From positions 1 through 56,199 of the forward strand of contig DAOWGI010000082.1 in assembly GCA_030637655.1 (NCBI GenBank): a stretch of 56,199 nucleotides of DNA. Direction: 5' to 3'. The translations under genes were made by a program, and so were the position numbers. Under the pieces are notes generated by a model. It was given only the letters and a program-made list of their open reading frames with translations. It was not told the DNA's origin and did not search any database. Shown here in pieces: positions 1 through 56,199 of the stretch; position 1 is the stretch's first letter; every line of letters starts with the position of its first letter. The stretch is from a candidate division FCPU426 bacterium. GTDB taxonomy: Bacteria; Oederibacteriota; JAAXVQ01; JAUVAV01.

Positions 1-52
1 GACGGCTGCCTTCTGCTCGTTGAATGACCTGGATTTTGGTAATATATCCCAT
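1..52 (-). CDS. N-terminus of a small protein (MGYITKIQVIQRAEGSR...), truncated by the window edge; resembles small IS-associated accessory ORFs
   Basis: ATG at 52 preceded by AGGAGG RBS; frame open to position 1; similarity to MGYxTK(V/I)QxIxR IS-linked ORFs is from memory. Confidence 0.5.
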   Translation of the reverse strand, partial: MGYITKIQVIQRAEGSR

Positions 53-282
53 CGTTACCTCCTGCATTGTTGATGGGATATATCTTATCATAGCCAGTAG
101 ACTAGTTTAAGGAATTTTTGGATAATTATTTCACAGCTTCTTACGGTACTAAAATCGCAATGTGATAAAGTAAGCGTTGAGAATCGAAAATAGAAAATTG
201 ACCGCATTTGAATATTATTATCTATGTTAAGGTTAAAATAAGTAGTTTTCGGTCTTTTTTGTCTTTACAGGTTTTAACCGGC

Positions 283-3200
283 TTACGCCGCGTTGGCAAA
301 ACTAAACCGGAGAGTACGTCTTTCATTTATCCTGGCAGCCAAATTCGGCTCCATCTCAAATGATCCGGTTATTTTTTTATAGCTATAAAGCAGAGCATTC
401 TGATGTATGGCGCCCATGCGCAGGGCCTTGGGAATATATATTTTATACGGTTTATTAGCTGCGCTGGTATAAGTTCCCAGTACGGCTGTTTCCCTGCCGA
501 ACATTTTCGAATTTTCAAAGTATTTACCCAGATCCAACAAAGCCGCTTCATAATGTTTAATATCTGTCCCTGGTTGTTGGGCTTGATGTTTTAATATGCT
601 CATAAGGGAACGCGCGAACTTCGCTTCTGCGGCTCCCCTCTTCCGGTCACTTTTCGCCAGGCAATAGTCATTATAATGCTGCAGCGGGGCTTCCATTTCA
701 CCAAACTGTCTTGTAAAAATAGTATGTCTTGTAAGAGACACCACTTCCTGCTTAAAACGGCGTTGAGTATCCGGCGTTATCGGGTTAATGTCCGGCAAAA
801 GTTCATGACAGGGAACCACTGCAACCAGCGTATCCGGGTTCAGCTTGTCAGCAGTAACAGGAGCATCCGATTTTATGAGAACATGCGAAATTGCCGGTAT
901 GGCAACTTTAACTTTCTTACCAAAGAAAGTTATTATTGACTCTTCCTCTACTCTATCATTATGCACCATGGCATTTACCTGATAAGGCAGGAAACCCTGG
1001 CCTAAATCAGTAAAGATTGGCTGGGCAGGAGCAATCTGCGCTAAAATATGCTTTAACTGGGCGCTCTCAACTGCTGTCAATATCCCATCTTTTTTGCTTA
1101 AAATACCCTGAATAAAATTCAGCACATCTTCCATTCTTTGATTTTCACCAACCTGGGCTAAAAGACTTTTCACTATTTGTTGATAGATTGCAGGAACCTT
1201 TGATTTATCCGCAAACAGAAGATGTGCCATGTCATGTTTTTTAGGCAGATCTGTTTCAGTGATGTTCAGCAGCTCCAGCTTCAAAGCAGTACTACCGGCT
1301 CCATTTTTTAAGCGCATAAGCTGTTTCTGAATGCTTCGCACCACGCCTTTCTTCAACTCCGGCTGCTTTTTGGTTTCCAAAAGCATTTCTTGCATGCTTT
1401 GCAGTGAAAGACGAAGCTCAGGATTCTCAATTTCCGCGATTTGTTCCGAACTCAGGTTTTGTATCACATGCATGGCCCATTTAATATCCTTATTCTCCCA
1501 ACCCTGGCCTAAACGCTCATTCAACTGTTCATTCATATTCACATTGTTCCACAAACTGCCGGCTTTTTCGTTAATTGTTGACGCGATGATGTTCAGAACT
1601 TCCAAAATTTGTGGGCCAAAAACGCCGACTTGCCCTGTTTCACTCTGCTTACTATAAAAAGCCCGCTCCATAGATAATCCATGCTTTGCCAGCTCATATA
1701 ATTTGCCGGCTTGTTTCCACATGCCTCCCGGACCATAAATTTCGGCAATTTCCGCCAAATCTTCTGCTTTTGCCCGGCGAATCTTCACCGCATATTTGTT
1801 AAATTGCTGATTAATCCTCCAGGCTATGTATCTTGCGATTGTCCGCCATATAATATTCTCAGACTCCAGGCTTTTTTTCACTGCTTTCCCGGCCCAGGCC
1901 GGCACCGTTATGATAAATTTGACATCCCCTGGCAACAGTTCCCTGGTTTTATCTTTTTCAGCAGCCGCATTTACGATCTTTCTCTTAAAAGCAAATCCCA
2001 AACCGCTTTCAACTATAATATCTTTACGCCAGCCGGTAAAGTTCGGCCCGAAAATAGCTTTTCGTAAATCCTTGTCTTCTCCGTATATTCTTGCATAAAT
2101 AATTTTACCCACCGGATGCCTGAGTAGTGTTTCATTCGGCCCAATCACATTTAAAAACTCCCCTAAGGACACGGAATCAAACGGCGGCAGGACAGTTATC
2201 AAATTTACGAAATAATGCGACACCAACCCAAACGCGATCACACCCGACAAGGGCAGCGCAAAGCTAAAGAGAATATTGACCACCGCCAGCCCGAAAGCTA
2301 TTTTTACATTCTTCCAATCTTGCGGTGTAAATGATTTATAAACTTCGTGGAATTGACCTTGGTGAAGAGCTTGACGCCCTTCTGCTTTGGGAATGATATG
2401 TCCGAGAAAAAAAGCACCCCAACTGTACTGGATGCCGACAAGAATTAAAGCGCTTGCACCTTGCGCCGGATCCAAAAATCCGGTATAGGTGGCGATCATT
2501 ATGGCCGCGAACATAGGCCCAGCCTCGATCAGCCAGGCCCAATTATCATACGTCTCCGCGCTCATCAAGCCCCAGCGCTCAACCAGCAATTCCTTCAGCC
2601 AGGGCATCAGGCCGCCGGAAGTTTGAGAGGGCTCTATTGATTCACTTGGTTCAATCTCTTTTAAATCAAAATATTTATAAATATCAAAACCCACCCAACC
2701 TAATTCAACGAATACCGGCTTGGCAGCGCTTACAATTCCTTGTAAAAGCAAATTATACTCTTCTTTGTTGCGTTTTTTAACCTGGGCCCAGAGAGCGTGA
2801 AAATCAATACTTGTCAACGCGCTCAGCCGGTCAAAGAAGCTATCCAAATCCTTTACACAGACAGTATCTTCCTCAATCTTTTCAGCCAATTTGCCCTGCT
2901 CATCAGCCAATCGTTCGTACTCTTTGCCTACGGTTTTTGCCAAACTAGGATATTCATCACCATGCTCAGCATAATATGCGGATAATGCCCGCAAACTCTC
3001 TTGCAGGCCGCTCATGCTTTGATGCAAGACCATGGCATTGATTTCTTTGTCCAACGTAATAATTTTAACTTGGAAATCCTCTTCCGAAGTATCCAGTGCC
3101 TGCTCCTCATAACCCTCTAATTCGCTTAAATATTCACACGCTTTAGCTTGCAAGCGTTTAAGCGCCGATATAATAATGGCCACATGTAAAACCACTTGAT

Positions 3201-6200
3201 TAAAGCCCATATTGAATTTCTTGCCATCTTTTAAATCTATTATTTTGTATTTATTGGCAAGCTCATAGCAGGAAGTAATATTTTCCAGATACTCAAAGTC
3301 GTCTTTGTGTACGGTCTCCAAGAGATTTAAAAATGTTATTAGTTTTTTTTGCTTGAGTGGTTTTCTTTCTTGGACTATTTTATCCAAAGTTTTATAATAT
3401 TTTTTAATAATGTTTCCATAATCAGTATTTCCCCTGGGCTTCTTTGACCATAGAACAATGTTTTTCAATTGCTTGTCCGGATTTGCTTTTATTGAAATCT
3501 TTATCTTTTTTATTATTTGTAATATTTCAGAATGAAAATAGCTATACTCTTCTCCTTGCATAATTTTGACGGCATTAGGATGTGTTTTTAAATATTCTAA
3601 TTCTTCACTTATGGTTTTTTTATACTCAGCGGTGAATTTCTCTTCCCTGGCTCTAGCAGTTTCAGTTTCATCAACCCCGGACGGCGGCTTGAGATTCAAG
3701 GGAGTTTTCTGTTTTTGTTTTTTTTGTTTTTTTGATTGTTCTGTTTGTTGTTTTTTTAGTTGCTTGCTTTTTTGTAAGACCTTCCATTCCTCAGCCGTTA
3801 CCAGCCAGGGATATTGCGCGGCCTCTTCTTCAGATATTGTGCAAAATACAACCGGCCCTGTCCACTTGGCAACGCGAAGTTGATTTTTACATAAGGCTGT
3901 TATAATTGCTTTGGGATTCAGTGGCAGCGTTTTTCTGCCTTTGAGCAATGACTTGTCACGAATTTGCAGGTGCAAGCTACTGTAAGTTGTGCCGTCAATT
4001 TCCCGGGGCGGGTTAAAGGTCATGACAATAAACTTGCTGCGCAAATTATTTGTTTTTTCTTTCTCAACTGATACATCATTATAAGTTATTTCCTCGACAA
4101 CATGCTGCAAGTCATTCAATTGCCGTGTACGCGCAGCTTCATCCGGCCTAAAACCCAAATCATATAAATCCTCATACTGTTCTTTGGTATTAACTATTAT
4201 TTCAAAGCGCTTTCGTTTACCCGGAGTCTTAGGTTTTGGTTCCATTTCATCCAAGTATTCAAGCACATCATCCTCAGGCGACAATTCCTCCCGGATAACT
4301 TCTTCTCCAATATCAGCCGGCTTACCCGCCACGCCCAGCGGCGGATTAATGAGCGAGGTCAATGGCACTCTAAATGATATATCTTTGCTTTCAAGCCAGG
4401 AATTTACTGCTAAAGCCATTGAGTTGTAGGCGGAATGAGTAAGCCAGGAAATGCCGAATGCCGCCCAGAGGGGATAATCCCATCTGAAAGGCCAAAAATA
4501 TAAGGCCCCCAAACCGACGCGAAAGGCAAAATCTTTCAGGTCCAGGAGCAGGAGCTGGCGCGTGAAAACCTTTTTCCAGCCATTCTTCTGGGCGCGATCC
4601 AGCCACTCAATAATCGTATGCGCAAAGGCAAATCCAAGTGCCAGCCACCAGATGCTCACACCTATACTCACGCTGCTTATAACCCGCCGGAGCAATTCTG
4701 TTTCCCCAAGCGGGCCGATAAAGACCAGATATAAATCAGCCACCCACGAGGGCATCTTTTCGCGGCCCATTTTCCGGCCCAGCCAGTCAAGGCCTGCTCT
4801 GATCCATCTCTCAGGTATTAAGGACATATGGGGAATGGGAGTGAAGGCTTTAGGTTTGGTGATCAACGCCATTTCTTCCTCAGAGATAGTGGCCATATTG
4901 TTTTCAGGAGCAAATATTTTAGCCTTATCCGAGTCTGTTGAAACCGGAGCCAACTTGACTTGCAGTTCGTCCGCGTCATAACTCAGCACCAGTTCTTCCA
5001 ATGCAATTCCACGGATAAGCTCTTCTTGGGTAAAAGCCCGCCCGCTAATTTCAATTATTTCCTTGCCGGCTACTAAAGCCGGTATGGCTTGGTTTAAAGA
5101 TTCATCCTTCTTACTTTTCACTATTTCTAATAATTCCGACCGGGAAAGATCCACTGGTTTTAAAGCCTTTTGCTTATTCGGCTGCTCACATGGAATTGCC
5201 AGGCCTTGCATAATATTGCGATAAGCTTCTATTATATTTATCGTATTCTTAGCCTGTATCTTCTGCATGAGTTTCTTGTCAGCTTTGTTTGCCTTAGACT
5301 TTATTTTTTTGCTTTTCTCCGGCTTTTTCTTTTTTACTGGTTTGGACGGCTCAGAACTTTTTTTCTCGCGCGTATTAACAGTAATAGTATGTTGTCTGTT
5401 TTTCAGCCTATACCTGAGCAATTCATCCGCCTGCTCCTGACGGGCGGCAGTCATCTGTTTTAGAAATTCGACTATATATACCACTACCTCCCGCTTCAGA
5501 ACCTTATTTTCATAATTCCATATCATCCGGCCCTCTTTGATTGCCTGATAAGACTCCACTCTATAATTAGGCAAACCATAGAACATAATCGCGGCGTAAG
5601 CGCCGGCCTTATCTTCAGAGCCTGGCCCGATAAATATAGCATTTTCGATATCTTCTTGAGAGAGTTTCGGAAACAATTTCAAAAATTCATCAGCTGATTT
5701 TTGCCGGAATTGAATCTTAGCTTTTATGTATTCTGCGGGTTTTATTTCCACCACTTCCAGCATAATCTTATCATCTGTTATTTTGGGAATTACTTGCCCT
5801 TTCCTGATATCCAGGATAGCTTCATCGATATTGGGCCAAATACCCGCCTTTTTAGTCTCTTCATCAGCATTGTAGATTTCAATAAAAACAACCTCCTGTT
5901 TAGACAATGCTTTTTTAAACTTTTGCACATACTCATCTCTTGCATCTTTTATCCTTCCGCAATAGTTAACAGAATCCCCAACAACACCAATCTTCACAGC
6001 GCCTTTCTCTTCGCCAACTATCAACCGGCCCTCAAGGATGTGCTGTATTGCTTCCAGCACATTCGGCCATACGACTTTGGAATCTTCACTAACTTGCCCA
6101 TTCTCTTTTTCCATATAGATTTGGCCTGGTTTAATCTGGGCGGCATATTTTTTGGCCGCGGCCTCGCGCAACTGCTGTATTTCCTGTATATACTCCTCAG

Positions 6201-9200
6201 GTTCCACGTCTATGGTATATAGAATTACTTTGCTCTGATCAGCGCTTAGTTTCCAGCCAAGTTTCCCGGTTTCAATCCCTACTATGGCCTCAAATATATT
6301 CGGCCTTTGTGTGCCTGAAAACTTGTTTTCCGTGCTGCTCTCTACTTCTATAAATACCTGAGTTTCCGGCACGTGTTTATCCATCTCTTTCGCCATTTTG
6401 ACACGGGTCTCTTCCAGGTGCTGATAGTAATCCTGCGCGCTGATGCCCGTCAACGTGATCAGAACTGCGCCATCTTCGCGAACAATAAAACGCATCCATC
6501 CCTGCCTGATGGCCTGGATCATTTCATCAGTATTGGGATGTCCCGTCTTTTCAAAATTTTCTATCTCAGCAATTTCCTTTGCAGTCAGATCAATGTCTAT
6601 GATTCTTCCCTCAGCTTCTAATAACGCCTCAAATTCTTCGGCTGCTTTTTGGCGTGCTTCGTCAATATTTTGATAATATTGTTGGTCACTGATCCCGACT
6701 GCCTGTAAAACAGCTTTTTTTTCGTTTATCTCACAAAGTAGACGTCCCTCTGCCACACCCAAAATGGCTTCATCCCGGTTCAACAGCATGGTTTGGTCAG
6801 TGTCAGCAGCCAGCTCTATCATATATGCTTTATTCTCTTCCATTAACGAGAATAATTCATCTGCCAGGTCCGCACGTGCCTCACCCAAACCTTTTATGTA
6901 CTCCCTGGCGCTCATGTTTTTGGGCTTGGGCCATACTACCATCTCGTTGTTTAAGACCTTCCAGTTTAACAATCCTTGCTGAATATCACGAAATGCTTCT
7001 TTAATATTCGGTTGCATACCTTCCGTAATATTAAACTGAATAGCTTTCGCGCCCCGTTCCATCAGCTTGACAAATATCAGGTCTGATCCAAATTGCACCA
7101 ATGTTTTATCGAATTCTTTAGCCGAGTGTTTCAATTTACCCATGCGTTTTTGCTCAGCGGAACGGCCTGATAAAGAAGACTTTCCATTACCAGCCATGTT
7201 AAAGATATTTGGCGCCGGCCTTAATTCAATTGCTTGCTGCCAGGTTGGCCTTAATTTAATCACTCCCCACAATAAGATCTGTGAACATAATACAGCCAGC
7301 CAGGGTTGGGAGATAATATCCGCGCTAGCGCCCGGCCACAGGTGCAAAATCAATGCCAGCGCGATAATATATAATGCGACTGTAATTCCTGTTGGCATGG
7401 CGCGGATCATTCGGTTATATTGGGCAAAAATCCGGGACGCGGCTTTAGTGATAAATACGTTCGCGAGATCACGCAAAATCCCTTGAACTCGTCTACCATA
7501 TTTTTGGGCCAAATCAACTGCTGTTGGTTGATCAGTACTAATCGCGCGCACAGCCTCAATAACATCCGGCAAGGAAGAATAAATATTGATGGTCTTTCCG
7601 CAACAGGCTATGGTTTTAGTATCAATTGCGAGGATTTGCCGGCCCAGACGTTTGGCCCACATTTTATCCGGCGTAATTAAGACCATAGTATTTTTGCCGT
7701 CAACTTGAAATGAGGTTTTAAAAACCCGGGCATCTTTAATATCTAATATGCCTATTTGCCCTGCTTGCTCTTTGCTTATGGCCATTACTTCCACCGAATC
7801 ATTTTCCGCCAAATAATCCCTTAATTGCCGTCTTTCTGCGGAAGTTAATTTTAGCACCCGGACTACAGGCTTAAGCAGCAACTCCATTTGCATAAGAAAC
7901 AAAGGATCTTGCAATTTTAAGCGAATGGCCAAGATCGTCTGATTTTTAGCCAGCAGCTTTTCCAAAGGAGTCTTGCGATCCTGGAGCAGGGAAAAATACG
8001 GATTAACCACATCCTGCCGGGTCAGGCGGGGTTTTAAGGACACATACGAAATATTGCGTTTTTCAAGCTCTTCCAGCACTTTATCAGCATGAAAACCACC
8101 GCTAATCATTACAGCCAGCTTTTCATCCAATTGATCCATTTTCCGGACCAGGTTGTCCACAAAGTGGATGCTCCGCTCATCAGCTAAAAGATAAAACTCC
8201 TCAACTTTATTTAAATAGTCATCCAGGACATACATTTCCGGATCTAGGATTATTTCCTCTGTCGGGCGGGCATGGGAGCCCTCCGCTGCCTGATTGATGA
8301 AATCAATAAATTCTCTTATGGTATATTTTTCCCGCTGAGCGCGGAATGCTTGCAGCTCTTCCTGGGAAACCGAAATGTTGAGGAGTCTTTCGATGATATC
8401 CAGGCGGGTGTACAACTCATCCAGTTTCCGTTGCCTGTCGCTGGAATAGAGCTGTTGCCGGATACTGGCATCCAGTTTGTCCAGTTCCTGGAAAAGTTGA
8501 TCCGAATCGACCTGGGCTGAGAAAAAATTCTGCTTTAGGCTAAGAAAGCGAACCAAATTGGGATACACGCTCAAATCCACTTGCAGCCCGCGGGCCGTGC
8601 GCTGAAGATAGGCGCTGTATCTCAAGATATCCAGCTCACCTTCGCGAAAAGCTACGCGCTTGTTGTCAAATTTCAAGAGCCGGGAATTATAAATATTGGC
8701 TTTCAATTCTTCCATTATCTCGCGCAGATCATAGCAATAGCCCTGGCTCTCGGCATTTAAAAACTTTCGGACCGCTTGCTCACTGGCCACGTACAATTCC
8801 GGCGTCTCTATACCCTCAAGGTGTATTGGCTGTTTGCTGGTAACAGCATAATATTCCGCGCCCGTAAGTTTGCCTTGCTTAACAAAATAATCACAAACTT
8901 CCGCTTTAATTTTTTTAACTGGAAAAGTGCTGATTTTGGCGGTATTTACCCGGCCAAATGCTCCTTCTACAGCTGCCAGGTTTAAACCATGCTCTTGAAC
9001 TAAATTATGGATGATATTCGAGATGTTCTTCTGAACTTCGTAATTACAATGCAAATCCTGGATACATACAATTGTCTTTTCATTACCCTGAAATGAATTT
9101 GCCATGGTCCCGAATTTTTCAGGAATAGTGAGCTTTTTTCCGAAAAAGGATACTTGCGGAAGGATTGTTCTGCCAATTAAATAATTATTAGCCTCAAAAG

Positions 9201-9291
9201 CCCAGGTCAAATAAGGCAATGCGAAACTAAGACTTACCAGAATCGCACAGGTTTTTATCCAAATACTCGGTCGCAAATAATGGAGAATCAT
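283..9291 (-). CDS. Giant multidomain membrane/secreted protein A (3002 aa)
   Basis: 9-kb ORF, AAGGT RBS, hydrophobic signal-like N-terminus, IQDLHCNYEVQKNI/VEGAFG N-domain shared with 29259..34754, internal repeat array, several TM clusters, ends ...FANAA. Confidence 0.92.
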   Translation of the reverse strand: MILHYLRPSIWIKTCAILVSLSFALPYLTWAFEANNYLIGRTILPQVSFFGKKLTIPEKFGTMANSFQGNEKTIVCIQDLHCNYEVQKNISNIIHNLVQEHGLNLAAVEGAFGRVNTAKISTFPVKKIKAEVCDYFVKQGKLTGAEYYAVTSKQPIHLEGIETPELYVASEQAVRKFLNAESQGYCYDLREIMEELKANIYNSRLLKFDNKRVAFREGELDILRYSAYLQRTARGLQVDLSVYPNLVRFLSLKQNFFSAQVDSDQLFQELDKLDASIRQQLYSSDRQRKLDELYTRLDIIERLLNISVSQEELQAFRAQREKYTIREFIDFINQAAEGSHARPTEEIILDPEMYVLDDYLNKVEEFYLLADERSIHFVDNLVRKMDQLDEKLAVMISGGFHADKVLEELEKRNISYVSLKPRLTRQDVVNPYFSLLQDRKTPLEKLLAKNQTILAIRLKLQDPLFLMQMELLLKPVVRVLKLTSAERRQLRDYLAENDSVEVMAISKEQAGQIGILDIKDARVFKTSFQVDGKNTMVLITPDKMWAKRLGRQILAIDTKTIACCGKTINIYSSLPDVIEAVRAISTDQPTAVDLAQKYGRRVQGILRDLANVFITKAASRIFAQYNRMIRAMPTGITVALYIIALALILHLWPGASADIISQPWLAVLCSQILLWGVIKLRPTWQQAIELRPAPNIFNMAGNGKSSLSGRSAEQKRMGKLKHSAKEFDKTLVQFGSDLIFVKLMERGAKAIQFNITEGMQPNIKEAFRDIQQGLLNWKVLNNEMVVWPKPKNMSAREYIKGLGEARADLADELFSLMEENKAYMIELAADTDQTMLLNRDEAILGVAEGRLLCEINEKKAVLQAVGISDQQYYQNIDEARQKAAEEFEALLEAEGRIIDIDLTAKEIAEIENFEKTGHPNTDEMIQAIRQGWMRFIVREDGAVLITLTGISAQDYYQHLEETRVKMAKEMDKHVPETQVFIEVESSTENKFSGTQRPNIFEAIVGIETGKLGWKLSADQSKVILYTIDVEPEEYIQEIQQLREAAAKKYAAQIKPGQIYMEKENGQVSEDSKVVWPNVLEAIQHILEGRLIVGEEKGAVKIGVVGDSVNYCGRIKDARDEYVQKFKKALSKQEVVFIEIYNADEETKKAGIWPNIDEAILDIRKGQVIPKITDDKIMLEVVEIKPAEYIKAKIQFRQKSADEFLKLFPKLSQEDIENAIFIGPGSEDKAGAYAAIMFYGLPNYRVESYQAIKEGRMIWNYENKVLKREVVVYIVEFLKQMTAARQEQADELLRYRLKNRQHTITVNTREKKSSEPSKPVKKKKPEKSKKIKSKANKADKKLMQKIQAKNTINIIEAYRNIMQGLAIPCEQPNKQKALKPVDLSRSELLEIVKSKKDESLNQAIPALVAGKEIIEISGRAFTQEELIRGIALEELVLSYDADELQVKLAPVSTDSDKAKIFAPENNMATISEEEMALITKPKAFTPIPHMSLIPERWIRAGLDWLGRKMGREKMPSWVADLYLVFIGPLGETELLRRVISSVSIGVSIWWLALGFAFAHTIIEWLDRAQKNGWKKVFTRQLLLLDLKDFAFRVGLGALYFWPFRWDYPLWAAFGISWLTHSAYNSMALAVNSWLESKDISFRVPLTSLINPPLGVAGKPADIGEEVIREELSPEDDVLEYLDEMEPKPKTPGKRKRFEIIVNTKEQYEDLYDLGFRPDEAARTRQLNDLQHVVEEITYNDVSVEKEKTNNLRSKFIVMTFNPPREIDGTTYSSLHLQIRDKSLLKGRKTLPLNPKAIITALCKNQLRVAKWTGPVVFCTISEEEAAQYPWLVTAEEWKVLQKSKQLKKQQTEQSKKQKKQKQKTPLNLKPPSGVDETETARAREEKFTAEYKKTISEELEYLKTHPNAVKIMQGEEYSYFHSEILQIIKKIKISIKANPDKQLKNIVLWSKKPRGNTDYGNIIKKYYKTLDKIVQERKPLKQKKLITFLNLLETVHKDDFEYLENITSCYELANKYKIIDLKDGKKFNMGFNQVVLHVAIIISALKRLQAKACEYLSELEGYEEQALDTSEEDFQVKIITLDKEINAMVLHQSMSGLQESLRALSAYYAEHGDEYPSLAKTVGKEYERLADEQGKLAEKIEEDTVCVKDLDSFFDRLSALTSIDFHALWAQVKKRNKEEYNLLLQGIVSAAKPVFVELGWVGFDIYKYFDLKEIEPSESIEPSQTSGGLMPWLKELLVERWGLMSAETYDNWAWLIEAGPMFAAIMIATYTGFLDPAQGASALILVGIQYSWGAFFLGHIIPKAEGRQALHQGQFHEVYKSFTPQDWKNVKIAFGLAVVNILFSFALPLSGVIAFGLVSHYFVNLITVLPPFDSVSLGEFLNVIGPNETLLRHPVGKIIYARIYGEDKDLRKAIFGPNFTGWRKDIIVESGLGFAFKRKIVNAAAEKDKTRELLPGDVKFIITVPAWAGKAVKKSLESENIIWRTIARYIAWRINQQFNKYAVKIRRAKAEDLAEIAEIYGPGGMWKQAGKLYELAKHGLSMERAFYSKQSETGQVGVFGPQILEVLNIIASTINEKAGSLWNNVNMNEQLNERLGQGWENKDIKWAMHVIQNLSSEQIAEIENPELRLSLQSMQEMLLETKKQPELKKGVVRSIQKQLMRLKNGAGSTALKLELLNITETDLPKKHDMAHLLFADKSKVPAIYQQIVKSLLAQVGENQRMEDVLNFIQGILSKKDGILTAVESAQLKHILAQIAPAQPIFTDLGQGFLPYQVNAMVHNDRVEEESIITFFGKKVKVAIPAISHVLIKSDAPVTADKLNPDTLVAVVPCHELLPDINPITPDTQRRFKQEVVSLTRHTIFTRQFGEMEAPLQHYNDYCLAKSDRKRGAAEAKFARSLMSILKHQAQQPGTDIKHYEAALLDLGKYFENSKMFGRETAVLGTYTSAANKPYKIYIPKALRMGAIHQNALLYSYKKITGSFEMEPNLAARINERRTLRFSFANAA
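5000..7020 (-). repeat. Intragenic tandem protein repeat, ~75-80 aa, about 8-9 copies (approximate bounds)
   Basis: Recurring PN(I/V/T)xEAIxxIxxG...Y...R motif: QPNIKEAF, LNRDEAI, HPNTDEMI, RPNIFEAI, WPNVLEAI, WPNIDEAI, LPNYRVESY, INIIEAY. Confidence 0.8.
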
Positions 9292-9343
9292 GTTTACCTT
9301 TCTTACTACCGCCGGCCAAGAGGCGGAACGTATTATTATTATA

Positions 9344-9517
9344 CTAGTGTAGTGTCTCTAAAATATAGGTACATTTGATTTTATGCTTCTATCGTCATTC
9401 CGGCGTGCTTTCAGCCGGAATCTAGGGGTTTTGTTTGAGAAAGTCACAGTCTCTGGACCCCGGCTACAATCATGCCGGGGTGACGTCTGTACCGTTAATT
9501 AAGAGACACTACACTAG
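9344..9517. mobile_element. MITE-like element, CTAGTGTAGTG TIR family, with GTCATTCCGG double-hairpin core
   Basis: 16-bp perfect TIR ctagtgtagtgtctct / agagacactacactag; core gtcattccggc..gccggaat and ccccggc..gccggggtgac; closely related copy at 48090..48247. Confidence 0.8.
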
Positions 9518-9627
9518 ATATTTTTAGTTTAGCATCTAAAATAGCAAAAATCAAGTTGCCGGTCGGAAATTATCAGTTTTTAAATAATTTTAGAGCTCTT
9601 GTTTCGTTTTGATACAATTGGTTGGGT

Positions 9628-11433
9628 TTAAAACGCCTCTATCTCTTTCATTTTTTTTCTGACGCGTTCTAAATTTTCTGCGGCTTTTTGATTTTGGGGA
9701 TCTAAGACCAAAACATCATCCCAATCGGAAAAGGCTTCAACCAGTTTGTTTTCCACATAGTTTTGCACGCCTTTGAGATAAAGTTCATTGGCAGTAGCGG
9801 CCATTTTTGCTTTATTTGTTTCTAAATGCTCTCGAGCATCCTGGTTTTCAGGATCCATTTTTAGTATCTGCTTCCACTTCCTTACTGCGGAGACCAAATC
9901 TTTGCTCTGCAAACACATTTTAGCTTGCTGCAATAAATCCCTAATTTCTTTCTCCATCTTTTTTTGGGCTTTTTCAAGATATTTTTTAATCCGCACATCA
10001 CCGGGATTTTCAGTCAATAGTTTATTCCAAATATTTATCGCTTTGCGGTACTTCCCTCTTTTTAAATACTCAAGCCCTTTGGAAAAATAAGGAGCCGTAT
10101 TTTTACGGCCCTTATTTTTCTGCCGGCTATTTTTAGCGTAGGTCAGTTTTTTATTGACCTTTTTCAGCCACTTTCCAACCTGCTTATAGGAAGACATAAT
10201 ATCCTGCGCTTTACTCCACTCAATCAGAGCAGTAAGGTAATCTTTTTTCTCATATGCCCGCATGCCGACACGGAAATATTTATCCGTAGTTTTAGTTTTC
10301 AGGCATTTTTTCGCGTGCTGTATCTTCTTTCTCAAATCAGGATAGCGGGGATTCCGTATTAATACTTTTTCATAATAGAAAACCGCGCTTTTATAATCGC
10401 CTTTTTTAAAATATCTTTCCGCTGAGCGCATATAACCCTGAATAATCTTTTTTTGCCGGGCTTTAACTTTTTTTCCTAAACGCCGGATGATCTTTTCTTC
10501 CGCGGCAGTATTTCTGCCAAAGGGAAATGTGACTGCTACGCGATGAACATCTCCCAATTCCGCGTAAGGAGTATACGCGTAGTCTATTTTGTAATTAGAA
10601 ATATCAGCTCCCAGCCCGCAGGTCAATCCGGAAAGTGGTCCCAGATCATTGCCAAACTGGAGATACTTATACCCGGCTCTTAAAAAGATCATTCCCGCAA
10701 TATTATACTCTGTTCCGATTTTAAAACTCATCTCCTGTTGAAAAGGTTTGCATAGGTCAAAGGTTACGAGTAACTTCTGATCAAACAAACGATAACCGGC
10801 TCCCAATTGCGCTGCCATGGGAAGAGGGTGCGATTTTTCAATAAATTTGATCGGCAGGCCGAGGTTTTTGATGGTCAACCCTACATTGAAGCTGGGAATT
10901 ATTTCACTCATAAAAAAACTCAGGTCTCCGGCCAGGCTCCAGGCAGCATAGGTATCAATGACTTGATAGATCCCTTTTATGCTGATACCGGCCGCGCAAT
11001 GCTTGGCAAACGCGCGGCTCCAGGCTAAACTCAAATAGGTGTCATAGGCGTTAAAGTATTCCGGTTCCGAAGAAACAGAAGTGGTTTTTTCAAGTTGGTT
11101 AATATAGGAAAAAAAAACATTAATGCCCAGGGCATCCTGGTTGGATATCGGCATACTAAAAGCGAAATATTCGTCCCGAAATTTATGAATAAATTCCGTA
11201 TGCGCGGCGAGTAATTCAATATTTTTAATTCGTACCATGCCGGCGGGATTCCAAAACACAGTATTGGCATCTTCCGCTACTCCGGTGAAGGCTTCGCCCA
11301 TGGCAGCTGCCCTGGCGCCGACAGATTCGTTCAGGTAAACGGCCCCAATTGATTCATCCTCAGCCCAATTATAGCCTGGAAAATTAAGTAAAAAAACACA
11401 GGCTGAAATAATAATCAATAAGCGTAATCTCAT
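9628..11433 (-). CDS. PorV/PorQ-family outer-membrane beta-barrel protein with C-terminal TPR region
   Basis: Signal peptide; GARAAAMGEAF..DANTVFWNPAG motif; barrel end DYAYTPYAELGDVHRVAVTF; TPR-like repeats (e.g. VLVLDPQNQKA). Confidence 0.85.
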   Translation of the reverse strand: MRLRLLIIISACVFLLNFPGYNWAEDESIGAVYLNESVGARAAAMGEAFTGVAEDANTVFWNPAGMVRIKNIELLAAHTEFIHKFRDEYFAFSMPISNQDALGINVFFSYINQLEKTTSVSSEPEYFNAYDTYLSLAWSRAFAKHCAAGISIKGIYQVIDTYAAWSLAGDLSFFMSEIIPSFNVGLTIKNLGLPIKFIEKSHPLPMAAQLGAGYRLFDQKLLVTFDLCKPFQQEMSFKIGTEYNIAGMIFLRAGYKYLQFGNDLGPLSGLTCGLGADISNYKIDYAYTPYAELGDVHRVAVTFPFGRNTAAEEKIIRRLGKKVKARQKKIIQGYMRSAERYFKKGDYKSAVFYYEKVLIRNPRYPDLRKKIQHAKKCLKTKTTDKYFRVGMRAYEKKDYLTALIEWSKAQDIMSSYKQVGKWLKKVNKKLTYAKNSRQKNKGRKNTAPYFSKGLEYLKRGKYRKAINIWNKLLTENPGDVRIKKYLEKAQKKMEKEIRDLLQQAKMCLQSKDLVSAVRKWKQILKMDPENQDAREHLETNKAKMAATANELYLKGVQNYVENKLVEAFSDWDDVLVLDPQNQKAAENLERVRKKMKEIEAF

Positions 11434-11456
11434 TTTTCCATCCTTAACTGCTGTCG

Positions 11457-11729
11457 GGTATTGTCAAAAATATTTGATTTAAATTCTTAAAAATGCTTTT
11501 AATTAAAGTTTTTTGTTATTATACCACGCTCTCCTAAAGCCACGCTTATTTAAAAGATTCACCACAGAGGCACAGAGGGCACAGAGTTACACAAAGGAAA
11601 GATTAAATAAAATCTTTAGAATTTATGTATTAATACCATCAATTTTTTGTTTTTTCTATGAACCTTTGTGTCCTCTGTGCCTCTGTGGTGAATCTTTTCA
11701 TTTTTTAGCATTTTATTTTTGACATTACC
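11457..11729. mobile_element. MITE-like element with GGTA(A/T)TGTCAAAAATA TIRs and an inverted CACAGAG repeat core
   Basis: 16-bp TIR with 1 mismatch (11457-11472 / 11714-11729); core attcaccacagaggcacagagggcacagag ... ctttgtgtcctctgtgcctctgtggtgaat. Confidence 0.7.
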
Positions 11730-11766
11730 GTTTGAGCATTTAGTCATAGACTAATTGCTCAAACTC

Positions 11767-13941
11767 CTAATTTATTACCGCAAAATCCTTGGTTATTCTC
11801 TTATTACCAAACGCGGATTTGGCTTCTATTACATATAAGTATATCCCAACGGCATATTGGGAGATGTCATAGGTGATATTATTCCCCTGAGAACCGCCTT
11901 GGGCTGAAACGTGGAGTTTATCCACTTCTTTCCCCATTTTATTGTAAAACCGAATGGTTATTTCAGCATCTACTGATAACTGCACATAAATCTGTATTGT
12001 TGGGACAGACACTGCTGGATTGGGAATAACACGAACGTTTTGAAACTCAAAAGTATTAGCCAGACTAAAACTTCTAGTCACAGACACCGGGCCCTGGTAT
12101 GTTCCGTCTAGCGCATATACCCGCCACCAATATGGTTTTTGACGTTGCAACTGTATGCCGGATGGAAGCGTAAACGCGGCAGTATTGTTTGCTTGGTAAA
12201 AAGCCTCACTCCATCCGGTTTGATCCTGCGTCTGATCAAAGACCTTCCATATATTCTGAAAATTATCTTCACTTAATTCTAAACGTCCTTTTAAAGTGTT
12301 TCCTGAATCACTTGCCAGTTTGAATTGAAAAGTAATCCGTGAATCCGGGGCCTGGTAATTATCATCAGGAAAAATCAGTTGTGGAGTCAGCGGCGGGGTG
12401 AGCGCAGTTTTAAAATAAAAAATATCCGACATGCTAGTTTGCAAATATTGGTCAAATGCCCTGACTTGCCAATAATAACCGGTATTAGGCAGCAAGACAT
12501 CATTATTAAGCAGCTGACAGGTGGCAGTAACTCCGGCATAGGCTTGCGCCAATGGATAAACAGATTTGTCCCAGCCGGAATAAGAATCATCCAAAAGCTG
12601 TGGATTTGACAAATCCGCGGCTCTTGAAAGTACCAGCTCAAAGGTTAGCGTGTCGCCGTCAGGATCCGAACCTAGAACTCTGAACGCAGGCAATATGCTG
12701 ACATCGATTTGATTTTTCCCTGGTTGTATTAATTGCGGCAGACAGGGGTCATTATTGCTGGTGGCAGTTAAGCTTCGGGAACCCGAATCAACCCAGTCAA
12801 CGCCTTCATTGCTTGTAACCGAGACACTCCAATAATAGGTTGTGCCGCCTTCTAATTCAAATTGGAGAGTATAGCTTGCTTGTTCATCTGACGCATAGTA
12901 GGGTTTGCTCCATCCGCTATCGGGATTTAATTGACTCGCAGTGAAAATGACTGGCGTAAATGAATCATTCAAACTTAGCAATAATTGATATTTTAAGAAT
13001 TTTGCATCAGCCGGATCTGTGGCAATAAAATTAAAGGTTGGAGACCTGCCCACTTGTTGCTCATTTGCAGGTGAGATTAACTGGGGTGAATCCGGACCCG
13101 GAGTAGAACCTTCATTGATTTCTCCAGAAATGCCCCCCAGTGCATTAATGCTGCCAGGGTCGCCGGCGTTACGTAGGAGACTGCATCCCAAATCGCCAAA
13201 CGTGTGTTTAACAAATTTAATTCTTCCGCCGCCTCCACCGCCAGCAGCACCAAAAGAATCAAATGAACTGCCACCATGTCCACCAGAAACATTCAAAACA
13301 GACCCCGAGTTCAGCAAGGTGTACATCCCATTCAATAAAATACACCCGCCCGAGCCTCCACCTACTCCATCATGTGCTGTCGTATTACCTCTGGCATCAA
13401 GTTGTGCAGTAGCGCCAAGGGTTAAGCTGATCGCATCAAGCCGGACACATCCTCCTCCGAACCCGGAACGATCATCCCCCATGCCGGCTCCTCCGCCAAA
13501 GGAACCAACGTCTTCTAAATAAGCTACACTATTATACGTGTTTCCTCCTGCACCGGGACTTCCAGTAGCATCCTCTCCTCCGCCCCCTTTACCTCCGTAG
13601 CCTCCACCACCAGCACCATTTCCAAGTCCGGAAGACCCTTCACCACTCCCCATGGTATTGCAACTAACAGCAACAGCATTAATCGTTCCTTCAATAATAA
13701 TCTGCGGCGCTATCAGATTTAATTTCCCAATATCAGCGCCGCCATCATAGGGCGAAACATATATTGTCCCGCCGTCTTTTACATGGATTAACTCACTTTT
13801 ATATATTTTTCCGGAAAGAGTAATTTTTTCGGTGTTTTCTACAATTAATTCTTTAGTGGTATTTTCTAAGGCCTGGGCTTGATAAGCAAGGCACACTGAG
13901 GCTAGGATGAAGATGCTGTATAATATATTTGGTTTTATCAT
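11767..13941 (-). CDS. Secreted glycine-rich/FN3-like repeat protein with a T9SS type-A-like C-terminal sorting domain
   Basis: Likely start MIKPNIL (13941) with signal peptide; GGGxGG-rich segment; three PxLIxP...YYWxV Ig/FN3-like modules; C-terminus IPNP..IRFYNKMG..GIYLYVI..FAVIN. Confidence 0.8.
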   Translation of the reverse strand: MIKPNILYSIFILASVCLAYQAQALENTTKELIVENTEKITLSGKIYKSELIHVKDGGTIYVSPYDGGADIGKLNLIAPQIIIEGTINAVAVSCNTMGSGEGSSGLGNGAGGGGYGGKGGGGEDATGSPGAGGNTYNSVAYLEDVGSFGGGAGMGDDRSGFGGGCVRLDAISLTLGATAQLDARGNTTAHDGVGGGSGGCILLNGMYTLLNSGSVLNVSGGHGGSSFDSFGAAGGGGGGRIKFVKHTFGDLGCSLLRNAGDPGSINALGGISGEINEGSTPGPDSPQLISPANEQQVGRSPTFNFIATDPADAKFLKYQLLLSLNDSFTPVIFTASQLNPDSGWSKPYYASDEQASYTLQFELEGGTTYYWSVSVTSNEGVDWVDSGSRSLTATSNNDPCLPQLIQPGKNQIDVSILPAFRVLGSDPDGDTLTFELVLSRAADLSNPQLLDDSYSGWDKSVYPLAQAYAGVTATCQLLNNDVLLPNTGYYWQVRAFDQYLQTSMSDIFYFKTALTPPLTPQLIFPDDNYQAPDSRITFQFKLASDSGNTLKGRLELSEDNFQNIWKVFDQTQDQTGWSEAFYQANNTAAFTLPSGIQLQRQKPYWWRVYALDGTYQGPVSVTRSFSLANTFEFQNVRVIPNPAVSVPTIQIYVQLSVDAEITIRFYNKMGKEVDKLHVSAQGGSQGNNITYDISQYAVGIYLYVIEAKSAFGNKRITKDFAVIN

Positions 13942-14004
13942 TGTATTCTGCCTTCTTCGCGGCGCCGCCCCAACCAATGTCACCTCTTGATTTTCTTTCA
14001 AACA

Positions 14005-14144
14005 GTAGCATGTCAGTAAACTGCAGTTAAACAAAGATTGTCATTCCCGCATGGTTTTAGCGGGAATCTGGTTTTTTAAACCGTATCCCCGATACAAGCG
14101 TTCGGGGATGACAAACTAAGAAAAACACTTCACTGACATATTAC
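14005..14144. mobile_element. MITE-like element, ATGTCAGTGAA TIR family, with GTCATTCCCG hairpin core
   Basis: TIRs gtagcatgtcagtaaa / ttcactgacatattac; core gtcattcccgc..gcgggaat and atccccga..tcggggatgac; degenerate 8-bp flanks ttcaaaca/cttaaaca; core shared with 34874..35048. Confidence 0.72.
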
Positions 14145-14333
14145 CTTAAACAAGATAGAAATATTGCCATACCTTCCTACATAGTATAGTATACAGTATT
14201 TCCGTATTTATTGCCACCTCAACTCCGTAATAGTTTCTGTTGCGAAAAGGTTGTTTTCTTAATGGATTATCGGCCTAAACAGCCCCATTTTTAATCATTG
14301 ACACATTATTTCGGATTTTGATAAACTTTTCTT

Positions 14334-14487
14334 GAGAACCAATTGTAAATAGCGTAAGCACGGTTCTGAGAGGGTCTGGAACCAAGCGGTGTATGGTCGC
14401 AATATTGTGACCTTGCCGGGAAACCAGGCGGAAACTGGTGAAAACAAACCTCAGCCTGTAGCTTTGGGAGAAACCGGGCTACTTGAC
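14334..14487 (+). ncRNA. Group II intron 3' remnant (degenerate domain V plus domain VI), no RT ORF
   Basis: gagaacc..taaatagcgtaagcacggttctgagaggg resembles DV; DVI stem gagggtctgg / ccgggct-A-ctt has a bulged A as the 7th nt from the terminal ..ctacttgac. Confidence 0.72.
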
Positions 14488-14600
14488 TGCAACTAACAAT
14501 AGAACACATTTTATTACATATATAATATTTATTTCCCCACTATAGTCACTGAGTGTATTTTGGTTGCTGTGAAAGAAAAAAAAAAGGGGGGGGCGATAAA

Positions 14601-15980
14601 ATGTCTATTGTTCATCTGCTAAATTGTATTAATTCTGTAAAAAAAACAAATAAATTAAATCCAAATCAAATTCTTGTCCTGCAAAAGAAACGGCTTAAAA
14701 AATTATTAAAACATGTTATGCAAAATTCATCCTTCTATAGAAAATATTATAAACTAAACGGAATTAATGATGGAAATATTGATTTTATAGAACTAAAAGA
14801 CATACCTCCGATTGATAAAGAAATTATGATGCGAAACTATAATCATTTTGTCTGCAATCCTGAACTTAAAAGACATGAATTGGAAAGGTTTATCAGCAAT
14901 CCCGAAAACCGCGGAAAATTATACAAGCATACTTACCAAGTTATTCATACTTCAGGATCTACTGGAACCATAGGTATATTTGTTTATGGCCCCAACGATT
15001 GGGATATTCTCAAGGCCATGGCAATATCCAGAGTCACAAAATCCAAGATCAATCCGTTTAGCAAATCCAAACTTGCTTTCATTGGTGCAACGGATGGGCA
15101 TTATGCCGGTATAAGCTTGGCACAAGATGCCCCTCGTTTTTTATTTAAATTCATGCCCTTTAACATCAATTCCTCTATTTATGAAATAATCAGCAAGTTG
15201 AACGATTATCAGCCTGACGCCTTAAGTGGATATTCATCCGGAATCTACCTGCTGGCCTCAGAACAATTAAAGGGGATTTTAAATATTCATCCCAAAAAAA
15301 TAATTTGTTCAGGTGATCATCTAACGCCCGGAATGGCTAAAATATTGTTGGCAGCGTTTAATATTAAGCCAACCAGATTTTATGCCTCTTCTGAATCCAT
15401 CTGCTCAGGCGCGGAATGTGAACAAGGAACCTTTCATCTTTACAATGATTGGCACGGATTTGAAGTCGTTGATGGCAATTTTAATCCTGTCCCGCCTAAT
15501 GGCCATGGGAGACTGCTTTTGACTAATCTATATAATTATACTCAACCCCTAATACGCTATAAAATGAATGACGAAATAGTATTAAGCAACAAATCATGTC
15601 AATGCGGACTTCCGTTTCCAACTATTAAAAGTATCGCCGGCAGGGACGAAGATTTTCTCTGGTTTGAAAAAACCAATGGCAAGCTTGAGTTTATTCACCC
15701 TATCGTATTTGTTGAATTCCATGTTCCGGGACTGGAACGTTTTCAGATCATTCAAGCTCATAAAAATCAGCTTACTTTCAAAGCTATTGTTCCTGGAAAT
15801 AAACATGAGATAAGCTTATTAATTCGAGAAAGAATGCGCGAGATATTATCACAGAAAGAATTAGTTAATTTAGTCAATATTGATATTGAATTTGTTAAAG
15901 AAATAAAAAACCAGCCAAAAACCGGAAAATTCAAACTGATCATCCCATACCAGGCGGCTATTTCAAAAAAGATAAATTGA
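14601..15980 (+). CDS. Phenylacetate-CoA ligase family (PaaK/CapK-like) adenylate-forming protein
   Basis: HTSGSTG P-loop, YASSE, LLLTNLYNYTQPLIRY..D, GR, C-terminal TGKFKLI; start moved to ATG 14601 after a G-rich RBS; AT-rich relative to neighbours. Confidence 0.88.
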   Translation: MSIVHLLNCINSVKKTNKLNPNQILVLQKKRLKKLLKHVMQNSSFYRKYYKLNGINDGNIDFIELKDIPPIDKEIMMRNYNHFVCNPELKRHELERFISNPENRGKLYKHTYQVIHTSGSTGTIGIFVYGPNDWDILKAMAISRVTKSKINPFSKSKLAFIGATDGHYAGISLAQDAPRFLFKFMPFNINSSIYEIISKLNDYQPDALSGYSSGIYLLASEQLKGILNIHPKKIICSGDHLTPGMAKILLAAFNIKPTRFYASSESICSGAECEQGTFHLYNDWHGFEVVDGNFNPVPPNGHGRLLLTNLYNYTQPLIRYKMNDEIVLSNKSCQCGLPFPTIKSIAGRDEDFLWFEKTNGKLEFIHPIVFVEFHVPGLERFQIIQAHKNQLTFKAIVPGNKHEISLLIRERMREILSQKELVNLVNIDIEFVKEIKNQPKTGKFKLIIPYQAAISKKIN

Positions 15981-16053
15981 AAAAAATAGTCAACGTTCAC
16001 CTGTAATAGTCACGACTTGATTATACAAGAAATGTCAGATCACAGCAGAATTA

Positions 16054-16083
16054 AGCAGGGGCGGCCGGACGGTCGCCCCTGCT
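16054..16083. terminator. GC-rich hairpin between convergent genes (REP-like or bidirectional terminator)
   Basis: agcaggggcggcc-ggac-ggtcgcccctgct, 13-bp stem with one G-T pair. Confidence 0.55.
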
Positions 16084-16151
16084 ATTTCAGTGTGCATAAT
16101 GGAGAACCGGTCAAAAAAAAGCGAAGTCAGACCGGTGCTTTGGGTGGCGAC

Positions 16152-18587
16152 TCAAAACTTAAAAGTATAATCCGCGTTCACCCGGACAATTCTTTCCCCT
16201 TTGATATAATTGTCCTTAACAGTATTGTAAACCATTGGGTTTTCAAAAATATTGAAAGCAGCTATAGTCAAACCCACACCTTTATACTTTCCACCCACAC
16301 TGAGATCATACTGGTTCAGCCACTTTGCCTTGATCGGCATAGCCCCTTTTTCAATATCAGAAAACAACTCAGTTACTCCAACCTGCTTGGGCATACGGCC
16401 AAAATGCGCATAGAAATTGAGAAAGAAAAGATTTTCATAATTAAAGCCGAGCATTCCATTGAACATATCCGCCACGCCTTCGGCCCAGGAGGGATGCTGA
16501 GGCGATTGGCGGGAATAAAGGTTAATGCGGGTATAATTTAATTTCAACTGGGTGTAAGCAATTGGCCGAAAAGTACTTTCCAGCTCTATTCCATGGCCGA
16601 TCCGGCTATTGTTATTAGACCAGGAAATCATGGCAGGCGCCTGATTCAATTCTCTCGTATAAAATAATGCGGGCGGAGAATATACAAACAAAGGTGCCAG
16701 CTCATAATCAAATTGGATCTCATCCTTGGTTTCCCAGTAAAAATATCCGCCTTTGATTTGGAACCATTTTCCTATTTCATACTCAATGCCGGCTTCACAT
16801 TGTTCGATCTTTTCCGGCTTTAAATCCGCGTTGCCGACGGCCTCATAAAAACCGTAATTATACTGAGTATAACGTTCCATGAAAACCGGCGCCCGGAAGG
16901 CGCTGCCATATAAGGCTTTTATTCTCAGCTCCGATAAGGGCGAATAAATAATACTTCCGCGCGGGCTGAGATTGCTGCCATAAGCCGTATTATAGTCATA
17001 CCGTAAGCCGGCCAGAATAATTAGATTATCCAGGGCATGATACTCATCCTGGAGATAAAACGCATAGTTCTGGTCTGAAACCGTTTCGCTGGAATAAATG
17101 ATTCCTTGGCACCAGTCGTGGGTCAGGCTCAGGCCGGCAATGAAATAATTATTTTGCGGCCAGGCCAAATCATATTGAGCTTCAAACAGAATTTCATTTA
17201 AGGGCCCGCGCCGGCTCATTTCTTCTTCCAGGAAAGTTCCATCCAATAGTCCCATAGCCTCATTAAAGGTTATGTAATAACCGCCTACAGCGTCTGTAAT
17301 CGGTGAGATGTTGTTGTTTGCATCAATAATCATTATGGCCCCGGGCGGCAGGTCGGCTATGGAACCAATTTTAATTCTGTTTATATTATAAATTACTTGA
17401 CGCGTATCATTTTTATAATAATAAGTATCTTCCAGACGCAGGCTCAACTTGGATAACTCATCTAACTCGAAATTGTATTTCATGTCCAGATAAAAGGATT
17501 CTTCGTAGTTTTGATGCCGCGGAGTGGGGGTATAAACAGAGCCGACAAAAGGATCTTCCATTTTATGATACCCGGCCCGCACCACCCAATCATCCTTGTA
17601 CTTCAAGGACAGATCGGCCTTATTGCCTTCAAATAGCTCATTGGGAGCTTCCAGGTTAATCGGATCAAACCCTAATTGCCGCCAATAACCGGCGCTCACA
17701 GTATAATTGAGATCCCCGGTTTTTTTCCCATAGGTTGAGAGATAATATTGCGAGAGTTCCGCGTCGCCCGGCTTGGAGCCTACGCTCAACTTGGTGTTGA
17801 GGCCGCCAATATCCTGCCCGTCCTTGGTAATAATATTAATAACACCGGAAAACGCGTTGGCTCCGTAAAGCGATGAGCCCGGGCCTTTTACTATTTCAAT
17901 TTGTTTGATATTGTCTAAATTATAACCAAAATTAGCGTTGTAATTTCCAAAATCAATAGTATTTATCTTGCGCCCGTCAATTAAGACCAATATTTTATTA
18001 TTGTAAGAAGCCTGCATACCTCTAAAACGCATGGTTTCAAATATGCCTTCGTAGGCAATCTCCGTGCCGGCATAGTTTATTAACAGCTCCTTTAAGGTCA
18101 AGACTCCTTTTTCTCTGATTTCCTGCTCACTAATAATTGTTACGCTGCCCGGCACTTCGGAAAGTTTCTGCAAACGCTTGGTGGCAGTGGTAACAAAAAT
18201 TTCATCAAACAGCCATAGTTCACTTACCTTTATATTAGAAAGCACAGTTGCTTTTTCAGTTTGCTTCTGTGGTGCGCTTTCTTTAATTGGTTGAACGTCT
18301 TCCTGAGGAACCAACACCTCCGTTGATTTCTGTTCAACAACTGAACCGGTTTCTGTTTGTTCAATTGATTTCTGTGGCGCGCTTTCTTTAATTGGTTGAA
18401 CGTCTTCCTTGGGAGCCAACACCTCCGTGGATTCCTGTTCAACAACTGAACCGGATTCTGTTTGTTCAATTGACTTCACCGGTTTATTATCAATCGTCTC
18501 GGCCATAACTCTGCTTAAACCGAAACTCAAACCCAAAAGCAGACCTGCTCCTGAAATTACCGCGTATTTTAATATCCTCCACCCCAT
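16152..18587 (-). CDS. TonB-dependent outer-membrane receptor
   Basis: Signal peptide; VTTAT TonB-box region; plug motifs LVLIDGR, IKQIEIVKGPGSSLYGANAFSGVINIITK; GNADLKPE; C-terminal Phe; start ATG 18587 after GAGGGGG. Confidence 0.93.
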   Translation of the reverse strand: MGWRILKYAVISGAGLLLGLSFGLSRVMAETIDNKPVKSIEQTESGSVVEQESTEVLAPKEDVQPIKESAPQKSIEQTETGSVVEQKSTEVLVPQEDVQPIKESAPQKQTEKATVLSNIKVSELWLFDEIFVTTATKRLQKLSEVPGSVTIISEQEIREKGVLTLKELLINYAGTEIAYEGIFETMRFRGMQASYNNKILVLIDGRKINTIDFGNYNANFGYNLDNIKQIEIVKGPGSSLYGANAFSGVINIITKDGQDIGGLNTKLSVGSKPGDAELSQYYLSTYGKKTGDLNYTVSAGYWRQLGFDPINLEAPNELFEGNKADLSLKYKDDWVVRAGYHKMEDPFVGSVYTPTPRHQNYEESFYLDMKYNFELDELSKLSLRLEDTYYYKNDTRQVIYNINRIKIGSIADLPPGAIMIIDANNNISPITDAVGGYYITFNEAMGLLDGTFLEEEMSRRGPLNEILFEAQYDLAWPQNNYFIAGLSLTHDWCQGIIYSSETVSDQNYAFYLQDEYHALDNLIILAGLRYDYNTAYGSNLSPRGSIIYSPLSELRIKALYGSAFRAPVFMERYTQYNYGFYEAVGNADLKPEKIEQCEAGIEYEIGKWFQIKGGYFYWETKDEIQFDYELAPLFVYSPPALFYTRELNQAPAMISWSNNNSRIGHGIELESTFRPIAYTQLKLNYTRINLYSRQSPQHPSWAEGVADMFNGMLGFNYENLFFLNFYAHFGRMPKQVGVTELFSDIEKGAMPIKAKWLNQYDLSVGGKYKGVGLTIAAFNIFENPMVYNTVKDNYIKGERIVRVNADYTFKF
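18265..18476 (-). repeat. 105-bp (35-aa) tandem duplication in the receptor N-terminal extension
   Basis: KSIEQTE(S/T)GSVVEQ(E/K)STEVL(A/V)P(K/Q)EDVQPIKESAPQ twice; ttctgtgg recurs at 18265 and 18370. Confidence 0.9.
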
Positions 18588-18782
18588 AATAATCCCCCTC
18601 TTTGTTTGCAATTATTTGTCTGGCAACAAGCTACGACGTATAATAAATGGGGTAAATATCCCCCTATCCAAGTTAAGGATATATTCGGATACTTTTCCTT
18701 AAACCTTTAAATTTTTTTCGGGCCAAGGGCACCATGGATGGTTTTTAAATGAGGGCAGCCGTATGTATTATTAAATTCGCAT

Positions 18783-18820
18783 TGCAAGTAGGGAATGGTC
18801 GCGACCATTCCCTACTTGCA
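18783..18820. repeat. Perfect 38-bp palindrome, GTAG-type REP-like element
   Basis: tgcaagtagggaatggtcg|cgaccattccctacttgca, directly abutting the stop codon of 18821..19975. Confidence 0.85.
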
Positions 18821-19975
18821 TTAGGTCAAATAGGTTCTGTACCGCTTAAGTATGCGCCGGTCCCAACATTGTTTGAGTGTCCGCACCCACTTGCCTTCCA
18901 GTACTGTATTCCCCTTGATCACCAGGGCATTGGCTTTGCCCAGAGAAACAAACTGCACAGGACACTTGCTGCCGGAAACTTCTTGCAAAGGTTTGCTTTG
19001 CAGCGTTGCCAATAAATTTTTTACCAGCACCGGACCTTGCTGCCGGACATTTTGTGTGCTCTGTGAAAATGAGGCGCCTTTGAGCTGGGCGCAATCTCCG
19101 CCGGCGAATATTTCCGCATAATTCTGCGCGCGCAGGCTGGGTTCAACCACCAAGGCGCCATTTTCATTAGTTTCTAAGCCCGCTTGCATAAAAAGATCAA
19201 TGACCCGATTGCCCATAGCCACCACAGCCAAATCAAATTCCAGCGTCTCCCCATAGTCCAACACAATACGGTTGGACTGCACGTGCTGTATTTCACTCTT
19301 GGTTCTGATGGTGACAGCACTGGCCTTTAACATTTTCTCAGCAATAATTACCGCCTTTTTTGGAAATCCGGGCAATACCTTGCTTTGTGCTTCCAGCAAT
19401 GTGATCTTCCAGCCTGGCGCCGGCCGGCGTTCTTCCAGCAAATCGGCGATATTTATTGCATACTCCACGCCTGCCGGACCAGCGCCCAGGACCAGCAGCT
19501 CCAAGATTTTTTTCGGAAAAAGTTCCATGCAGGTCTCAATTTCATTGCGAATCTGCAGTACATTTTTCAATGGCTTGACCGGAAAGCTTCCTTCAGCCGG
19601 CACATCCCCTTCCGGCATTGCCGAGATAGTCCCGCAGGCAAAAGAGACCAGATCAAATTCCAACATCCGTCCAGAGGCAGTCATAACTTTTTTTTGTTGC
19701 GGCAGCAAGGCGGTCACTTCATCTTGAACAAACTCAATTCCGTATTGCTTGGCCAACAGCCGCAGATCAAGATGAAAATCCTTTAAACCATAATAGCCGC
19801 TCAACACTTCTGCGGCCATGCCGGAAAAAAACCAGAACGAATTCACATCCAGTAAAACCAGTTGAGTTTGAAGCGCGTGAAACTTCTTGGCTTGGGTAAT
19901 GACCTGGAGATTCGTCATGCCGGCCCCTACCAAAACTACGGTTTTATTGTAGGTTTCCTGTTTTAGTTGTGCCAT
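18821..19975 (-). CDS. FAD-dependent pyridine nucleotide-disulfide oxidoreductase (NDH-2/AIF-like)
   Basis: VVLVGAG FAD-binding motif, LGAGPAGVE NAD(P)-binding motif, IFAGGDCA. Confidence 0.88.
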   Translation of the reverse strand: MAQLKQETYNKTVVLVGAGMTNLQVITQAKKFHALQTQLVLLDVNSFWFFSGMAAEVLSGYYGLKDFHLDLRLLAKQYGIEFVQDEVTALLPQQKKVMTASGRMLEFDLVSFACGTISAMPEGDVPAEGSFPVKPLKNVLQIRNEIETCMELFPKKILELLVLGAGPAGVEYAINIADLLEERRPAPGWKITLLEAQSKVLPGFPKKAVIIAEKMLKASAVTIRTKSEIQHVQSNRIVLDYGETLEFDLAVVAMGNRVIDLFMQAGLETNENGALVVEPSLRAQNYAEIFAGGDCAQLKGASFSQSTQNVRQQGPVLVKNLLATLQSKPLQEVSGSKCPVQFVSLGKANALVIKGNTVLEGKWVRTLKQCWDRRILKRYRTYLT

Positions 19976-19978
19976 AAC

Positions 19979-21094
19979 TTACTCCTGGTTGGCGGCAATG
20001 CGTCCGCCGCCCAGCAAGCGTTCTTGGTCGTAGATCGCGACAATCTGTCCGGGCGTGACCGCGCGTATTGGTTGCTCAAAATGCAGACTCGCTTCCTGCT
20101 CGTTGCTAAAACGCAAACGTGCCGGCCTGGGAGTTTGGCGATAACGAATCATGGCCTGTACCTCTCCGGCTTTTCGCGGAAGTGTTTCCGGCCAATTCAG
20201 TTCCCTGACATGAACATCACGAGACAGCAACGCCTCATCCGAACCAACGACCACTTGGTTCTCGGTTTTTCGTAAGCGAATCACATACAACGGGTGCGCG
20301 GCTGCCACACCAATGCCGCGGCGCTGTCCAATGGTATAATGCAACAAGCCTTGGTGTTCGCCCACAACACAACCGTTTGTATCCACAATTTCTCCCGGCA
20401 CAAAAGCTTCGGGCACACGTTGGCGTAAAAAATCCGGATAACTTAATTCACGTAAAAAGCAAATCTCATTACTGGTCTCTGAGCGCTCTAAAATCAATCC
20501 TGCTTTTTGCGCTTCAACAGCAATCTCCTGTTTGGTGGTATCACAGAGCGGAAACAGCACTTTGTCAAAACGCGTTTGTGGAACCAGGGAAAGAAAATAG
20601 GTCTGATCCTTGTTCCGGTCTTTGCCCCGGCAAAGATGAATCTCGTCACCCTCTTTTTGCAAACAAGCATAATGACCGGTGGCCAGAGCCTCCGCGCCCA
20701 AGCGGAACGCGTGTTCCAACAGCAATCCGAATTTGACATTCAAATTGCAGATCGCGCAGGGATTGGGCGTAAGGCCCTGGCTGAAATCGCGAATAAAGGG
20801 GTCAATAACCAGGCGTTCAAAATCATCGCGAAAATCCAGAATCTCATGTTGTATGCCAAGTCGTCGCGCAATCCGGGTTGCGTCCAAACAAGCACACGGA
20901 GCAACACCTTGCGAACATCCGGGTTCTTCCAACCCAACCTGTGCTTGGGCGCAGGTTTTGGGAGTCAATGGCAAATCAATTAAATCCGGGCACAAACGCA
21001 TGGTTAATCCCATAACCTCATGTCCGTCCTGTAAATAGCGATGTGCAACAATGGCGGAATCCATGCCGCCGGAAAGCGCAACTGCAATTTTCAT
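19979..21094 (-). CDS. mnmA: tRNA 2-thiouridine(34) synthase MnmA
   Basis: ALSGGMDS, TPNPCAICN, ATGHY, KDQTYFL, YTIGQRRG, AVTPGQ. Confidence 0.97.
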   Translation of the reverse strand: MKIAVALSGGMDSAIVAHRYLQDGHEVMGLTMRLCPDLIDLPLTPKTCAQAQVGLEEPGCSQGVAPCACLDATRIARRLGIQHEILDFRDDFERLVIDPFIRDFSQGLTPNPCAICNLNVKFGLLLEHAFRLGAEALATGHYACLQKEGDEIHLCRGKDRNKDQTYFLSLVPQTRFDKVLFPLCDTTKQEIAVEAQKAGLILERSETSNEICFLRELSYPDFLRQRVPEAFVPGEIVDTNGCVVGEHQGLLHYTIGQRRGIGVAAAHPLYVIRLRKTENQVVVGSDEALLSRDVHVRELNWPETLPRKAGEVQAMIRYRQTPRPARLRFSNEQEASLHFEQPIRAVTPGQIVAIYDQERLLGGGRIAANQE

Positions 21095-21255
21095 CAGTGC
21101 TAACTCCTGGTTTTGTTCAGGGTATAAGAAAAACCATCAGCCGGACGAGCAGTGTATTCTGCGGCCAACGGTTATTTCAACACACATAGTATCTATCTTC
21201 GAATAGAAATTATAACGGGTTTTTCTTTAGAGGCAACCGAATTTTACATAAAAAC

Positions 21256-21483
21256 ATAACATGTCAGTGAAGTGCTGTGTTTTGGCAAATAACCCGGAAA
21301 CATATGGTCTGCTGATTTATTTTTTTCCAAGGGGAAAGCGCGCTCTAACCCAAGCAGGATACGAAATTCTAAATAAGTTATCCGTTCGGCAATTTTGAAT
21401 TTGCACATCCGGAGGCAAGTCGCGTCCCTGGGAAAAAATAAATCAGCAGACCATATGTCTTTCTCGCTTCACTGACATGATAC
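21256..21483. mobile_element. MITE, ATGTCAGTGAA TIR family, with 8-bp target site duplication
   Basis: TIRs ataacatgtcagtgaag / cttcactgacatgatac; ataaaaac duplicated at 21248-21255 and 21484-21491; internal IR catatggtctgctgatttattttt / aaaaataaatcagcagaccatatg. Confidence 0.85.
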
Positions 21484-21498
21484 ATAAAAACACAGACC

Positions 21499-23163
21499 TT
21501 ACTTCTGTTTGTACTCAAGCAGATCCAGTTCTTTCAGGCGCACTTCAATTTCCCGTTTCTCATGCCTATAGGCAGGATATAATCGTAGGGCTTGGCGATA
21601 ATTGTAGGCGGCCTCATCTCTGCGGCTTAAAGCGTGCAATGCTTTGCCGGCCAAGAAGAAGGAACGATAATCCAATGGATTCAGATGGTTGACCTCTTGC
21701 AGCCAGGAGAGACTCTCCTGGTGTTTCCCTTCCTGAAATAGGCGTTGGGCTTCCTGCCGGCCATGCTGATACACCAAATACTCATTGTATTTGCCGGAAA
21801 GCAACAACGGCTCTTCAGCTATGACCTCTTTTTTGTCATACACTGTAAAATCGGAGAGTGAAAAAGGAACAAAACGGCCCAGTTGATGCGGCGAGCGCGA
21901 AATCCAGGCCTTCTGATTTTCCAAATCAAATATCACGGAATGCACACTATTTAAGGTGTTGATCGCCGCCGGATGTCCCAGACCTAAGCGCACCCCAAAT
22001 TCACCGCGCCGATCGCGCAGCACGCCGGCCACCCGGGTTATCGGCAGGGGCGAGGAATGCCGGCGAAGCAATTCCTTAGCCCGGCTTAAACGTGTCAGTG
22101 AGGGACCGCTGTTTCGCACTTCCAGATTGATAGGATCATTCCGTAATTCCGGAGAGACAAAATGATTGCCAACCACAATGTATTGCTTTTGCATCTTACG
22201 GACAATGGTTTTGTCAGGTGTCTTTTCAACAACCACAAAATTGTTCTCCGGTCCGGATCCGATCAGAAAGCTCTCTGCCACCATGCTTTTCGCTGCTTGC
22301 AGGATTTCCACGGCCTCTTTCAGCGTCTTGGCTTGTTCGAGTACTTCCCTGGCCAGCAACATCACCGGCACACCGGACGCCAACGGATGTTGGGTGTGTG
22401 CGGTAAGCAAAGCAATACCCAGCCCTGCTTCATTCATACCACTCAGCACTCCAAAGGATCCCGGCCATGAGACAGCCAGAAAAGACAACCCTTGAGCAGG
22501 CTTTACCAGGAGTACCAGCTTATTTTGATCCCAAATGATTCCGTGCGAAATATCCAGATTATAGGCCAGCAGCGGAGTCTCTTGGTCTACTCTCTCTGCC
22601 AGCAGACCAATCGCGAGGCTTGAAGTTGTGGCCTCTTCCTCCAACGAATGGAGCAAATCATAGAAGGTTTGTGATTGCAGGACCCGGTTGTAAAAAGAAC
22701 CGTACCAGGGATATAAATTCTCAGTGGTTTGTATGTATCCGAAAATTTCTTTTTGAATACCGGGGGACAGATCGCCTATGCTCTCGCTCTGGCGGATAGT
22801 GAGATATCGAATGGCAAGCCAGCGCAGCAAGCTATTGGGTAGTATCCGGTTTAGCCGCTCATGCGCAGCTTGCTCCAGAATCTGGCCGGTTTCCGAAAAA
22901 AAACGTCCCAGGACCGCACCCTGAACCTCCGGAGCTCCGCTTAAAAAACAGGCGGTTAAGCCTTCTCTCTGAAAGGTATAACAATCTTCTATTTTCCGGA
23001 GGCCGGGTTTGGGTTTGCGTATTTTCGCTTTTACCACAACCTCCGCAAGTGAGCTCTGAGGTGGATGCGGCGCAAAAAACATATCCACACCCCAAATCAG
23101 ACACCCTGCGGCAACCATGAATAAACCGAGCATAATCATGGTAATACATTTAAAAACCTTCAT
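21499..23163 (-). CDS. C45-family (Ntn hydrolase/acyltransferase) peptidase-like protein with N-terminal TM anchor and C-terminal TPR
   Basis: VSWPG..GVLSGMNEAG, GNHF, GHPAAIN..HSVIFD motifs; TPR at C-terminus; likely ATG start at 23163. Confidence 0.82.
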   Translation of the reverse strand: MKVFKCITMIMLGLFMVAAGCLIWGVDMFFAPHPPQSSLAEVVVKAKIRKPKPGLRKIEDCYTFQREGLTACFLSGAPEVQGAVLGRFFSETGQILEQAAHERLNRILPNSLLRWLAIRYLTIRQSESIGDLSPGIQKEIFGYIQTTENLYPWYGSFYNRVLQSQTFYDLLHSLEEEATTSSLAIGLLAERVDQETPLLAYNLDISHGIIWDQNKLVLLVKPAQGLSFLAVSWPGSFGVLSGMNEAGLGIALLTAHTQHPLASGVPVMLLAREVLEQAKTLKEAVEILQAAKSMVAESFLIGSGPENNFVVVEKTPDKTIVRKMQKQYIVVGNHFVSPELRNDPINLEVRNSGPSLTRLSRAKELLRRHSSPLPITRVAGVLRDRRGEFGVRLGLGHPAAINTLNSVHSVIFDLENQKAWISRSPHQLGRFVPFSLSDFTVYDKKEVIAEEPLLLSGKYNEYLVYQHGRQEAQRLFQEGKHQESLSWLQEVNHLNPLDYRSFFLAGKALHALSRRDEAAYNYRQALRLYPAYRHEKREIEVRLKELDLLEYKQK

Positions 23164-23316
23164 CCCAACAACCACCAATGCTAAATTTTTCTTGTGTTTT
23201 TCATAGCAGACAATTGTACGTCATCTCTCTGGTCCAGGGCCAGAGTAAAATTATAATATTTTGCCGGTATAGGCTTATTTTGCAACGAAATAGTTAGGCA
23301 CTGTGAAAGTGTAACC

Positions 23317-24594
23317 TTAACGGCGGTCTAATATTAGAAGTGGTTTTGCATACTCATCAATCTTTTGCAAGGATCTGATTTCGGTATCGGACACAAGTCT
23401 GCTCTCTATCTGCAATCCCAGATGTTCATGAATTCGATTAGAAAGCCGTTCTCCCACCTCAGCCTGACCGGCATCCAAGAGGAGTGTTATTTTATCACTA
23501 CCATTTTCCTCTTTCTCCAGTACCATAACATGCGCACGAACCTCCGGATCCCCGTGCACAATACCATGAATGTCCGATGGGAAAACAGCCTGACCGCGAA
23601 TAGTCAAGTGTGTTCTGCGCTGGCTCAAAATCGGACCCAAACGCAAAGTCTTGCGGCCGCAGGTACAGGGGGTGGTTTTAATAAAGGTGAAATCTCCGGT
23701 ACAATAACGCAGCACCGGCATCCCGCTCACACCAAATGGAGTCACACACAATTCTCCCACCTGCCCTTCCGGCACCTGCTTACCGCGATCATCGACAATC
23801 TCGATATGTAAGAGTTCAGGATGCAAATGTCCGCCACAACCGGCCTCACATTCGCTCAAGGAGGTGGACAATTCCGTGCTGCTATAGATCGAGAACAAGG
23901 GCGCTTTCCATATCCGGCTGAGATACGTCCCCAATTCATTTAAAACAAAATTGCACCGGCGTATGGGCTCGTCAATGCACACCACCCGCTGCATATGAAA
24001 ATTCCGGACCTGCTCACCCATCTGCTCAGCTGCCAAGGCAATGGTTTTGAGTTGGGAAGGAATACCCACAATGCAGGTCGGTTTTACTTCACTCAGAAAG
24101 CGAAACATTTGCTCAGGCGCAAGATGCCCCACACGAATAACAGTAGCGCCAATGCGACGCAATCCGAAATAATAGGCCAATCCGGCCATGGTCCCACGGT
24201 CCAGACTTACTGCCAAGGCCACTACATCTTTTTCCGTGATACCAATGATTTTGGCGGAAAGTTGTTCATTGTACGCCAAGCGGGATATATCCGCTTCCGT
24301 GACTTTTATCACACACGGCGTCCCGGCTGTGCCGGAGGTAGTCATAATATCCGCCACTTCTTCCGAACGCACACATAAGAAACGGTCTCCTTCGCGTTGC
24401 AAATCCTCCCGGGAGGTGGTTGCCAGGTGCCGCAAATCGTCCAACGTTTTGATATCCGCCGGCAATATCCTCTCGCGGTCAAACAGGTCGCGATAAAACG
24501 GCGAACGCTGATATATATAATGAATGGTTTTGCGCAATTGCCGGGCTTGGATAATGGAAGTTTCTTCAGAATCAAACATCTCAGTCTTAGCCAT
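23317..24594 (-). CDS. Phenylacetate-CoA ligase family protein
   Basis: TTSGTAG, YSSTE, ECEAGCGGH, GELCVTPFGVSGMPVLRYCTGD, CTCGR. Confidence 0.9.
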   Translation of the reverse strand: MAKTEMFDSEETSIIQARQLRKTIHYIYQRSPFYRDLFDRERILPADIKTLDDLRHLATTSREDLQREGDRFLCVRSEEVADIMTTSGTAGTPCVIKVTEADISRLAYNEQLSAKIIGITEKDVVALAVSLDRGTMAGLAYYFGLRRIGATVIRVGHLAPEQMFRFLSEVKPTCIVGIPSQLKTIALAAEQMGEQVRNFHMQRVVCIDEPIRRCNFVLNELGTYLSRIWKAPLFSIYSSTELSTSLSECEAGCGGHLHPELLHIEIVDDRGKQVPEGQVGELCVTPFGVSGMPVLRYCTGDFTFIKTTPCTCGRKTLRLGPILSQRRTHLTIRGQAVFPSDIHGIVHGDPEVRAHVMVLEKEENGSDKITLLLDAGQAEVGERLSNRIHEHLGLQIESRLVSDTEIRSLQKIDEYAKPLLILDRR

Positions 24595-24666
24595 GCCAGA
24601 ACACCTGATTTCTCTAAAATAAAATTATAAATATTGTAGATTTTCCGCCTGGATATTGTCAACCGA

Positions 24667-26370
24667 TTAAAAAGTCTTGTTGGGCACACTGATTTTTTTT
24701 GTATATTGAAAACCATAGGTGCTGCCCTTGGTTTTTATCCAAACCTGATCCTGATCAGAACCCAGGGACAAGGCTTCCTGCGGCAGCTTGGCCTTGAGTA
24801 CATTTAACAAACAGATCGCTTTTTCAATACCATCCCCACGTTTAAAATTGACCACCTCATCCGGCGTGGCCAACCCGTCTTCATCGTAAATTGATAAGTT
24901 CGGATAAAACGAGAGCGCCTCATACACTTGCTCCGGAGTTTGCTCAGTGAAGACTCTGATGGATACCGGATTTCTTTCTAAACAGGCTTTGAGAAAATAG
25001 TCCCACCCTTTCGCGTCTACCTGCCGGCGCGCATAAAAAGCCAGATCTACCGTGGGATTTTTTTCGCGCAAGCCATTCAAATGTTCGATAATGGTTTCCC
25101 GCGACATGCGCGGATGTATCTGAATAGGTTGCGTAGCAACGTAGATTTTTTCCGGATTAGGCAATCGTGGCTGGGTACAGATAAAGGCTTTCAATTTTTC
25201 ACACAGCGCGTCCAGTTCCGGCAGCTCTGTCAAGCTGTCACGTAGTTCACGGAAATCATCTTCCGTCCGGCAGTGTAAGGGTTTACCATTGAGTCGTTCT
25301 TCAATCATATTAAGCAAAAATCGTTTCGGATTAGGGCAACAGGAAAATTCTTCATTGTCCACTTCTTCCAGGAGTTTCTTGCGGCCGGCATCACCCACTC
25401 GGCATTGACTGCCATGCTCATACCGGTACAGCACTTCAGCCTGTAAATAATGGGTATGCCCCTCGCTCTGAAATTCAAACTGGAAGTATTTCCGGAAACG
25501 CTCATGCACACGCAGAAAATTCGCAAACATCTCAAAATTGACCGGCATGGTCAGATACTGCTGTAAGGATTCGGTAAAACGAGTGTAAGCTTCCTTCCGT
25601 ATGGTGGCTTCCGGGTATTCAATATGTGTATATCCGGTACAATGTCCGACAATAGTAACCTGTTCTTTTTCCAAAGCACGTCTCGCTTTGGTTGACAATT
25701 CGGTCCCATTGAACCACATTTTTTTAGTCACAATACGCCGGTTGTTGGTAATGACTCCCTCTTCCCGCGCCACAAAATTTTGGGAATGCAAAGGTGTGGC
25801 CATAAGAAAAATATCCTCCAAAGGCACCTGCAGCACAATATACAGCGCAGCAGCATATAAAGCAGAGAGCGAAACACATTCGCCGGCCCCTTGCCGATAT
25901 CCGGGCTTGTGGCAAAAAGCATCCATAGCTTCCACGGTCTCGGTTTTCCAATATGGAATTACATCAGAGGTATACTGATCCAAACCAAAATGGCGGCGAA
26001 TGTCCAGATCAAAATAATGCTTATCTCCTGCATAGCCAAAGAGCGCGTTGGAACGGGAAAATATCGCCGGATCCACAAACGATTCAAAACGCTGCAATTC
26101 CCGCGGCTTGCTGGTCAAACCCCAGGTTTCCAAATCCAGATTAAAACTATAATGATCCATAATATATTGCTTCAAACGCTGCATCTGCCGGTTAAAGCTT
26201 AAGGTCTCAACACCTTGAAACCAGGGGTCTTCTTTCCATTTCCAAATACGCGGCGACATGATGTTGGCCAAGACCAGAGCGTATAAGAGCTCGGGAAAGA
26301 TAAACACTTCCATGTCCGACAGCGTAAAGGCGGACGAATATTTTTCCATGGTTTCTTGATCATTCATCAC
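24667..26370 (-). CDS. Conserved hypothetical protein, possible transglutaminase-like fold
   Basis: 567-aa ORF in an operon-like run with 4-bp overlap; GAGECVSLS and LHSQNF motifs. Confidence 0.8.
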   Translation of the reverse strand: MMNDQETMEKYSSAFTLSDMEVFIFPELLYALVLANIMSPRIWKWKEDPWFQGVETLSFNRQMQRLKQYIMDHYSFNLDLETWGLTSKPRELQRFESFVDPAIFSRSNALFGYAGDKHYFDLDIRRHFGLDQYTSDVIPYWKTETVEAMDAFCHKPGYRQGAGECVSLSALYAAALYIVLQVPLEDIFLMATPLHSQNFVAREEGVITNNRRIVTKKMWFNGTELSTKARRALEKEQVTIVGHCTGYTHIEYPEATIRKEAYTRFTESLQQYLTMPVNFEMFANFLRVHERFRKYFQFEFQSEGHTHYLQAEVLYRYEHGSQCRVGDAGRKKLLEEVDNEEFSCCPNPKRFLLNMIEERLNGKPLHCRTEDDFRELRDSLTELPELDALCEKLKAFICTQPRLPNPEKIYVATQPIQIHPRMSRETIIEHLNGLREKNPTVDLAFYARRQVDAKGWDYFLKACLERNPVSIRVFTEQTPEQVYEALSFYPNLSIYDEDGLATPDEVVNFKRGDGIEKAICLLNVLKAKLPQEALSLGSDQDQVWIKTKGSTYGFQYTKKISVPNKTF

Positions 26371-27068
26371 CGCCTGGGACCGCCTCCCCGGCGAGGACGA
26401 CGCGGTTTACGTGGCTGCTTCATTTTCTTTACCTTCCAATGTCCAGCCACCCATACTCCATGACGACTGAAATGCCCTGGCACCCAGAGTTTGCCGGCAG
26501 GCACTGCTTTCCAGCGCCCAATAACCCAGACACCATTTTTATTATAATAGCCTTTAATCCAAGTCTGGTTGGTTTTGGCTTTTAGACGCCAATGGCCCGG
26601 CGCCCACACACCTTTACGATTCCAATGGCCTGGCACCCACACTTTACCTTTGGGCGCTGCTGTGGCCGGACGCCAGTGACCATGTATCCATATCCCGCTA
26701 CGATTCCAGTGACCCGGCGACCAGACCAATCCTTTACGCTTACGTTCACGCCAGCGACCCGGATGCCATCTTCCGCCTGACCGGAAACCTGGTATCCAAA
26801 CCTTGTTTCGCTTCACCACTTTAACCGGTTTCCAGTGACCGGAAATATATTGTTGTTCCTGATTCATATTACCCGGAATCCAAACAAATCCGCCTTTGGT
26901 TTTAGGGCGCCAGAAGCCGGGTGCGACTACTGTTTCGCCGGCTACATAACTCTCTTCCCACCTGTAATCCGGCCCAGGCGCTGCCGGGCGTTCATTTTCC
27001 CGGGCCAATGCAGAAAGCACGCTACCAGCCAGGAACCCAACCACCAATAGATTGATCCATATTTTCAT
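26367..27068 (-). CDS. Secreted YXWGXW/WxxGxW-repeat protein
   Basis: Signal peptide; many W(I/V/S/A)PG(H/F)W units; AGGAGG RBS; basic C-terminal tail. Confidence 0.88.
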   Translation of the reverse strand: MKIWINLLVVGFLAGSVLSALARENERPAAPGPDYRWEESYVAGETVVAPGFWRPKTKGGFVWIPGNMNQEQQYISGHWKPVKVVKRNKVWIPGFRSGGRWHPGRWRERKRKGLVWSPGHWNRSGIWIHGHWRPATAAPKGKVWVPGHWNRKGVWAPGHWRLKAKTNQTWIKGYYNKNGVWVIGRWKAVPAGKLWVPGHFSRHGVWVAGHWKVKKMKQPRKPRRPRRGGGPRR

Positions 27069-27099
27069 AGTCGTTCCTCCTTGTTGTGTATTTCTTCGT

Positions 27100-27972
27100 C
27101 TATGCCTTTACATACCGTTTCATGCGTTGCATATTTTTCAGGTCCGGTCCCAGATCATTAAACCCCGGGGTTTCTAAAATAAATGGCAATTGAGCAAAGG
27201 GTTTATGCTTTAGCATCCGTACCAAACCTGCGCGGCCCACAAATCCCTCACCTAAGTTCTCATGCCGGTCGCGGTGTGATCCGCATAGTTGCTTGGAATC
27301 ATTCAGATGTATGCATCCGATCTTTTGATATCCTATATATTTTTTTATGTCTTGCTCCAACTTTTCAAAACCCTTTTCCCGGGTTAAATCATACCCAGCG
27401 GCAAACAGGTGCGCGGAATCCAGACACACGCCGACTTTGTCACCTAAGGACCGGCTTAAACGCCCGATGGTTTCTAAATCGCCCACACTATTTTTAGTCC
27501 CAGCCATGCCCTCCAGTAAGAGGCGACAGCCTTGAGGTATGTTCGGCAGCAAGGTTCGCAATCCCTTGCGCAGGCGCGCTTCCCCTTGGCCGTCACCCAA
27601 GTCTGAGCCCGGATGCACTACCAAGCTTTGGGCGCCCAAACGTCTTGCTGAGAGCAAATCCCGCTGCAATGATGCTAATGATTTCGCATACACTTCTATT
27701 TTAGGGGAAGCCAAATTGACCAAATAAATCGCATGAATAACCAAGGCCTTAACACCAAGCGCAGCTGCCGCTTCTCGATAGGCGTGAGCTTCGCTCTCTG
27801 TAACCGGACTACTCTGCCAGCCGCGCGGATTGCCGGCAAATATCTGCATACAATTGCATTCCAATTCCTGAGCACGCTTCAGTGTTTTACGTATACCCCC
27901 GGCTGTGGAGATGTGCGCGCCCAGCAGACGTTCAATCTTCTTTTTATTTTTGCCAGGTGTTGCTTCGGGCAT
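27100..27972 (-). CDS. nfo: Endonuclease IV (deoxyribonuclease IV)
   Basis: LGAHIS, QIFAGNPRGW, HAIYLVNLAS, CLDSAHLFAAGYD, HLNDSK, DRHE, LETP; start moved to MPEAT (27972) to avoid overlap. Confidence 0.95.
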   Translation of the reverse strand: MPEATPGKNKKKIERLLGAHISTAGGIRKTLKRAQELECNCMQIFAGNPRGWQSSPVTESEAHAYREAAAALGVKALVIHAIYLVNLASPKIEVYAKSLASLQRDLLSARRLGAQSLVVHPGSDLGDGQGEARLRKGLRTLLPNIPQGCRLLLEGMAGTKNSVGDLETIGRLSRSLGDKVGVCLDSAHLFAAGYDLTREKGFEKLEQDIKKYIGYQKIGCIHLNDSKQLCGSHRDRHENLGEGFVGRAGLVRMLKHKPFAQLPFILETPGFNDLGPDLKNMQRMKRYVKA

Positions 27973-27979
27973 GTTCAGA

Positions 27980-28756
27980 TCACATCCATTCGTAAACTTT
28001 GCAGAACAAGACCAAAATATTTTCAAAATGGTCTTTAAGCCTTTCCACTCGTTTGGCACTGATCCCGCCTTCTGCGTTTAAAAACAATTCTTTGGCAATA
28101 TCAATACGTATCCAGGGTATTTTTTGCTGGGCCTGTACGCGTATTAAATGCCCTCCGGATATCGGGGTATTCAGCAAAACCTGCCCTCGCTCAACAAAAT
28201 CGGAAAATTTGGCAGTCACAATATCCCGCAAATCACAGAGCATGTCCTGTGGACAGGTCAACGGACCTTGACTAAAACCGCTGCCACCCAAAGCATCGCC
28301 ATTGTTGGAAAGACAGATGATGGAACGCGACGGTTTGGCAGCTTCCTGAGTAATAGACGTTGCAGAAAAAACATGGCAATCAACGCCTGCTTTTATTCCG
28401 CCGGATTCCATCACTTTGGTAATAGCGGCATAATAGGTCTGATAGTATTTTGCCAGCATTTGCCGGCGCAAGCTATGAAACAAGCGTCGATCACCGGGAT
28501 AGATCGGATGTCCGTCCGGCAAATATTCGGGCAACGCATCCTCTGCCGGTACATCCAAATGCATTAGCACGGGATGGATATGCGGAACAAGTATGGAATC
28601 CATGCGATGTGACAAAGCAAAAATATCGCCAAGCACGTGTTGCACTTGGTCTGTTTCCCTAAGCTCGGAAATATATCCCATTGCCTTTATTTCTCCAGGT
28701 ATGGCGTGACCTGCTTCCGGCAATGTCAGACATAGTGGAATTAATTTGTGCAGCAT
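27980..28756 (-). CDS. N-formylglutamate amidohydrolase-like protein (divergent)
   Basis: YYQTYY, GVDCH, ICLSNNG, LNTPISGGHLIR, PWIRIDI layout; the first metal-binding His motif appears altered (LPEAG). Confidence 0.7.
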   Translation of the reverse strand: MLHKLIPLCLTLPEAGHAIPGEIKAMGYISELRETDQVQHVLGDIFALSHRMDSILVPHIHPVLMHLDVPAEDALPEYLPDGHPIYPGDRRLFHSLRRQMLAKYYQTYYAAITKVMESGGIKAGVDCHVFSATSITQEAAKPSRSIICLSNNGDALGGSGFSQGPLTCPQDMLCDLRDIVTAKFSDFVERGQVLLNTPISGGHLIRVQAQQKIPWIRIDIAKELFLNAEGGISAKRVERLKDHFENILVLFCKVYEWM

Positions 28757-28758
28757 AC

Positions 28759-29154
28759 TTATTTATTAACTTTCCCAAAACCACTGCTGAGTTTTCGCAG
28801 CAACTCAGCCACAGCTTTACCGGCCCGCTTGAGAAACCCATCCGTGATTTTCCCGGCGTGAGCAGTGGCCTTTTCCGTAGAAATCGCAGCCTGCTCCAGT
28901 CCTTGCTTTGTATGTTGTGACGCTTGTTCCAAAGCTTGCCTGGTCTCTTTTTTTGCGATATCCGCCGCTTTTTCCGTTTCCCGAGCAGCCTGACCCAAGA
29001 CTTTTTCTACGGCTTGGCCGGCTTCATCCAGAGCTTTTTTTGCCTGCTGCACACTCGCTTTTGGCTCTTTGCTTTGCGCCGGCATAGTAAATAAAATAAT
29101 TAAAAGGACACCCGACAAAATACCCACAACGCTCTTACCTGTTATTAATCGCAT
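28759..29154 (-). CDS. Small exported Ala/Lys/Glu-rich helical protein
   Basis: AAAGGAG RBS 8 nt before ATG 29154; signal peptide; amphipathic helical repeats. Confidence 0.75.
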   Translation of the reverse strand: MRLITGKSVVGILSGVLLIILFTMPAQSKEPKASVQQAKKALDEAGQAVEKVLGQAARETEKAADIAKKETRQALEQASQHTKQGLEQAAISTEKATAHAGKITDGFLKRAGKAVAELLRKLSSGFGKVNK

Positions 29155-29258
29155 AATCATCACTCCTTTGATTGATCCTGCCCGTTTTACCCTTCTTAAG
29201 CTAGCACGCCGAAGGAAGGATAAGCAAGATTCTTTTCCTGGCAGGAGAATTATCGCCC

Positions 29259-32200
29259 TTATGATGACCCGGCAATATATCTGCGCCATGAAGGATTGGG
29301 ATTCCGGTATTTATCATACAATTTGATTTTTCCTTCAGGATCAACGCTGCGAATTATCCAATACACACGTCGTCTTTTTATTAACCTGGCCGGCAACGAT
29401 ATGGTGATACTTTGACCCTTATGATTAAGCGTTCCTATGGCCATAATTTTCCGGTTTGGATAAATGACTTTAAACATCGGCTGCAATATTTCCTTCATCA
29501 AGCTTTCCGGATCCTCGGCACTGATAAGTTCTTGTAAAAGTATTTTGGCTATAGCTTGCATGACTTTTGGTGATTTATTTTTATGAATCAAGCCGTCCCT
29601 GACTGCCGCCAAGGCCGGAGTGCCGGCAATAGTTGATTCAGCCAGCATCTCTTGGGCTTGAAGTACCTTTCCAAGATTGGTTTTAGTCAGGTAAGCCCGG
29701 CCATTATAAGCAATCATTGCTTTAAGCAACCAGCGCGAAAGCCGTGATCTCCTCTGCTCTTGCGCTTCCCTAAGCAAGCGTTCGCTCAAGAAACCCGGCA
29801 AATAAAAGATATACCCGCCGTTTGGATTTGGCTGCAGCCACGAACCCGTCATCAAACCTTGCCAGTAACCTAAAATAGTTTGTGTTCTGTTCAGGGTTTT
29901 AATCGTAAGTGTGCGCCCCGTGAGCAAGTCATTGGAAAATACCGGGTTAAAAGATAAGCTTTTAATTAAATTTTCAGCAAACTTAATTTCAATCGTTTTA
30001 TTAGTTATCTCTGATCTTGCTTTGCTGCCGGTAAAGCTTGGAATACTTTTCACAATTATAGACAAAGTCATAATGAGTATAAAACGCAAGCCTTGCCTAA
30101 GTGCATCCAAACCAAAAGGCAGGTAATCTTTTGATAAAGATTTGTTATACGAACGCTGATCTGAACTTATCAGGTCTATGGTTGCCAAAACCGATGCGTC
30201 TTTCGCGCTTTCAAATACTTTCTCCTCTATCTTATTAATAACCAGGGTATGCATGAACGCTCTCGCATCATAACCAATATGCCGGCCGGCAGCTGCCAAG
30301 CCAAGGCTGACAATGATAAGCATTGGTGTGTTTAAGACAAAGGATGCGGTAAAAGCAATATAAGGTGAAAAAGCTATGAATTGTTTAATTGAGTTTTTAA
30401 AATATCCTTTATAATCAGGTATTGCACCCCCAGCCAAATCGGCCCGCCATTGCAACACCTGATGTGTCAGTGCAAAAGCTGCCAGAGCAAGGCCATACCA
30501 TATTTGCCATCCCAGGAGCCCTGATATTGCCCCCGCTATTACTAATGCCGGTATTTCCCATTTTAACCCTGTTTTCCCTGCTTCAACTGCCGCTGCCATA
30601 TCACTTGGATTTTTGTATAGCTGCCAAAAATAGGCGATGGAGACAGGGGATTTAGCTTTGGCCGCTTCCATCTTCTGCTTTTCTGCTTTGTACGCTATTA
30701 TTGGCGCAATTGTTTTGGCAAAGGCTGTTACAAATTCAACTATCAGAAATACTCCGTTAAACACCCCTATGGCTTCATATTCACCGGCTTTGCCTTCTTT
30801 CTCCTCGCCGCGAAATCCGTTTTTATATGTTCCGGTACGATATGTCCCAAACTCCACTTCAATATTTTCTCCAAATATTTTCTTTAAATCTTTATCTTCT
30901 TTAAAATATTTTTCGCGTTTTTCTTTGGATAACTTTGGATTACAGTATTCATCATAGGCAGCAGGATTCATCCAAAATGCCATTTGTCCGGCAAGCCTTT
31001 CCCATTGAACTGAATCCAAGGCCCCCTTGAAAAATTCAGGCATTTGGCCTTCTCCTAAAATACCGGTACCCAGGCTTTGAAATAATTTTCTCATAAATGC
31101 CGCGCTGGTTGCCATATGTTCAGCATTTTTCCAGTCCATATGTTCCCACTTGGTGTCATGATGCCATTTGCCATACAGCAGCATAAGGGTCAGCATGTTT
31201 CTGAATAAAATTTCATTCAGCAATATTTTCAAGCATGCCTCTTCCGAATAAATATCCTTAATATACCCCAAATCCATAGCAAAACTTCCTGGATTCCTTT
31301 TAAAATCAGCCAGTACATCTTCAATACGCATATATTTCTTGCCATCACGTTCATAGCCATCTTTATCAATATTTACCGCAAATACAGCGCCCAACCAATT
31401 ACTGAGACGGCCAAGTTCCTCGCCATTATGGGCCGCCATAGAAAGAAGCGCCAAAGCTCTTGTTTGATCCGACGAATTATGACAAAAATCAGCCGGTTCC
31501 ATATGTACTTCACCTTGGGCGGCATTTTTGCCGCATACTTTGGCATTATTCAGCAATGCTTTTTCAAGCTCTTTTTCTTTTTTGATATATTCATACGTAG
31601 GCGTGCTGTCATAGTTTGATTTTGGCGGAACAATATACGCTGTTGAAATTCCGTCTTGATCCCAGGTGAATTTCTTTCCAGTTGCTTTATAAGCTGTTTC
31701 TGATGCCGCTTTAAGCTTTTTTGCTATTTCTGAACTGTCAGGACAATTTTTAAAATCGAACTTAAATGGAATATCAAATACCGGAATTGGTGTTCTCTTT
31801 GCCTTTTCCTTATTCTCGCTTTTTTTCCAATGCCTAAACACCCCAAGCTCATTTACCAGCAACCTTAAATCTTCCTCATGCTTTTTGCGTTTGATTACCA
31901 ATCGCGTGCCGTCTTCCCATGTGAAAATCACTTTTCTTCCCATAACACGTGTAAAATCCGGGAGCTTCCGGCAATTATATTTATCCGATAATTCTTTAAG
32001 ATTATAACGCTCAAGTGAGTTTATATTTATCCGCTCTAATTTAGAAGCAGATTTGGGAAACTCCGGGTTGGTTTTAAATTCTAATTTCGCGCTATTGGCA
32101 AGTATTCCCCGCATAAATATCAGTGCCGGGTTGAAAGCTTGGCCTCCATCAGATGCTATAACTATCTTTTTTACATTAGGTATTAGTTCAAATATTTTTA

Positions 32201-34754
32201 TAATCCCAGCCCGAGAAAATGTGTCGCGTATTTCTTCAATACTTTTAACTAATAAAATATATTTATTATTCTTAAAAAACGACATAACCTTCATATGTAT
32301 CATTTCTGATATAAACAAAATAATAAAGGAATCCTTAATTTTGGGATATCTTTTATTTTTAACAAATAATCTGGCACTTTCAACATTGCGCATTTCTATA
32401 AATCCAATCACTCTATTTGCTATTTCTATAAATTCCTTTTTATTTGTTATCAATTCTTGTTGCTTTGATATTATTTCAAATAATTCCCAGCAATTTTTTC
32501 CAGCTGCTAATCCCAGCACCACCAAATCCGGCCATACCTCTTTAAACTCCAGGCCATCTATTCCATCTATCATTTTCTTAATTGCCGGCAAAGCACTATT
32601 AAATAATTTATGGCGCCTCTCTCTTGAGACAGGTTCAACAAACAAGGTTGTAAATGGTTTGTAGCCGTAGGCGTCTATGACCTCTTTAAACTCCTCTTCA
32701 AATGCTTCGAAATCATCTATCTCTCCGGACAAATGTAAAATATTTCTTACGTGGATGTCCCTGAGAGTTCCTTTTTTCCAATAATTCGACGCAGACTTGA
32801 GTGTACCTATTGAAGTCTTGCCGGTAGTATCTTTTTTGCCGGCCATCATGAACACGGGTTTTTCCCGTGAAAATAGCTTCGTTATATATTCAACACCCGG
32901 TATCGCCCATGCCGCTCTCTCCCGGAGCTTTGTATCCCGGTACATATAGTGAGCTGTGAGTATTAACAGCACGGCACCTAAGGTCAACAGATTGCCTGTG
33001 AATAAAGCCGCAAGTATTGCAATTGCACTGGTAAAATTTAAAATTCCATTGGGAGTTTGCAGGCCGGATTGAAATTTTGCCGGCATTCTCTTTAATTTTG
33101 ATAGGACTGAGGTTTGTTGACTTAAGGCTTTTTTAGCTTTATTGATGGATGTGAAAAGATTATATCTCCGGCCGGCAATTTCAGGGGACTCCAATGCATT
33201 TTTAAGTTTTCCGGATGATACGATTGCGGTTATTCCTTTGATTTTGGCCTGTTTGAATTTGACTGCTATAAGCCCCGCTCCTTCTTCGGCCTGTTTTACC
33301 ATATCTGTAAATGCCATAAATTTGTCTTTAAATATTTTCATGGTTGGTGTGACTATTTCACTGTCTTGAATTTTTGATCGTAGCGCCATGATATTTTGAT
33401 TTTTTTTCAATAACTTTTCCAACGGTGTTTGTTTATTTTGCAGCAAGTCAAAATATGGATTAAGCACATCATGTTTAGTCAGGCCGGGCTTGATGGAAAG
33501 ATAAGTTATATTTCTGCTTTTAAGTTCCGCCAATACTTCAGCTTTATGAAATCCACCGTGGATCATCACACTTATATTTTGCTCCTGTTCTTCCATCTGT
33601 TTCAGCAGGTTTTCCACAAAATGTGTGCTGCGCTGGTCAGCCAGAGCATAGAACTTTGCCACTTGTTTTAAATACGCATCCAAGGCATAAATATCCATAA
33701 GCCAATCTTCCGGTACGGACGCATTGCCATACACCCCTGTCTTTTGAATAAATTCCTGGAATACCCGCACAGAATATTTTTCCCGTTGAGTACGGAAAAA
33801 GTGCAATTCTTCAGGAGTTACTGAAATACTCAGGAGCTTCTCAACTATATCCAAGCGCTGATAATAAGCATCCAACTCTCGCTGCCTTTCGGATGTATAC
33901 AATCTTCTTCTAATGGCTTTATCCAGGCCGTCTAATTCGCCAAACAATTTTTCCGGTTCTATATCCGGCGTGAAATAACTACGCTTGCTATTTAAGTAGT
34001 GCCTGAGATTTGGATATTGACTGAGATTTATTCCGTGTGTTTGGGCTTTTTTGTGGAGATAGGCTCCATAATGAAAAGTGTCAAACTTACCTTCGCGATA
34101 AGAACAATATTTAGTATTATGCTTTTTTAAGGCCGGATTATAAATATGGGTTTTTATTTCTTCCAGTATCCCACGTAAATCATAAATATATCCCTGGCTT
34201 TCACTATTTAAAAAGGTTTCAACTGCTTTGCGGCTTCCGTAATATAATTCCGGAGTTTCCAGGCCAACCAAGTGTATCGGCTGCTTGCTGGTAATGGCAT
34301 TGTACTCAGCGCCGGTTAATTTCCCCTCGCGCACAAAATAATCACATACTGCTTCTTTGATTGTGTTAATTGGAAACGCGCGATATTCCGAGGTATCAAC
34401 TTTTCCAAAGGCTCCTTCTTCCGCCACCAGCTTCACCTTATGACTTTTTATGAACCGGCTGATTATTGCGGCAATATTCTTTTGCACCTCATAATTGCAA
34501 TGCAAGTCTTCTATACAAATAACGGTTTTGCCGGTTCCTTGAAATCCGTCTTGGATGCGTCCCAGTCTTTTGGGAATAGTAAAAGACTTAGCCGAATGCT
34601 TAACCTGCAGATAGGCCGGCTGTTGCATAAGATAACTGTTTTGATCAAAAGCAAACGACAACCAGGGCAGAATAAAGCTGATGATAACAAGTGAAACTGT
34701 TGTTTTTATTAATCTGTGGAATCGCAATGGATTGGCGCCTCTTTGCAAAATCAT
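29259..34754 (-). CDS. Giant multidomain protein B (1831 aa), paralog of 283..9291, with a central SidJ-like pseudokinase domain
   Basis: IEDLHCNYEVQKNI/EEGAFG N-domain; central MGR..LVIK..E..FCHN..GRLSNW..VNI..RD..WERLAGQMAFWM..IGVFNG motif series. Confidence 0.9.
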   Translation of the reverse strand: MILQRGANPLRFHRLIKTTVSLVIISFILPWLSFAFDQNSYLMQQPAYLQVKHSAKSFTIPKRLGRIQDGFQGTGKTVICIEDLHCNYEVQKNIAAIISRFIKSHKVKLVAEEGAFGKVDTSEYRAFPINTIKEAVCDYFVREGKLTGAEYNAITSKQPIHLVGLETPELYYGSRKAVETFLNSESQGYIYDLRGILEEIKTHIYNPALKKHNTKYCSYREGKFDTFHYGAYLHKKAQTHGINLSQYPNLRHYLNSKRSYFTPDIEPEKLFGELDGLDKAIRRRLYTSERQRELDAYYQRLDIVEKLLSISVTPEELHFFRTQREKYSVRVFQEFIQKTGVYGNASVPEDWLMDIYALDAYLKQVAKFYALADQRSTHFVENLLKQMEEQEQNISVMIHGGFHKAEVLAELKSRNITYLSIKPGLTKHDVLNPYFDLLQNKQTPLEKLLKKNQNIMALRSKIQDSEIVTPTMKIFKDKFMAFTDMVKQAEEGAGLIAVKFKQAKIKGITAIVSSGKLKNALESPEIAGRRYNLFTSINKAKKALSQQTSVLSKLKRMPAKFQSGLQTPNGILNFTSAIAILAALFTGNLLTLGAVLLILTAHYMYRDTKLRERAAWAIPGVEYITKLFSREKPVFMMAGKKDTTGKTSIGTLKSASNYWKKGTLRDIHVRNILHLSGEIDDFEAFEEEFKEVIDAYGYKPFTTLFVEPVSRERRHKLFNSALPAIKKMIDGIDGLEFKEVWPDLVVLGLAAGKNCWELFEIISKQQELITNKKEFIEIANRVIGFIEMRNVESARLFVKNKRYPKIKDSFIILFISEMIHMKVMSFFKNNKYILLVKSIEEIRDTFSRAGIIKIFELIPNVKKIVIASDGGQAFNPALIFMRGILANSAKLEFKTNPEFPKSASKLERININSLERYNLKELSDKYNCRKLPDFTRVMGRKVIFTWEDGTRLVIKRKKHEEDLRLLVNELGVFRHWKKSENKEKAKRTPIPVFDIPFKFDFKNCPDSSEIAKKLKAASETAYKATGKKFTWDQDGISTAYIVPPKSNYDSTPTYEYIKKEKELEKALLNNAKVCGKNAAQGEVHMEPADFCHNSSDQTRALALLSMAAHNGEELGRLSNWLGAVFAVNIDKDGYERDGKKYMRIEDVLADFKRNPGSFAMDLGYIKDIYSEEACLKILLNEILFRNMLTLMLLYGKWHHDTKWEHMDWKNAEHMATSAAFMRKLFQSLGTGILGEGQMPEFFKGALDSVQWERLAGQMAFWMNPAAYDEYCNPKLSKEKREKYFKEDKDLKKIFGENIEVEFGTYRTGTYKNGFRGEEKEGKAGEYEAIGVFNGVFLIVEFVTAFAKTIAPIIAYKAEKQKMEAAKAKSPVSIAYFWQLYKNPSDMAAAVEAGKTGLKWEIPALVIAGAISGLLGWQIWYGLALAAFALTHQVLQWRADLAGGAIPDYKGYFKNSIKQFIAFSPYIAFTASFVLNTPMLIIVSLGLAAAGRHIGYDARAFMHTLVINKIEEKVFESAKDASVLATIDLISSDQRSYNKSLSKDYLPFGLDALRQGLRFILIMTLSIIVKSIPSFTGSKARSEITNKTIEIKFAENLIKSLSFNPVFSNDLLTGRTLTIKTLNRTQTILGYWQGLMTGSWLQPNPNGGYIFYLPGFLSERLLREAQEQRRSRLSRWLLKAMIAYNGRAYLTKTNLGKVLQAQEMLAESTIAGTPALAAVRDGLIHKNKSPKVMQAIAKILLQELISAEDPESLMKEILQPMFKVIYPNRKIMAIGTLNHKGQSITISLPARLIKRRRVYWIIRSVDPEGKIKLYDKYRNPNPSWRRYIAGSS

Positions 34755-34873
34755 GTCTCTATATCAACATCTGCCTTAAGAATTACAACTTGCTTTTAGA
34801 GTATTAATATCTGCGCATTATAGCAGGAGATTTGCCGGCAAGCGTACTTTTATTGAATCAAATTATTTTTTTT

Positions 34874-35048
34874 GTTGCATGTCGGTGAACTGTGGTTAAA
34901 CAAAGGTTGTCATCCGACCGGAAAAATATCGAAAAGGGATGCTAACGCAGCCCGAGTTTTTAATCGGGAATCTAGTTTTTTTAAACCATATCCCCGATAC
35001 AAGCATTCGGGGATGACAAACAGAAAAATCGCATGACTGGCATGTTGC
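34874..35048. mobile_element. Degenerate MITE, ATGTCAGTGAA TIR family
   Basis: Left end gttgcatgtcggtgaactgtggttaaacaaag and core cgggaatct..tatccccgatacaagcattcggggatgacaaac match 14005..14144; right TIR decayed. Confidence 0.68.
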
Positions 35049-35131
35049 CGATTGAAGTCTATTTTCTATTGTTCAATTGTTCAGGAATTTAAAAAAACAG
35101 ACTGATTGCCCAGTCTCCTAGTCAAAATAGT

Positions 35132-35962
35132 TTAGGTGCCAAAACGACTGCCTTTGGCCAGCGCGGTAAGCAAGGCTACCGCAGAAGCGGCAGCTAAAAA
35201 ACTGGTCTTGAGATTTTCCCGCGACGGGATATTTTCAGTAGTGGTGGTGAATTTTCCAAAATCACCCGCCACTTCCAGGGTGTGTGAATTCTTAGTCGTT
35301 CTTGGATCTGCAATAATATTGACACGGGTTTTATCCGGTCCCAACCCGACTAGGGAAACAGCTGCCGCCACATTGACATTGGCGGGAAAAAGCCGGATGG
35401 CACGACGTGCGGTTCCGGAAAATATGGTGGTCGCCGTTTTTAATTTCCCAGTGTCCATTTTTTTTTGCTGAAAAAATGGCGCTCCGGCCAATCCTCGGGG
35501 CGGTTTGCGAGTGGTTAAAATTACCGAACGTACTTTGCCGACGGCAGACGCGGCTTTGAGCGCGTCCAACCCGGCAATAGCTCCGGAAGGAAAATGGAGC
35601 GGACACTGCCGGCGAAAGCATTGCTCCAAAATTTCAGGATATTGGATGAGTGCTCCCACTGAGAGCAAGACCAGTTGCTTTTTTTCCCGACTAGCCGCTT
35701 GGGCAATGCTTGGGACAGCCAAACTCCCGGCAGCTTCCAGCAATACATCACATTGCTTGGCTGCCGGAGATAGGGAAACTACCTTTGGCCGGGGGGAGAG
35801 TTGCGCGGCGATGTCCAGCGCTCGCTGAAGATCAATATCGGTTAGGGTCGCAATCCGGAGCCCTGGTACTTTTTGCCTGGTAAGCGTCTTGGCCACTTGG
35901 CTGCCAATGGCTCCGCAACCAATAATCCCAATAGTAAGCCGGGATGTTTTTAACTTTGGCAT
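35132..35962 (-). CDS. nadX: L-aspartate dehydrogenase
   Basis: IGIIGCGAIG, LEAAG, SVGAL, PSGAIAGLD, TTRKPP, FPANVNVAA; adjacent to nadA. Confidence 0.93.
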   Translation of the reverse strand: MPKLKTSRLTIGIIGCGAIGSQVAKTLTRQKVPGLRIATLTDIDLQRALDIAAQLSPRPKVVSLSPAAKQCDVLLEAAGSLAVPSIAQAASREKKQLVLLSVGALIQYPEILEQCFRRQCPLHFPSGAIAGLDALKAASAVGKVRSVILTTRKPPRGLAGAPFFQQKKMDTGKLKTATTIFSGTARRAIRLFPANVNVAAAVSLVGLGPDKTRVNIIADPRTTKNSHTLEVAGDFGKFTTTTENIPSRENLKTSFLAAASAVALLTALAKGSRFGT

Positions 35963-36000
35963 GCTGCTCGCTCCCTGAGAAGATTACCGGTTGGATCGGT

Positions 36001-36936
36001 TCAGTTAATTTTTAGCATGGCTTCCAGCGCTTGGAAAGCTCCCATGCGAATCGGTTCCGGCACTTCTACCGGATACTTGATATATTCCAGAGCATCAGCT
36101 AAATCGGCTAAGGATGTCATTTTCATACTTCGGCAGACCATGCGCGAAGACAAGGGATAAAAAGTCTTTTCTGGATTTTCTTTACGCAACCGGTACAACA
36201 TGCCAATCTCCGTGCCTACAATAAACTCTGTAGCTTTCTCAGCTTTGGCCCGGCGCAGCATTTGCGAGGTCGACAGAACAGCGTCCGCTTGTCCGCACAC
36301 TTCCGGACGGCATTCCGGATGCGCCATAAATTTTGCTTCCGGATGCGCTTGTTTTGCTGCTGCCACATCTTTGGCAGTTATGTTGTTGTGCGTACAGCAG
36401 CTTCCGGGCCAAGGTATAATACGTTTCTGCGTATGGCGTGCCACCCAGTGCGCCAAATTTTTATCCGGAGCAAAGATGACCTCAGCTTGCGGCAGGGAAT
36501 TGACCACCTCTACCGCATTGGCAGACGTACAACACACATCAGCCAGGGCTTTCACCTCCGCGGGAGAATTGACATAGATCACAACTGCTGCCTGCGGATG
36601 CTGCTGCCGGGCCTGGCGCAAATCTTCGGCCGTGATGGTGTCAGCCAAAGGACAGCCGGCTTCTTTTACCGGTAACAGCACTGTCTTTTGAGGAGAAAGG
36701 AGCTTAGCGCTTTCGGCCATAAATACCACGCCGGCAAAAACAATTACTTCGGCCTCGGTTTTGGCAGCCAACCGGGCCAATTCTAAAGAGTCCCCGGTAT
36801 AATCAGCCACAGCCTGGATTTCATCCGGCTGATAATTGTGCGCGATAATCACCGCGCAACGCGTTTTTTTCCATTGTTGAATGCGGGCAATGGTCTGCTC
36901 TACGCCGGCGGATTGCCTGGCCGCAACTTGACTCAT
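36001..36936 (-). CDS. nadA: Quinolinate synthase
   Basis: AHNYQ, GDSLELA, GVVFMAE, AGCPLAD, YVNS, CCTSANA, AHPEC, CRSMK. Confidence 0.97.
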   Translation of the reverse strand: MSQVAARQSAGVEQTIARIQQWKKTRCAVIIAHNYQPDEIQAVADYTGDSLELARLAAKTEAEVIVFAGVVFMAESAKLLSPQKTVLLPVKEAGCPLADTITAEDLRQARQQHPQAAVVIYVNSPAEVKALADVCCTSANAVEVVNSLPQAEVIFAPDKNLAHWVARHTQKRIIPWPGSCCTHNNITAKDVAAAKQAHPEAKFMAHPECRPEVCGQADAVLSTSQMLRRAKAEKATEFIVGTEIGMLYRLRKENPEKTFYPLSSRMVCRSMKMTSLADLADALEYIKYPVEVPEPIRMGAFQALEAMLKIN

Positions 36937-37355
36937 TTTGCTTTTTCCTTTCCAGCTGCCGGCAATCGCTTATGTGTCCGGACCGAACCCATCCGGATTT
37001 CAGTAATGTGATTCTTTCCATCCACAAAAGCAATTCGCGGATGGAAATGTTTCAAATCGCCGTCTTCCACATCCGCATAGGCAATAATGATCACCCGGTC
37101 ATGCTTTGAGAAAAAACGGGCAGCCGCGCCATTTATGCGAACCTGACCGGATCCCCGTTTCCCTTCAATGACATACGTTTCGATCCGGGAGCCATTGTCC
37201 AAATTCAATACATGCACACGCTCAGAGCCGATAATATCCACGGCTTCGCATAATTCGCGATCAATAGTAATACTTCCCATGTAATCCAAGTGCGCACCGG
37301 TAACTGTCGCCCGATGTATTTTTGACTTCATCAAACTTCTTTTCATTGCCGTCAA
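36933..37355 (-). CDS. panD: Aspartate 1-decarboxylase
   Basis: KSKIHRATVT, YMGSITID (G-S cleavage site), NGSRIETYVI, NGAAAR. Confidence 0.97.
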   Translation of the reverse strand: MTAMKRSLMKSKIHRATVTGAHLDYMGSITIDRELCEAVDIIGSERVHVLNLDNGSRIETYVIEGKRGSGQVRINGAAARFFSKHDRVIIIAYADVEDGDLKHFHPRIAFVDGKNHITEIRMGSVRTHKRLPAAGKEKAK

Positions 37356-38278
37356 CTCCCTGATGGTACATCCACCATAATATTATCTATTAACCGGGCC
37401 TTGCCCAGCCGAACTGCGATGGCAACTAGAATCCGGCCTGCTAAAATGTTTACATCCTCCAGCGTATACGCATTTTTGGCAGCCACGTACTCAACATCCA
37501 TCAAGGACTCGGTGCGCAGACGTTTGGTTACAGCTTCCAGCATATCCTTGGGATTGCGTTCGCCGACCTGGAGCATGCCTTCGGCCAGTTTCAAGGCTTG
37601 ATAAATCGCAGGAGCCGCGCGCCGTTCTTCTTCACTCAAATAACTGTTGCGCGAACTTTTTGCCAAACCGTCGTTTTCCCGTATGGTAGGCAGCACAACT
37701 ATTTCACAGCCCACATTCAAATCCACAACCATCCGTTGTATGATTAAGACTTGCTGATAATCTTTCTGTCCCAAGAACGTTTTGTGCGGCCGGATAATAT
37801 TCAGCAGTTTGGTGACAACTGTGGTGACACCGGCAAAATGCTCGGGACGATTTTTTCCGCATAAGGTCCGGATGTATTGATCCCCCACCTTTACTTGCGC
37901 AGTAAAATCCGGCGGATACATTTCTTTGGCCGCAGGCACAAACAACACATCCACTTTTTCTTGGGCAGCCAAACGCGTATCGCGTTTAAGATCGCGGGGA
38001 TAGGCCTCCTGATCTTCTTGCGGTCCAAATTGCAGTGGATTCACAAAGATGGAGGCTACTACACGATCGCAGGTCTTGCGCGCTTCGCGAATTAAAGAAA
38101 GATGACCTTCATGAAAAGCGCCCATGGTTGGGACAAACCCGATTTTCTTCCGGTTGCCGCGCCAGCGTTCAATCACGATCTCCATTTCACGTATCGTGGT
38201 CACTACTTTGACTTTGGCTGTTCGTTTGGTTTTGTTCGCGCCAATACTACTTGCTGCAGAATTGCGTTCCGCGATCAT
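37352..38278 (-). CDS. panC: Pantoate--beta-alanine ligase
   Basis: FVPTMGAFHEGH, SIFVNPLQF, RPEHFAGV, GQKDYQQ, SSRN, RLIDN. Confidence 0.97.
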   Translation of the reverse strand: MIAERNSAASSIGANKTKRTAKVKVVTTIREMEIVIERWRGNRKKIGFVPTMGAFHEGHLSLIREARKTCDRVVASIFVNPLQFGPQEDQEAYPRDLKRDTRLAAQEKVDVLFVPAAKEMYPPDFTAQVKVGDQYIRTLCGKNRPEHFAGVTTVVTKLLNIIRPHKTFLGQKDYQQVLIIQRMVVDLNVGCEIVVLPTIRENDGLAKSSRNSYLSEEERRAAPAIYQALKLAEGMLQVGERNPKDMLEAVTKRLRTESLMDVEYVAAKNAYTLEDVNILAGRILVAIAVRLGKARLIDNIMVDVPSGS

Positions 38279-38280
38279 TT

Positions 38281-39072
38281 TTACTTCCCTTCCTTCTCAG
38301 GAAATACTCCGTTTTTGACTTCCTGACGAAAAGCAGCCATGGCATCCACTGCCGCCTTCCCGAGTTGAGCATACTGCTTAACAAAGCTGGGTTTATAATC
38401 ACCAAAGAGACCGAGAATATCGTGGGTCACCAGTACTTGTCCGTCACAGTACGGTCCTGCTCCACACCCGATGGTTGGAATGCGTAAAGTCTTGGTCACC
38501 TGAGCCGCAACAGTTGCCGGTACTTTTTCCAAAACTACAGCAAAAGCTCCGGCTTTTTCCACAGCTTGCGCATCAGCCAATAATTTTTCTTGTCCTGCAG
38601 AATCCACGGCCTGGGTACGGTAGCCTCCCAATTGATGCACAGCTTGCGGGGTTAAACCAACATGTCCCATAACCGCTATATCCGCTCTAACCAACGCGGC
38701 TATCACCTCGGCCATATCTTCGCCGCCTTCCAATTTCACCGAGTGAGCGCCGCCGGCTTTAATCAAGCGTCCGGCATTCCGTATTGCTTCTTCCACAGAC
38801 ACTTGATAAGAAAGAAAAGGCATGTCCGCCACAATCAAACATCCGGGAGCGCCGCGCGCTACAGCTGCCGTATGCCGCACCATATCATCCATGGTTACCG
38901 GCAAGGTGCTGGAGTAGCCCAACATCACCTGACCCAGCGAGTCCCCAACCAGAATGACAGGCACCTCAGCCTCGGCTACTAATTTAGCCAACGAATAATC
39001 GTAGGCAGTAAGCAGGGTGAACCGTTCGCCTTTTGCTTTCCATTCCGCCAAATGGCGCGTAGTAGTACTCAT
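38281..39072 (-). CDS. panB: 3-methyl-2-oxobutanoate hydroxymethyltransferase
   Basis: LTAYD, LVGDSLG, ADMPF, VKLEGG, GHVGLTPQ, DGQVLV. Confidence 0.97.
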   Translation of the reverse strand: MSTTTRHLAEWKAKGERFTLLTAYDYSLAKLVAEAEVPVILVGDSLGQVMLGYSSTLPVTMDDMVRHTAAVARGAPGCLIVADMPFLSYQVSVEEAIRNAGRLIKAGGAHSVKLEGGEDMAEVIAALVRADIAVMGHVGLTPQAVHQLGGYRTQAVDSAGQEKLLADAQAVEKAGAFAVVLEKVPATVAAQVTKTLRIPTIGCGAGPYCDGQVLVTHDILGLFGDYKPSFVKQYAQLGKAAVDAMAAFRQEVKNGVFPEKEGK

Positions 39073-39077
39073 AATCT

Positions 39078-39722
39078 TTAACCTTGGTATCCTAGAGGAT
39101 TGTAATATTGGGTACCTTTGCCCATAGAACGAATTTGCTTTGCCAAATCGTCCAAATCCTCCCGACTGTTTACAAAATCAATCTCATTGGTATTGACTAC
39201 CAGCAAAGGTGTTTCCTGATAATGAAAAAAATAGTGGTTATAGGCCTGATTGACGCGTTCCAAATATTCCCGGTCAATTCCTTTCTCAAAATTACGGCCC
39301 CGCGCAGTCAAGCGCTGCAGCAAGACATCCGTAGAGCCCTGTAAATAGATAACCAAATCCGGTTTTAAGAACTTTTCATGCAGCATAGCGCAGAGCCGCT
39401 CATACAGATTCAATTCATTCTCGTCCAGAGTCAAATAGGCAAAAATACGGTCCTTGGTAAATAAATAATCGCAAATAATGTTCCGTTTAAAAAGATCACC
39501 CTGAGCCAATTCATGCTGCTGCCGATAACGATTTAACAGAAAAAATATCTGAGTCTGAAAAGCATAGCCCCGCATATCCCGGTAGAATTTTTCCAGAAAC
39601 GGATTTTCTTCCGCTGCTTCCAGAACTAGGCGCGCATTGAGCTCTTTAACCAGGTTTTCACACAAACTGGTCTTGCCCACACCCAAGACACCTTCTACCA
39701 CGATGTATCGATTCGCTTCCAT
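39078..39722 (-). CDS. Deoxynucleoside kinase
   Basis: VEGVLGVGKTS P-loop, NPFLEKFY, FQTQIFFLLNR, PDLVIYL; folK-dnk-panB synteny. Confidence 0.93.
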   Translation of the reverse strand: MEANRYIVVEGVLGVGKTSLCENLVKELNARLVLEAAEENPFLEKFYRDMRGYAFQTQIFFLLNRYRQQHELAQGDLFKRNIICDYLFTKDRIFAYLTLDENELNLYERLCAMLHEKFLKPDLVIYLQGSTDVLLQRLTARGRNFEKGIDREYLERVNQAYNHYFFHYQETPLLVVNTNEIDFVNSREDLDDLAKQIRSMGKGTQYYNPLGYQG

Positions 39723-39727
39723 AGGCG

Positions 39728-40246
39728 CTACTCCTCGTTTAGCTTCGCCCAGTCGGGCCCAACAGCGACACAGTACGTTCCCTGTGTTGGAATCTGCGCC
39801 AGCAACGCAGCAATGCTCTGCTTTACTTCCGGGTGCTGAACCTCTGGAGCAATCTCTGCCAATGGCACCAGCACAAAGGCCCGCTTTGTCATCTCCTGAT
39901 GCGGAATCCGCAAATCAGGTTCTGAAATAATTTCATTATTATATAATAACAGATCAACATCTAACAAGCGGGGAGCGTTTTTTTTTGCGCGCTCCCGGCC
40001 GATCTCAGCCTCTAATCCCAAACTCAATTTCAACAGCACTTTGGGGGATTTCTCAGTTGTGATACTAACAACGGCATTATAATAATCCGGCTGTGGTTCT
40101 TCGCAACCCAAAGGCGTCGTCCGGTACAATGAAGAAATTCGTTGTATTTCAATATCCGGGTCCTGGGCCAGAGTTTGCACGCACCAGCGCAATTGCATCA
40201 CCGGATTCTCCAGATTGGCTCCTAATCCTAAAAACACTTCAGGCAT
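39728..40246 (-). CDS. folK: 2-amino-4-hydroxy-6-hydroxymethyldihydropteridine diphosphokinase
   Basis: LGLGANL, SSLYRT, PRLLDVDLL, PH..M..RAFVLVPLAEI. Confidence 0.96.
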   Translation of the reverse strand: MPEVFLGLGANLENPVMQLRWCVQTLAQDPDIEIQRISSLYRTTPLGCEEPQPDYYNAVVSITTEKSPKVLLKLSLGLEAEIGRERAKKNAPRLLDVDLLLYNNEIISEPDLRIPHQEMTKRAFVLVPLAEIAPEVQHPEVKQSIAALLAQIPTQGTYCVAVGPDWAKLNEE

Positions 40247-40291
40247 ATTTTCAACCTATGTGTGTATAGCCTCAACCGTATAAGGTGTCTG

Positions 40292-40696
40292 CTATTCTCC
40301 GTCTGTTTCCATTCCCGGGTTTTTGCGTTTCACATCTTCATTGCCTTTGGACACTTCCAAAGACGTAGGCCGGGCGACTTTCCAGTCCGGATAGTGCTTG
40401 TCCATCCATTCCTTAGCCGCTTCTTGCAATGTCAGCGAGGAACCCGATTCCAATTTTCCTGCTTTAACTAAATTTTCGGTTTGCAGCCATTTATAGTTCA
40501 ATATTTCCTGATAAATATCCCGAGCTTCCGGTTCTGGTATTATCTTGCTGATCATGCGGTTTAAGTTTTGAGTATATTGGCCGTCTTTGATCGGTTCAAT
40601 AACCGCATGCCAAACATTATTGCGGGTAATTTCCACATCAACAATACCATAGCCCAGAATATTCAGTCCTTTTTGATCCAATTTAATAGCAGTCAT
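40292..40696 (-). CDS. Hypothetical protein, DUF4032-like
   Basis: 134-aa ORF with GAGGT RBS; YQEILNYKWLQTE resembles the DUF4032 C-terminal motif. Confidence 0.65.
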   Translation of the reverse strand: MTAIKLDQKGLNILGYGIVDVEITRNNVWHAVIEPIKDGQYTQNLNRMISKIIPEPEARDIYQEILNYKWLQTENLVKAGKLESGSSLTLQEAAKEWMDKHYPDWKVARPTSLEVSKGNEDVKRKNPGMETDGE

Positions 40697-40825
40697 TTTT
40701 CTCTACCTCTCATTCCCGGCAAATTAGATATCTCTAAAACAAATCTGCCAGCCAATTTATTAAACATAAAGCATAGCAAAAAAAAAGCCTGCACTCCATT
40801 AATTTTCCACATTTTTTAGGGCCTC

Positions 40826-40937
40826 CCTAACCCGGACAAGCCGGAACCAAAAAGGCATATTCACTGCATACCCAAAAAACGGGCACAAGGAGACACATAG
40901 ATTGTTCTATGTAGAGACGCGATTAATCGCGTCTCTA
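40826..40937. repeat. Left arm of a 112-bp inverted repeat flanking dapB; ends in the REP-like palindrome GTAGAGACGCGATTAATCGCGTCTCTAC
   Basis: Reverse complement of 41767..41878 with 4 mismatches by manual alignment. Confidence 0.95.
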
Positions 40938-40944
40938 CAGTTAC

Positions 40945-41802
40945 TTATTTTGTCTTTATTCCCAAGACATCTGACATGTGATAAAAACCCGGGTCCTGCT
41001 TTTTTACCCAGGTCGCGGCACGCACCGCACCTCTGGCAAAAACATCCCGGGAATGCGCTTGATGCTTCAATTCAATACGTTCACCCGGTCCGGCAAAGAG
41101 CGCAATGTGTTCTCCCACAATATCACCGGCGCGCACGGCGTGCACGCCAATCTCTTCTTTCCTACGCACACCAGGCATACCGACTCTGCCGTGGATAGCA
41201 GATTTTTGCGGGTCCAGACCCTTGCCTCGGGCAATGGCTTCCAACAAAGTAACTGCCGTGCCGGAAGGAGCATCTTTTTTAAGATTATGATGGCTCTCAA
41301 TGATTTCAGCATCGTATGCTTCACCCAAAATACCTGCTGCCTGCTCGGCCAGCGCCCACAACACATTAACACCCGTGGAAAAGTTGGTTGCATACACAAC
41401 GGCAATCTTCTCCCCGGCTTTTTGCAGCATGGTCAATTGCTCTGAAGTCATCCCGGTAGTCCCAACAATTAGAGCACAGCCGGTCTCCACCGCATGCCTA
41501 ACAATTGCCACTGTGGCGTCAGGAGCTGTAAAATCAATCACAATCTCACTCTTGGCAATCGCCGCGGCGGCAGAATCGCCCACTACCACATACGCCGCTA
41601 CCAACCCGGCCAAGACTCCGGCATCCTGTCCAATACTGGGATGATCTTTTCTGTCCCACGCAGCTGAAAGCGAGAGTTCCGGATGTTCCACCACTGCCCG
41701 CACCAAAGCTCTTCCCATTTTTCCGGCTGCACCGGCAATTCCCCCCTTGATAATGGTGCTCCACCTTAGAGACGCGATTAATCGCGTCTCTACATAGAAC
41801 AA
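40945..41802 (-). CDS. dapB: 4-hydroxy-tetrahydrodipicolinate reductase (start uncertain: TTG 41802 in the repeat, or ATT 41754)
   Basis: GAAGKMG, VIDFT, VGTTG, NFSTG, ESHHNLKKDAPSGTA, RAGDIVGEH, FARGA. Confidence 0.96.
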   Translation of the reverse strand: MFYVETRLIASLRWSTIIKGGIAGAAGKMGRALVRAVVEHPELSLSAAWDRKDHPSIGQDAGVLAGLVAAYVVVGDSAAAAIAKSEIVIDFTAPDATVAIVRHAVETGCALIVGTTGMTSEQLTMLQKAGEKIAVVYATNFSTGVNVLWALAEQAAGILGEAYDAEIIESHHNLKKDAPSGTAVTLLEAIARGKGLDPQKSAIHGRVGMPGVRRKEEIGVHAVRAGDIVGEHIALFAGPGERIELKHQAHSRDVFARGAVRAATWVKKQDPGFYHMSDVLGIKTK

Positions 41803-41878
41803 TCTATGTGTCTCCTTGTGCCCGTTTTTTGGGTATGCGGTGAATATGCCTTTTTGTTTCCAACTTGTCCGGGTTAGG
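41767..41878. repeat. Right arm of the 112-bp inverted repeat flanking dapB; overlaps the dapA stop codon
   Basis: Inverted copy of 40826..40937; its outer ttagg contains the dapA TAA. Confidence 0.95.
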
Positions 41879-42752
41879 ACAATAGTCCGAACTGCTGCAA
41901 CGCAATTCTTATTTTTTCACGAGTTTCCTCTGCAACGCCTACCAGCGGCAGTCGAACCTCAGCAGAACACAGTCCCATTAATTCCATGGCTGCTTTTACC
42001 GGTGTGGGATTGCTTTCCAAAAACAAGGCCTTGACCATGGGCAGCATGGTTTCATGCCGGGTCAAGGCTTCGCTGAATTTTCCAGCCAAACAATCGGCCA
42101 CAAAGTCAGCTGTCTGACGGGGCGCAATATTGGCAATTACTGAGATAACACCTTTACCGCCAACCGCTATAATCGGCAAGGTCAGCGCATCATCTCCGGA
42201 AATAATGGCGACTTTTTCATCCAACAGGGAATGCAAACGGCTGATCTGCTCTAAATTTCCCGACGCTTCTTTTACAGCTACCAGCAACGGGCAATCCTTT
42301 GCGATCCGGGCAATGGTTTCCGGCAAGACATTGATGCCGGTTCTGCCTTGAATATTATATAAAACCATAGGAAAATCAGCAGACTCAGCTAATTTAATAA
42401 AATGTTGATACACGCCCTCTTGCGTGGGTTTGTTATAATACGGTGTAATCTGCAACGAAGCTGTGGCTCCGGCGGCACGGGCTGCTTTGGTCAGTTCAAT
42501 AGCTTCTGCAGTGTTGTTGGATCCTGTTCCGGCAATCACCGGCACCCGGCCGGCTGTCAATTGAACAACTAAATCAATGACCCTATGGTGCTCAGCAACA
42601 CTTAACGTTGCCGATTCACCGGTGGTTCCACACGGCACCAATACTTTGGTTCCGTTCTCAATCTGAAAATCAATCAGTTTTTTTAATGACGCTTCATCCA
42701 CTTTTCCGTCTTTGAACGGTGTCACAATCGCAACCATTGATCCTGTATACAT
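41874..42752 (-). CDS. dapA: 4-hydroxy-tetrahydrodipicolinate synthase
   Basis: AIVTPF, CGTTGES, PYYNKP, LYNIQGRTG, VKEASG, SGDD, NPTPVK. Confidence 0.97.
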   Translation of the reverse strand: MYTGSMVAIVTPFKDGKVDEASLKKLIDFQIENGTKVLVPCGTTGESATLSVAEHHRVIDLVVQLTAGRVPVIAGTGSNNTAEAIELTKAARAAGATASLQITPYYNKPTQEGVYQHFIKLAESADFPMVLYNIQGRTGINVLPETIARIAKDCPLLVAVKEASGNLEQISRLHSLLDEKVAIISGDDALTLPIIAVGGKGVISVIANIAPRQTADFVADCLAGKFSEALTRHETMLPMVKALFLESNPTPVKAAMELMGLCSAEVRLPLVGVAEETREKIRIALQQFGLLS

Positions 42753-42825
42753 TTTCTTCCTCCTCGCAACAAAAACTAATTACTACTATATGAACATGTT
42801 CAATTGGCAAATCTAAAATTCGCCA

Positions 42826-43674
42826 TTATTTACTATTCGCCGGGAGAAACGCCGTAGCCTCTTCAGAACTTTCGCCCCAATAAATCAGCCGCGCTTCGCC
42901 TTGTTGGAATATGTCCGCAAATCCATCGCCCTCCAAGCGAAACTCCATGGTCAATTCCACCTGGCTGTGAGTTTTCACTTTGACCGGAGATTGTACCAGG
43001 CCCCGCTTGGCAGCCAACAACGCAGCCGCGGCCGCGCCCGTACCACAAGCTAAGGTTTCATCCTCAACACCACGCTCATAGGTGCGAACCACCAGATGAT
43101 GTTGATCCACGACCTGACAAAAATTCACATTAGTGCCTTGCGGTTGAAACTGCGGATGCTGCCGGACCTCTCTGCCCAGTTTAACCACAGGTTCGGTTTC
43201 TACTTTGTCTGAAAAAAACACGGCGTGCGGAACTCCGGTGTCAATAAAATCCACTTGACGTTCTCCACCGCTTAATGCCAACGAAATGTCTTGACGATAA
43301 CCGGCAGGTGGAATAATACTTAACTTTACTTGTTCTCCGTGTACTTTGGCCGTGTACTTTCCTGACAGGGCCATAAAGGTAAGTACTTGACCTTCCTTTC
43401 CGGCTCCCACCAAAACCGCAAAACGCGAGATACAACGTCCGCCATTGCCACACATCGCCGCTTCCGAACCGTCCGCGTTATAATAGCGCATGCGAAAATC
43501 CGCATCCGGAGCCGCGCTAAGAATCAGCAATCCATCCGCACCTACGGAAAGGCGGCGTGCGCACAATTTCTGTATTTTTTGCACATTAATGTCAGGCAGC
43601 GTATTGCCACGATTGTCAATGACAATAAAATCATTCCCTGCGCCTGACATTTTTGCAAAACGATAGGAAGTCAT
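42826..43674 (-). CDS. dapF: Diaminopimelate epimerase
   Basis: KMSGAGNDF, GADG, NADGS..MCGNGGRC, GVPH, YERGVEDETLACGTG. Confidence 0.97.
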   Translation of the reverse strand: MTSYRFAKMSGAGNDFIVIDNRGNTLPDINVQKIQKLCARRLSVGADGLLILSAAPDADFRMRYYNADGSEAAMCGNGGRCISRFAVLVGAGKEGQVLTFMALSGKYTAKVHGEQVKLSIIPPAGYRQDISLALSGGERQVDFIDTGVPHAVFFSDKVETEPVVKLGREVRQHPQFQPQGTNVNFCQVVDQHHLVVRTYERGVEDETLACGTGAAAAALLAAKRGLVQSPVKVKTHSQVELTMEFRLEGDGFADIFQQGEARLIYWGESSEEATAFLPANSK

Positions 43675-43704
43675 TTCCTGCCACTCCTCTTCCCGGCGAA
43701 CTGC

Positions 43705-44970
43705 TTAGTTTTTTAGCATTGCCAATTCCGGAGCCAATACCTCCGCCATGATTTCGCGTTTGCGAATCAATTTAGCCTTACTCCCTGCAACCAAGACTTC
43801 CGCCGGTCGGGGCCGGGAATTATAATTGGAAGCCATTACCATACCATAAGCTCCGGCACTGCGCACTGCCAGCAAATCACCACTTTCCAGATTTGGCAAA
43901 TGCCGGTCCTTGCCTAAAAAATCTCCGGATTCGCAAATCGGACCAACCACATCTGTGAGCACGGTTTTTCCTCCGCGCTTGCTGATTACAGGCAAAATTT
44001 GATGAAAGGCGCCGTACAAACTGGGACGAATGAGATCATTCATTCCGGCATCCACAATCGCAAAAGACTTTAAGTGTCCACGCTTTACGTACTGCACCTC
44101 AGTGACCAGGATACCGGCATTGCCGACAATAAAACGGCCTGGTTCCAGGATCAGTTTGCACTTGAGCGGCCGGATCAAAGGCGCCACCGCTTGGGCAAAT
44201 TCATTGGCGGTCTGCGGCCGTTCTTCATTATAGATAATACCCAAACCACCACCCAAATTAAAATACTCAATGTCAAAATCTTCCCGCCGCAATTCCGCGA
44301 TCATTTTGCTCATCCGTCGAATGGCCTGCAAGTAGGGTGTGGCGCTGGTTATCTGCGAACCAATATGCATATGCACCCCAATGGGCTTGATATGCTTTAA
44401 GCGCCGGGTACTACGGAAGAGATCCATGGCCAAGGGAATAGTCAGACCGAATTTGTTTTCCTTTTTCCCGGTCGTAATATATTTATGCGTTTTAGCATCC
44501 ACATCCGGATTAATTCGAAAAGCTACTTGCGCGCAGGTTTTCATTTTTTGCGCCACCCGATTGATCAAACGCGCCTCTGGTTCGGATTCCACATTAAACA
44601 TCAGAATGCCTGCCCGTAAGGCAGCGATGATTTCTTTTTCCGTTTTCCCAACTCCGGCATATACCATACACCGGGTCGGCACCTTAACTGCCAGTCCGCG
44701 TTCCAACTCACCTTGCGAGACAATGTCCAAACCGGTCCCCTGCTCAGCCAACAGACGCAAAATAGTTAAATTGGAATTGGCCTTCACAGAATAACAAATC
44801 AAGGGGTTCAACTCAGCAAAAGCGTTCTTTATTTTATTATAATGAGAAAGAATCGTATTCCGGCTATAGATATACAGCGGCGTTCCATGGATTTTCACCA
44901 ACTTGGATATTGGCATATCTTCACAGTACAATTCACCCTTTCTCTTTAAAAAATCATCCATAAAAAGCAC
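43705..44970 (-). CDS. lysA: Diaminopimelate decarboxylase (start may be ATG 44961)
   Basis: GTPLYIY, YSVKANSN, HIGSQ, LGGG, EPGR, GPICESGD, GAYG..MASNYN. Confidence 0.97.
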   Translation of the reverse strand: MLFMDDFLKRKGELYCEDMPISKLVKIHGTPLYIYSRNTILSHYNKIKNAFAELNPLICYSVKANSNLTILRLLAEQGTGLDIVSQGELERGLAVKVPTRCMVYAGVGKTEKEIIAALRAGILMFNVESEPEARLINRVAQKMKTCAQVAFRINPDVDAKTHKYITTGKKENKFGLTIPLAMDLFRSTRRLKHIKPIGVHMHIGSQITSATPYLQAIRRMSKMIAELRREDFDIEYFNLGGGLGIIYNEERPQTANEFAQAVAPLIRPLKCKLILEPGRFIVGNAGILVTEVQYVKRGHLKSFAIVDAGMNDLIRPSLYGAFHQILPVISKRGGKTVLTDVVGPICESGDFLGKDRHLPNLESGDLLAVRSAGAYGMVMASNYNSRPRPAEVLVAGSKAKLIRKREIMAEVLAPELAMLKN

Positions 44971-44995
44971 ACCACCCTATTAAAAATTAAAGGAA

Positions 44996-45025
44996 AATGT
45001 AGCACAAACGCCTGCGGCTTGTCAA
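44996..45025 (-). promoter_or_regulatory. Putative sigma70 promoter of the lysA-dapF-dapA-dapB operon
   Basis: TTGACA-18 nt-TACATT with TG extension on the minus strand, just upstream of lysA. Confidence 0.55.
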
Positions 45026-45040
45026 TCTACGTCCCAGACC

Positions 45041-45128
45041 GTAGAGACGCACATTGTAGAGACGCGCATTATAGAGATGCGCATTGTAGAGACGTACATT
45101 GTAGAGACGCGATTAATCGCGTCTCTAC
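45041..45128. repeat. Four tandem 15-bp REP half-sites followed by a full 28-bp REP-like palindrome
   Basis: gtagagacgcacatt, gtagagacgcgcatt, atagagatgcgcatt, gtagagacgtacatt, then gtagagacgcgattaatcgcgtctctac. Confidence 0.9.
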
Positions 45129-45170
45129 GTGTGAAATCATATCAATCGTGATTAACCCTTGGCGTACGAT

Positions 45171-45839
45171 CTAAAAATCGCCGGCCAGACTGATATGCTG
45201 TATTTGTTCGAAATCAGCAGTGACCTCATAATTCAACCGCCATTGCCACTTCCTGATACACCAACCAACACCTATAGCAACACCATCATAGACCTGACTG
45301 GCATTACTTAGTTGGTATTCAATCGAAGAATGCAAATCATCGGACCAATCGACCTGAGATCCGAATTGGAACCGCATCACATCATCAAAGGGAGCCTCGA
45401 CTTTAGCCTTGAGTTTCAACTTTGAATTTACACAATAGGTGGAATCCACCTCAATTTCCACCGGCAAAAAACGGCCGCAATTTAAATATTTATTCAAATC
45501 TTCATCCGCATACACCCGCATTTTCATGTGTATGGGAATTTCCAGGTTTTGGTACAACGTATTAATATCCATTGCCACACCGGTCTGCATGTTCTGCATA
45601 TCCATAGCCAACCACGAGACACCGATCTCACGAATCAATTGCTCTCGAAAATATTCGCGTAAATGTTCCTGACCGCGGCTCAAATAGTGGTGTTTTACTT
45701 CTTCCGAAGCTTCAATGGTTTCTCCGTACAGAGCAGCACTTTGCAAAGCAAGTGCCTGATACTGTTCGGCTGCTGCGGAAGATATTAAACCTCCCACTAT
45801 TATCATGCTATATGTGATTACTTGTATCGCACGAGACAT
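45171..45839 (-). CDS. Hypothetical exported protein, possible small outer-membrane beta-barrel
   Basis: Signal peptide, alternating beta-strand pattern in the C-terminal half, terminal Phe. Confidence 0.7.
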   Translation of the reverse strand: MSRAIQVITYSMIIVGGLISSAAAEQYQALALQSAALYGETIEASEEVKHHYLSRGQEHLREYFREQLIREIGVSWLAMDMQNMQTGVAMDINTLYQNLEIPIHMKMRVYADEDLNKYLNCGRFLPVEIEVDSTYCVNSKLKLKAKVEAPFDDVMRFQFGSQVDWSDDLHSSIEYQLSNASQVYDGVAIGVGWCIRKWQWRLNYEVTADFEQIQHISLAGDF

Positions 45840-45870
45840 AAAGGTATCCCCTAGTTTTTTCTACCTATAT

Positions 45871-45899
45871 ATTATATACAGGAAAAAAGCTGCTGTCAA
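45871..45899 (-). promoter_or_regulatory. Consensus sigma70 promoter for 45171..45839
   Basis: TTGACA-17 nt-TATAAT on the minus strand; the -35 box overlaps the folC stop. Confidence 0.75.
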
Positions 45900-47206
45900 A
45901 TACCCAAACCAACCTTTTTCAGAACTCGCCGGGCCGGCTCAATATTGTACAACGATCCAATAATTAAGATCGGCAGCTGAGAATTTGACTTAAACAGCGC
46001 TTGGCGCAGGGCCTCAGAATAATTGCCGGTAAAAACAGCCTTTTTTCCGAGCTTGTAAAAGATTTCCGCCAATTCCCGGGCTGGAATTGCCCTCTCATCC
46101 GGGGGGCTGACTGTGATAATATGCTCTGCAATGGGCAGCAATTGTTGACACATGGCAGGCACATCTTTGTCGCTCATCATCCCGGTAATTACTACTACCT
46201 TTTTTCGGCCGCATCTCCAGGCTTCAGTGGCCGCCAACAGGGCGGCCGGATTGTGTGCTCCATCCAAAAAAACCGGAGGTTTTTTACTCACTTGCTCGAG
46301 GCGGCCCGGCCAGTGTACGGATTGAAATCCCTTTTTGATGTCCGTCTGTGTAATCGTCATTCCTGACAACTCTATTTTTTCCAGAGCCAACAGTGCCAAG
46401 CCGGCATTGTCCAGCTGAAATGTGCCGGCCAAGGGCAAACATAGCGGCCCATAATGTTGCTGTACAGAGTGAAAGGCAGCTAAGAATCCCTGGGACACTT
46501 TTTTCCAGGACTGAATCCGCATGTCATCCTTTTTTTGCCGGCCGGAAAAAAAAACCGGAAAGCCTTTTTGGCGCCCCTGCGCTTTGATGTGCTTTCTCAG
46601 CTGCGTATCTGTCTCAGCGGATAAAAATGGAATTCCCGGCCGGGCAATGCCCAATTTTTCACGACAAATAGCTAATTTGGTGCTTCCCAGTTGTGTGGTA
46701 TGTTCCAATTGTACTTGTGTGAGCAGGCTCAACACATTGTTACCCCAGGCAGTAGTTGCATCCAAGCGGCCGCCCATGCCCACCTCAACCACTGCCATAT
46801 CCACCCTCGCTTGATGAAATGCTTCCGCTGCCAAAACTGTCCAGGCTTCAAACGTGGTAGCCGGATCTTTGCGTTGGTGCAGGTAGCGCAAACCAGGCAG
46901 CAGGCGCTCCAGGGCCCTAACAAACGCAGCGCGTGTGATTATTTTACCCTGAATGGCAATGCGCTCGCGTTCATCCCGCAAATGCGGAGAAGTAAAGCGT
47001 CCAACACGGAGCCCGGCCTGCAGCAATACTGAGGAAAGGATGGCTGCCACAGAGCCTTTGCCATTGGTCCCTGTAATCTGTATCATGGGATATGCTTTTT
47101 GAGGATGCTGGAGCATATGAAGTAATTTTTTGCTGCGTTTGAGGCCGGGTTGTATTGCCCGCACAGTCAGCCGATGCAAGGCTGTGCGGGCTTGCGTGTA
47201 GGTCAT
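45896..47206 (-). CDS. folC: Folylpolyglutamate synthase/dihydrofolate synthase
   Basis: ITGTNGKGS, FTSPHL, EVGMGGRLDAT, WPGRLE, LDGAHNP, GSLY; follows accD. Confidence 0.95.
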   Translation of the reverse strand: MTYTQARTALHRLTVRAIQPGLKRSKKLLHMLQHPQKAYPMIQITGTNGKGSVAAILSSVLLQAGLRVGRFTSPHLRDERERIAIQGKIITRAAFVRALERLLPGLRYLHQRKDPATTFEAWTVLAAEAFHQARVDMAVVEVGMGGRLDATTAWGNNVLSLLTQVQLEHTTQLGSTKLAICREKLGIARPGIPFLSAETDTQLRKHIKAQGRQKGFPVFFSGRQKKDDMRIQSWKKVSQGFLAAFHSVQQHYGPLCLPLAGTFQLDNAGLALLALEKIELSGMTITQTDIKKGFQSVHWPGRLEQVSKKPPVFLDGAHNPAALLAATEAWRCGRKKVVVITGMMSDKDVPAMCQQLLPIAEHIITVSPPDERAIPARELAEIFYKLGKKAVFTGNYSEALRQALFKSNSQLPILIIGSLYNIEPARRVLKKVGLGI

Positions 47207-48051
47207 TTTGGTGAGATGGTGAGTAACCGGGAGAGCGTTTGCTTAAGATTTTGCCTATTCACAATCATATCAATCATGCCATGCTCCAGCAGAAATTCAG
47301 AGCGCTGAAACCGTTTGGGCAAATGTTGACGAATAGTCTGTTCAATCACCCGTGGGCCGGCAAACATAATCAACGCCTTAGGCTCAGCCACAATCAGGTC
47401 TCCCAGCATGGCAAAGCTGGCTGTCACACCACCGCCTGTAGGATCGGTTAAAACGGAAATGTACATTTGCTTGGCTGCTGCTAAGCGAGATAAGGCTGCT
47501 GACGTTTTGGCCATCTGCATTAATGAAATAATTCCTTCTTGCATGCGGGCACCCCCACCGGAAGCAGAGACAATGACCACAGGGATCTTTTCCTCAATGG
47601 AGCGTTCTATCAAGCGAGTGACTTCTTCACCCAGCACCGATCCCATGGAACCACCCATAAAGCCAAAATCCGTAATCGCCAGACCGGTTTTAATCCCTCC
47701 AATAGTGCAAATACCAGCCAAAATGGCATCTTCCAGATTGGTCCTTTTCTTACTCTTGGCTAATTTTTCTTTGTATCCTGGAAAATTCAAAGGATCAGCT
47801 GCTGTGATCTTACCGGATGTTTGCTCAATAAATTCACCATTGTCAGCCAATATTGCCAAGCGCCCCTGGGCAGACATCTGAAAATGATGATTACACTTAG
47901 GGCAGGTCCGATCCGCTTTCTCAATCTCGGTATTAAATATAATCTCACTGCAGGACGGACAGCGGGTTACCAGATTATCCGGAATTCCCGGTTTTTTATC
48001 TTTTTTGGCCACTCGAACTGTCATGTATTTGGGTTTTCTAAACCAATCCAT
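47203..48051 (-). CDS. accD: Acetyl-CoA carboxylase carboxyltransferase beta subunit
   Basis: CxxC..CxxC zinc finger, FMGGSMGS, GGARMQEG, PTGGGVTASFA, FQRSEFLLEHGMID. Confidence 0.97.
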   Translation of the reverse strand: MDWFRKPKYMTVRVAKKDKKPGIPDNLVTRCPSCSEIIFNTEIEKADRTCPKCNHHFQMSAQGRLAILADNGEFIEQTSGKITAADPLNFPGYKEKLAKSKKRTNLEDAILAGICTIGGIKTGLAITDFGFMGGSMGSVLGEEVTRLIERSIEEKIPVVIVSASGGGARMQEGIISLMQMAKTSAALSRLAAAKQMYISVLTDPTGGGVTASFAMLGDLIVAEPKALIMFAGPRVIEQTIRQHLPKRFQRSEFLLEHGMIDMIVNRQNLKQTLSRLLTISPK

Positions 48052-48089
48052 AATGCTATTTCCTATCCGTTTTTGTGCTTTTTTTCCTA

Positions 48090-48247
48090 CTAGTGTAGTG
48101 TATTAAATATTTATTTTTTGGCGTCATTCCGGCATGCTTTAAGCCGGAATCCAGGGATTTGTTCTTTAAAAATCTTTTTTTTCTGGACCCCGGCTACAAT
48201 CACGCCGGGGTGACGTCTGTAAAGATGTTACTGTTACACTACACTAG
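48090..48247. mobile_element. MITE-like element, CTAGTGTAGTG TIR family (second copy)
   Basis: TIR ctagtgtagtgta / tacactacactag; core nearly identical to that of 9344..9517. Confidence 0.8.
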
Positions 48248-48324
48248 ACATCCATTCCTGAGCATTTTATGACCACTAATGCGCGGGAATTGAATATTTT
48301 AACAATTTTCTTGAATATTACCAG

Positions 48325-49125
48325 TTATTTTTTCACTGCCTTAGCTATGTTAGCTGCCAATTGTATGAATTTTTTCAAAGCAGCCCGGTTGTTTTCTTTT
48401 CCTGCCAGGGTTTTAACCAAAGCACTTCCCACAATCACTCCATCCGAAACCTTGGCCACCCGGGCAGCCTGCTCTGGTGTGGCAATCCCAAAACCAACCA
48501 GAATTGGTAAGAACGTCATGCTCCTAACCCGGGCAATGCCCTGTTGCAAATGAGCAGGCAATTGCGTCCGGGCACCTGTTGTTCCGGTCACAGACACATA
48601 GTAAATATACCCGGTTGATGCCTGGGCTACTGCAGCCAAACGATCAGGCGTACTATTGGGTGTGGTTAAAAAAACGGTATCCAGATCCTGTTCTCCACAA
48701 GCTTTAATCCAATCCATTGCCTCTTCCGGTGGATAATCGGGAATAATAGTACCATCCACTCCGGCTTGAACAAGCCATTTGGCCATGGCATTCGCATTTT
48801 TTTGTAAAAAGGGATTCAAATATCCCATCAATAAAATCGGCATGTCGGTCTTGGAACGCAGGGTGTGTACCATGTCAATTATCCCGGCTAAAGTGGTATG
48901 CTGTTCCAAGGCACGCTGTGAGGAGGCTTGAATCACTTTACCGTCAGCTAAGGGGTCGGAAAAAGGCACTCCCAATTCAACAGCATCAGCACCTGCCTGA
49001 TCCAATGCCAATACTGCTTGTCGTGTGAAATCCAGACCCCGGTCACCAGCTGTGATAAAAGGAACAAAGAGCTTGCGACCGGCTGTACGCTCTTTTAACA
49101 GACGATTGATTAGACGAATACTCAT
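48325..49125 (-). CDS. trpA: Tryptophan synthase alpha chain
   Basis: [50 protein letters not shown]. Confidence 0.97.
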
Positions 49126-50294
49126 TGGACATCTCCAGGTTTTAAATCTTTATCCCCCCGACCGGATACATTAATGATAATACTTTTTTTCTTGCCCAGC
49201 TTTTTAGCCAGAAATTTGGCATAGGCCACCGCATGCGCACTCTCGGTAGCAGGAATAATCCCTTCCAGCCTAGCCATCTCTTTTTGCGCAGCCAAGGCTT
49301 GGGTGTCTGTCACAGCTATAAATTCTGCTCGTCCACTATCTTTCAAATAGGACAGTTCCGGACCTACCCCAGGATAATCCAAACCAGCAGCCACCGAATG
49401 GGTGTTAAGTATTTGCCCGTCCGCATCCTGCATCACATAACTGCGGCTGCCATGCAAAACTCCAATGCGGCCGCGGGCCAGGGGCGCGGCATGACGACCG
49501 GTTACCAAGCCTTCACCACCTGCTTCCACACCCAGCAAGCGTACTTTGCGGTCTTTGACAAAGCTGGAAAAAATACCTATAGCATTGCTCCCGCCGCCCA
49601 CGCAGGCGACTATGGCATCCGGTAATCTTCCGGTCTGTTTGAGTATTTGTTGGCGTGCCTCTTGGCCTATCACGGATTGGAAATCACACACCATTTTCGG
49701 ATACGGATCAAAACCAGCTACCGAACCTAACAAGAAATAGGTATTATCCACATTGGTGATCCAGTCGCGAATGGCTTCATTCATAGCATCCTTTAAGGTA
49801 CGCGTACCACTGTCCACAGCATACACTTCTGCTCCCAGCAAACGCATGCGATACACATTCAAAGCCTGGCGCTGCATGTCCTCTGTTCCCATATAGACTC
49901 GGCAAGGAATACCAAAGCGCGCACAGACCGTGGCCGCGGCCACACCATGCTGTCCGGCGCCGGTCTCGGCGATGATCCGTTTTTTACCCATACGTTTGGC
50001 CAGCAGTATCTGACCTAAACAATTATTTAATTTGTGCGATCCGGTATGATTCAGATCCTCACGTTTGAGAAATATTTTCGCCCCGCCCCACGCCTGCGTA
50101 AGACGCGCAGCCGTATCCAGGGGTGTAGGACGACCGGCATAGTTTCTGCGGATCGTATCCAGTTCCTGGCGAAACTTTGGGTCGCGCCGCGCTTGGGCGT
50201 AGGTTTTTTGCAGTTCATGCACAGCCGGCATCAACACTTCCGGTGCAAAACAACCGCCGAATTCTCCGAACCATCCTGGTCGTGTTGCTGACAT
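49122..50294 (-). CDS. trpB: Tryptophan synthase beta chain
   Basis: [51 protein letters not shown]. Confidence 0.98.
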
Positions 50295-50399
50295 AATTAA
50301 ACTCCTGGTATTAATAACTTTCTGTTAAAAAAATGTATATTATAGATAATATCATGAACAATGCAATAATTAATATATTTTCCTGTACTGCGAATGGCC

Positions 50400-50812
50400 G
50401 ATTGTAACTCATATTGCAACCTGGTCAACTAAATCTACATTTGCTGTGTAAGTTTATGAAACCATTTCGTCGGGTGATTTATAACCCGATATTTTTCTCG
50501 GATAATTATTCTTCCAATCTTATATCTGTCTGTTTTATTTTTGCTTCGGTGAATTTTGGTGCCTGTAAATTGTAACCATAAGTGCAACAGTTATTAATTT
50601 GTCATTGAACCTAATAACAGACGCTGAATCACAATACTGATTTTAAGGTCTTTTTAGGTCGTCATCCCGGCAATCTTTTAGCCGGAATCCAGGACGACTA
50701 CTTACAAACGAAGGATTTACTGGACCCCGGATAAAATCGTTCCGGGGTGACGAACTTTAAAGAAGAAATCTTTTTTACCAAGATCAGGTATGTTGCAATA
50801 TGAGTTACAATC
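50400..50812. mobile_element. MITE-like element (~410 bp) with 21-bp TIRs and a GTCATCCCGG hairpin core
   Basis: gattgtaactcatattgcaac (50400-50420) / gttgcaatatgagttacaatc (50792-50812); core at ~50659-50752 related to the 9344 and 48090 cores. Confidence 0.75.
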
Positions 50813-50843
50813 TGCCCACTATCAATTCCTTCACTCGACTTGT

Positions 50844-50872
50844 TTGACTATGCTACCCTTAAATGGTATAAA
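50844..50872 (+). promoter_or_regulatory. Putative sigma70 promoter of the HEPN-MNT operon
   Basis: TTGACT-17 nt-TATAAA with TG extension. Confidence 0.65.
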
Positions 50873-50909
50873 TTGACGATATGGAATTTAAAAATTACGA
50901 GGAAAACTT

Positions 50910-51308
50910 ATGCCGTTAGACTTGTCTTCATTAAAAAAAGCCTTAGAAAGCCTGGAAAGGGCTTTACGCCGGTCCCAACAAAATAAAGCAGATGAAGAAT
51001 TGCGGGATGCTGCTATTCAGCGTTTTGAATATACCTATGAATTATGCTGGAAGCTGTTGAAAAGGAAAATAGCATCTGACGCAGCTGTACCTGCTGAGAT
51101 TGCTGCCATGAGTTTCAAAGACCTGATCAGGACCGGGGCTGAAAAAGGTTTGCTTACTACTCCGGAAACCTGGTTTAATTATCGTGAAAAAAGAAATATT
51201 ACCACACATATTTATAACCAGGCAAAAGCTAAAGAAGTATATGAAGTTGTAGCTGATTTTTATAAAGACGCGACTGATTTGCTAAAAACACTACAAAAGA
51301 GTAACTAG
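50910..51308 (+). CDS. HI0074-family nucleotidyltransferase substrate-binding/HEPN protein (putative toxin)
   Basis: RDAAIQRFEYTYELCWK, RNITTHIY (RX4HXY). Confidence 0.92.
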   Translation: MPLDLSSLKKALESLERALRRSQQNKADEELRDAAIQRFEYTYELCWKLLKRKIASDAAVPAEIAAMSFKDLIRTGAEKGLLTTPETWFNYREKRNITTHIYNQAKAKEVYEVVADFYKDATDLLKTLQKSN

Positions 51309-51309
51309 C

Positions 51310-51633
51310 GTGATTCACCTTGATCCGCAACACCTGAAACTCATAAAAAACATTCTGTCTCACCATCTACCTGACTATGAAATATGGGCCTTTGGCTCAA
51401 GAGTCCATGGCAGACAATTAAAGCCGTTTTCTGATCTTGACTTGGTTGTTAAAACCGAGTCGCCTTTGGAGTCAAGCATCTTGTTTAATTTGAAGGAAGC
51501 CTTTTCAGAATCCAATTTGCCGATTTTTGTGGATGTGGTGGATTGGGCGGCAATTGACGATCCATTCAAAGATATTATTCTTGCGGACTTCGAGATTATT
51601 CAGTCCAATAAAATAGACTATCAGGTCGAGTAG
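51310..51633 (+). CDS. Minimal nucleotidyltransferase (MNT; putative antitoxin)
   Basis: FGSRVHG..SDLDL (GSX10DXD), SNLPIFVDVVDW; begins 1 bp after the HEPN gene. Confidence 0.92.
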   Translation: MIHLDPQHLKLIKNILSHHLPDYEIWAFGSRVHGRQLKPFSDLDLVVKTESPLESSILFNLKEAFSESNLPIFVDVVDWAAIDDPFKDIILADFEIIQSNKIDYQVE

Positions 51634-51642
51634 ACCGCAGGC

Positions 51643-52293
51643 TTATTTTTCGAGTGGTTTGTGACAAAACCACCAATCATATCCTTCAAATTCCTTCAGC
51701 CTTTTTTGGGCGGTTTGTTCATCTTTAGCCGGCGGAATAATAATACGGTCACCTATCAATTCATTATTGGGCCAGCCTGCCGGCATCGCTCCTTGTTTAT
51801 CTGATATTTGAAGAGCTTTGACTGCTCGAACAATTTCATCCATGTTTCTGCCAACTTCTTGCGGATAGTACATTATCAAACGAACCTTACTCTCCGGATC
51901 AACTACAAATACTGCCCGGACAGTGTTTGTCCCTTTCCCTGGGTGCAACATGCCAAGTTTTAAGGCCACGGAATCATTGGCCGCCACAATCGGAAATTCA
52001 ATCTTAACATCAAGTTTTTCTTTTATCCATTGAACCCATTTGATATGAGAGAATACTTGATCAACTGACATTCCAATTAATTGACAGTTAAGCTCATTAA
52101 ATTTCTCGTACCTCTTTTGAAATGCAACAAATTCTGTTGTGCAAACCGGAGTAAAATCCGCAGGATGACTAAATAGCACAAACCATTTCCCTTTCAGATC
52201 ACCCGGAATATTCATTGGCCCGTGGGTTGTTTGAACCTTCAGTTCTGGAAAGTCATCTCCCAATAATGGCATGTTGATTTTCGTTTCTTCCAT
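51643..52293 (-). CDS. Peroxiredoxin (Prx6 type)
   Basis: [33 protein letters not shown]. Confidence 0.95.
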
Positions 52294-52468
52294 GTTGTTC
52301 TCCCCTTTTTTGTTGACAGCCCAAAAAATGTTTTCACCTGATAATCTAACAACGGCTGAAATAGTATGTCAACAAAAAAACGACCGGCCGGCTGAATCGC
52401 GTGGCCCCTCCCGTAAGTTCGGATTTGTAAGCTACGTGGTCATATTAAAATTTTCATGCATTTTACTT

Positions 52469-53011
52469 CTATTCCGAATCAACATGATAGGACATAACAA
52501 TAGTGCCGCCCTCCTCCAAAATCCAGAGACGACAGGTATAGCGTGTGGGGGGGAGCTTTCCGCCGGACGGCATATGCGTTTGATAAAATCGTAAGTCTTC
52601 GATCTTTTTACCGATCCCATAACGACTTATATCAACTTCCGGCATATCGAGCAGGCTGGTTGCTTGCTTCCATCCACTTTTCACTGCGGCCTTCATCAGG
52701 CTTCTTTGGGCTGCTGGTAATGTCATCCTGCCGGTTAATCGATGTTTCAGCACTAGATAACCCCAGGCGGAAAAGATGTCGACGTCATGAGAAAAGTCTT
52801 TCAACTCATATTTCGGCAAATCCAGCACAAAAAGAAACGGGGTGTCCAATACAGCCCGCGCCCTATCAGCACGGCCTTTGCCGGATTCCCGGATTAAAAA
52901 AAAGTTGAAAACAATGGCTATTAGAAAAACTACGGCAACAACAGCTATGGTGCTAAGCACCAAGATTTTCAAATATCGCAGCAACCATCTTCTATTATTT
53001 ATCACAGGCAC
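52469..53011 (-). CDS. Hypothetical membrane-anchored protein
   Basis: 180-aa ORF with a single N-terminal TM helix; no family recognised. Confidence 0.6.
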   Translation of the reverse strand: MPVINNRRWLLRYLKILVLSTIAVVAVVFLIAIVFNFFLIRESGKGRADRARAVLDTPFLFVLDLPKYELKDFSHDVDIFSAWGYLVLKHRLTGRMTLPAAQRSLMKAAVKSGWKQATSLLDMPEVDISRYGIGKKIEDLRFYQTHMPSGGKLPPTRYTCRLWILEEGGTIVMSYHVDSE

Positions 53012-53175
53012 CTTTCTTTAAATTCCACCAGACAGCTCTTGCGAAATTTCGTGGCTCACGGACTTAATTTGGTAATATGGGCAGCTAAAAATTAATAATA
53101 CTTAAGTACAAACAACTCCAAGGATAACCGCATTACCAAACTACCTCCCGCAATAATCGTAATACTGCGCTATTT

Positions 53176-56100
53176 TTATTTTGCAATTACAAAGGTGCCG
53201 TTAACAGCTTGGCCTTCAATTTCAATCTGATAAATATAAATTCCTTGTTTAATCTGCTTGTTTTCATTACGGCAATCCCATTCTGCCAAGTATTGATCTC
53301 CAATATTCCGGATACTCAATTCCTTTATAAGCATATTATGCAGATTGAATATTCTCACTTTAATATTCGGCTCTGCTACCTTGGATTTAAAGTAAATGCG
53401 CAGAGTTTGATAATAACGGCCAAAAGGCGTGACGATTTTGGGTTCCAAACGTGTGCCAAAAATCAGTTTATCCGTAAACGGAGGAGTGACCGTAATCGTG
53501 ACAGTTGAAGTCTGGGTAATGGTGGGAGTGACTGTATAGGTAGGCGTAACGGTCGGGGTTCCGAGTGGTTTAATTGTATATGAAGCGCTGGTACCGGCTG
53601 TGGTCTGTGTGCTGGTGCAAGCGCTGAGCGTGTATCCTGTGCCCGGGATTGAAGGATTGCGGATATCGGCATTAGTGGTAAAGACAATAGTATACGCTGT
53701 ACTGGCATTGAGGTTGATCGGGGTGGTAAGGGTTACGGTCTGGCCTGAGCCGTTGGCAGTGCTGACATTGTTTCCATCGACAGTGATGTCTCCGGCAGAG
53801 TAACTGCCAGGCACATTGGTGCCAACTGGAAAGGTAACGGAAATGGTACTAGTGCCGGCGACCAGCACGCCGTCCAAACTGGTGGTAATATCAAAGCTGT
53901 ATTCTCCAATATTTAATATTTTGTTTGGTACCACCGTTACCGCACCCACGCTCAAGGGTAAGGTTGAGGTGGAAATAGCGTAAGGCGGGCTGGTGCCGGC
54001 TGTGGTTTGGGCCGTGGTGGAAGCGCTAAGCGTGTATCCAGCACCCGGGATTGCAGGATTGCGGATATCAGCATTAATGGTAAAGATAATAGTATACGCT
54101 GTACTGGCATTGAGATTGATCGGGGTGGTGAGTGTAACCACCTGACCTGCGCCGCTGGCAGTGCTGACATCAGTTCCCTCCACAGTGATGTCTCCTAAGG
54201 CATACGCACCCGGCACATTGCTGCCGCCAGGAAAAGTGACCACGATCTGGTCGGAACCGGCAGTCAAAGCGCCGTCTGCTGAGGTTGTGATTTGGAAAAA
54301 GTATTGCCCGATATTACTAACTGTATTAGGCGAAACAGTGACCGTGTTGACCGAGAGAGCGGTGGAGGATGCTGAAATTGTGTAATTAGGACTAGTGCCT
54401 GAGGTTGGTTGAACGGTGGTTGAGGCGTTCAAGGTGTACGTGGTTCCAGCTGTTGCGGGATTGATAATATCTGCTGCTGTGGTAAAGATAATGGTATGGG
54501 CTGTGCTGGCATTAAGCGCGATCGGGCTGGTGATGCTCACCATTTGTCCCGCGCCGTTGGCAGTAGCAACTGATGAGCCATTGACAGTAATGTCTCCGGC
54601 GACATAGGAAGCAGGAACATTAGTGCCAACTGGAAACGTGACATAAATGGCCTCGCCTGCCAAGAGCGCGCCGTCTGAACTGGTAATAACACCAAAGCTG
54701 TATTCTCCAATATTGGATATTGTGTTGGGCGTCACAGTTACCACGCCGACAGTCAAGGCCGTGGATGAGGTGGCGATGGTGTAGGTCGGGCTGGTGCCGG
54801 CTGTAGGTTGGGCTGTGCTGGAAGCGCTGAGTGTGTATCCTGCACCCGGGGGTGATGGATTGCGGATATCAGCATTGGTAGTAAAGATAATAGTATACGC
54901 TGTACTGGCATTGAGGTTGATCGGGGTTGTCAGAGTAACCACCTGGCCTGCGCCGGTAGCAGTGCTGACATTGTTTCCACCCACAGTGATATCCCCAGAG
55001 GCATACGCAGCCGGCACATTGGTGCCACCAGGGAAAGTGACCACGATCTGGCCGGAACCTGCGACCAGCGCACCGTCCGAACTGGTGGTAATATCAAAGC
55101 TGTATTCTCCTATATTGGATATTGTGTTGGGCGTCACAGTTACCACGCCGACACTCAAGGCCGAGGCTGAGGTAGAGATGGTGTAATTTGGGCTGGTGCC
55201 GGCTGTAGTTTGTGTGCTGGTGGAAGCGCTCAGGGTATAAGCACCAGTGGAGAGCGGATTGCGGATATCGGCTGCTGTGGTAAAGATAATGGTATAGGCC
55301 GTGCCGGCATTAAGTGTGATGGGTGTTGTAACGGTGACGGTTTGGCCTGCACCGTTGGCAATGGTTACGTTCGTACCATTGACCGTAATGTCACCGGAAG
55401 CGTATGCAACCGGCACATTGGTGCCATTTGGAAACGTTACAGAGACTGTGCCAGATCCGCTGATCACCGTTCCATCAACAGCGGTGGTGATGGAAAAAGT
55501 ATATTGGCCGTTATTGCCAATGGTATTAGGCGAGACAGTGACTGCGCCTACCGTAAGCTGAGTACCGGAAGCAGAGATGGTGTAATTAGGGCTGGTGCCG
55601 GCCGGTTGGGCCGCGGTGGAAGCGCTGAGCGTGTATCCTGCACCTGTGGTTGAAGGATTGCGGATATCCGCATTAGTAGTAAAAATAATAGTATACGCTG
55701 TACTGGCATTGAGGTTGATCGGGGTGGTAAAGGTGACAATCTGACCTGCACCGTTGGCAGTGCTGACATTGTTTCCATCGACAGTGATGTCTCCGGAGGC
55801 ATACGTAACCGGCACATTGGTGTCACTAGGGAAAGTGACCACAATCTGGCCGGAACCTGCGACCAAAGCGCCGTCTGCTGAGGTTGTGATTTGGAAAGAG
55901 TATTGCCCGATATTACTAACTGTATTGGGAGAAATAGTGACTGTACCGACCAAGAGAGCGGTGGAGGATGCTGAAATTGTATAATTAGGGCTGGTGCCTG
56001 AGACAGGTTGAACCGTGGTTGAGGCGTTCAAGGTGTACGTGGTTGCAGCAGTTGCGGGATTGCGAATGTCTGCTGCTGTGGTAAAGATAATGGTATAGGC

Positions 56101-56199
56101 TGTGCCCGCATTAAGTGCGATCGGGGTGGTGATACTTACCATTTGACCAGAACCGCCGGCAGTAACAACTGATGAGCCATTGACAGTGATATCTCCGGC
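53176..56199 (-). CDS. Large surface protein with ~133-aa Thr/Ser/Gly-rich beta repeats, a Thr/Pro linker and an FlgD/T9SS-like C-terminal domain (5' end outside the window)
   Basis: Frame continues to the window edge; repeated V..VTV.PNT.SNIG.Y.F..TTS.DGAL..VTFP..NVP..GDITV..IRNP..YTL units; C-terminus IFNLHNMLIKEL..WDCRNE..GIYIYQI. Confidence 0.9.
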   Translation of the reverse strand, partial: AGDITVNGSSVVTAGGSGQMVSITTPIALNAGTAYTIIFTTAADIRNPATAATTYTLNASTTVQPVSGTSPNYTISASSTALLVGTVTISPNTVSNIGQYSFQITTSADGALVAGSGQIVVTFPSDTNVPVTYASGDITVDGNNVSTANGAGQIVTFTTPINLNASTAYTIIFTTNADIRNPSTTGAGYTLSASTAAQPAGTSPNYTISASGTQLTVGAVTVSPNTIGNNGQYTFSITTAVDGTVISGSGTVSVTFPNGTNVPVAYASGDITVNGTNVTIANGAGQTVTVTTPITLNAGTAYTIIFTTAADIRNPLSTGAYTLSASTSTQTTAGTSPNYTISTSASALSVGVVTVTPNTISNIGEYSFDITTSSDGALVAGSGQIVVTFPGGTNVPAAYASGDITVGGNNVSTATGAGQVVTLTTPINLNASTAYTIIFTTNADIRNPSPPGAGYTLSASSTAQPTAGTSPTYTIATSSTALTVGVVTVTPNTISNIGEYSFGVITSSDGALLAGEAIYVTFPVGTNVPASYVAGDITVNGSSVATANGAGQMVSITSPIALNASTAHTIIFTTAADIINPATAGTTYTLNASTTVQPTSGTSPNYTISASSTALSVNTVTVSPNTVSNIGQYFFQITTSADGALTAGSDQIVVTFPGGSNVPGAYALGDITVEGTDVSTASGAGQVVTLTTPINLNASTAYTIIFTINADIRNPAIPGAGYTLSASTTAQTTAGTSPPYAISTSTLPLSVGAVTVVPNKILNIGEYSFDITTSLDGVLVAGTSTISVTFPVGTNVPGSYSAGDITVDGNNVSTANGSGQTVTLTTPINLNASTAYTIVFTTNADIRNPSIPGTGYTLSACTSTQTTAGTSASYTIKPLGTPTVTPTYTVTPTITQTSTVTITVTPPFTDKLIFGTRLEPKIVTPFGRYYQTLRIYFKSKVAEPNIKVRIFNLHNMLIKELSIRNIGDQYLAEWDCRNENKQIKQGIYIYQIEIEGQAVNGTFVIAK
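53570..56199 (-). repeat. Intragenic ~400-bp tandem repeats, at least 6 copies
   Basis: Near-identical DNA blocks such as atagtatacgctgtactggcattga recur at ~53690, 54090, 54890 and 55690. Confidence 0.9.

Follow-up and report, generated by a model that had tools for sequence, protein, structure and literature searches.

The protein that we call giant B, encoded by an uncultured seep bacterium, carries a domain that its sequence marks as a genuine relative of SidJ, a protein-glutamylating enzyme of Legionella, with the key catalytic residues intact and no calmodulin-binding tail. This SidJ-like module is one of many interchangeable cargoes borne by a family of giant, membrane-anchored proteins that extends across an order. 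On the present analysis we consider it somewhat better than evenly probable that the module is active, that is, that it adenylylates and glutamylates proteins in an ATP-dependent, calmodulin-independent manner while facing the bacterium's own cytoplasm. Throughout, the window is the whole stretch of DNA analysed (56,199 nucleotides).

Giant B and its family

The giant B gene is real, because contigs from other runs span it with 0 differences (30/30 bins in run X2) and a relative about 7% diverged (run X5) has no frame-breaking indel within it among the differences listed. Its parts, and its paralogue giant A, are as follows (window coordinates, then amino acids, aa).

283..9291, reverse strand: giant A, 3002 aa, paralogue of giant B through the N-terminal domain only
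29259..34754, reverse strand: giant B, complete open reading frame of 1831 aa bearing the SidJ-like domain (ORF list and translation)
34647..34703, reverse strand: hydrophobic segment near the N-terminus, aa 18-36, signal anchor or signal peptide, with four Lys/Arg upstream and none downstream (hydropathy and charge counts)
33339..34640, reverse strand: conserved N-terminal domain, aa 39-472 (blastp, hmmsearch and alignment A2)
32940..33074, reverse strand: uncharged hydrophobic stretch, aa 561-605 (core 572-602), probable transmembrane segment at the border of N-domain and cargo (hydropathy)
32253..32939, reverse strand: region aa 606-834, without recognisable family or own-genome paralogue
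30660..32252, reverse strand: SidJ-like module, aa 835-1365
30285..30554, reverse strand: pair of long hydrophobic stretches without charges (aa 1401-1436, aa 1458-1490) that form a membrane module (hydropathy)
29259..30284, reverse strand: C-terminal region, aa 1491-1831, and stop codon, with weak similarity to the C-terminal end of the giant on contig C46

About 30 paralogous giant open reading frames, including giant B, share the 450-aa N-terminal domain and make up 8.7% of the genome. The domain is detected by hmmsearch in 30 open frames, and alignment A2 holds 23 copies. The copy in giant B is 53% identical to that of giant A and 41% to that of a giant on contig C3 (blastp), and the invariant residues of the domain include D-x-H-C-N-x-E-x-Q, E-G and G-G-x-H. 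All 15 genomes searched within one order contain it, with 7 to >17 such giants per genome. A protein search with the domain returned 10 partial hypothetical proteins, and our literature searches found no description of this giant family. The domain gave no PDB profile match and no consistent Pfam match. A possible Tiki/TraB/ChaN-type fold, suggested by its GxxH..E..GxGH-like motifs, was dropped as a lead: the searches gave a weak Cofac_haem_bdg match (E 0.069) in only one of the 23 copies, and TraB_PrgY_gumN at E <= 1e-10 had no match in 21 related genomes.

The cargo behind this domain varies between paralogues and includes SidJ-like, DnaJ, Pkinase, AAA_5, HATPase_c, GT1, LRR and Arm/HEAT domains, among others; SecA_DEAD, C39 and S8 domains were absent from the 21 paralogues scanned. 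Giant A is without a SidJ-like domain, and another paralogue of the same genome, P0013, bears one. PADLOC gave no match for P0001, P0002 or P0013. Within giant B, aa 606-834 match nothing in Pfam or NCBIfam and, by blastp against all open reading frames of the genome, only themselves. In the SidJ-like module, aa 899-1365 form the modelled kinase-fold domain (corresponding to SidJ 324-765), and aa 835-898 are an N-terminal extension across which homology with the C3 paralogue persists. Beyond the module, aa 1366-1600 share 40% identity with aa 3332-3535 of the C46 giant and match giants on C115, C10 and C63 more weakly (blastp). The C-terminal region matches aa 3578-3795 of the C46 giant (blastp E 5e-5) and no Pfam family.

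A gene of the N-formylglutamate-amidohydrolase family (27980-28756), close behind giant B, was considered as a deglutamylase partner and rejected, as the pairing is not conserved. Eight window neighbours compared by tblastn with the flanks of SidJ-like genes in three related genomes (G023, G030 and G031) gave no match. A 176-aa open reading frame that overlaps the giant B stop has no paralogue; its probable start is a Met further on, after which comes a signal-peptide-like stretch. The window contains no tRNA and no Rfam family.

Membership in the SidJ superfamily and retention of catalytic residues

A preliminary description, made from the sequence without database searches, had placed this part of giant B in the SidJ family by an ordered list of motifs said to span both the kinase-like site and the nucleotide pocket that has migrated in SidJ. 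Exact string search locates every one of them in the stated order in a single open reading frame.

MGRKVIF: aa 938-944 (window 31923-31943)
LVIK: aa 952-955
LVNE: aa 966-969
NAKVCGKNAAQGEVH: aa 1070-1084
PADFCHN: aa 1087-1093
GRLSNWL: aa 1115-1121
VNIDKDG: aa 1127-1133
ERDGKK: aa 1135-1140
WERLAGQMAFWM: aa 1251-1262
IGVFNG: aa 1329-1334 (window 30753-30770)

The family assignment is borne out by profile and structure comparisons, which lead to the SidJ superfamily and nowhere else, with profile scores far above what chance would give. The domain alone matches the NCBIfam model of SidJ-related pseudokinases, NF033874, at E 2.8e-9 (36.4 bits, positions 119-311 of 507), in the kind of comparison that the preliminary description proposed. 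NF033874 is its best match in the family libraries, yet the domain lies outside that hypothetical equivalog, whose curated cut-off is 300 bits. NF033873 (SidJ_poly_Glu, cut-off 400 bits) has no match at E <= 10 in the domain and none at E <= 0.01 in the genome. Judged by these models, the domain belongs to neither curated NCBIfam SidJ family. Its relatives score better: 17/17 match NF033874 (best E 2.1e-29) and 12/17 match NF033873. Single-sequence searches of the PDB (phmmer) and of Pfam found nothing, and SidJ is reached by the family profile only. Profile A1, built from the alignment of these 17 relatives, retrieves four distinct SidJ sequences from the PDB (10 entries) at E 5e-34 to 1.1e-31, the next match having E 2.

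The proposed AlphaFold and Foldseek comparison agrees. The AF2 model of the domain has pLDDT 87.2 and pTM 0.90. SidJ fills the first 12 rows of its Foldseek result (E 1.4e-11 to 2.8e-9, TMq 0.62-0.69), and the row after these has E 0.028. That is, the domain has a protein-kinase-like fold closer to SidJ than to any other kinase, at 15-18% identity in the structural comparison. The domain contains the catalytic-loop insertion from which the migrated pocket is built, and the match stops at SidJ 765, ahead of the SidJ C-terminal domain. With respect to the HRD catalytic Asp, the DFG motif and similarity to Pfam Pkinase, it does not qualify as a canonical Ser/Thr protein kinase.

The motifs fall on SidJ residues in the profile alignment, at both the kinase-like site and the pocket. 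The aligned positions are listed below.

31935-31937, reverse strand: R940, equivalent of SidJ R352, Arg of the Gly-rich loop (invariant A1 column)
31890..31892, reverse strand: K955, equivalent of SidJ K367, beta3 lysine (invariant A1 column, alignment to SidJ)
31848-31850, reverse strand: E969, equivalent of SidJ E381, alphaC Glu (invariant A1 column)
31503-31505, reverse strand: H1084, an additional invariant His, at the position of F484 in SidJ
31479..31481, reverse strand: H1092, equivalent of SidJ H492, His of the migrated nucleotide pocket (invariant A1 column)
31407..31409, reverse strand: R1116, equivalent of SidJ R522, in the GRLxxW motif (profile alignment)
31371-31373, reverse strand: N1128, equivalent of SidJ N534, metal-binding pair (invariant A1 column, alignment)
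31344-31346, reverse strand: D1137, equivalent of SidJ D542, metal-binding pair (invariant A1 column, alignment)
31335-31337, reverse strand: K1140, at the SidJ D545 position, outside the metal-pair range 31344..31373

R940, K955 and E969 make up the predicted N-lobe ATP site, their equivalence coming from the alignment. The window copy retains the counterparts of R352, K367, E381, H492, R522, N534 and D542. Across full-length copies, which are only 21-28% identical to one another, the counterparts of R352, K367, E381, H492 and D542 are kept in 25/25 and that of N534 in 24/25; the R522 position is Arg in 18/25 and H, G, C or Q in the other 7. In SidJ, K367A and D542A abolish activity, H492A abolishes both glutamylation and adenylation, and N534A causes severe impairment. 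R522 of SidJ is the Arg that binds the donor glutamate, and R522A still adenylates.

Other positions have changed. The second acidic residue of the SidJ DxxD motif was said to be replaced (DGKK), and indeed the D545 position reads Lys in the window copy and is non-acidic in 11/12 rows of its clade. The Y506 position is Ala. One study of SidJ found little or no effect of D545A and only a slight effect of Y506A; a second paper describes Y506, R500 and N733 mutants as 'markedly reduced'. In the model, the pocket loop (model residues 196-214) has pLDDT < 50, so that the R500 equivalent cannot be placed. N1333 is probably the N733 equivalent, going by the structurally aligned range of the model; when the last 110 aa of P0020 were searched with phmmer, SidJ was not among the matches, so that the equivalence has no sequence support.

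The statement that no calmodulin-binding IQ motif is visible also holds: strict and relaxed patterns both have 0 matches in the 1831 aa of giant B, where 0.37 relaxed matches are expected in shuffled sequences. As to the further suggestion of a different activator or chemistry, DGKK by itself is no argument for different chemistry, and D545 is probably no defining requirement, because the D545A mutant of SidJ showed little or no change in activity.

The branch is divergent and rare. A single-sequence search of 1.84 billion representative proteins finds 18 clusters, a single-domain search of genome contigs finds no relative, and a protein search with the domain region and with A1 returns only its own cluster and one hypothetical protein. 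One relative carries five SidJ-like domains in tandem in a frame of 12,551 aa.

Proposed activity, orientation and competing explanations

The comparisons above establish homology, fold, domain context and the kept catalytic residues; activity, the donor glutamate, topology and substrate are inferred. In the mechanism that we favour, modelled on that of SidJ, the kinase-like cleft (R940, K955-E969, N1128 and D1137) would bind ATP and Mg and move AMP onto a carboxylate of the substrate protein, probably a Glu side chain. The pocket of the catalytic-loop insertion (H1092, probably N1333) would then hold the acyl-adenylate, and R1116 would position free glutamate, whose attack would give an isopeptide bond. 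The substrate would be something other than SidE. Lacking both a calmodulin-binding tail and a SidE-binding N-terminal domain, the module would have to be constitutively active or be controlled by its giant-protein neighbours. ATP and glutamate are available on the cytoplasmic face. Hydropathy makes it most likely that the module in giant B faces the bacterium's own cytoplasm, because one transmembrane segment separates it from the exported N-domain. About 20 paralogues have a similar hydrophobic stretch 150-300 aa past the N-domain. We also counted in favour of this explanation that paralogues carry nucleotide-using domains of cytoplasmic type (DnaJ, AAA_5, HATPase_c, Pkinase and GT1). Counted against it were the long branch of the window copy, the Ala at Y506, an Arg at N1333 in the X5 relative and the inconsistent topology of the family, and these same points feed the alternatives.

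It is unlikely, in our estimate, that the window copy has lost catalysis and that its fold now serves the giant protein only for scaffolding or binding. Its branch is the longest in the clade (1.8, others about 0.5-1.3), which fits relaxed constraint, and the Y506 and D545 positions have changed. In the X5 relative the N1333 position reads Arg, and many non-synonymous changes fall in the C-lobe (of 32 readable changed codons, taken from 39 of 182 differences listed, 18 are non-synonymous and 14 synonymous). Copies do decay, as a partial copy in G030 that lacks the N-lobe and has N534 changed to Lys makes plain. Yet the window copy keeps K367, D542, H492, N534 and R522, whose mutation abolishes or severely impairs SidJ, and the persistence of kinase-site and pocket residues in 25/25 copies despite such low identity argues for selection on catalysis. 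A related idea is that the module is an AMPylase, or a ligase of another donor, with a second step that is different or missing rather than a glutamylase. The variable R522 position (H, G, C or Q in 7/25 rows) and the divergent, poorly modelled loop after H1092 would suit it, as would the residual adenylation by SidJ R522A and the fact that SelO and other kinase-fold pseudokinases are AMPylases. The window copy itself has the Arg and the His at the R522 and H492 positions, however, and positive evidence for another donor is absent, so that we think this reading very improbable.

The favoured reading places the module in its own cytoplasm, and the family as a whole leaves some room for export. 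Its topology is inconsistent: P0013 has no strong hydrophobic stretch between N-domain and SidJ-like domain, and in the relatives P0008, P0018 and P0007 a signal-like segment at the N-terminus is the only hydrophobic stretch ahead of that domain. In P0013, P0008 and P0018 the same domain would thus sit outside the cytoplasm. These proteins could belong to a polymorphic delivery family, the SidJ-like domain being carried out and acting only inside another cell's cytoplasm (that of a host, prey or competitor), where another activator would replace calmodulin. Polymorphic effectors and toxins have this layout, in which the N-terminal module is conserved and the cargo behind it highly variable, and Arm/HEAT, LRR, DnaJ, Pkinase and SidJ-like domains are common in the effectors of intracellular bacteria. 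SidJ itself is injected and silent until it meets a host factor. We nevertheless regard this explanation as unlikely. Neither a VirB4-type T4SS ATPase nor a T6SS sheath protein was found in the 91.6%-complete genome (controls matched both families), the several long hydrophobic stretches of giant B fit a resident membrane protein, and the N-domain has no recognised secretion-related fold. A bolder version, which we hold to be improbable, is that the giants of this order deliver interchangeable effector-like modules across the envelope into other cells without T4SS or T6SS. The SidJ-like modules, of which as many as five stand in tandem and differ in their donor-site residues, would stay silent until they reach a foreign cytoplasm and then ligate glutamate or other amino acids.

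Known systems and significance

The closest characterized proteins are SidJ and SdjA of Legionella pneumophila (PDB 6k4k, 6oqq, 6plm, 7mir and 7ppo), which are calmodulin-dependent kinase-fold protein glutamylases and have the same order of motifs and the same seven retained residues. In contrast to the giant B domain, SidJ has a SidE-binding N-terminal domain and a C-terminal IQ helix, carries Asp, Tyr and Phe at 545, 506 and 484 where giant B has Lys, Ala and an invariant His, and is a soluble T4SS effector rather than part of a giant membrane protein. The SidE family PF12252 (SidE_PDE) has 0 matches in the 91.6%-complete genome, and likewise 0 in 14 control genomes. SelO/YdiU, the AMPylating kinase-fold pseudokinases, are a further related system.

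The preliminary description was right that a SidJ family member sits in a giant membrane protein outside Legionella; the occurrence outside Legionella is not in itself new. In their accessible portions, Sulpizio 2019 and Osinski 2021 already report such homologues without IQ motif and SidE, which the giant B domain resembles in both respects, and mention neither tandem arrays of them nor their inclusion in giant multi-module proteins. The homologue lists in the supplements of Black 2019, Sulpizio 2019 and Osinski 2021 may include members of the giant B branch. What is new is the context in a giant-protein family. The nearest parallel to that context is the giants of Omnitrophota, described as 'Archaeovorins' and multi-enzyme giant proteins (bioRxiv 10.1101/2023.11.21.568195 and 10.64898/2026.06.07.730766); the word 'SidJ' occurs 0 times in these two preprints. 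They too have very long open reading frames, an N-terminal signal or anchor, many hydrophobic segments and strings of divergent enzymes (HATPase_c, AAA_5, methyltransferase, GT1 and HEAT) on an often implausible predicted side of the membrane. The lineage differs, as relatives are labelled Candidatus Firestonebacteria, Goldiibacteriota or FCPU426. The giants described here have a conserved 450-aa N-domain of their own that defines them as a family, and the SecA_DEAD, C39 and S8 domains are not seen.

To our knowledge, SidJ is the only kinase-fold protein glutamylase with a worked-out mechanism, and that work depends on calmodulin activation and SidE substrates. A naturally calmodulin-independent SidJ-type module from a non-pathogenic environmental bacterium, complete in its essential residues, would let calmodulin-free switching-on be tested and would also open the question of what else SidJ chemistry modifies. 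The five-copy tandem array, with its natural variation at the donor-binding Arg, is a ready-made specificity series. Finally, the order-wide giants provide a second lineage in which to ask what purpose bacterial giant multi-enzyme membrane proteins serve.

Giant B and the identity of its SidJ-like domain

Giant B is encoded by one 1831-aa open reading frame (window 29259-34754, minus strand). Assembly error does not account for the gene, since contigs from other metagenome runs reproduce it: X2 and X3 contigs (public runs labelled cold seep metagenome) match it piecewise with 0 differences in 30/30 and 28/30 bins, respectively, an X5 contig from another study carries a relative of the SidJ-like domain with 103 differences across window 30562-32111, and none of the differences listed for these contigs is a frame-breaking indel inside giant B. 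The window has no N bases. Housekeeping neighbours have a G+C content of 0.45-0.50, above that of giant B (0.38-0.41) and of its paralogue giant A (window 283-9291; 0.41-0.45). The protein is laid out as follows:

aa 18-36: hydrophobic N-terminal segment, with 4 Lys/Arg upstream and 0 downstream
after this segment: conserved N-domain, 450 aa
aa 561-605, after the N-domain: uncharged stretch, 45 aa
between this stretch and the SidJ-like module: about 230 aa without relatives
from aa 835, where homology to the own-genome paralogue P0013 begins: SidJ-like module
aa 1401-1436 and 1458-1490: two long uncharged stretches
C-terminal region: common to the C-terminus of another giant, on contig C46

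The preliminary description had read a series of SidJ motifs here, and exact string searches confirmed all of them, in the order proposed, at aa 938-1334 (window 30753-31943). Single-sequence searches gave no match for giant B or the domain in Pfam, and phmmer gave none against PDB sequences. In NCBIfam there was one match, NF033874 ‘SidJ-related pseudokinase’ (E 2.3e-8 for whole giant B, 2.8e-9 for the domain alone), scoring 36.4 bits where the curated cut-off is 300, and covering only model positions 119-311 of 507. Relatives are rare: across 1.84 billion representative proteins, exhaustive phmmer searching yielded 18 clusters at E ≤ 1e-3 and 12 at ≤ 1e-10. Those with a complete domain are 716-3990 aa long, and P0019 (258 aa) has part of the domain only.

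An alignment of the window copy with 16 of these relatives (A1; 21-28% identity to the window copy) was more sensitive. Its profile matched SidJ in the PDB (10 entries with four distinct sequences, E 5e-34 to 1.1e-31), aligning profile positions 31-374 with SidJ 345-698; the next PDB match had E 2. All 17 A1 members match NF033874 (best 2.1e-29) and 12/17 match NF033873 SidJ_poly_Glu (best 1.8e-28). An AlphaFold2 model built from A1 (mean pLDDT 87.2, pTM 0.90) found SidJ in all of the best 12 Foldseek rows listed (E 1.4e-11 to 2.8e-9, TMq 0.62-0.69), after which E jumps to 0.028. Based on these profile and predicted-structure matches, the domain is a true SidJ homologue spanning the whole SidJ kinase-like domain. 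SidJ also has an N-terminal SidE-binding domain and a C-terminal calmodulin-binding domain, whereas the giant B domain lacks both. Together with the hydropathy of giant B, the profile and fold matches support the earlier interpretation of a SidJ-family domain fused into a giant membrane protein outside Legionella.

Residues of the putative active site

SidJ numbering was counted along the alignment of the A1 profile with SidJ (chain 6k4k_A) and is consistent with the numbers in the papers:

R940 (SidJ R352): kinase-like site
K955 (SidJ K367): kinase-like site
E969 (SidJ E381): kinase-like site
H1092 (SidJ H492): migrated pocket
R1116 (SidJ R522): donor-Glu binder
N1128 (SidJ N534): metal binding
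D1137 (SidJ D542): metal binding
K1140 (SidJ D545): position not conserved

According to Sulpizio et al. (2019), SidJ activity is abolished by K367A, D542A or H492A and severely impaired by N534A; R352A and Y506A each cause a slight reduction, and E381A and D545A change it little or not at all. The Osinski et al. (2021) preprint describes an acyl-adenylate held by R500, N733, H492 and Y506, and a donor glutamate positioned by R522, so that R522A adenylates but cannot glutamylate.

We compared 25 full-length copies (17 of A1, five from the related genome G031 and three from G030 and G023; two rows are A1 duplicates). Equivalents of R352, K367, E381, H492 and D542 are kept in all 25, and that of N534 in 24. 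The R522 position is Arg in 18/25 and H, G, C or Q in the rest, and the D545 position is acidic in 14/25 but in only 1/12 rows of the window's clade. As aligned, every residue whose loss cripples SidJ appears to be retained in the window copy. This copy departs from SidJ in having Ala at Y506 and Lys at D545, the latter being the replaced second acidic residue of the DxxD motif noted earlier. Poor modelling of the loop that follows H1092 (model residues 196-214, pLDDT < 50) prevented placement of the R500 equivalent. N1333 in ‘GVFNG’ is probably SidJ N733, going by the aligned range of the structural match; a single test of the C-terminal piece by sequence gave no SidJ match.

Where SidJ has F484, the family carries an extra invariant His, H1084, which occupies the place of the His in a kinase HRD motif. 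The Asp of that motif is replaced by Ala in the A1 consensus, so the domain is not a phosphotransferase kinase. A pattern search found no IQ motif, strict or relaxed, anywhere in giant B, in line with the preliminary description, which saw no obvious one.

The giant family and its neighbourhoods

The window's genome (3.28 Mb, 91.6% complete) has 35 open frames of at least 2000 aa, the longest (12,216 aa) being interrupted by a contig end. The N-domain occurs in 30 open frames (several are contig-end or frame-split fragments) totalling 95,466 aa, or 8.7% of the genome. The SidJ-like domain is present in only two of these: giant B and, on contig C3, an ORF of 3990 aa. Beyond the N-domain, Pfam annotation of 21 paralogues gave HATPase_c, Arm/HEAT, LRR, AAA_5, DnaJ, Pkinase, Metallophos, aldose epimerase, GH99, PMI, GT1 and LysM, with most of their length left without annotation. 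Across the phylum, the N-domain was found in 15/99 genomes, that is, all 11 of the window's family (including its own) and all 4 of the sister family, and was absent from the other 84 searched. Within these 99 genomes it is confined to one order, where 15/15 searched genomes have it, with 7 to at least 17 matches per genome and frames of up to 13,678 aa. The SidJ-like domain is in 4/99 genomes, all of the window's family.

G031 (an assembly of 7 contigs) has a 12,551-aa open frame (C1:375288-412943) in which the N-domain and a hydrophobic segment are followed by a tandem array of five SidJ-like domains (aa 1345-5616). Close to the C-terminus, the same frame encodes a methyltransferase domain of the CheR type (protein-glutamate; E 2e-8), so that two kinds of enzyme domain associated with protein glutamate carboxylates share one polypeptide. 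In a quick maximum-likelihood tree of the 25 copies, the window copy falls within a 12-row clade (SH-aLRT 99), all of its taxonomic family, and has the longest end branch of that clade (1.8). G031 copy 2 and the C3 paralogue pair as sisters (support 100).

G030:C263 carries an 1815-aa frame cut by the contig at both ends, with one full SidJ-like domain followed by a partial copy without the N-lobe (profile positions 156-454 only) and with Lys at the N534 position. In G023 (C1:312083-328425) the SidJ-like gene belongs to a series of four open frames (999, 1157, 1171 and 2204 aa) that overlap and differ in reading frame, the cause being either decay of a giant gene through frameshifts or assembly indel errors.

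Downstream of giant B is a tightly packed run (21499-29289, minus strand), in order:

small signal-peptide protein
FGase-family amidohydrolase
xylose-isomerase-like TIM barrel
two unknowns
AMP-binding enzyme
AAT-family acyltransferase

The run has no counterpart beside relatives' SidJ-like genes. The N-formylglutamate-amidohydrolase-family gene was considered as a reversing partner and rejected, as it is not conserved there; comparison of window neighbours with these flanks revealed no conserved neighbour hinting at a substrate or reversing enzyme.

Elsewhere in the window, a dispersed repeat of about 100-180 nt occurs in the intergenic region upstream of giant B (34951-35046) and at 14005-14145. 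The 377-nt intergenic stretch gives 172 blastn matches, spread over many of the genome's contigs. In four metagenome runs the repeat has a contig depth of 90-400 and the gene one of about 5, and no tRNA or Rfam family was found at the repeat. A 755-aa protein with Por_Secre_tail (type IX secretion C-terminal sorting) and Ig-like domains (11767-14034, minus strand) lies beside a TPR protein whose N-terminus is FadL-like (9628-11433) and a TonB-dependent receptor (16152-18611).

Activity, location and novelty

Homology, fold and residue retention are observed here; what the module does, which donor and substrate it uses and where it is located are inferred. Best supported is the reading of a SidJ-type module that is active and independent of calmodulin. 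At the kinase-like cleft, a protein carboxylate would receive AMP from ATP, the acyl-adenylate would be retained at the His pocket, and an Arg-bound glutamate would then attack it. The variable R522 position would also suit an AMPylase, or a ligase using another donor. Decay into a pseudoenzyme is suggested by the long branch and by the X5 relative, where N1333 reads Arg and, with 39 of 182 differences seen, 18 of 32 readable changed codons are non-synonymous and 14 synonymous.

On the other hand, the module may be exported cargo working in another cell. The polymorphic layout of the giant family, its effector-like cargo types and the signal-only relatives are consistent with this, but no VirB4 and no T6SS sheath was found in the genome, with controls positive. 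Hydropathy would place the module on the cytoplasmic side, provided that the N-domain is exported by aa 18-36 and the chain passes through the membrane a single time at aa 561-605. Elsewhere in the family this placement is contradicted in P0013, with no strong hydrophobic stretch from N-domain to SidJ-like domain, and in P0008 and P0018, which have a signal-like N-terminus only. A preprint on Omnitrophota giant proteins reports similarly implausible predicted localisation.

Published work already describes SidJ homologues from diverse bacteria, archaea and viruses that have neither the IQ motif nor SidE (Sulpizio et al. 2019; Osinski et al. 2021 preprint), and NCBI curates the ‘SidJ-related pseudokinase’ family. 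This makes the giant B domain a new, divergent branch within a known superfamily, scoring below both curated NCBIfam cut-offs. We found no literature linking SidJ to Firestonebacteria or giant proteins (supplementary figures of the SidJ papers may list branch members), no paper, judged by titles, on Firestonebacteria and giant proteins, and 0 occurrences of ‘SidJ’ in two giant-protein preprints. Three features appear to be undescribed: SidJ-like domains fused into giant membrane proteins, the tandem array of five such domains, and the order-wide N-domain giant family.
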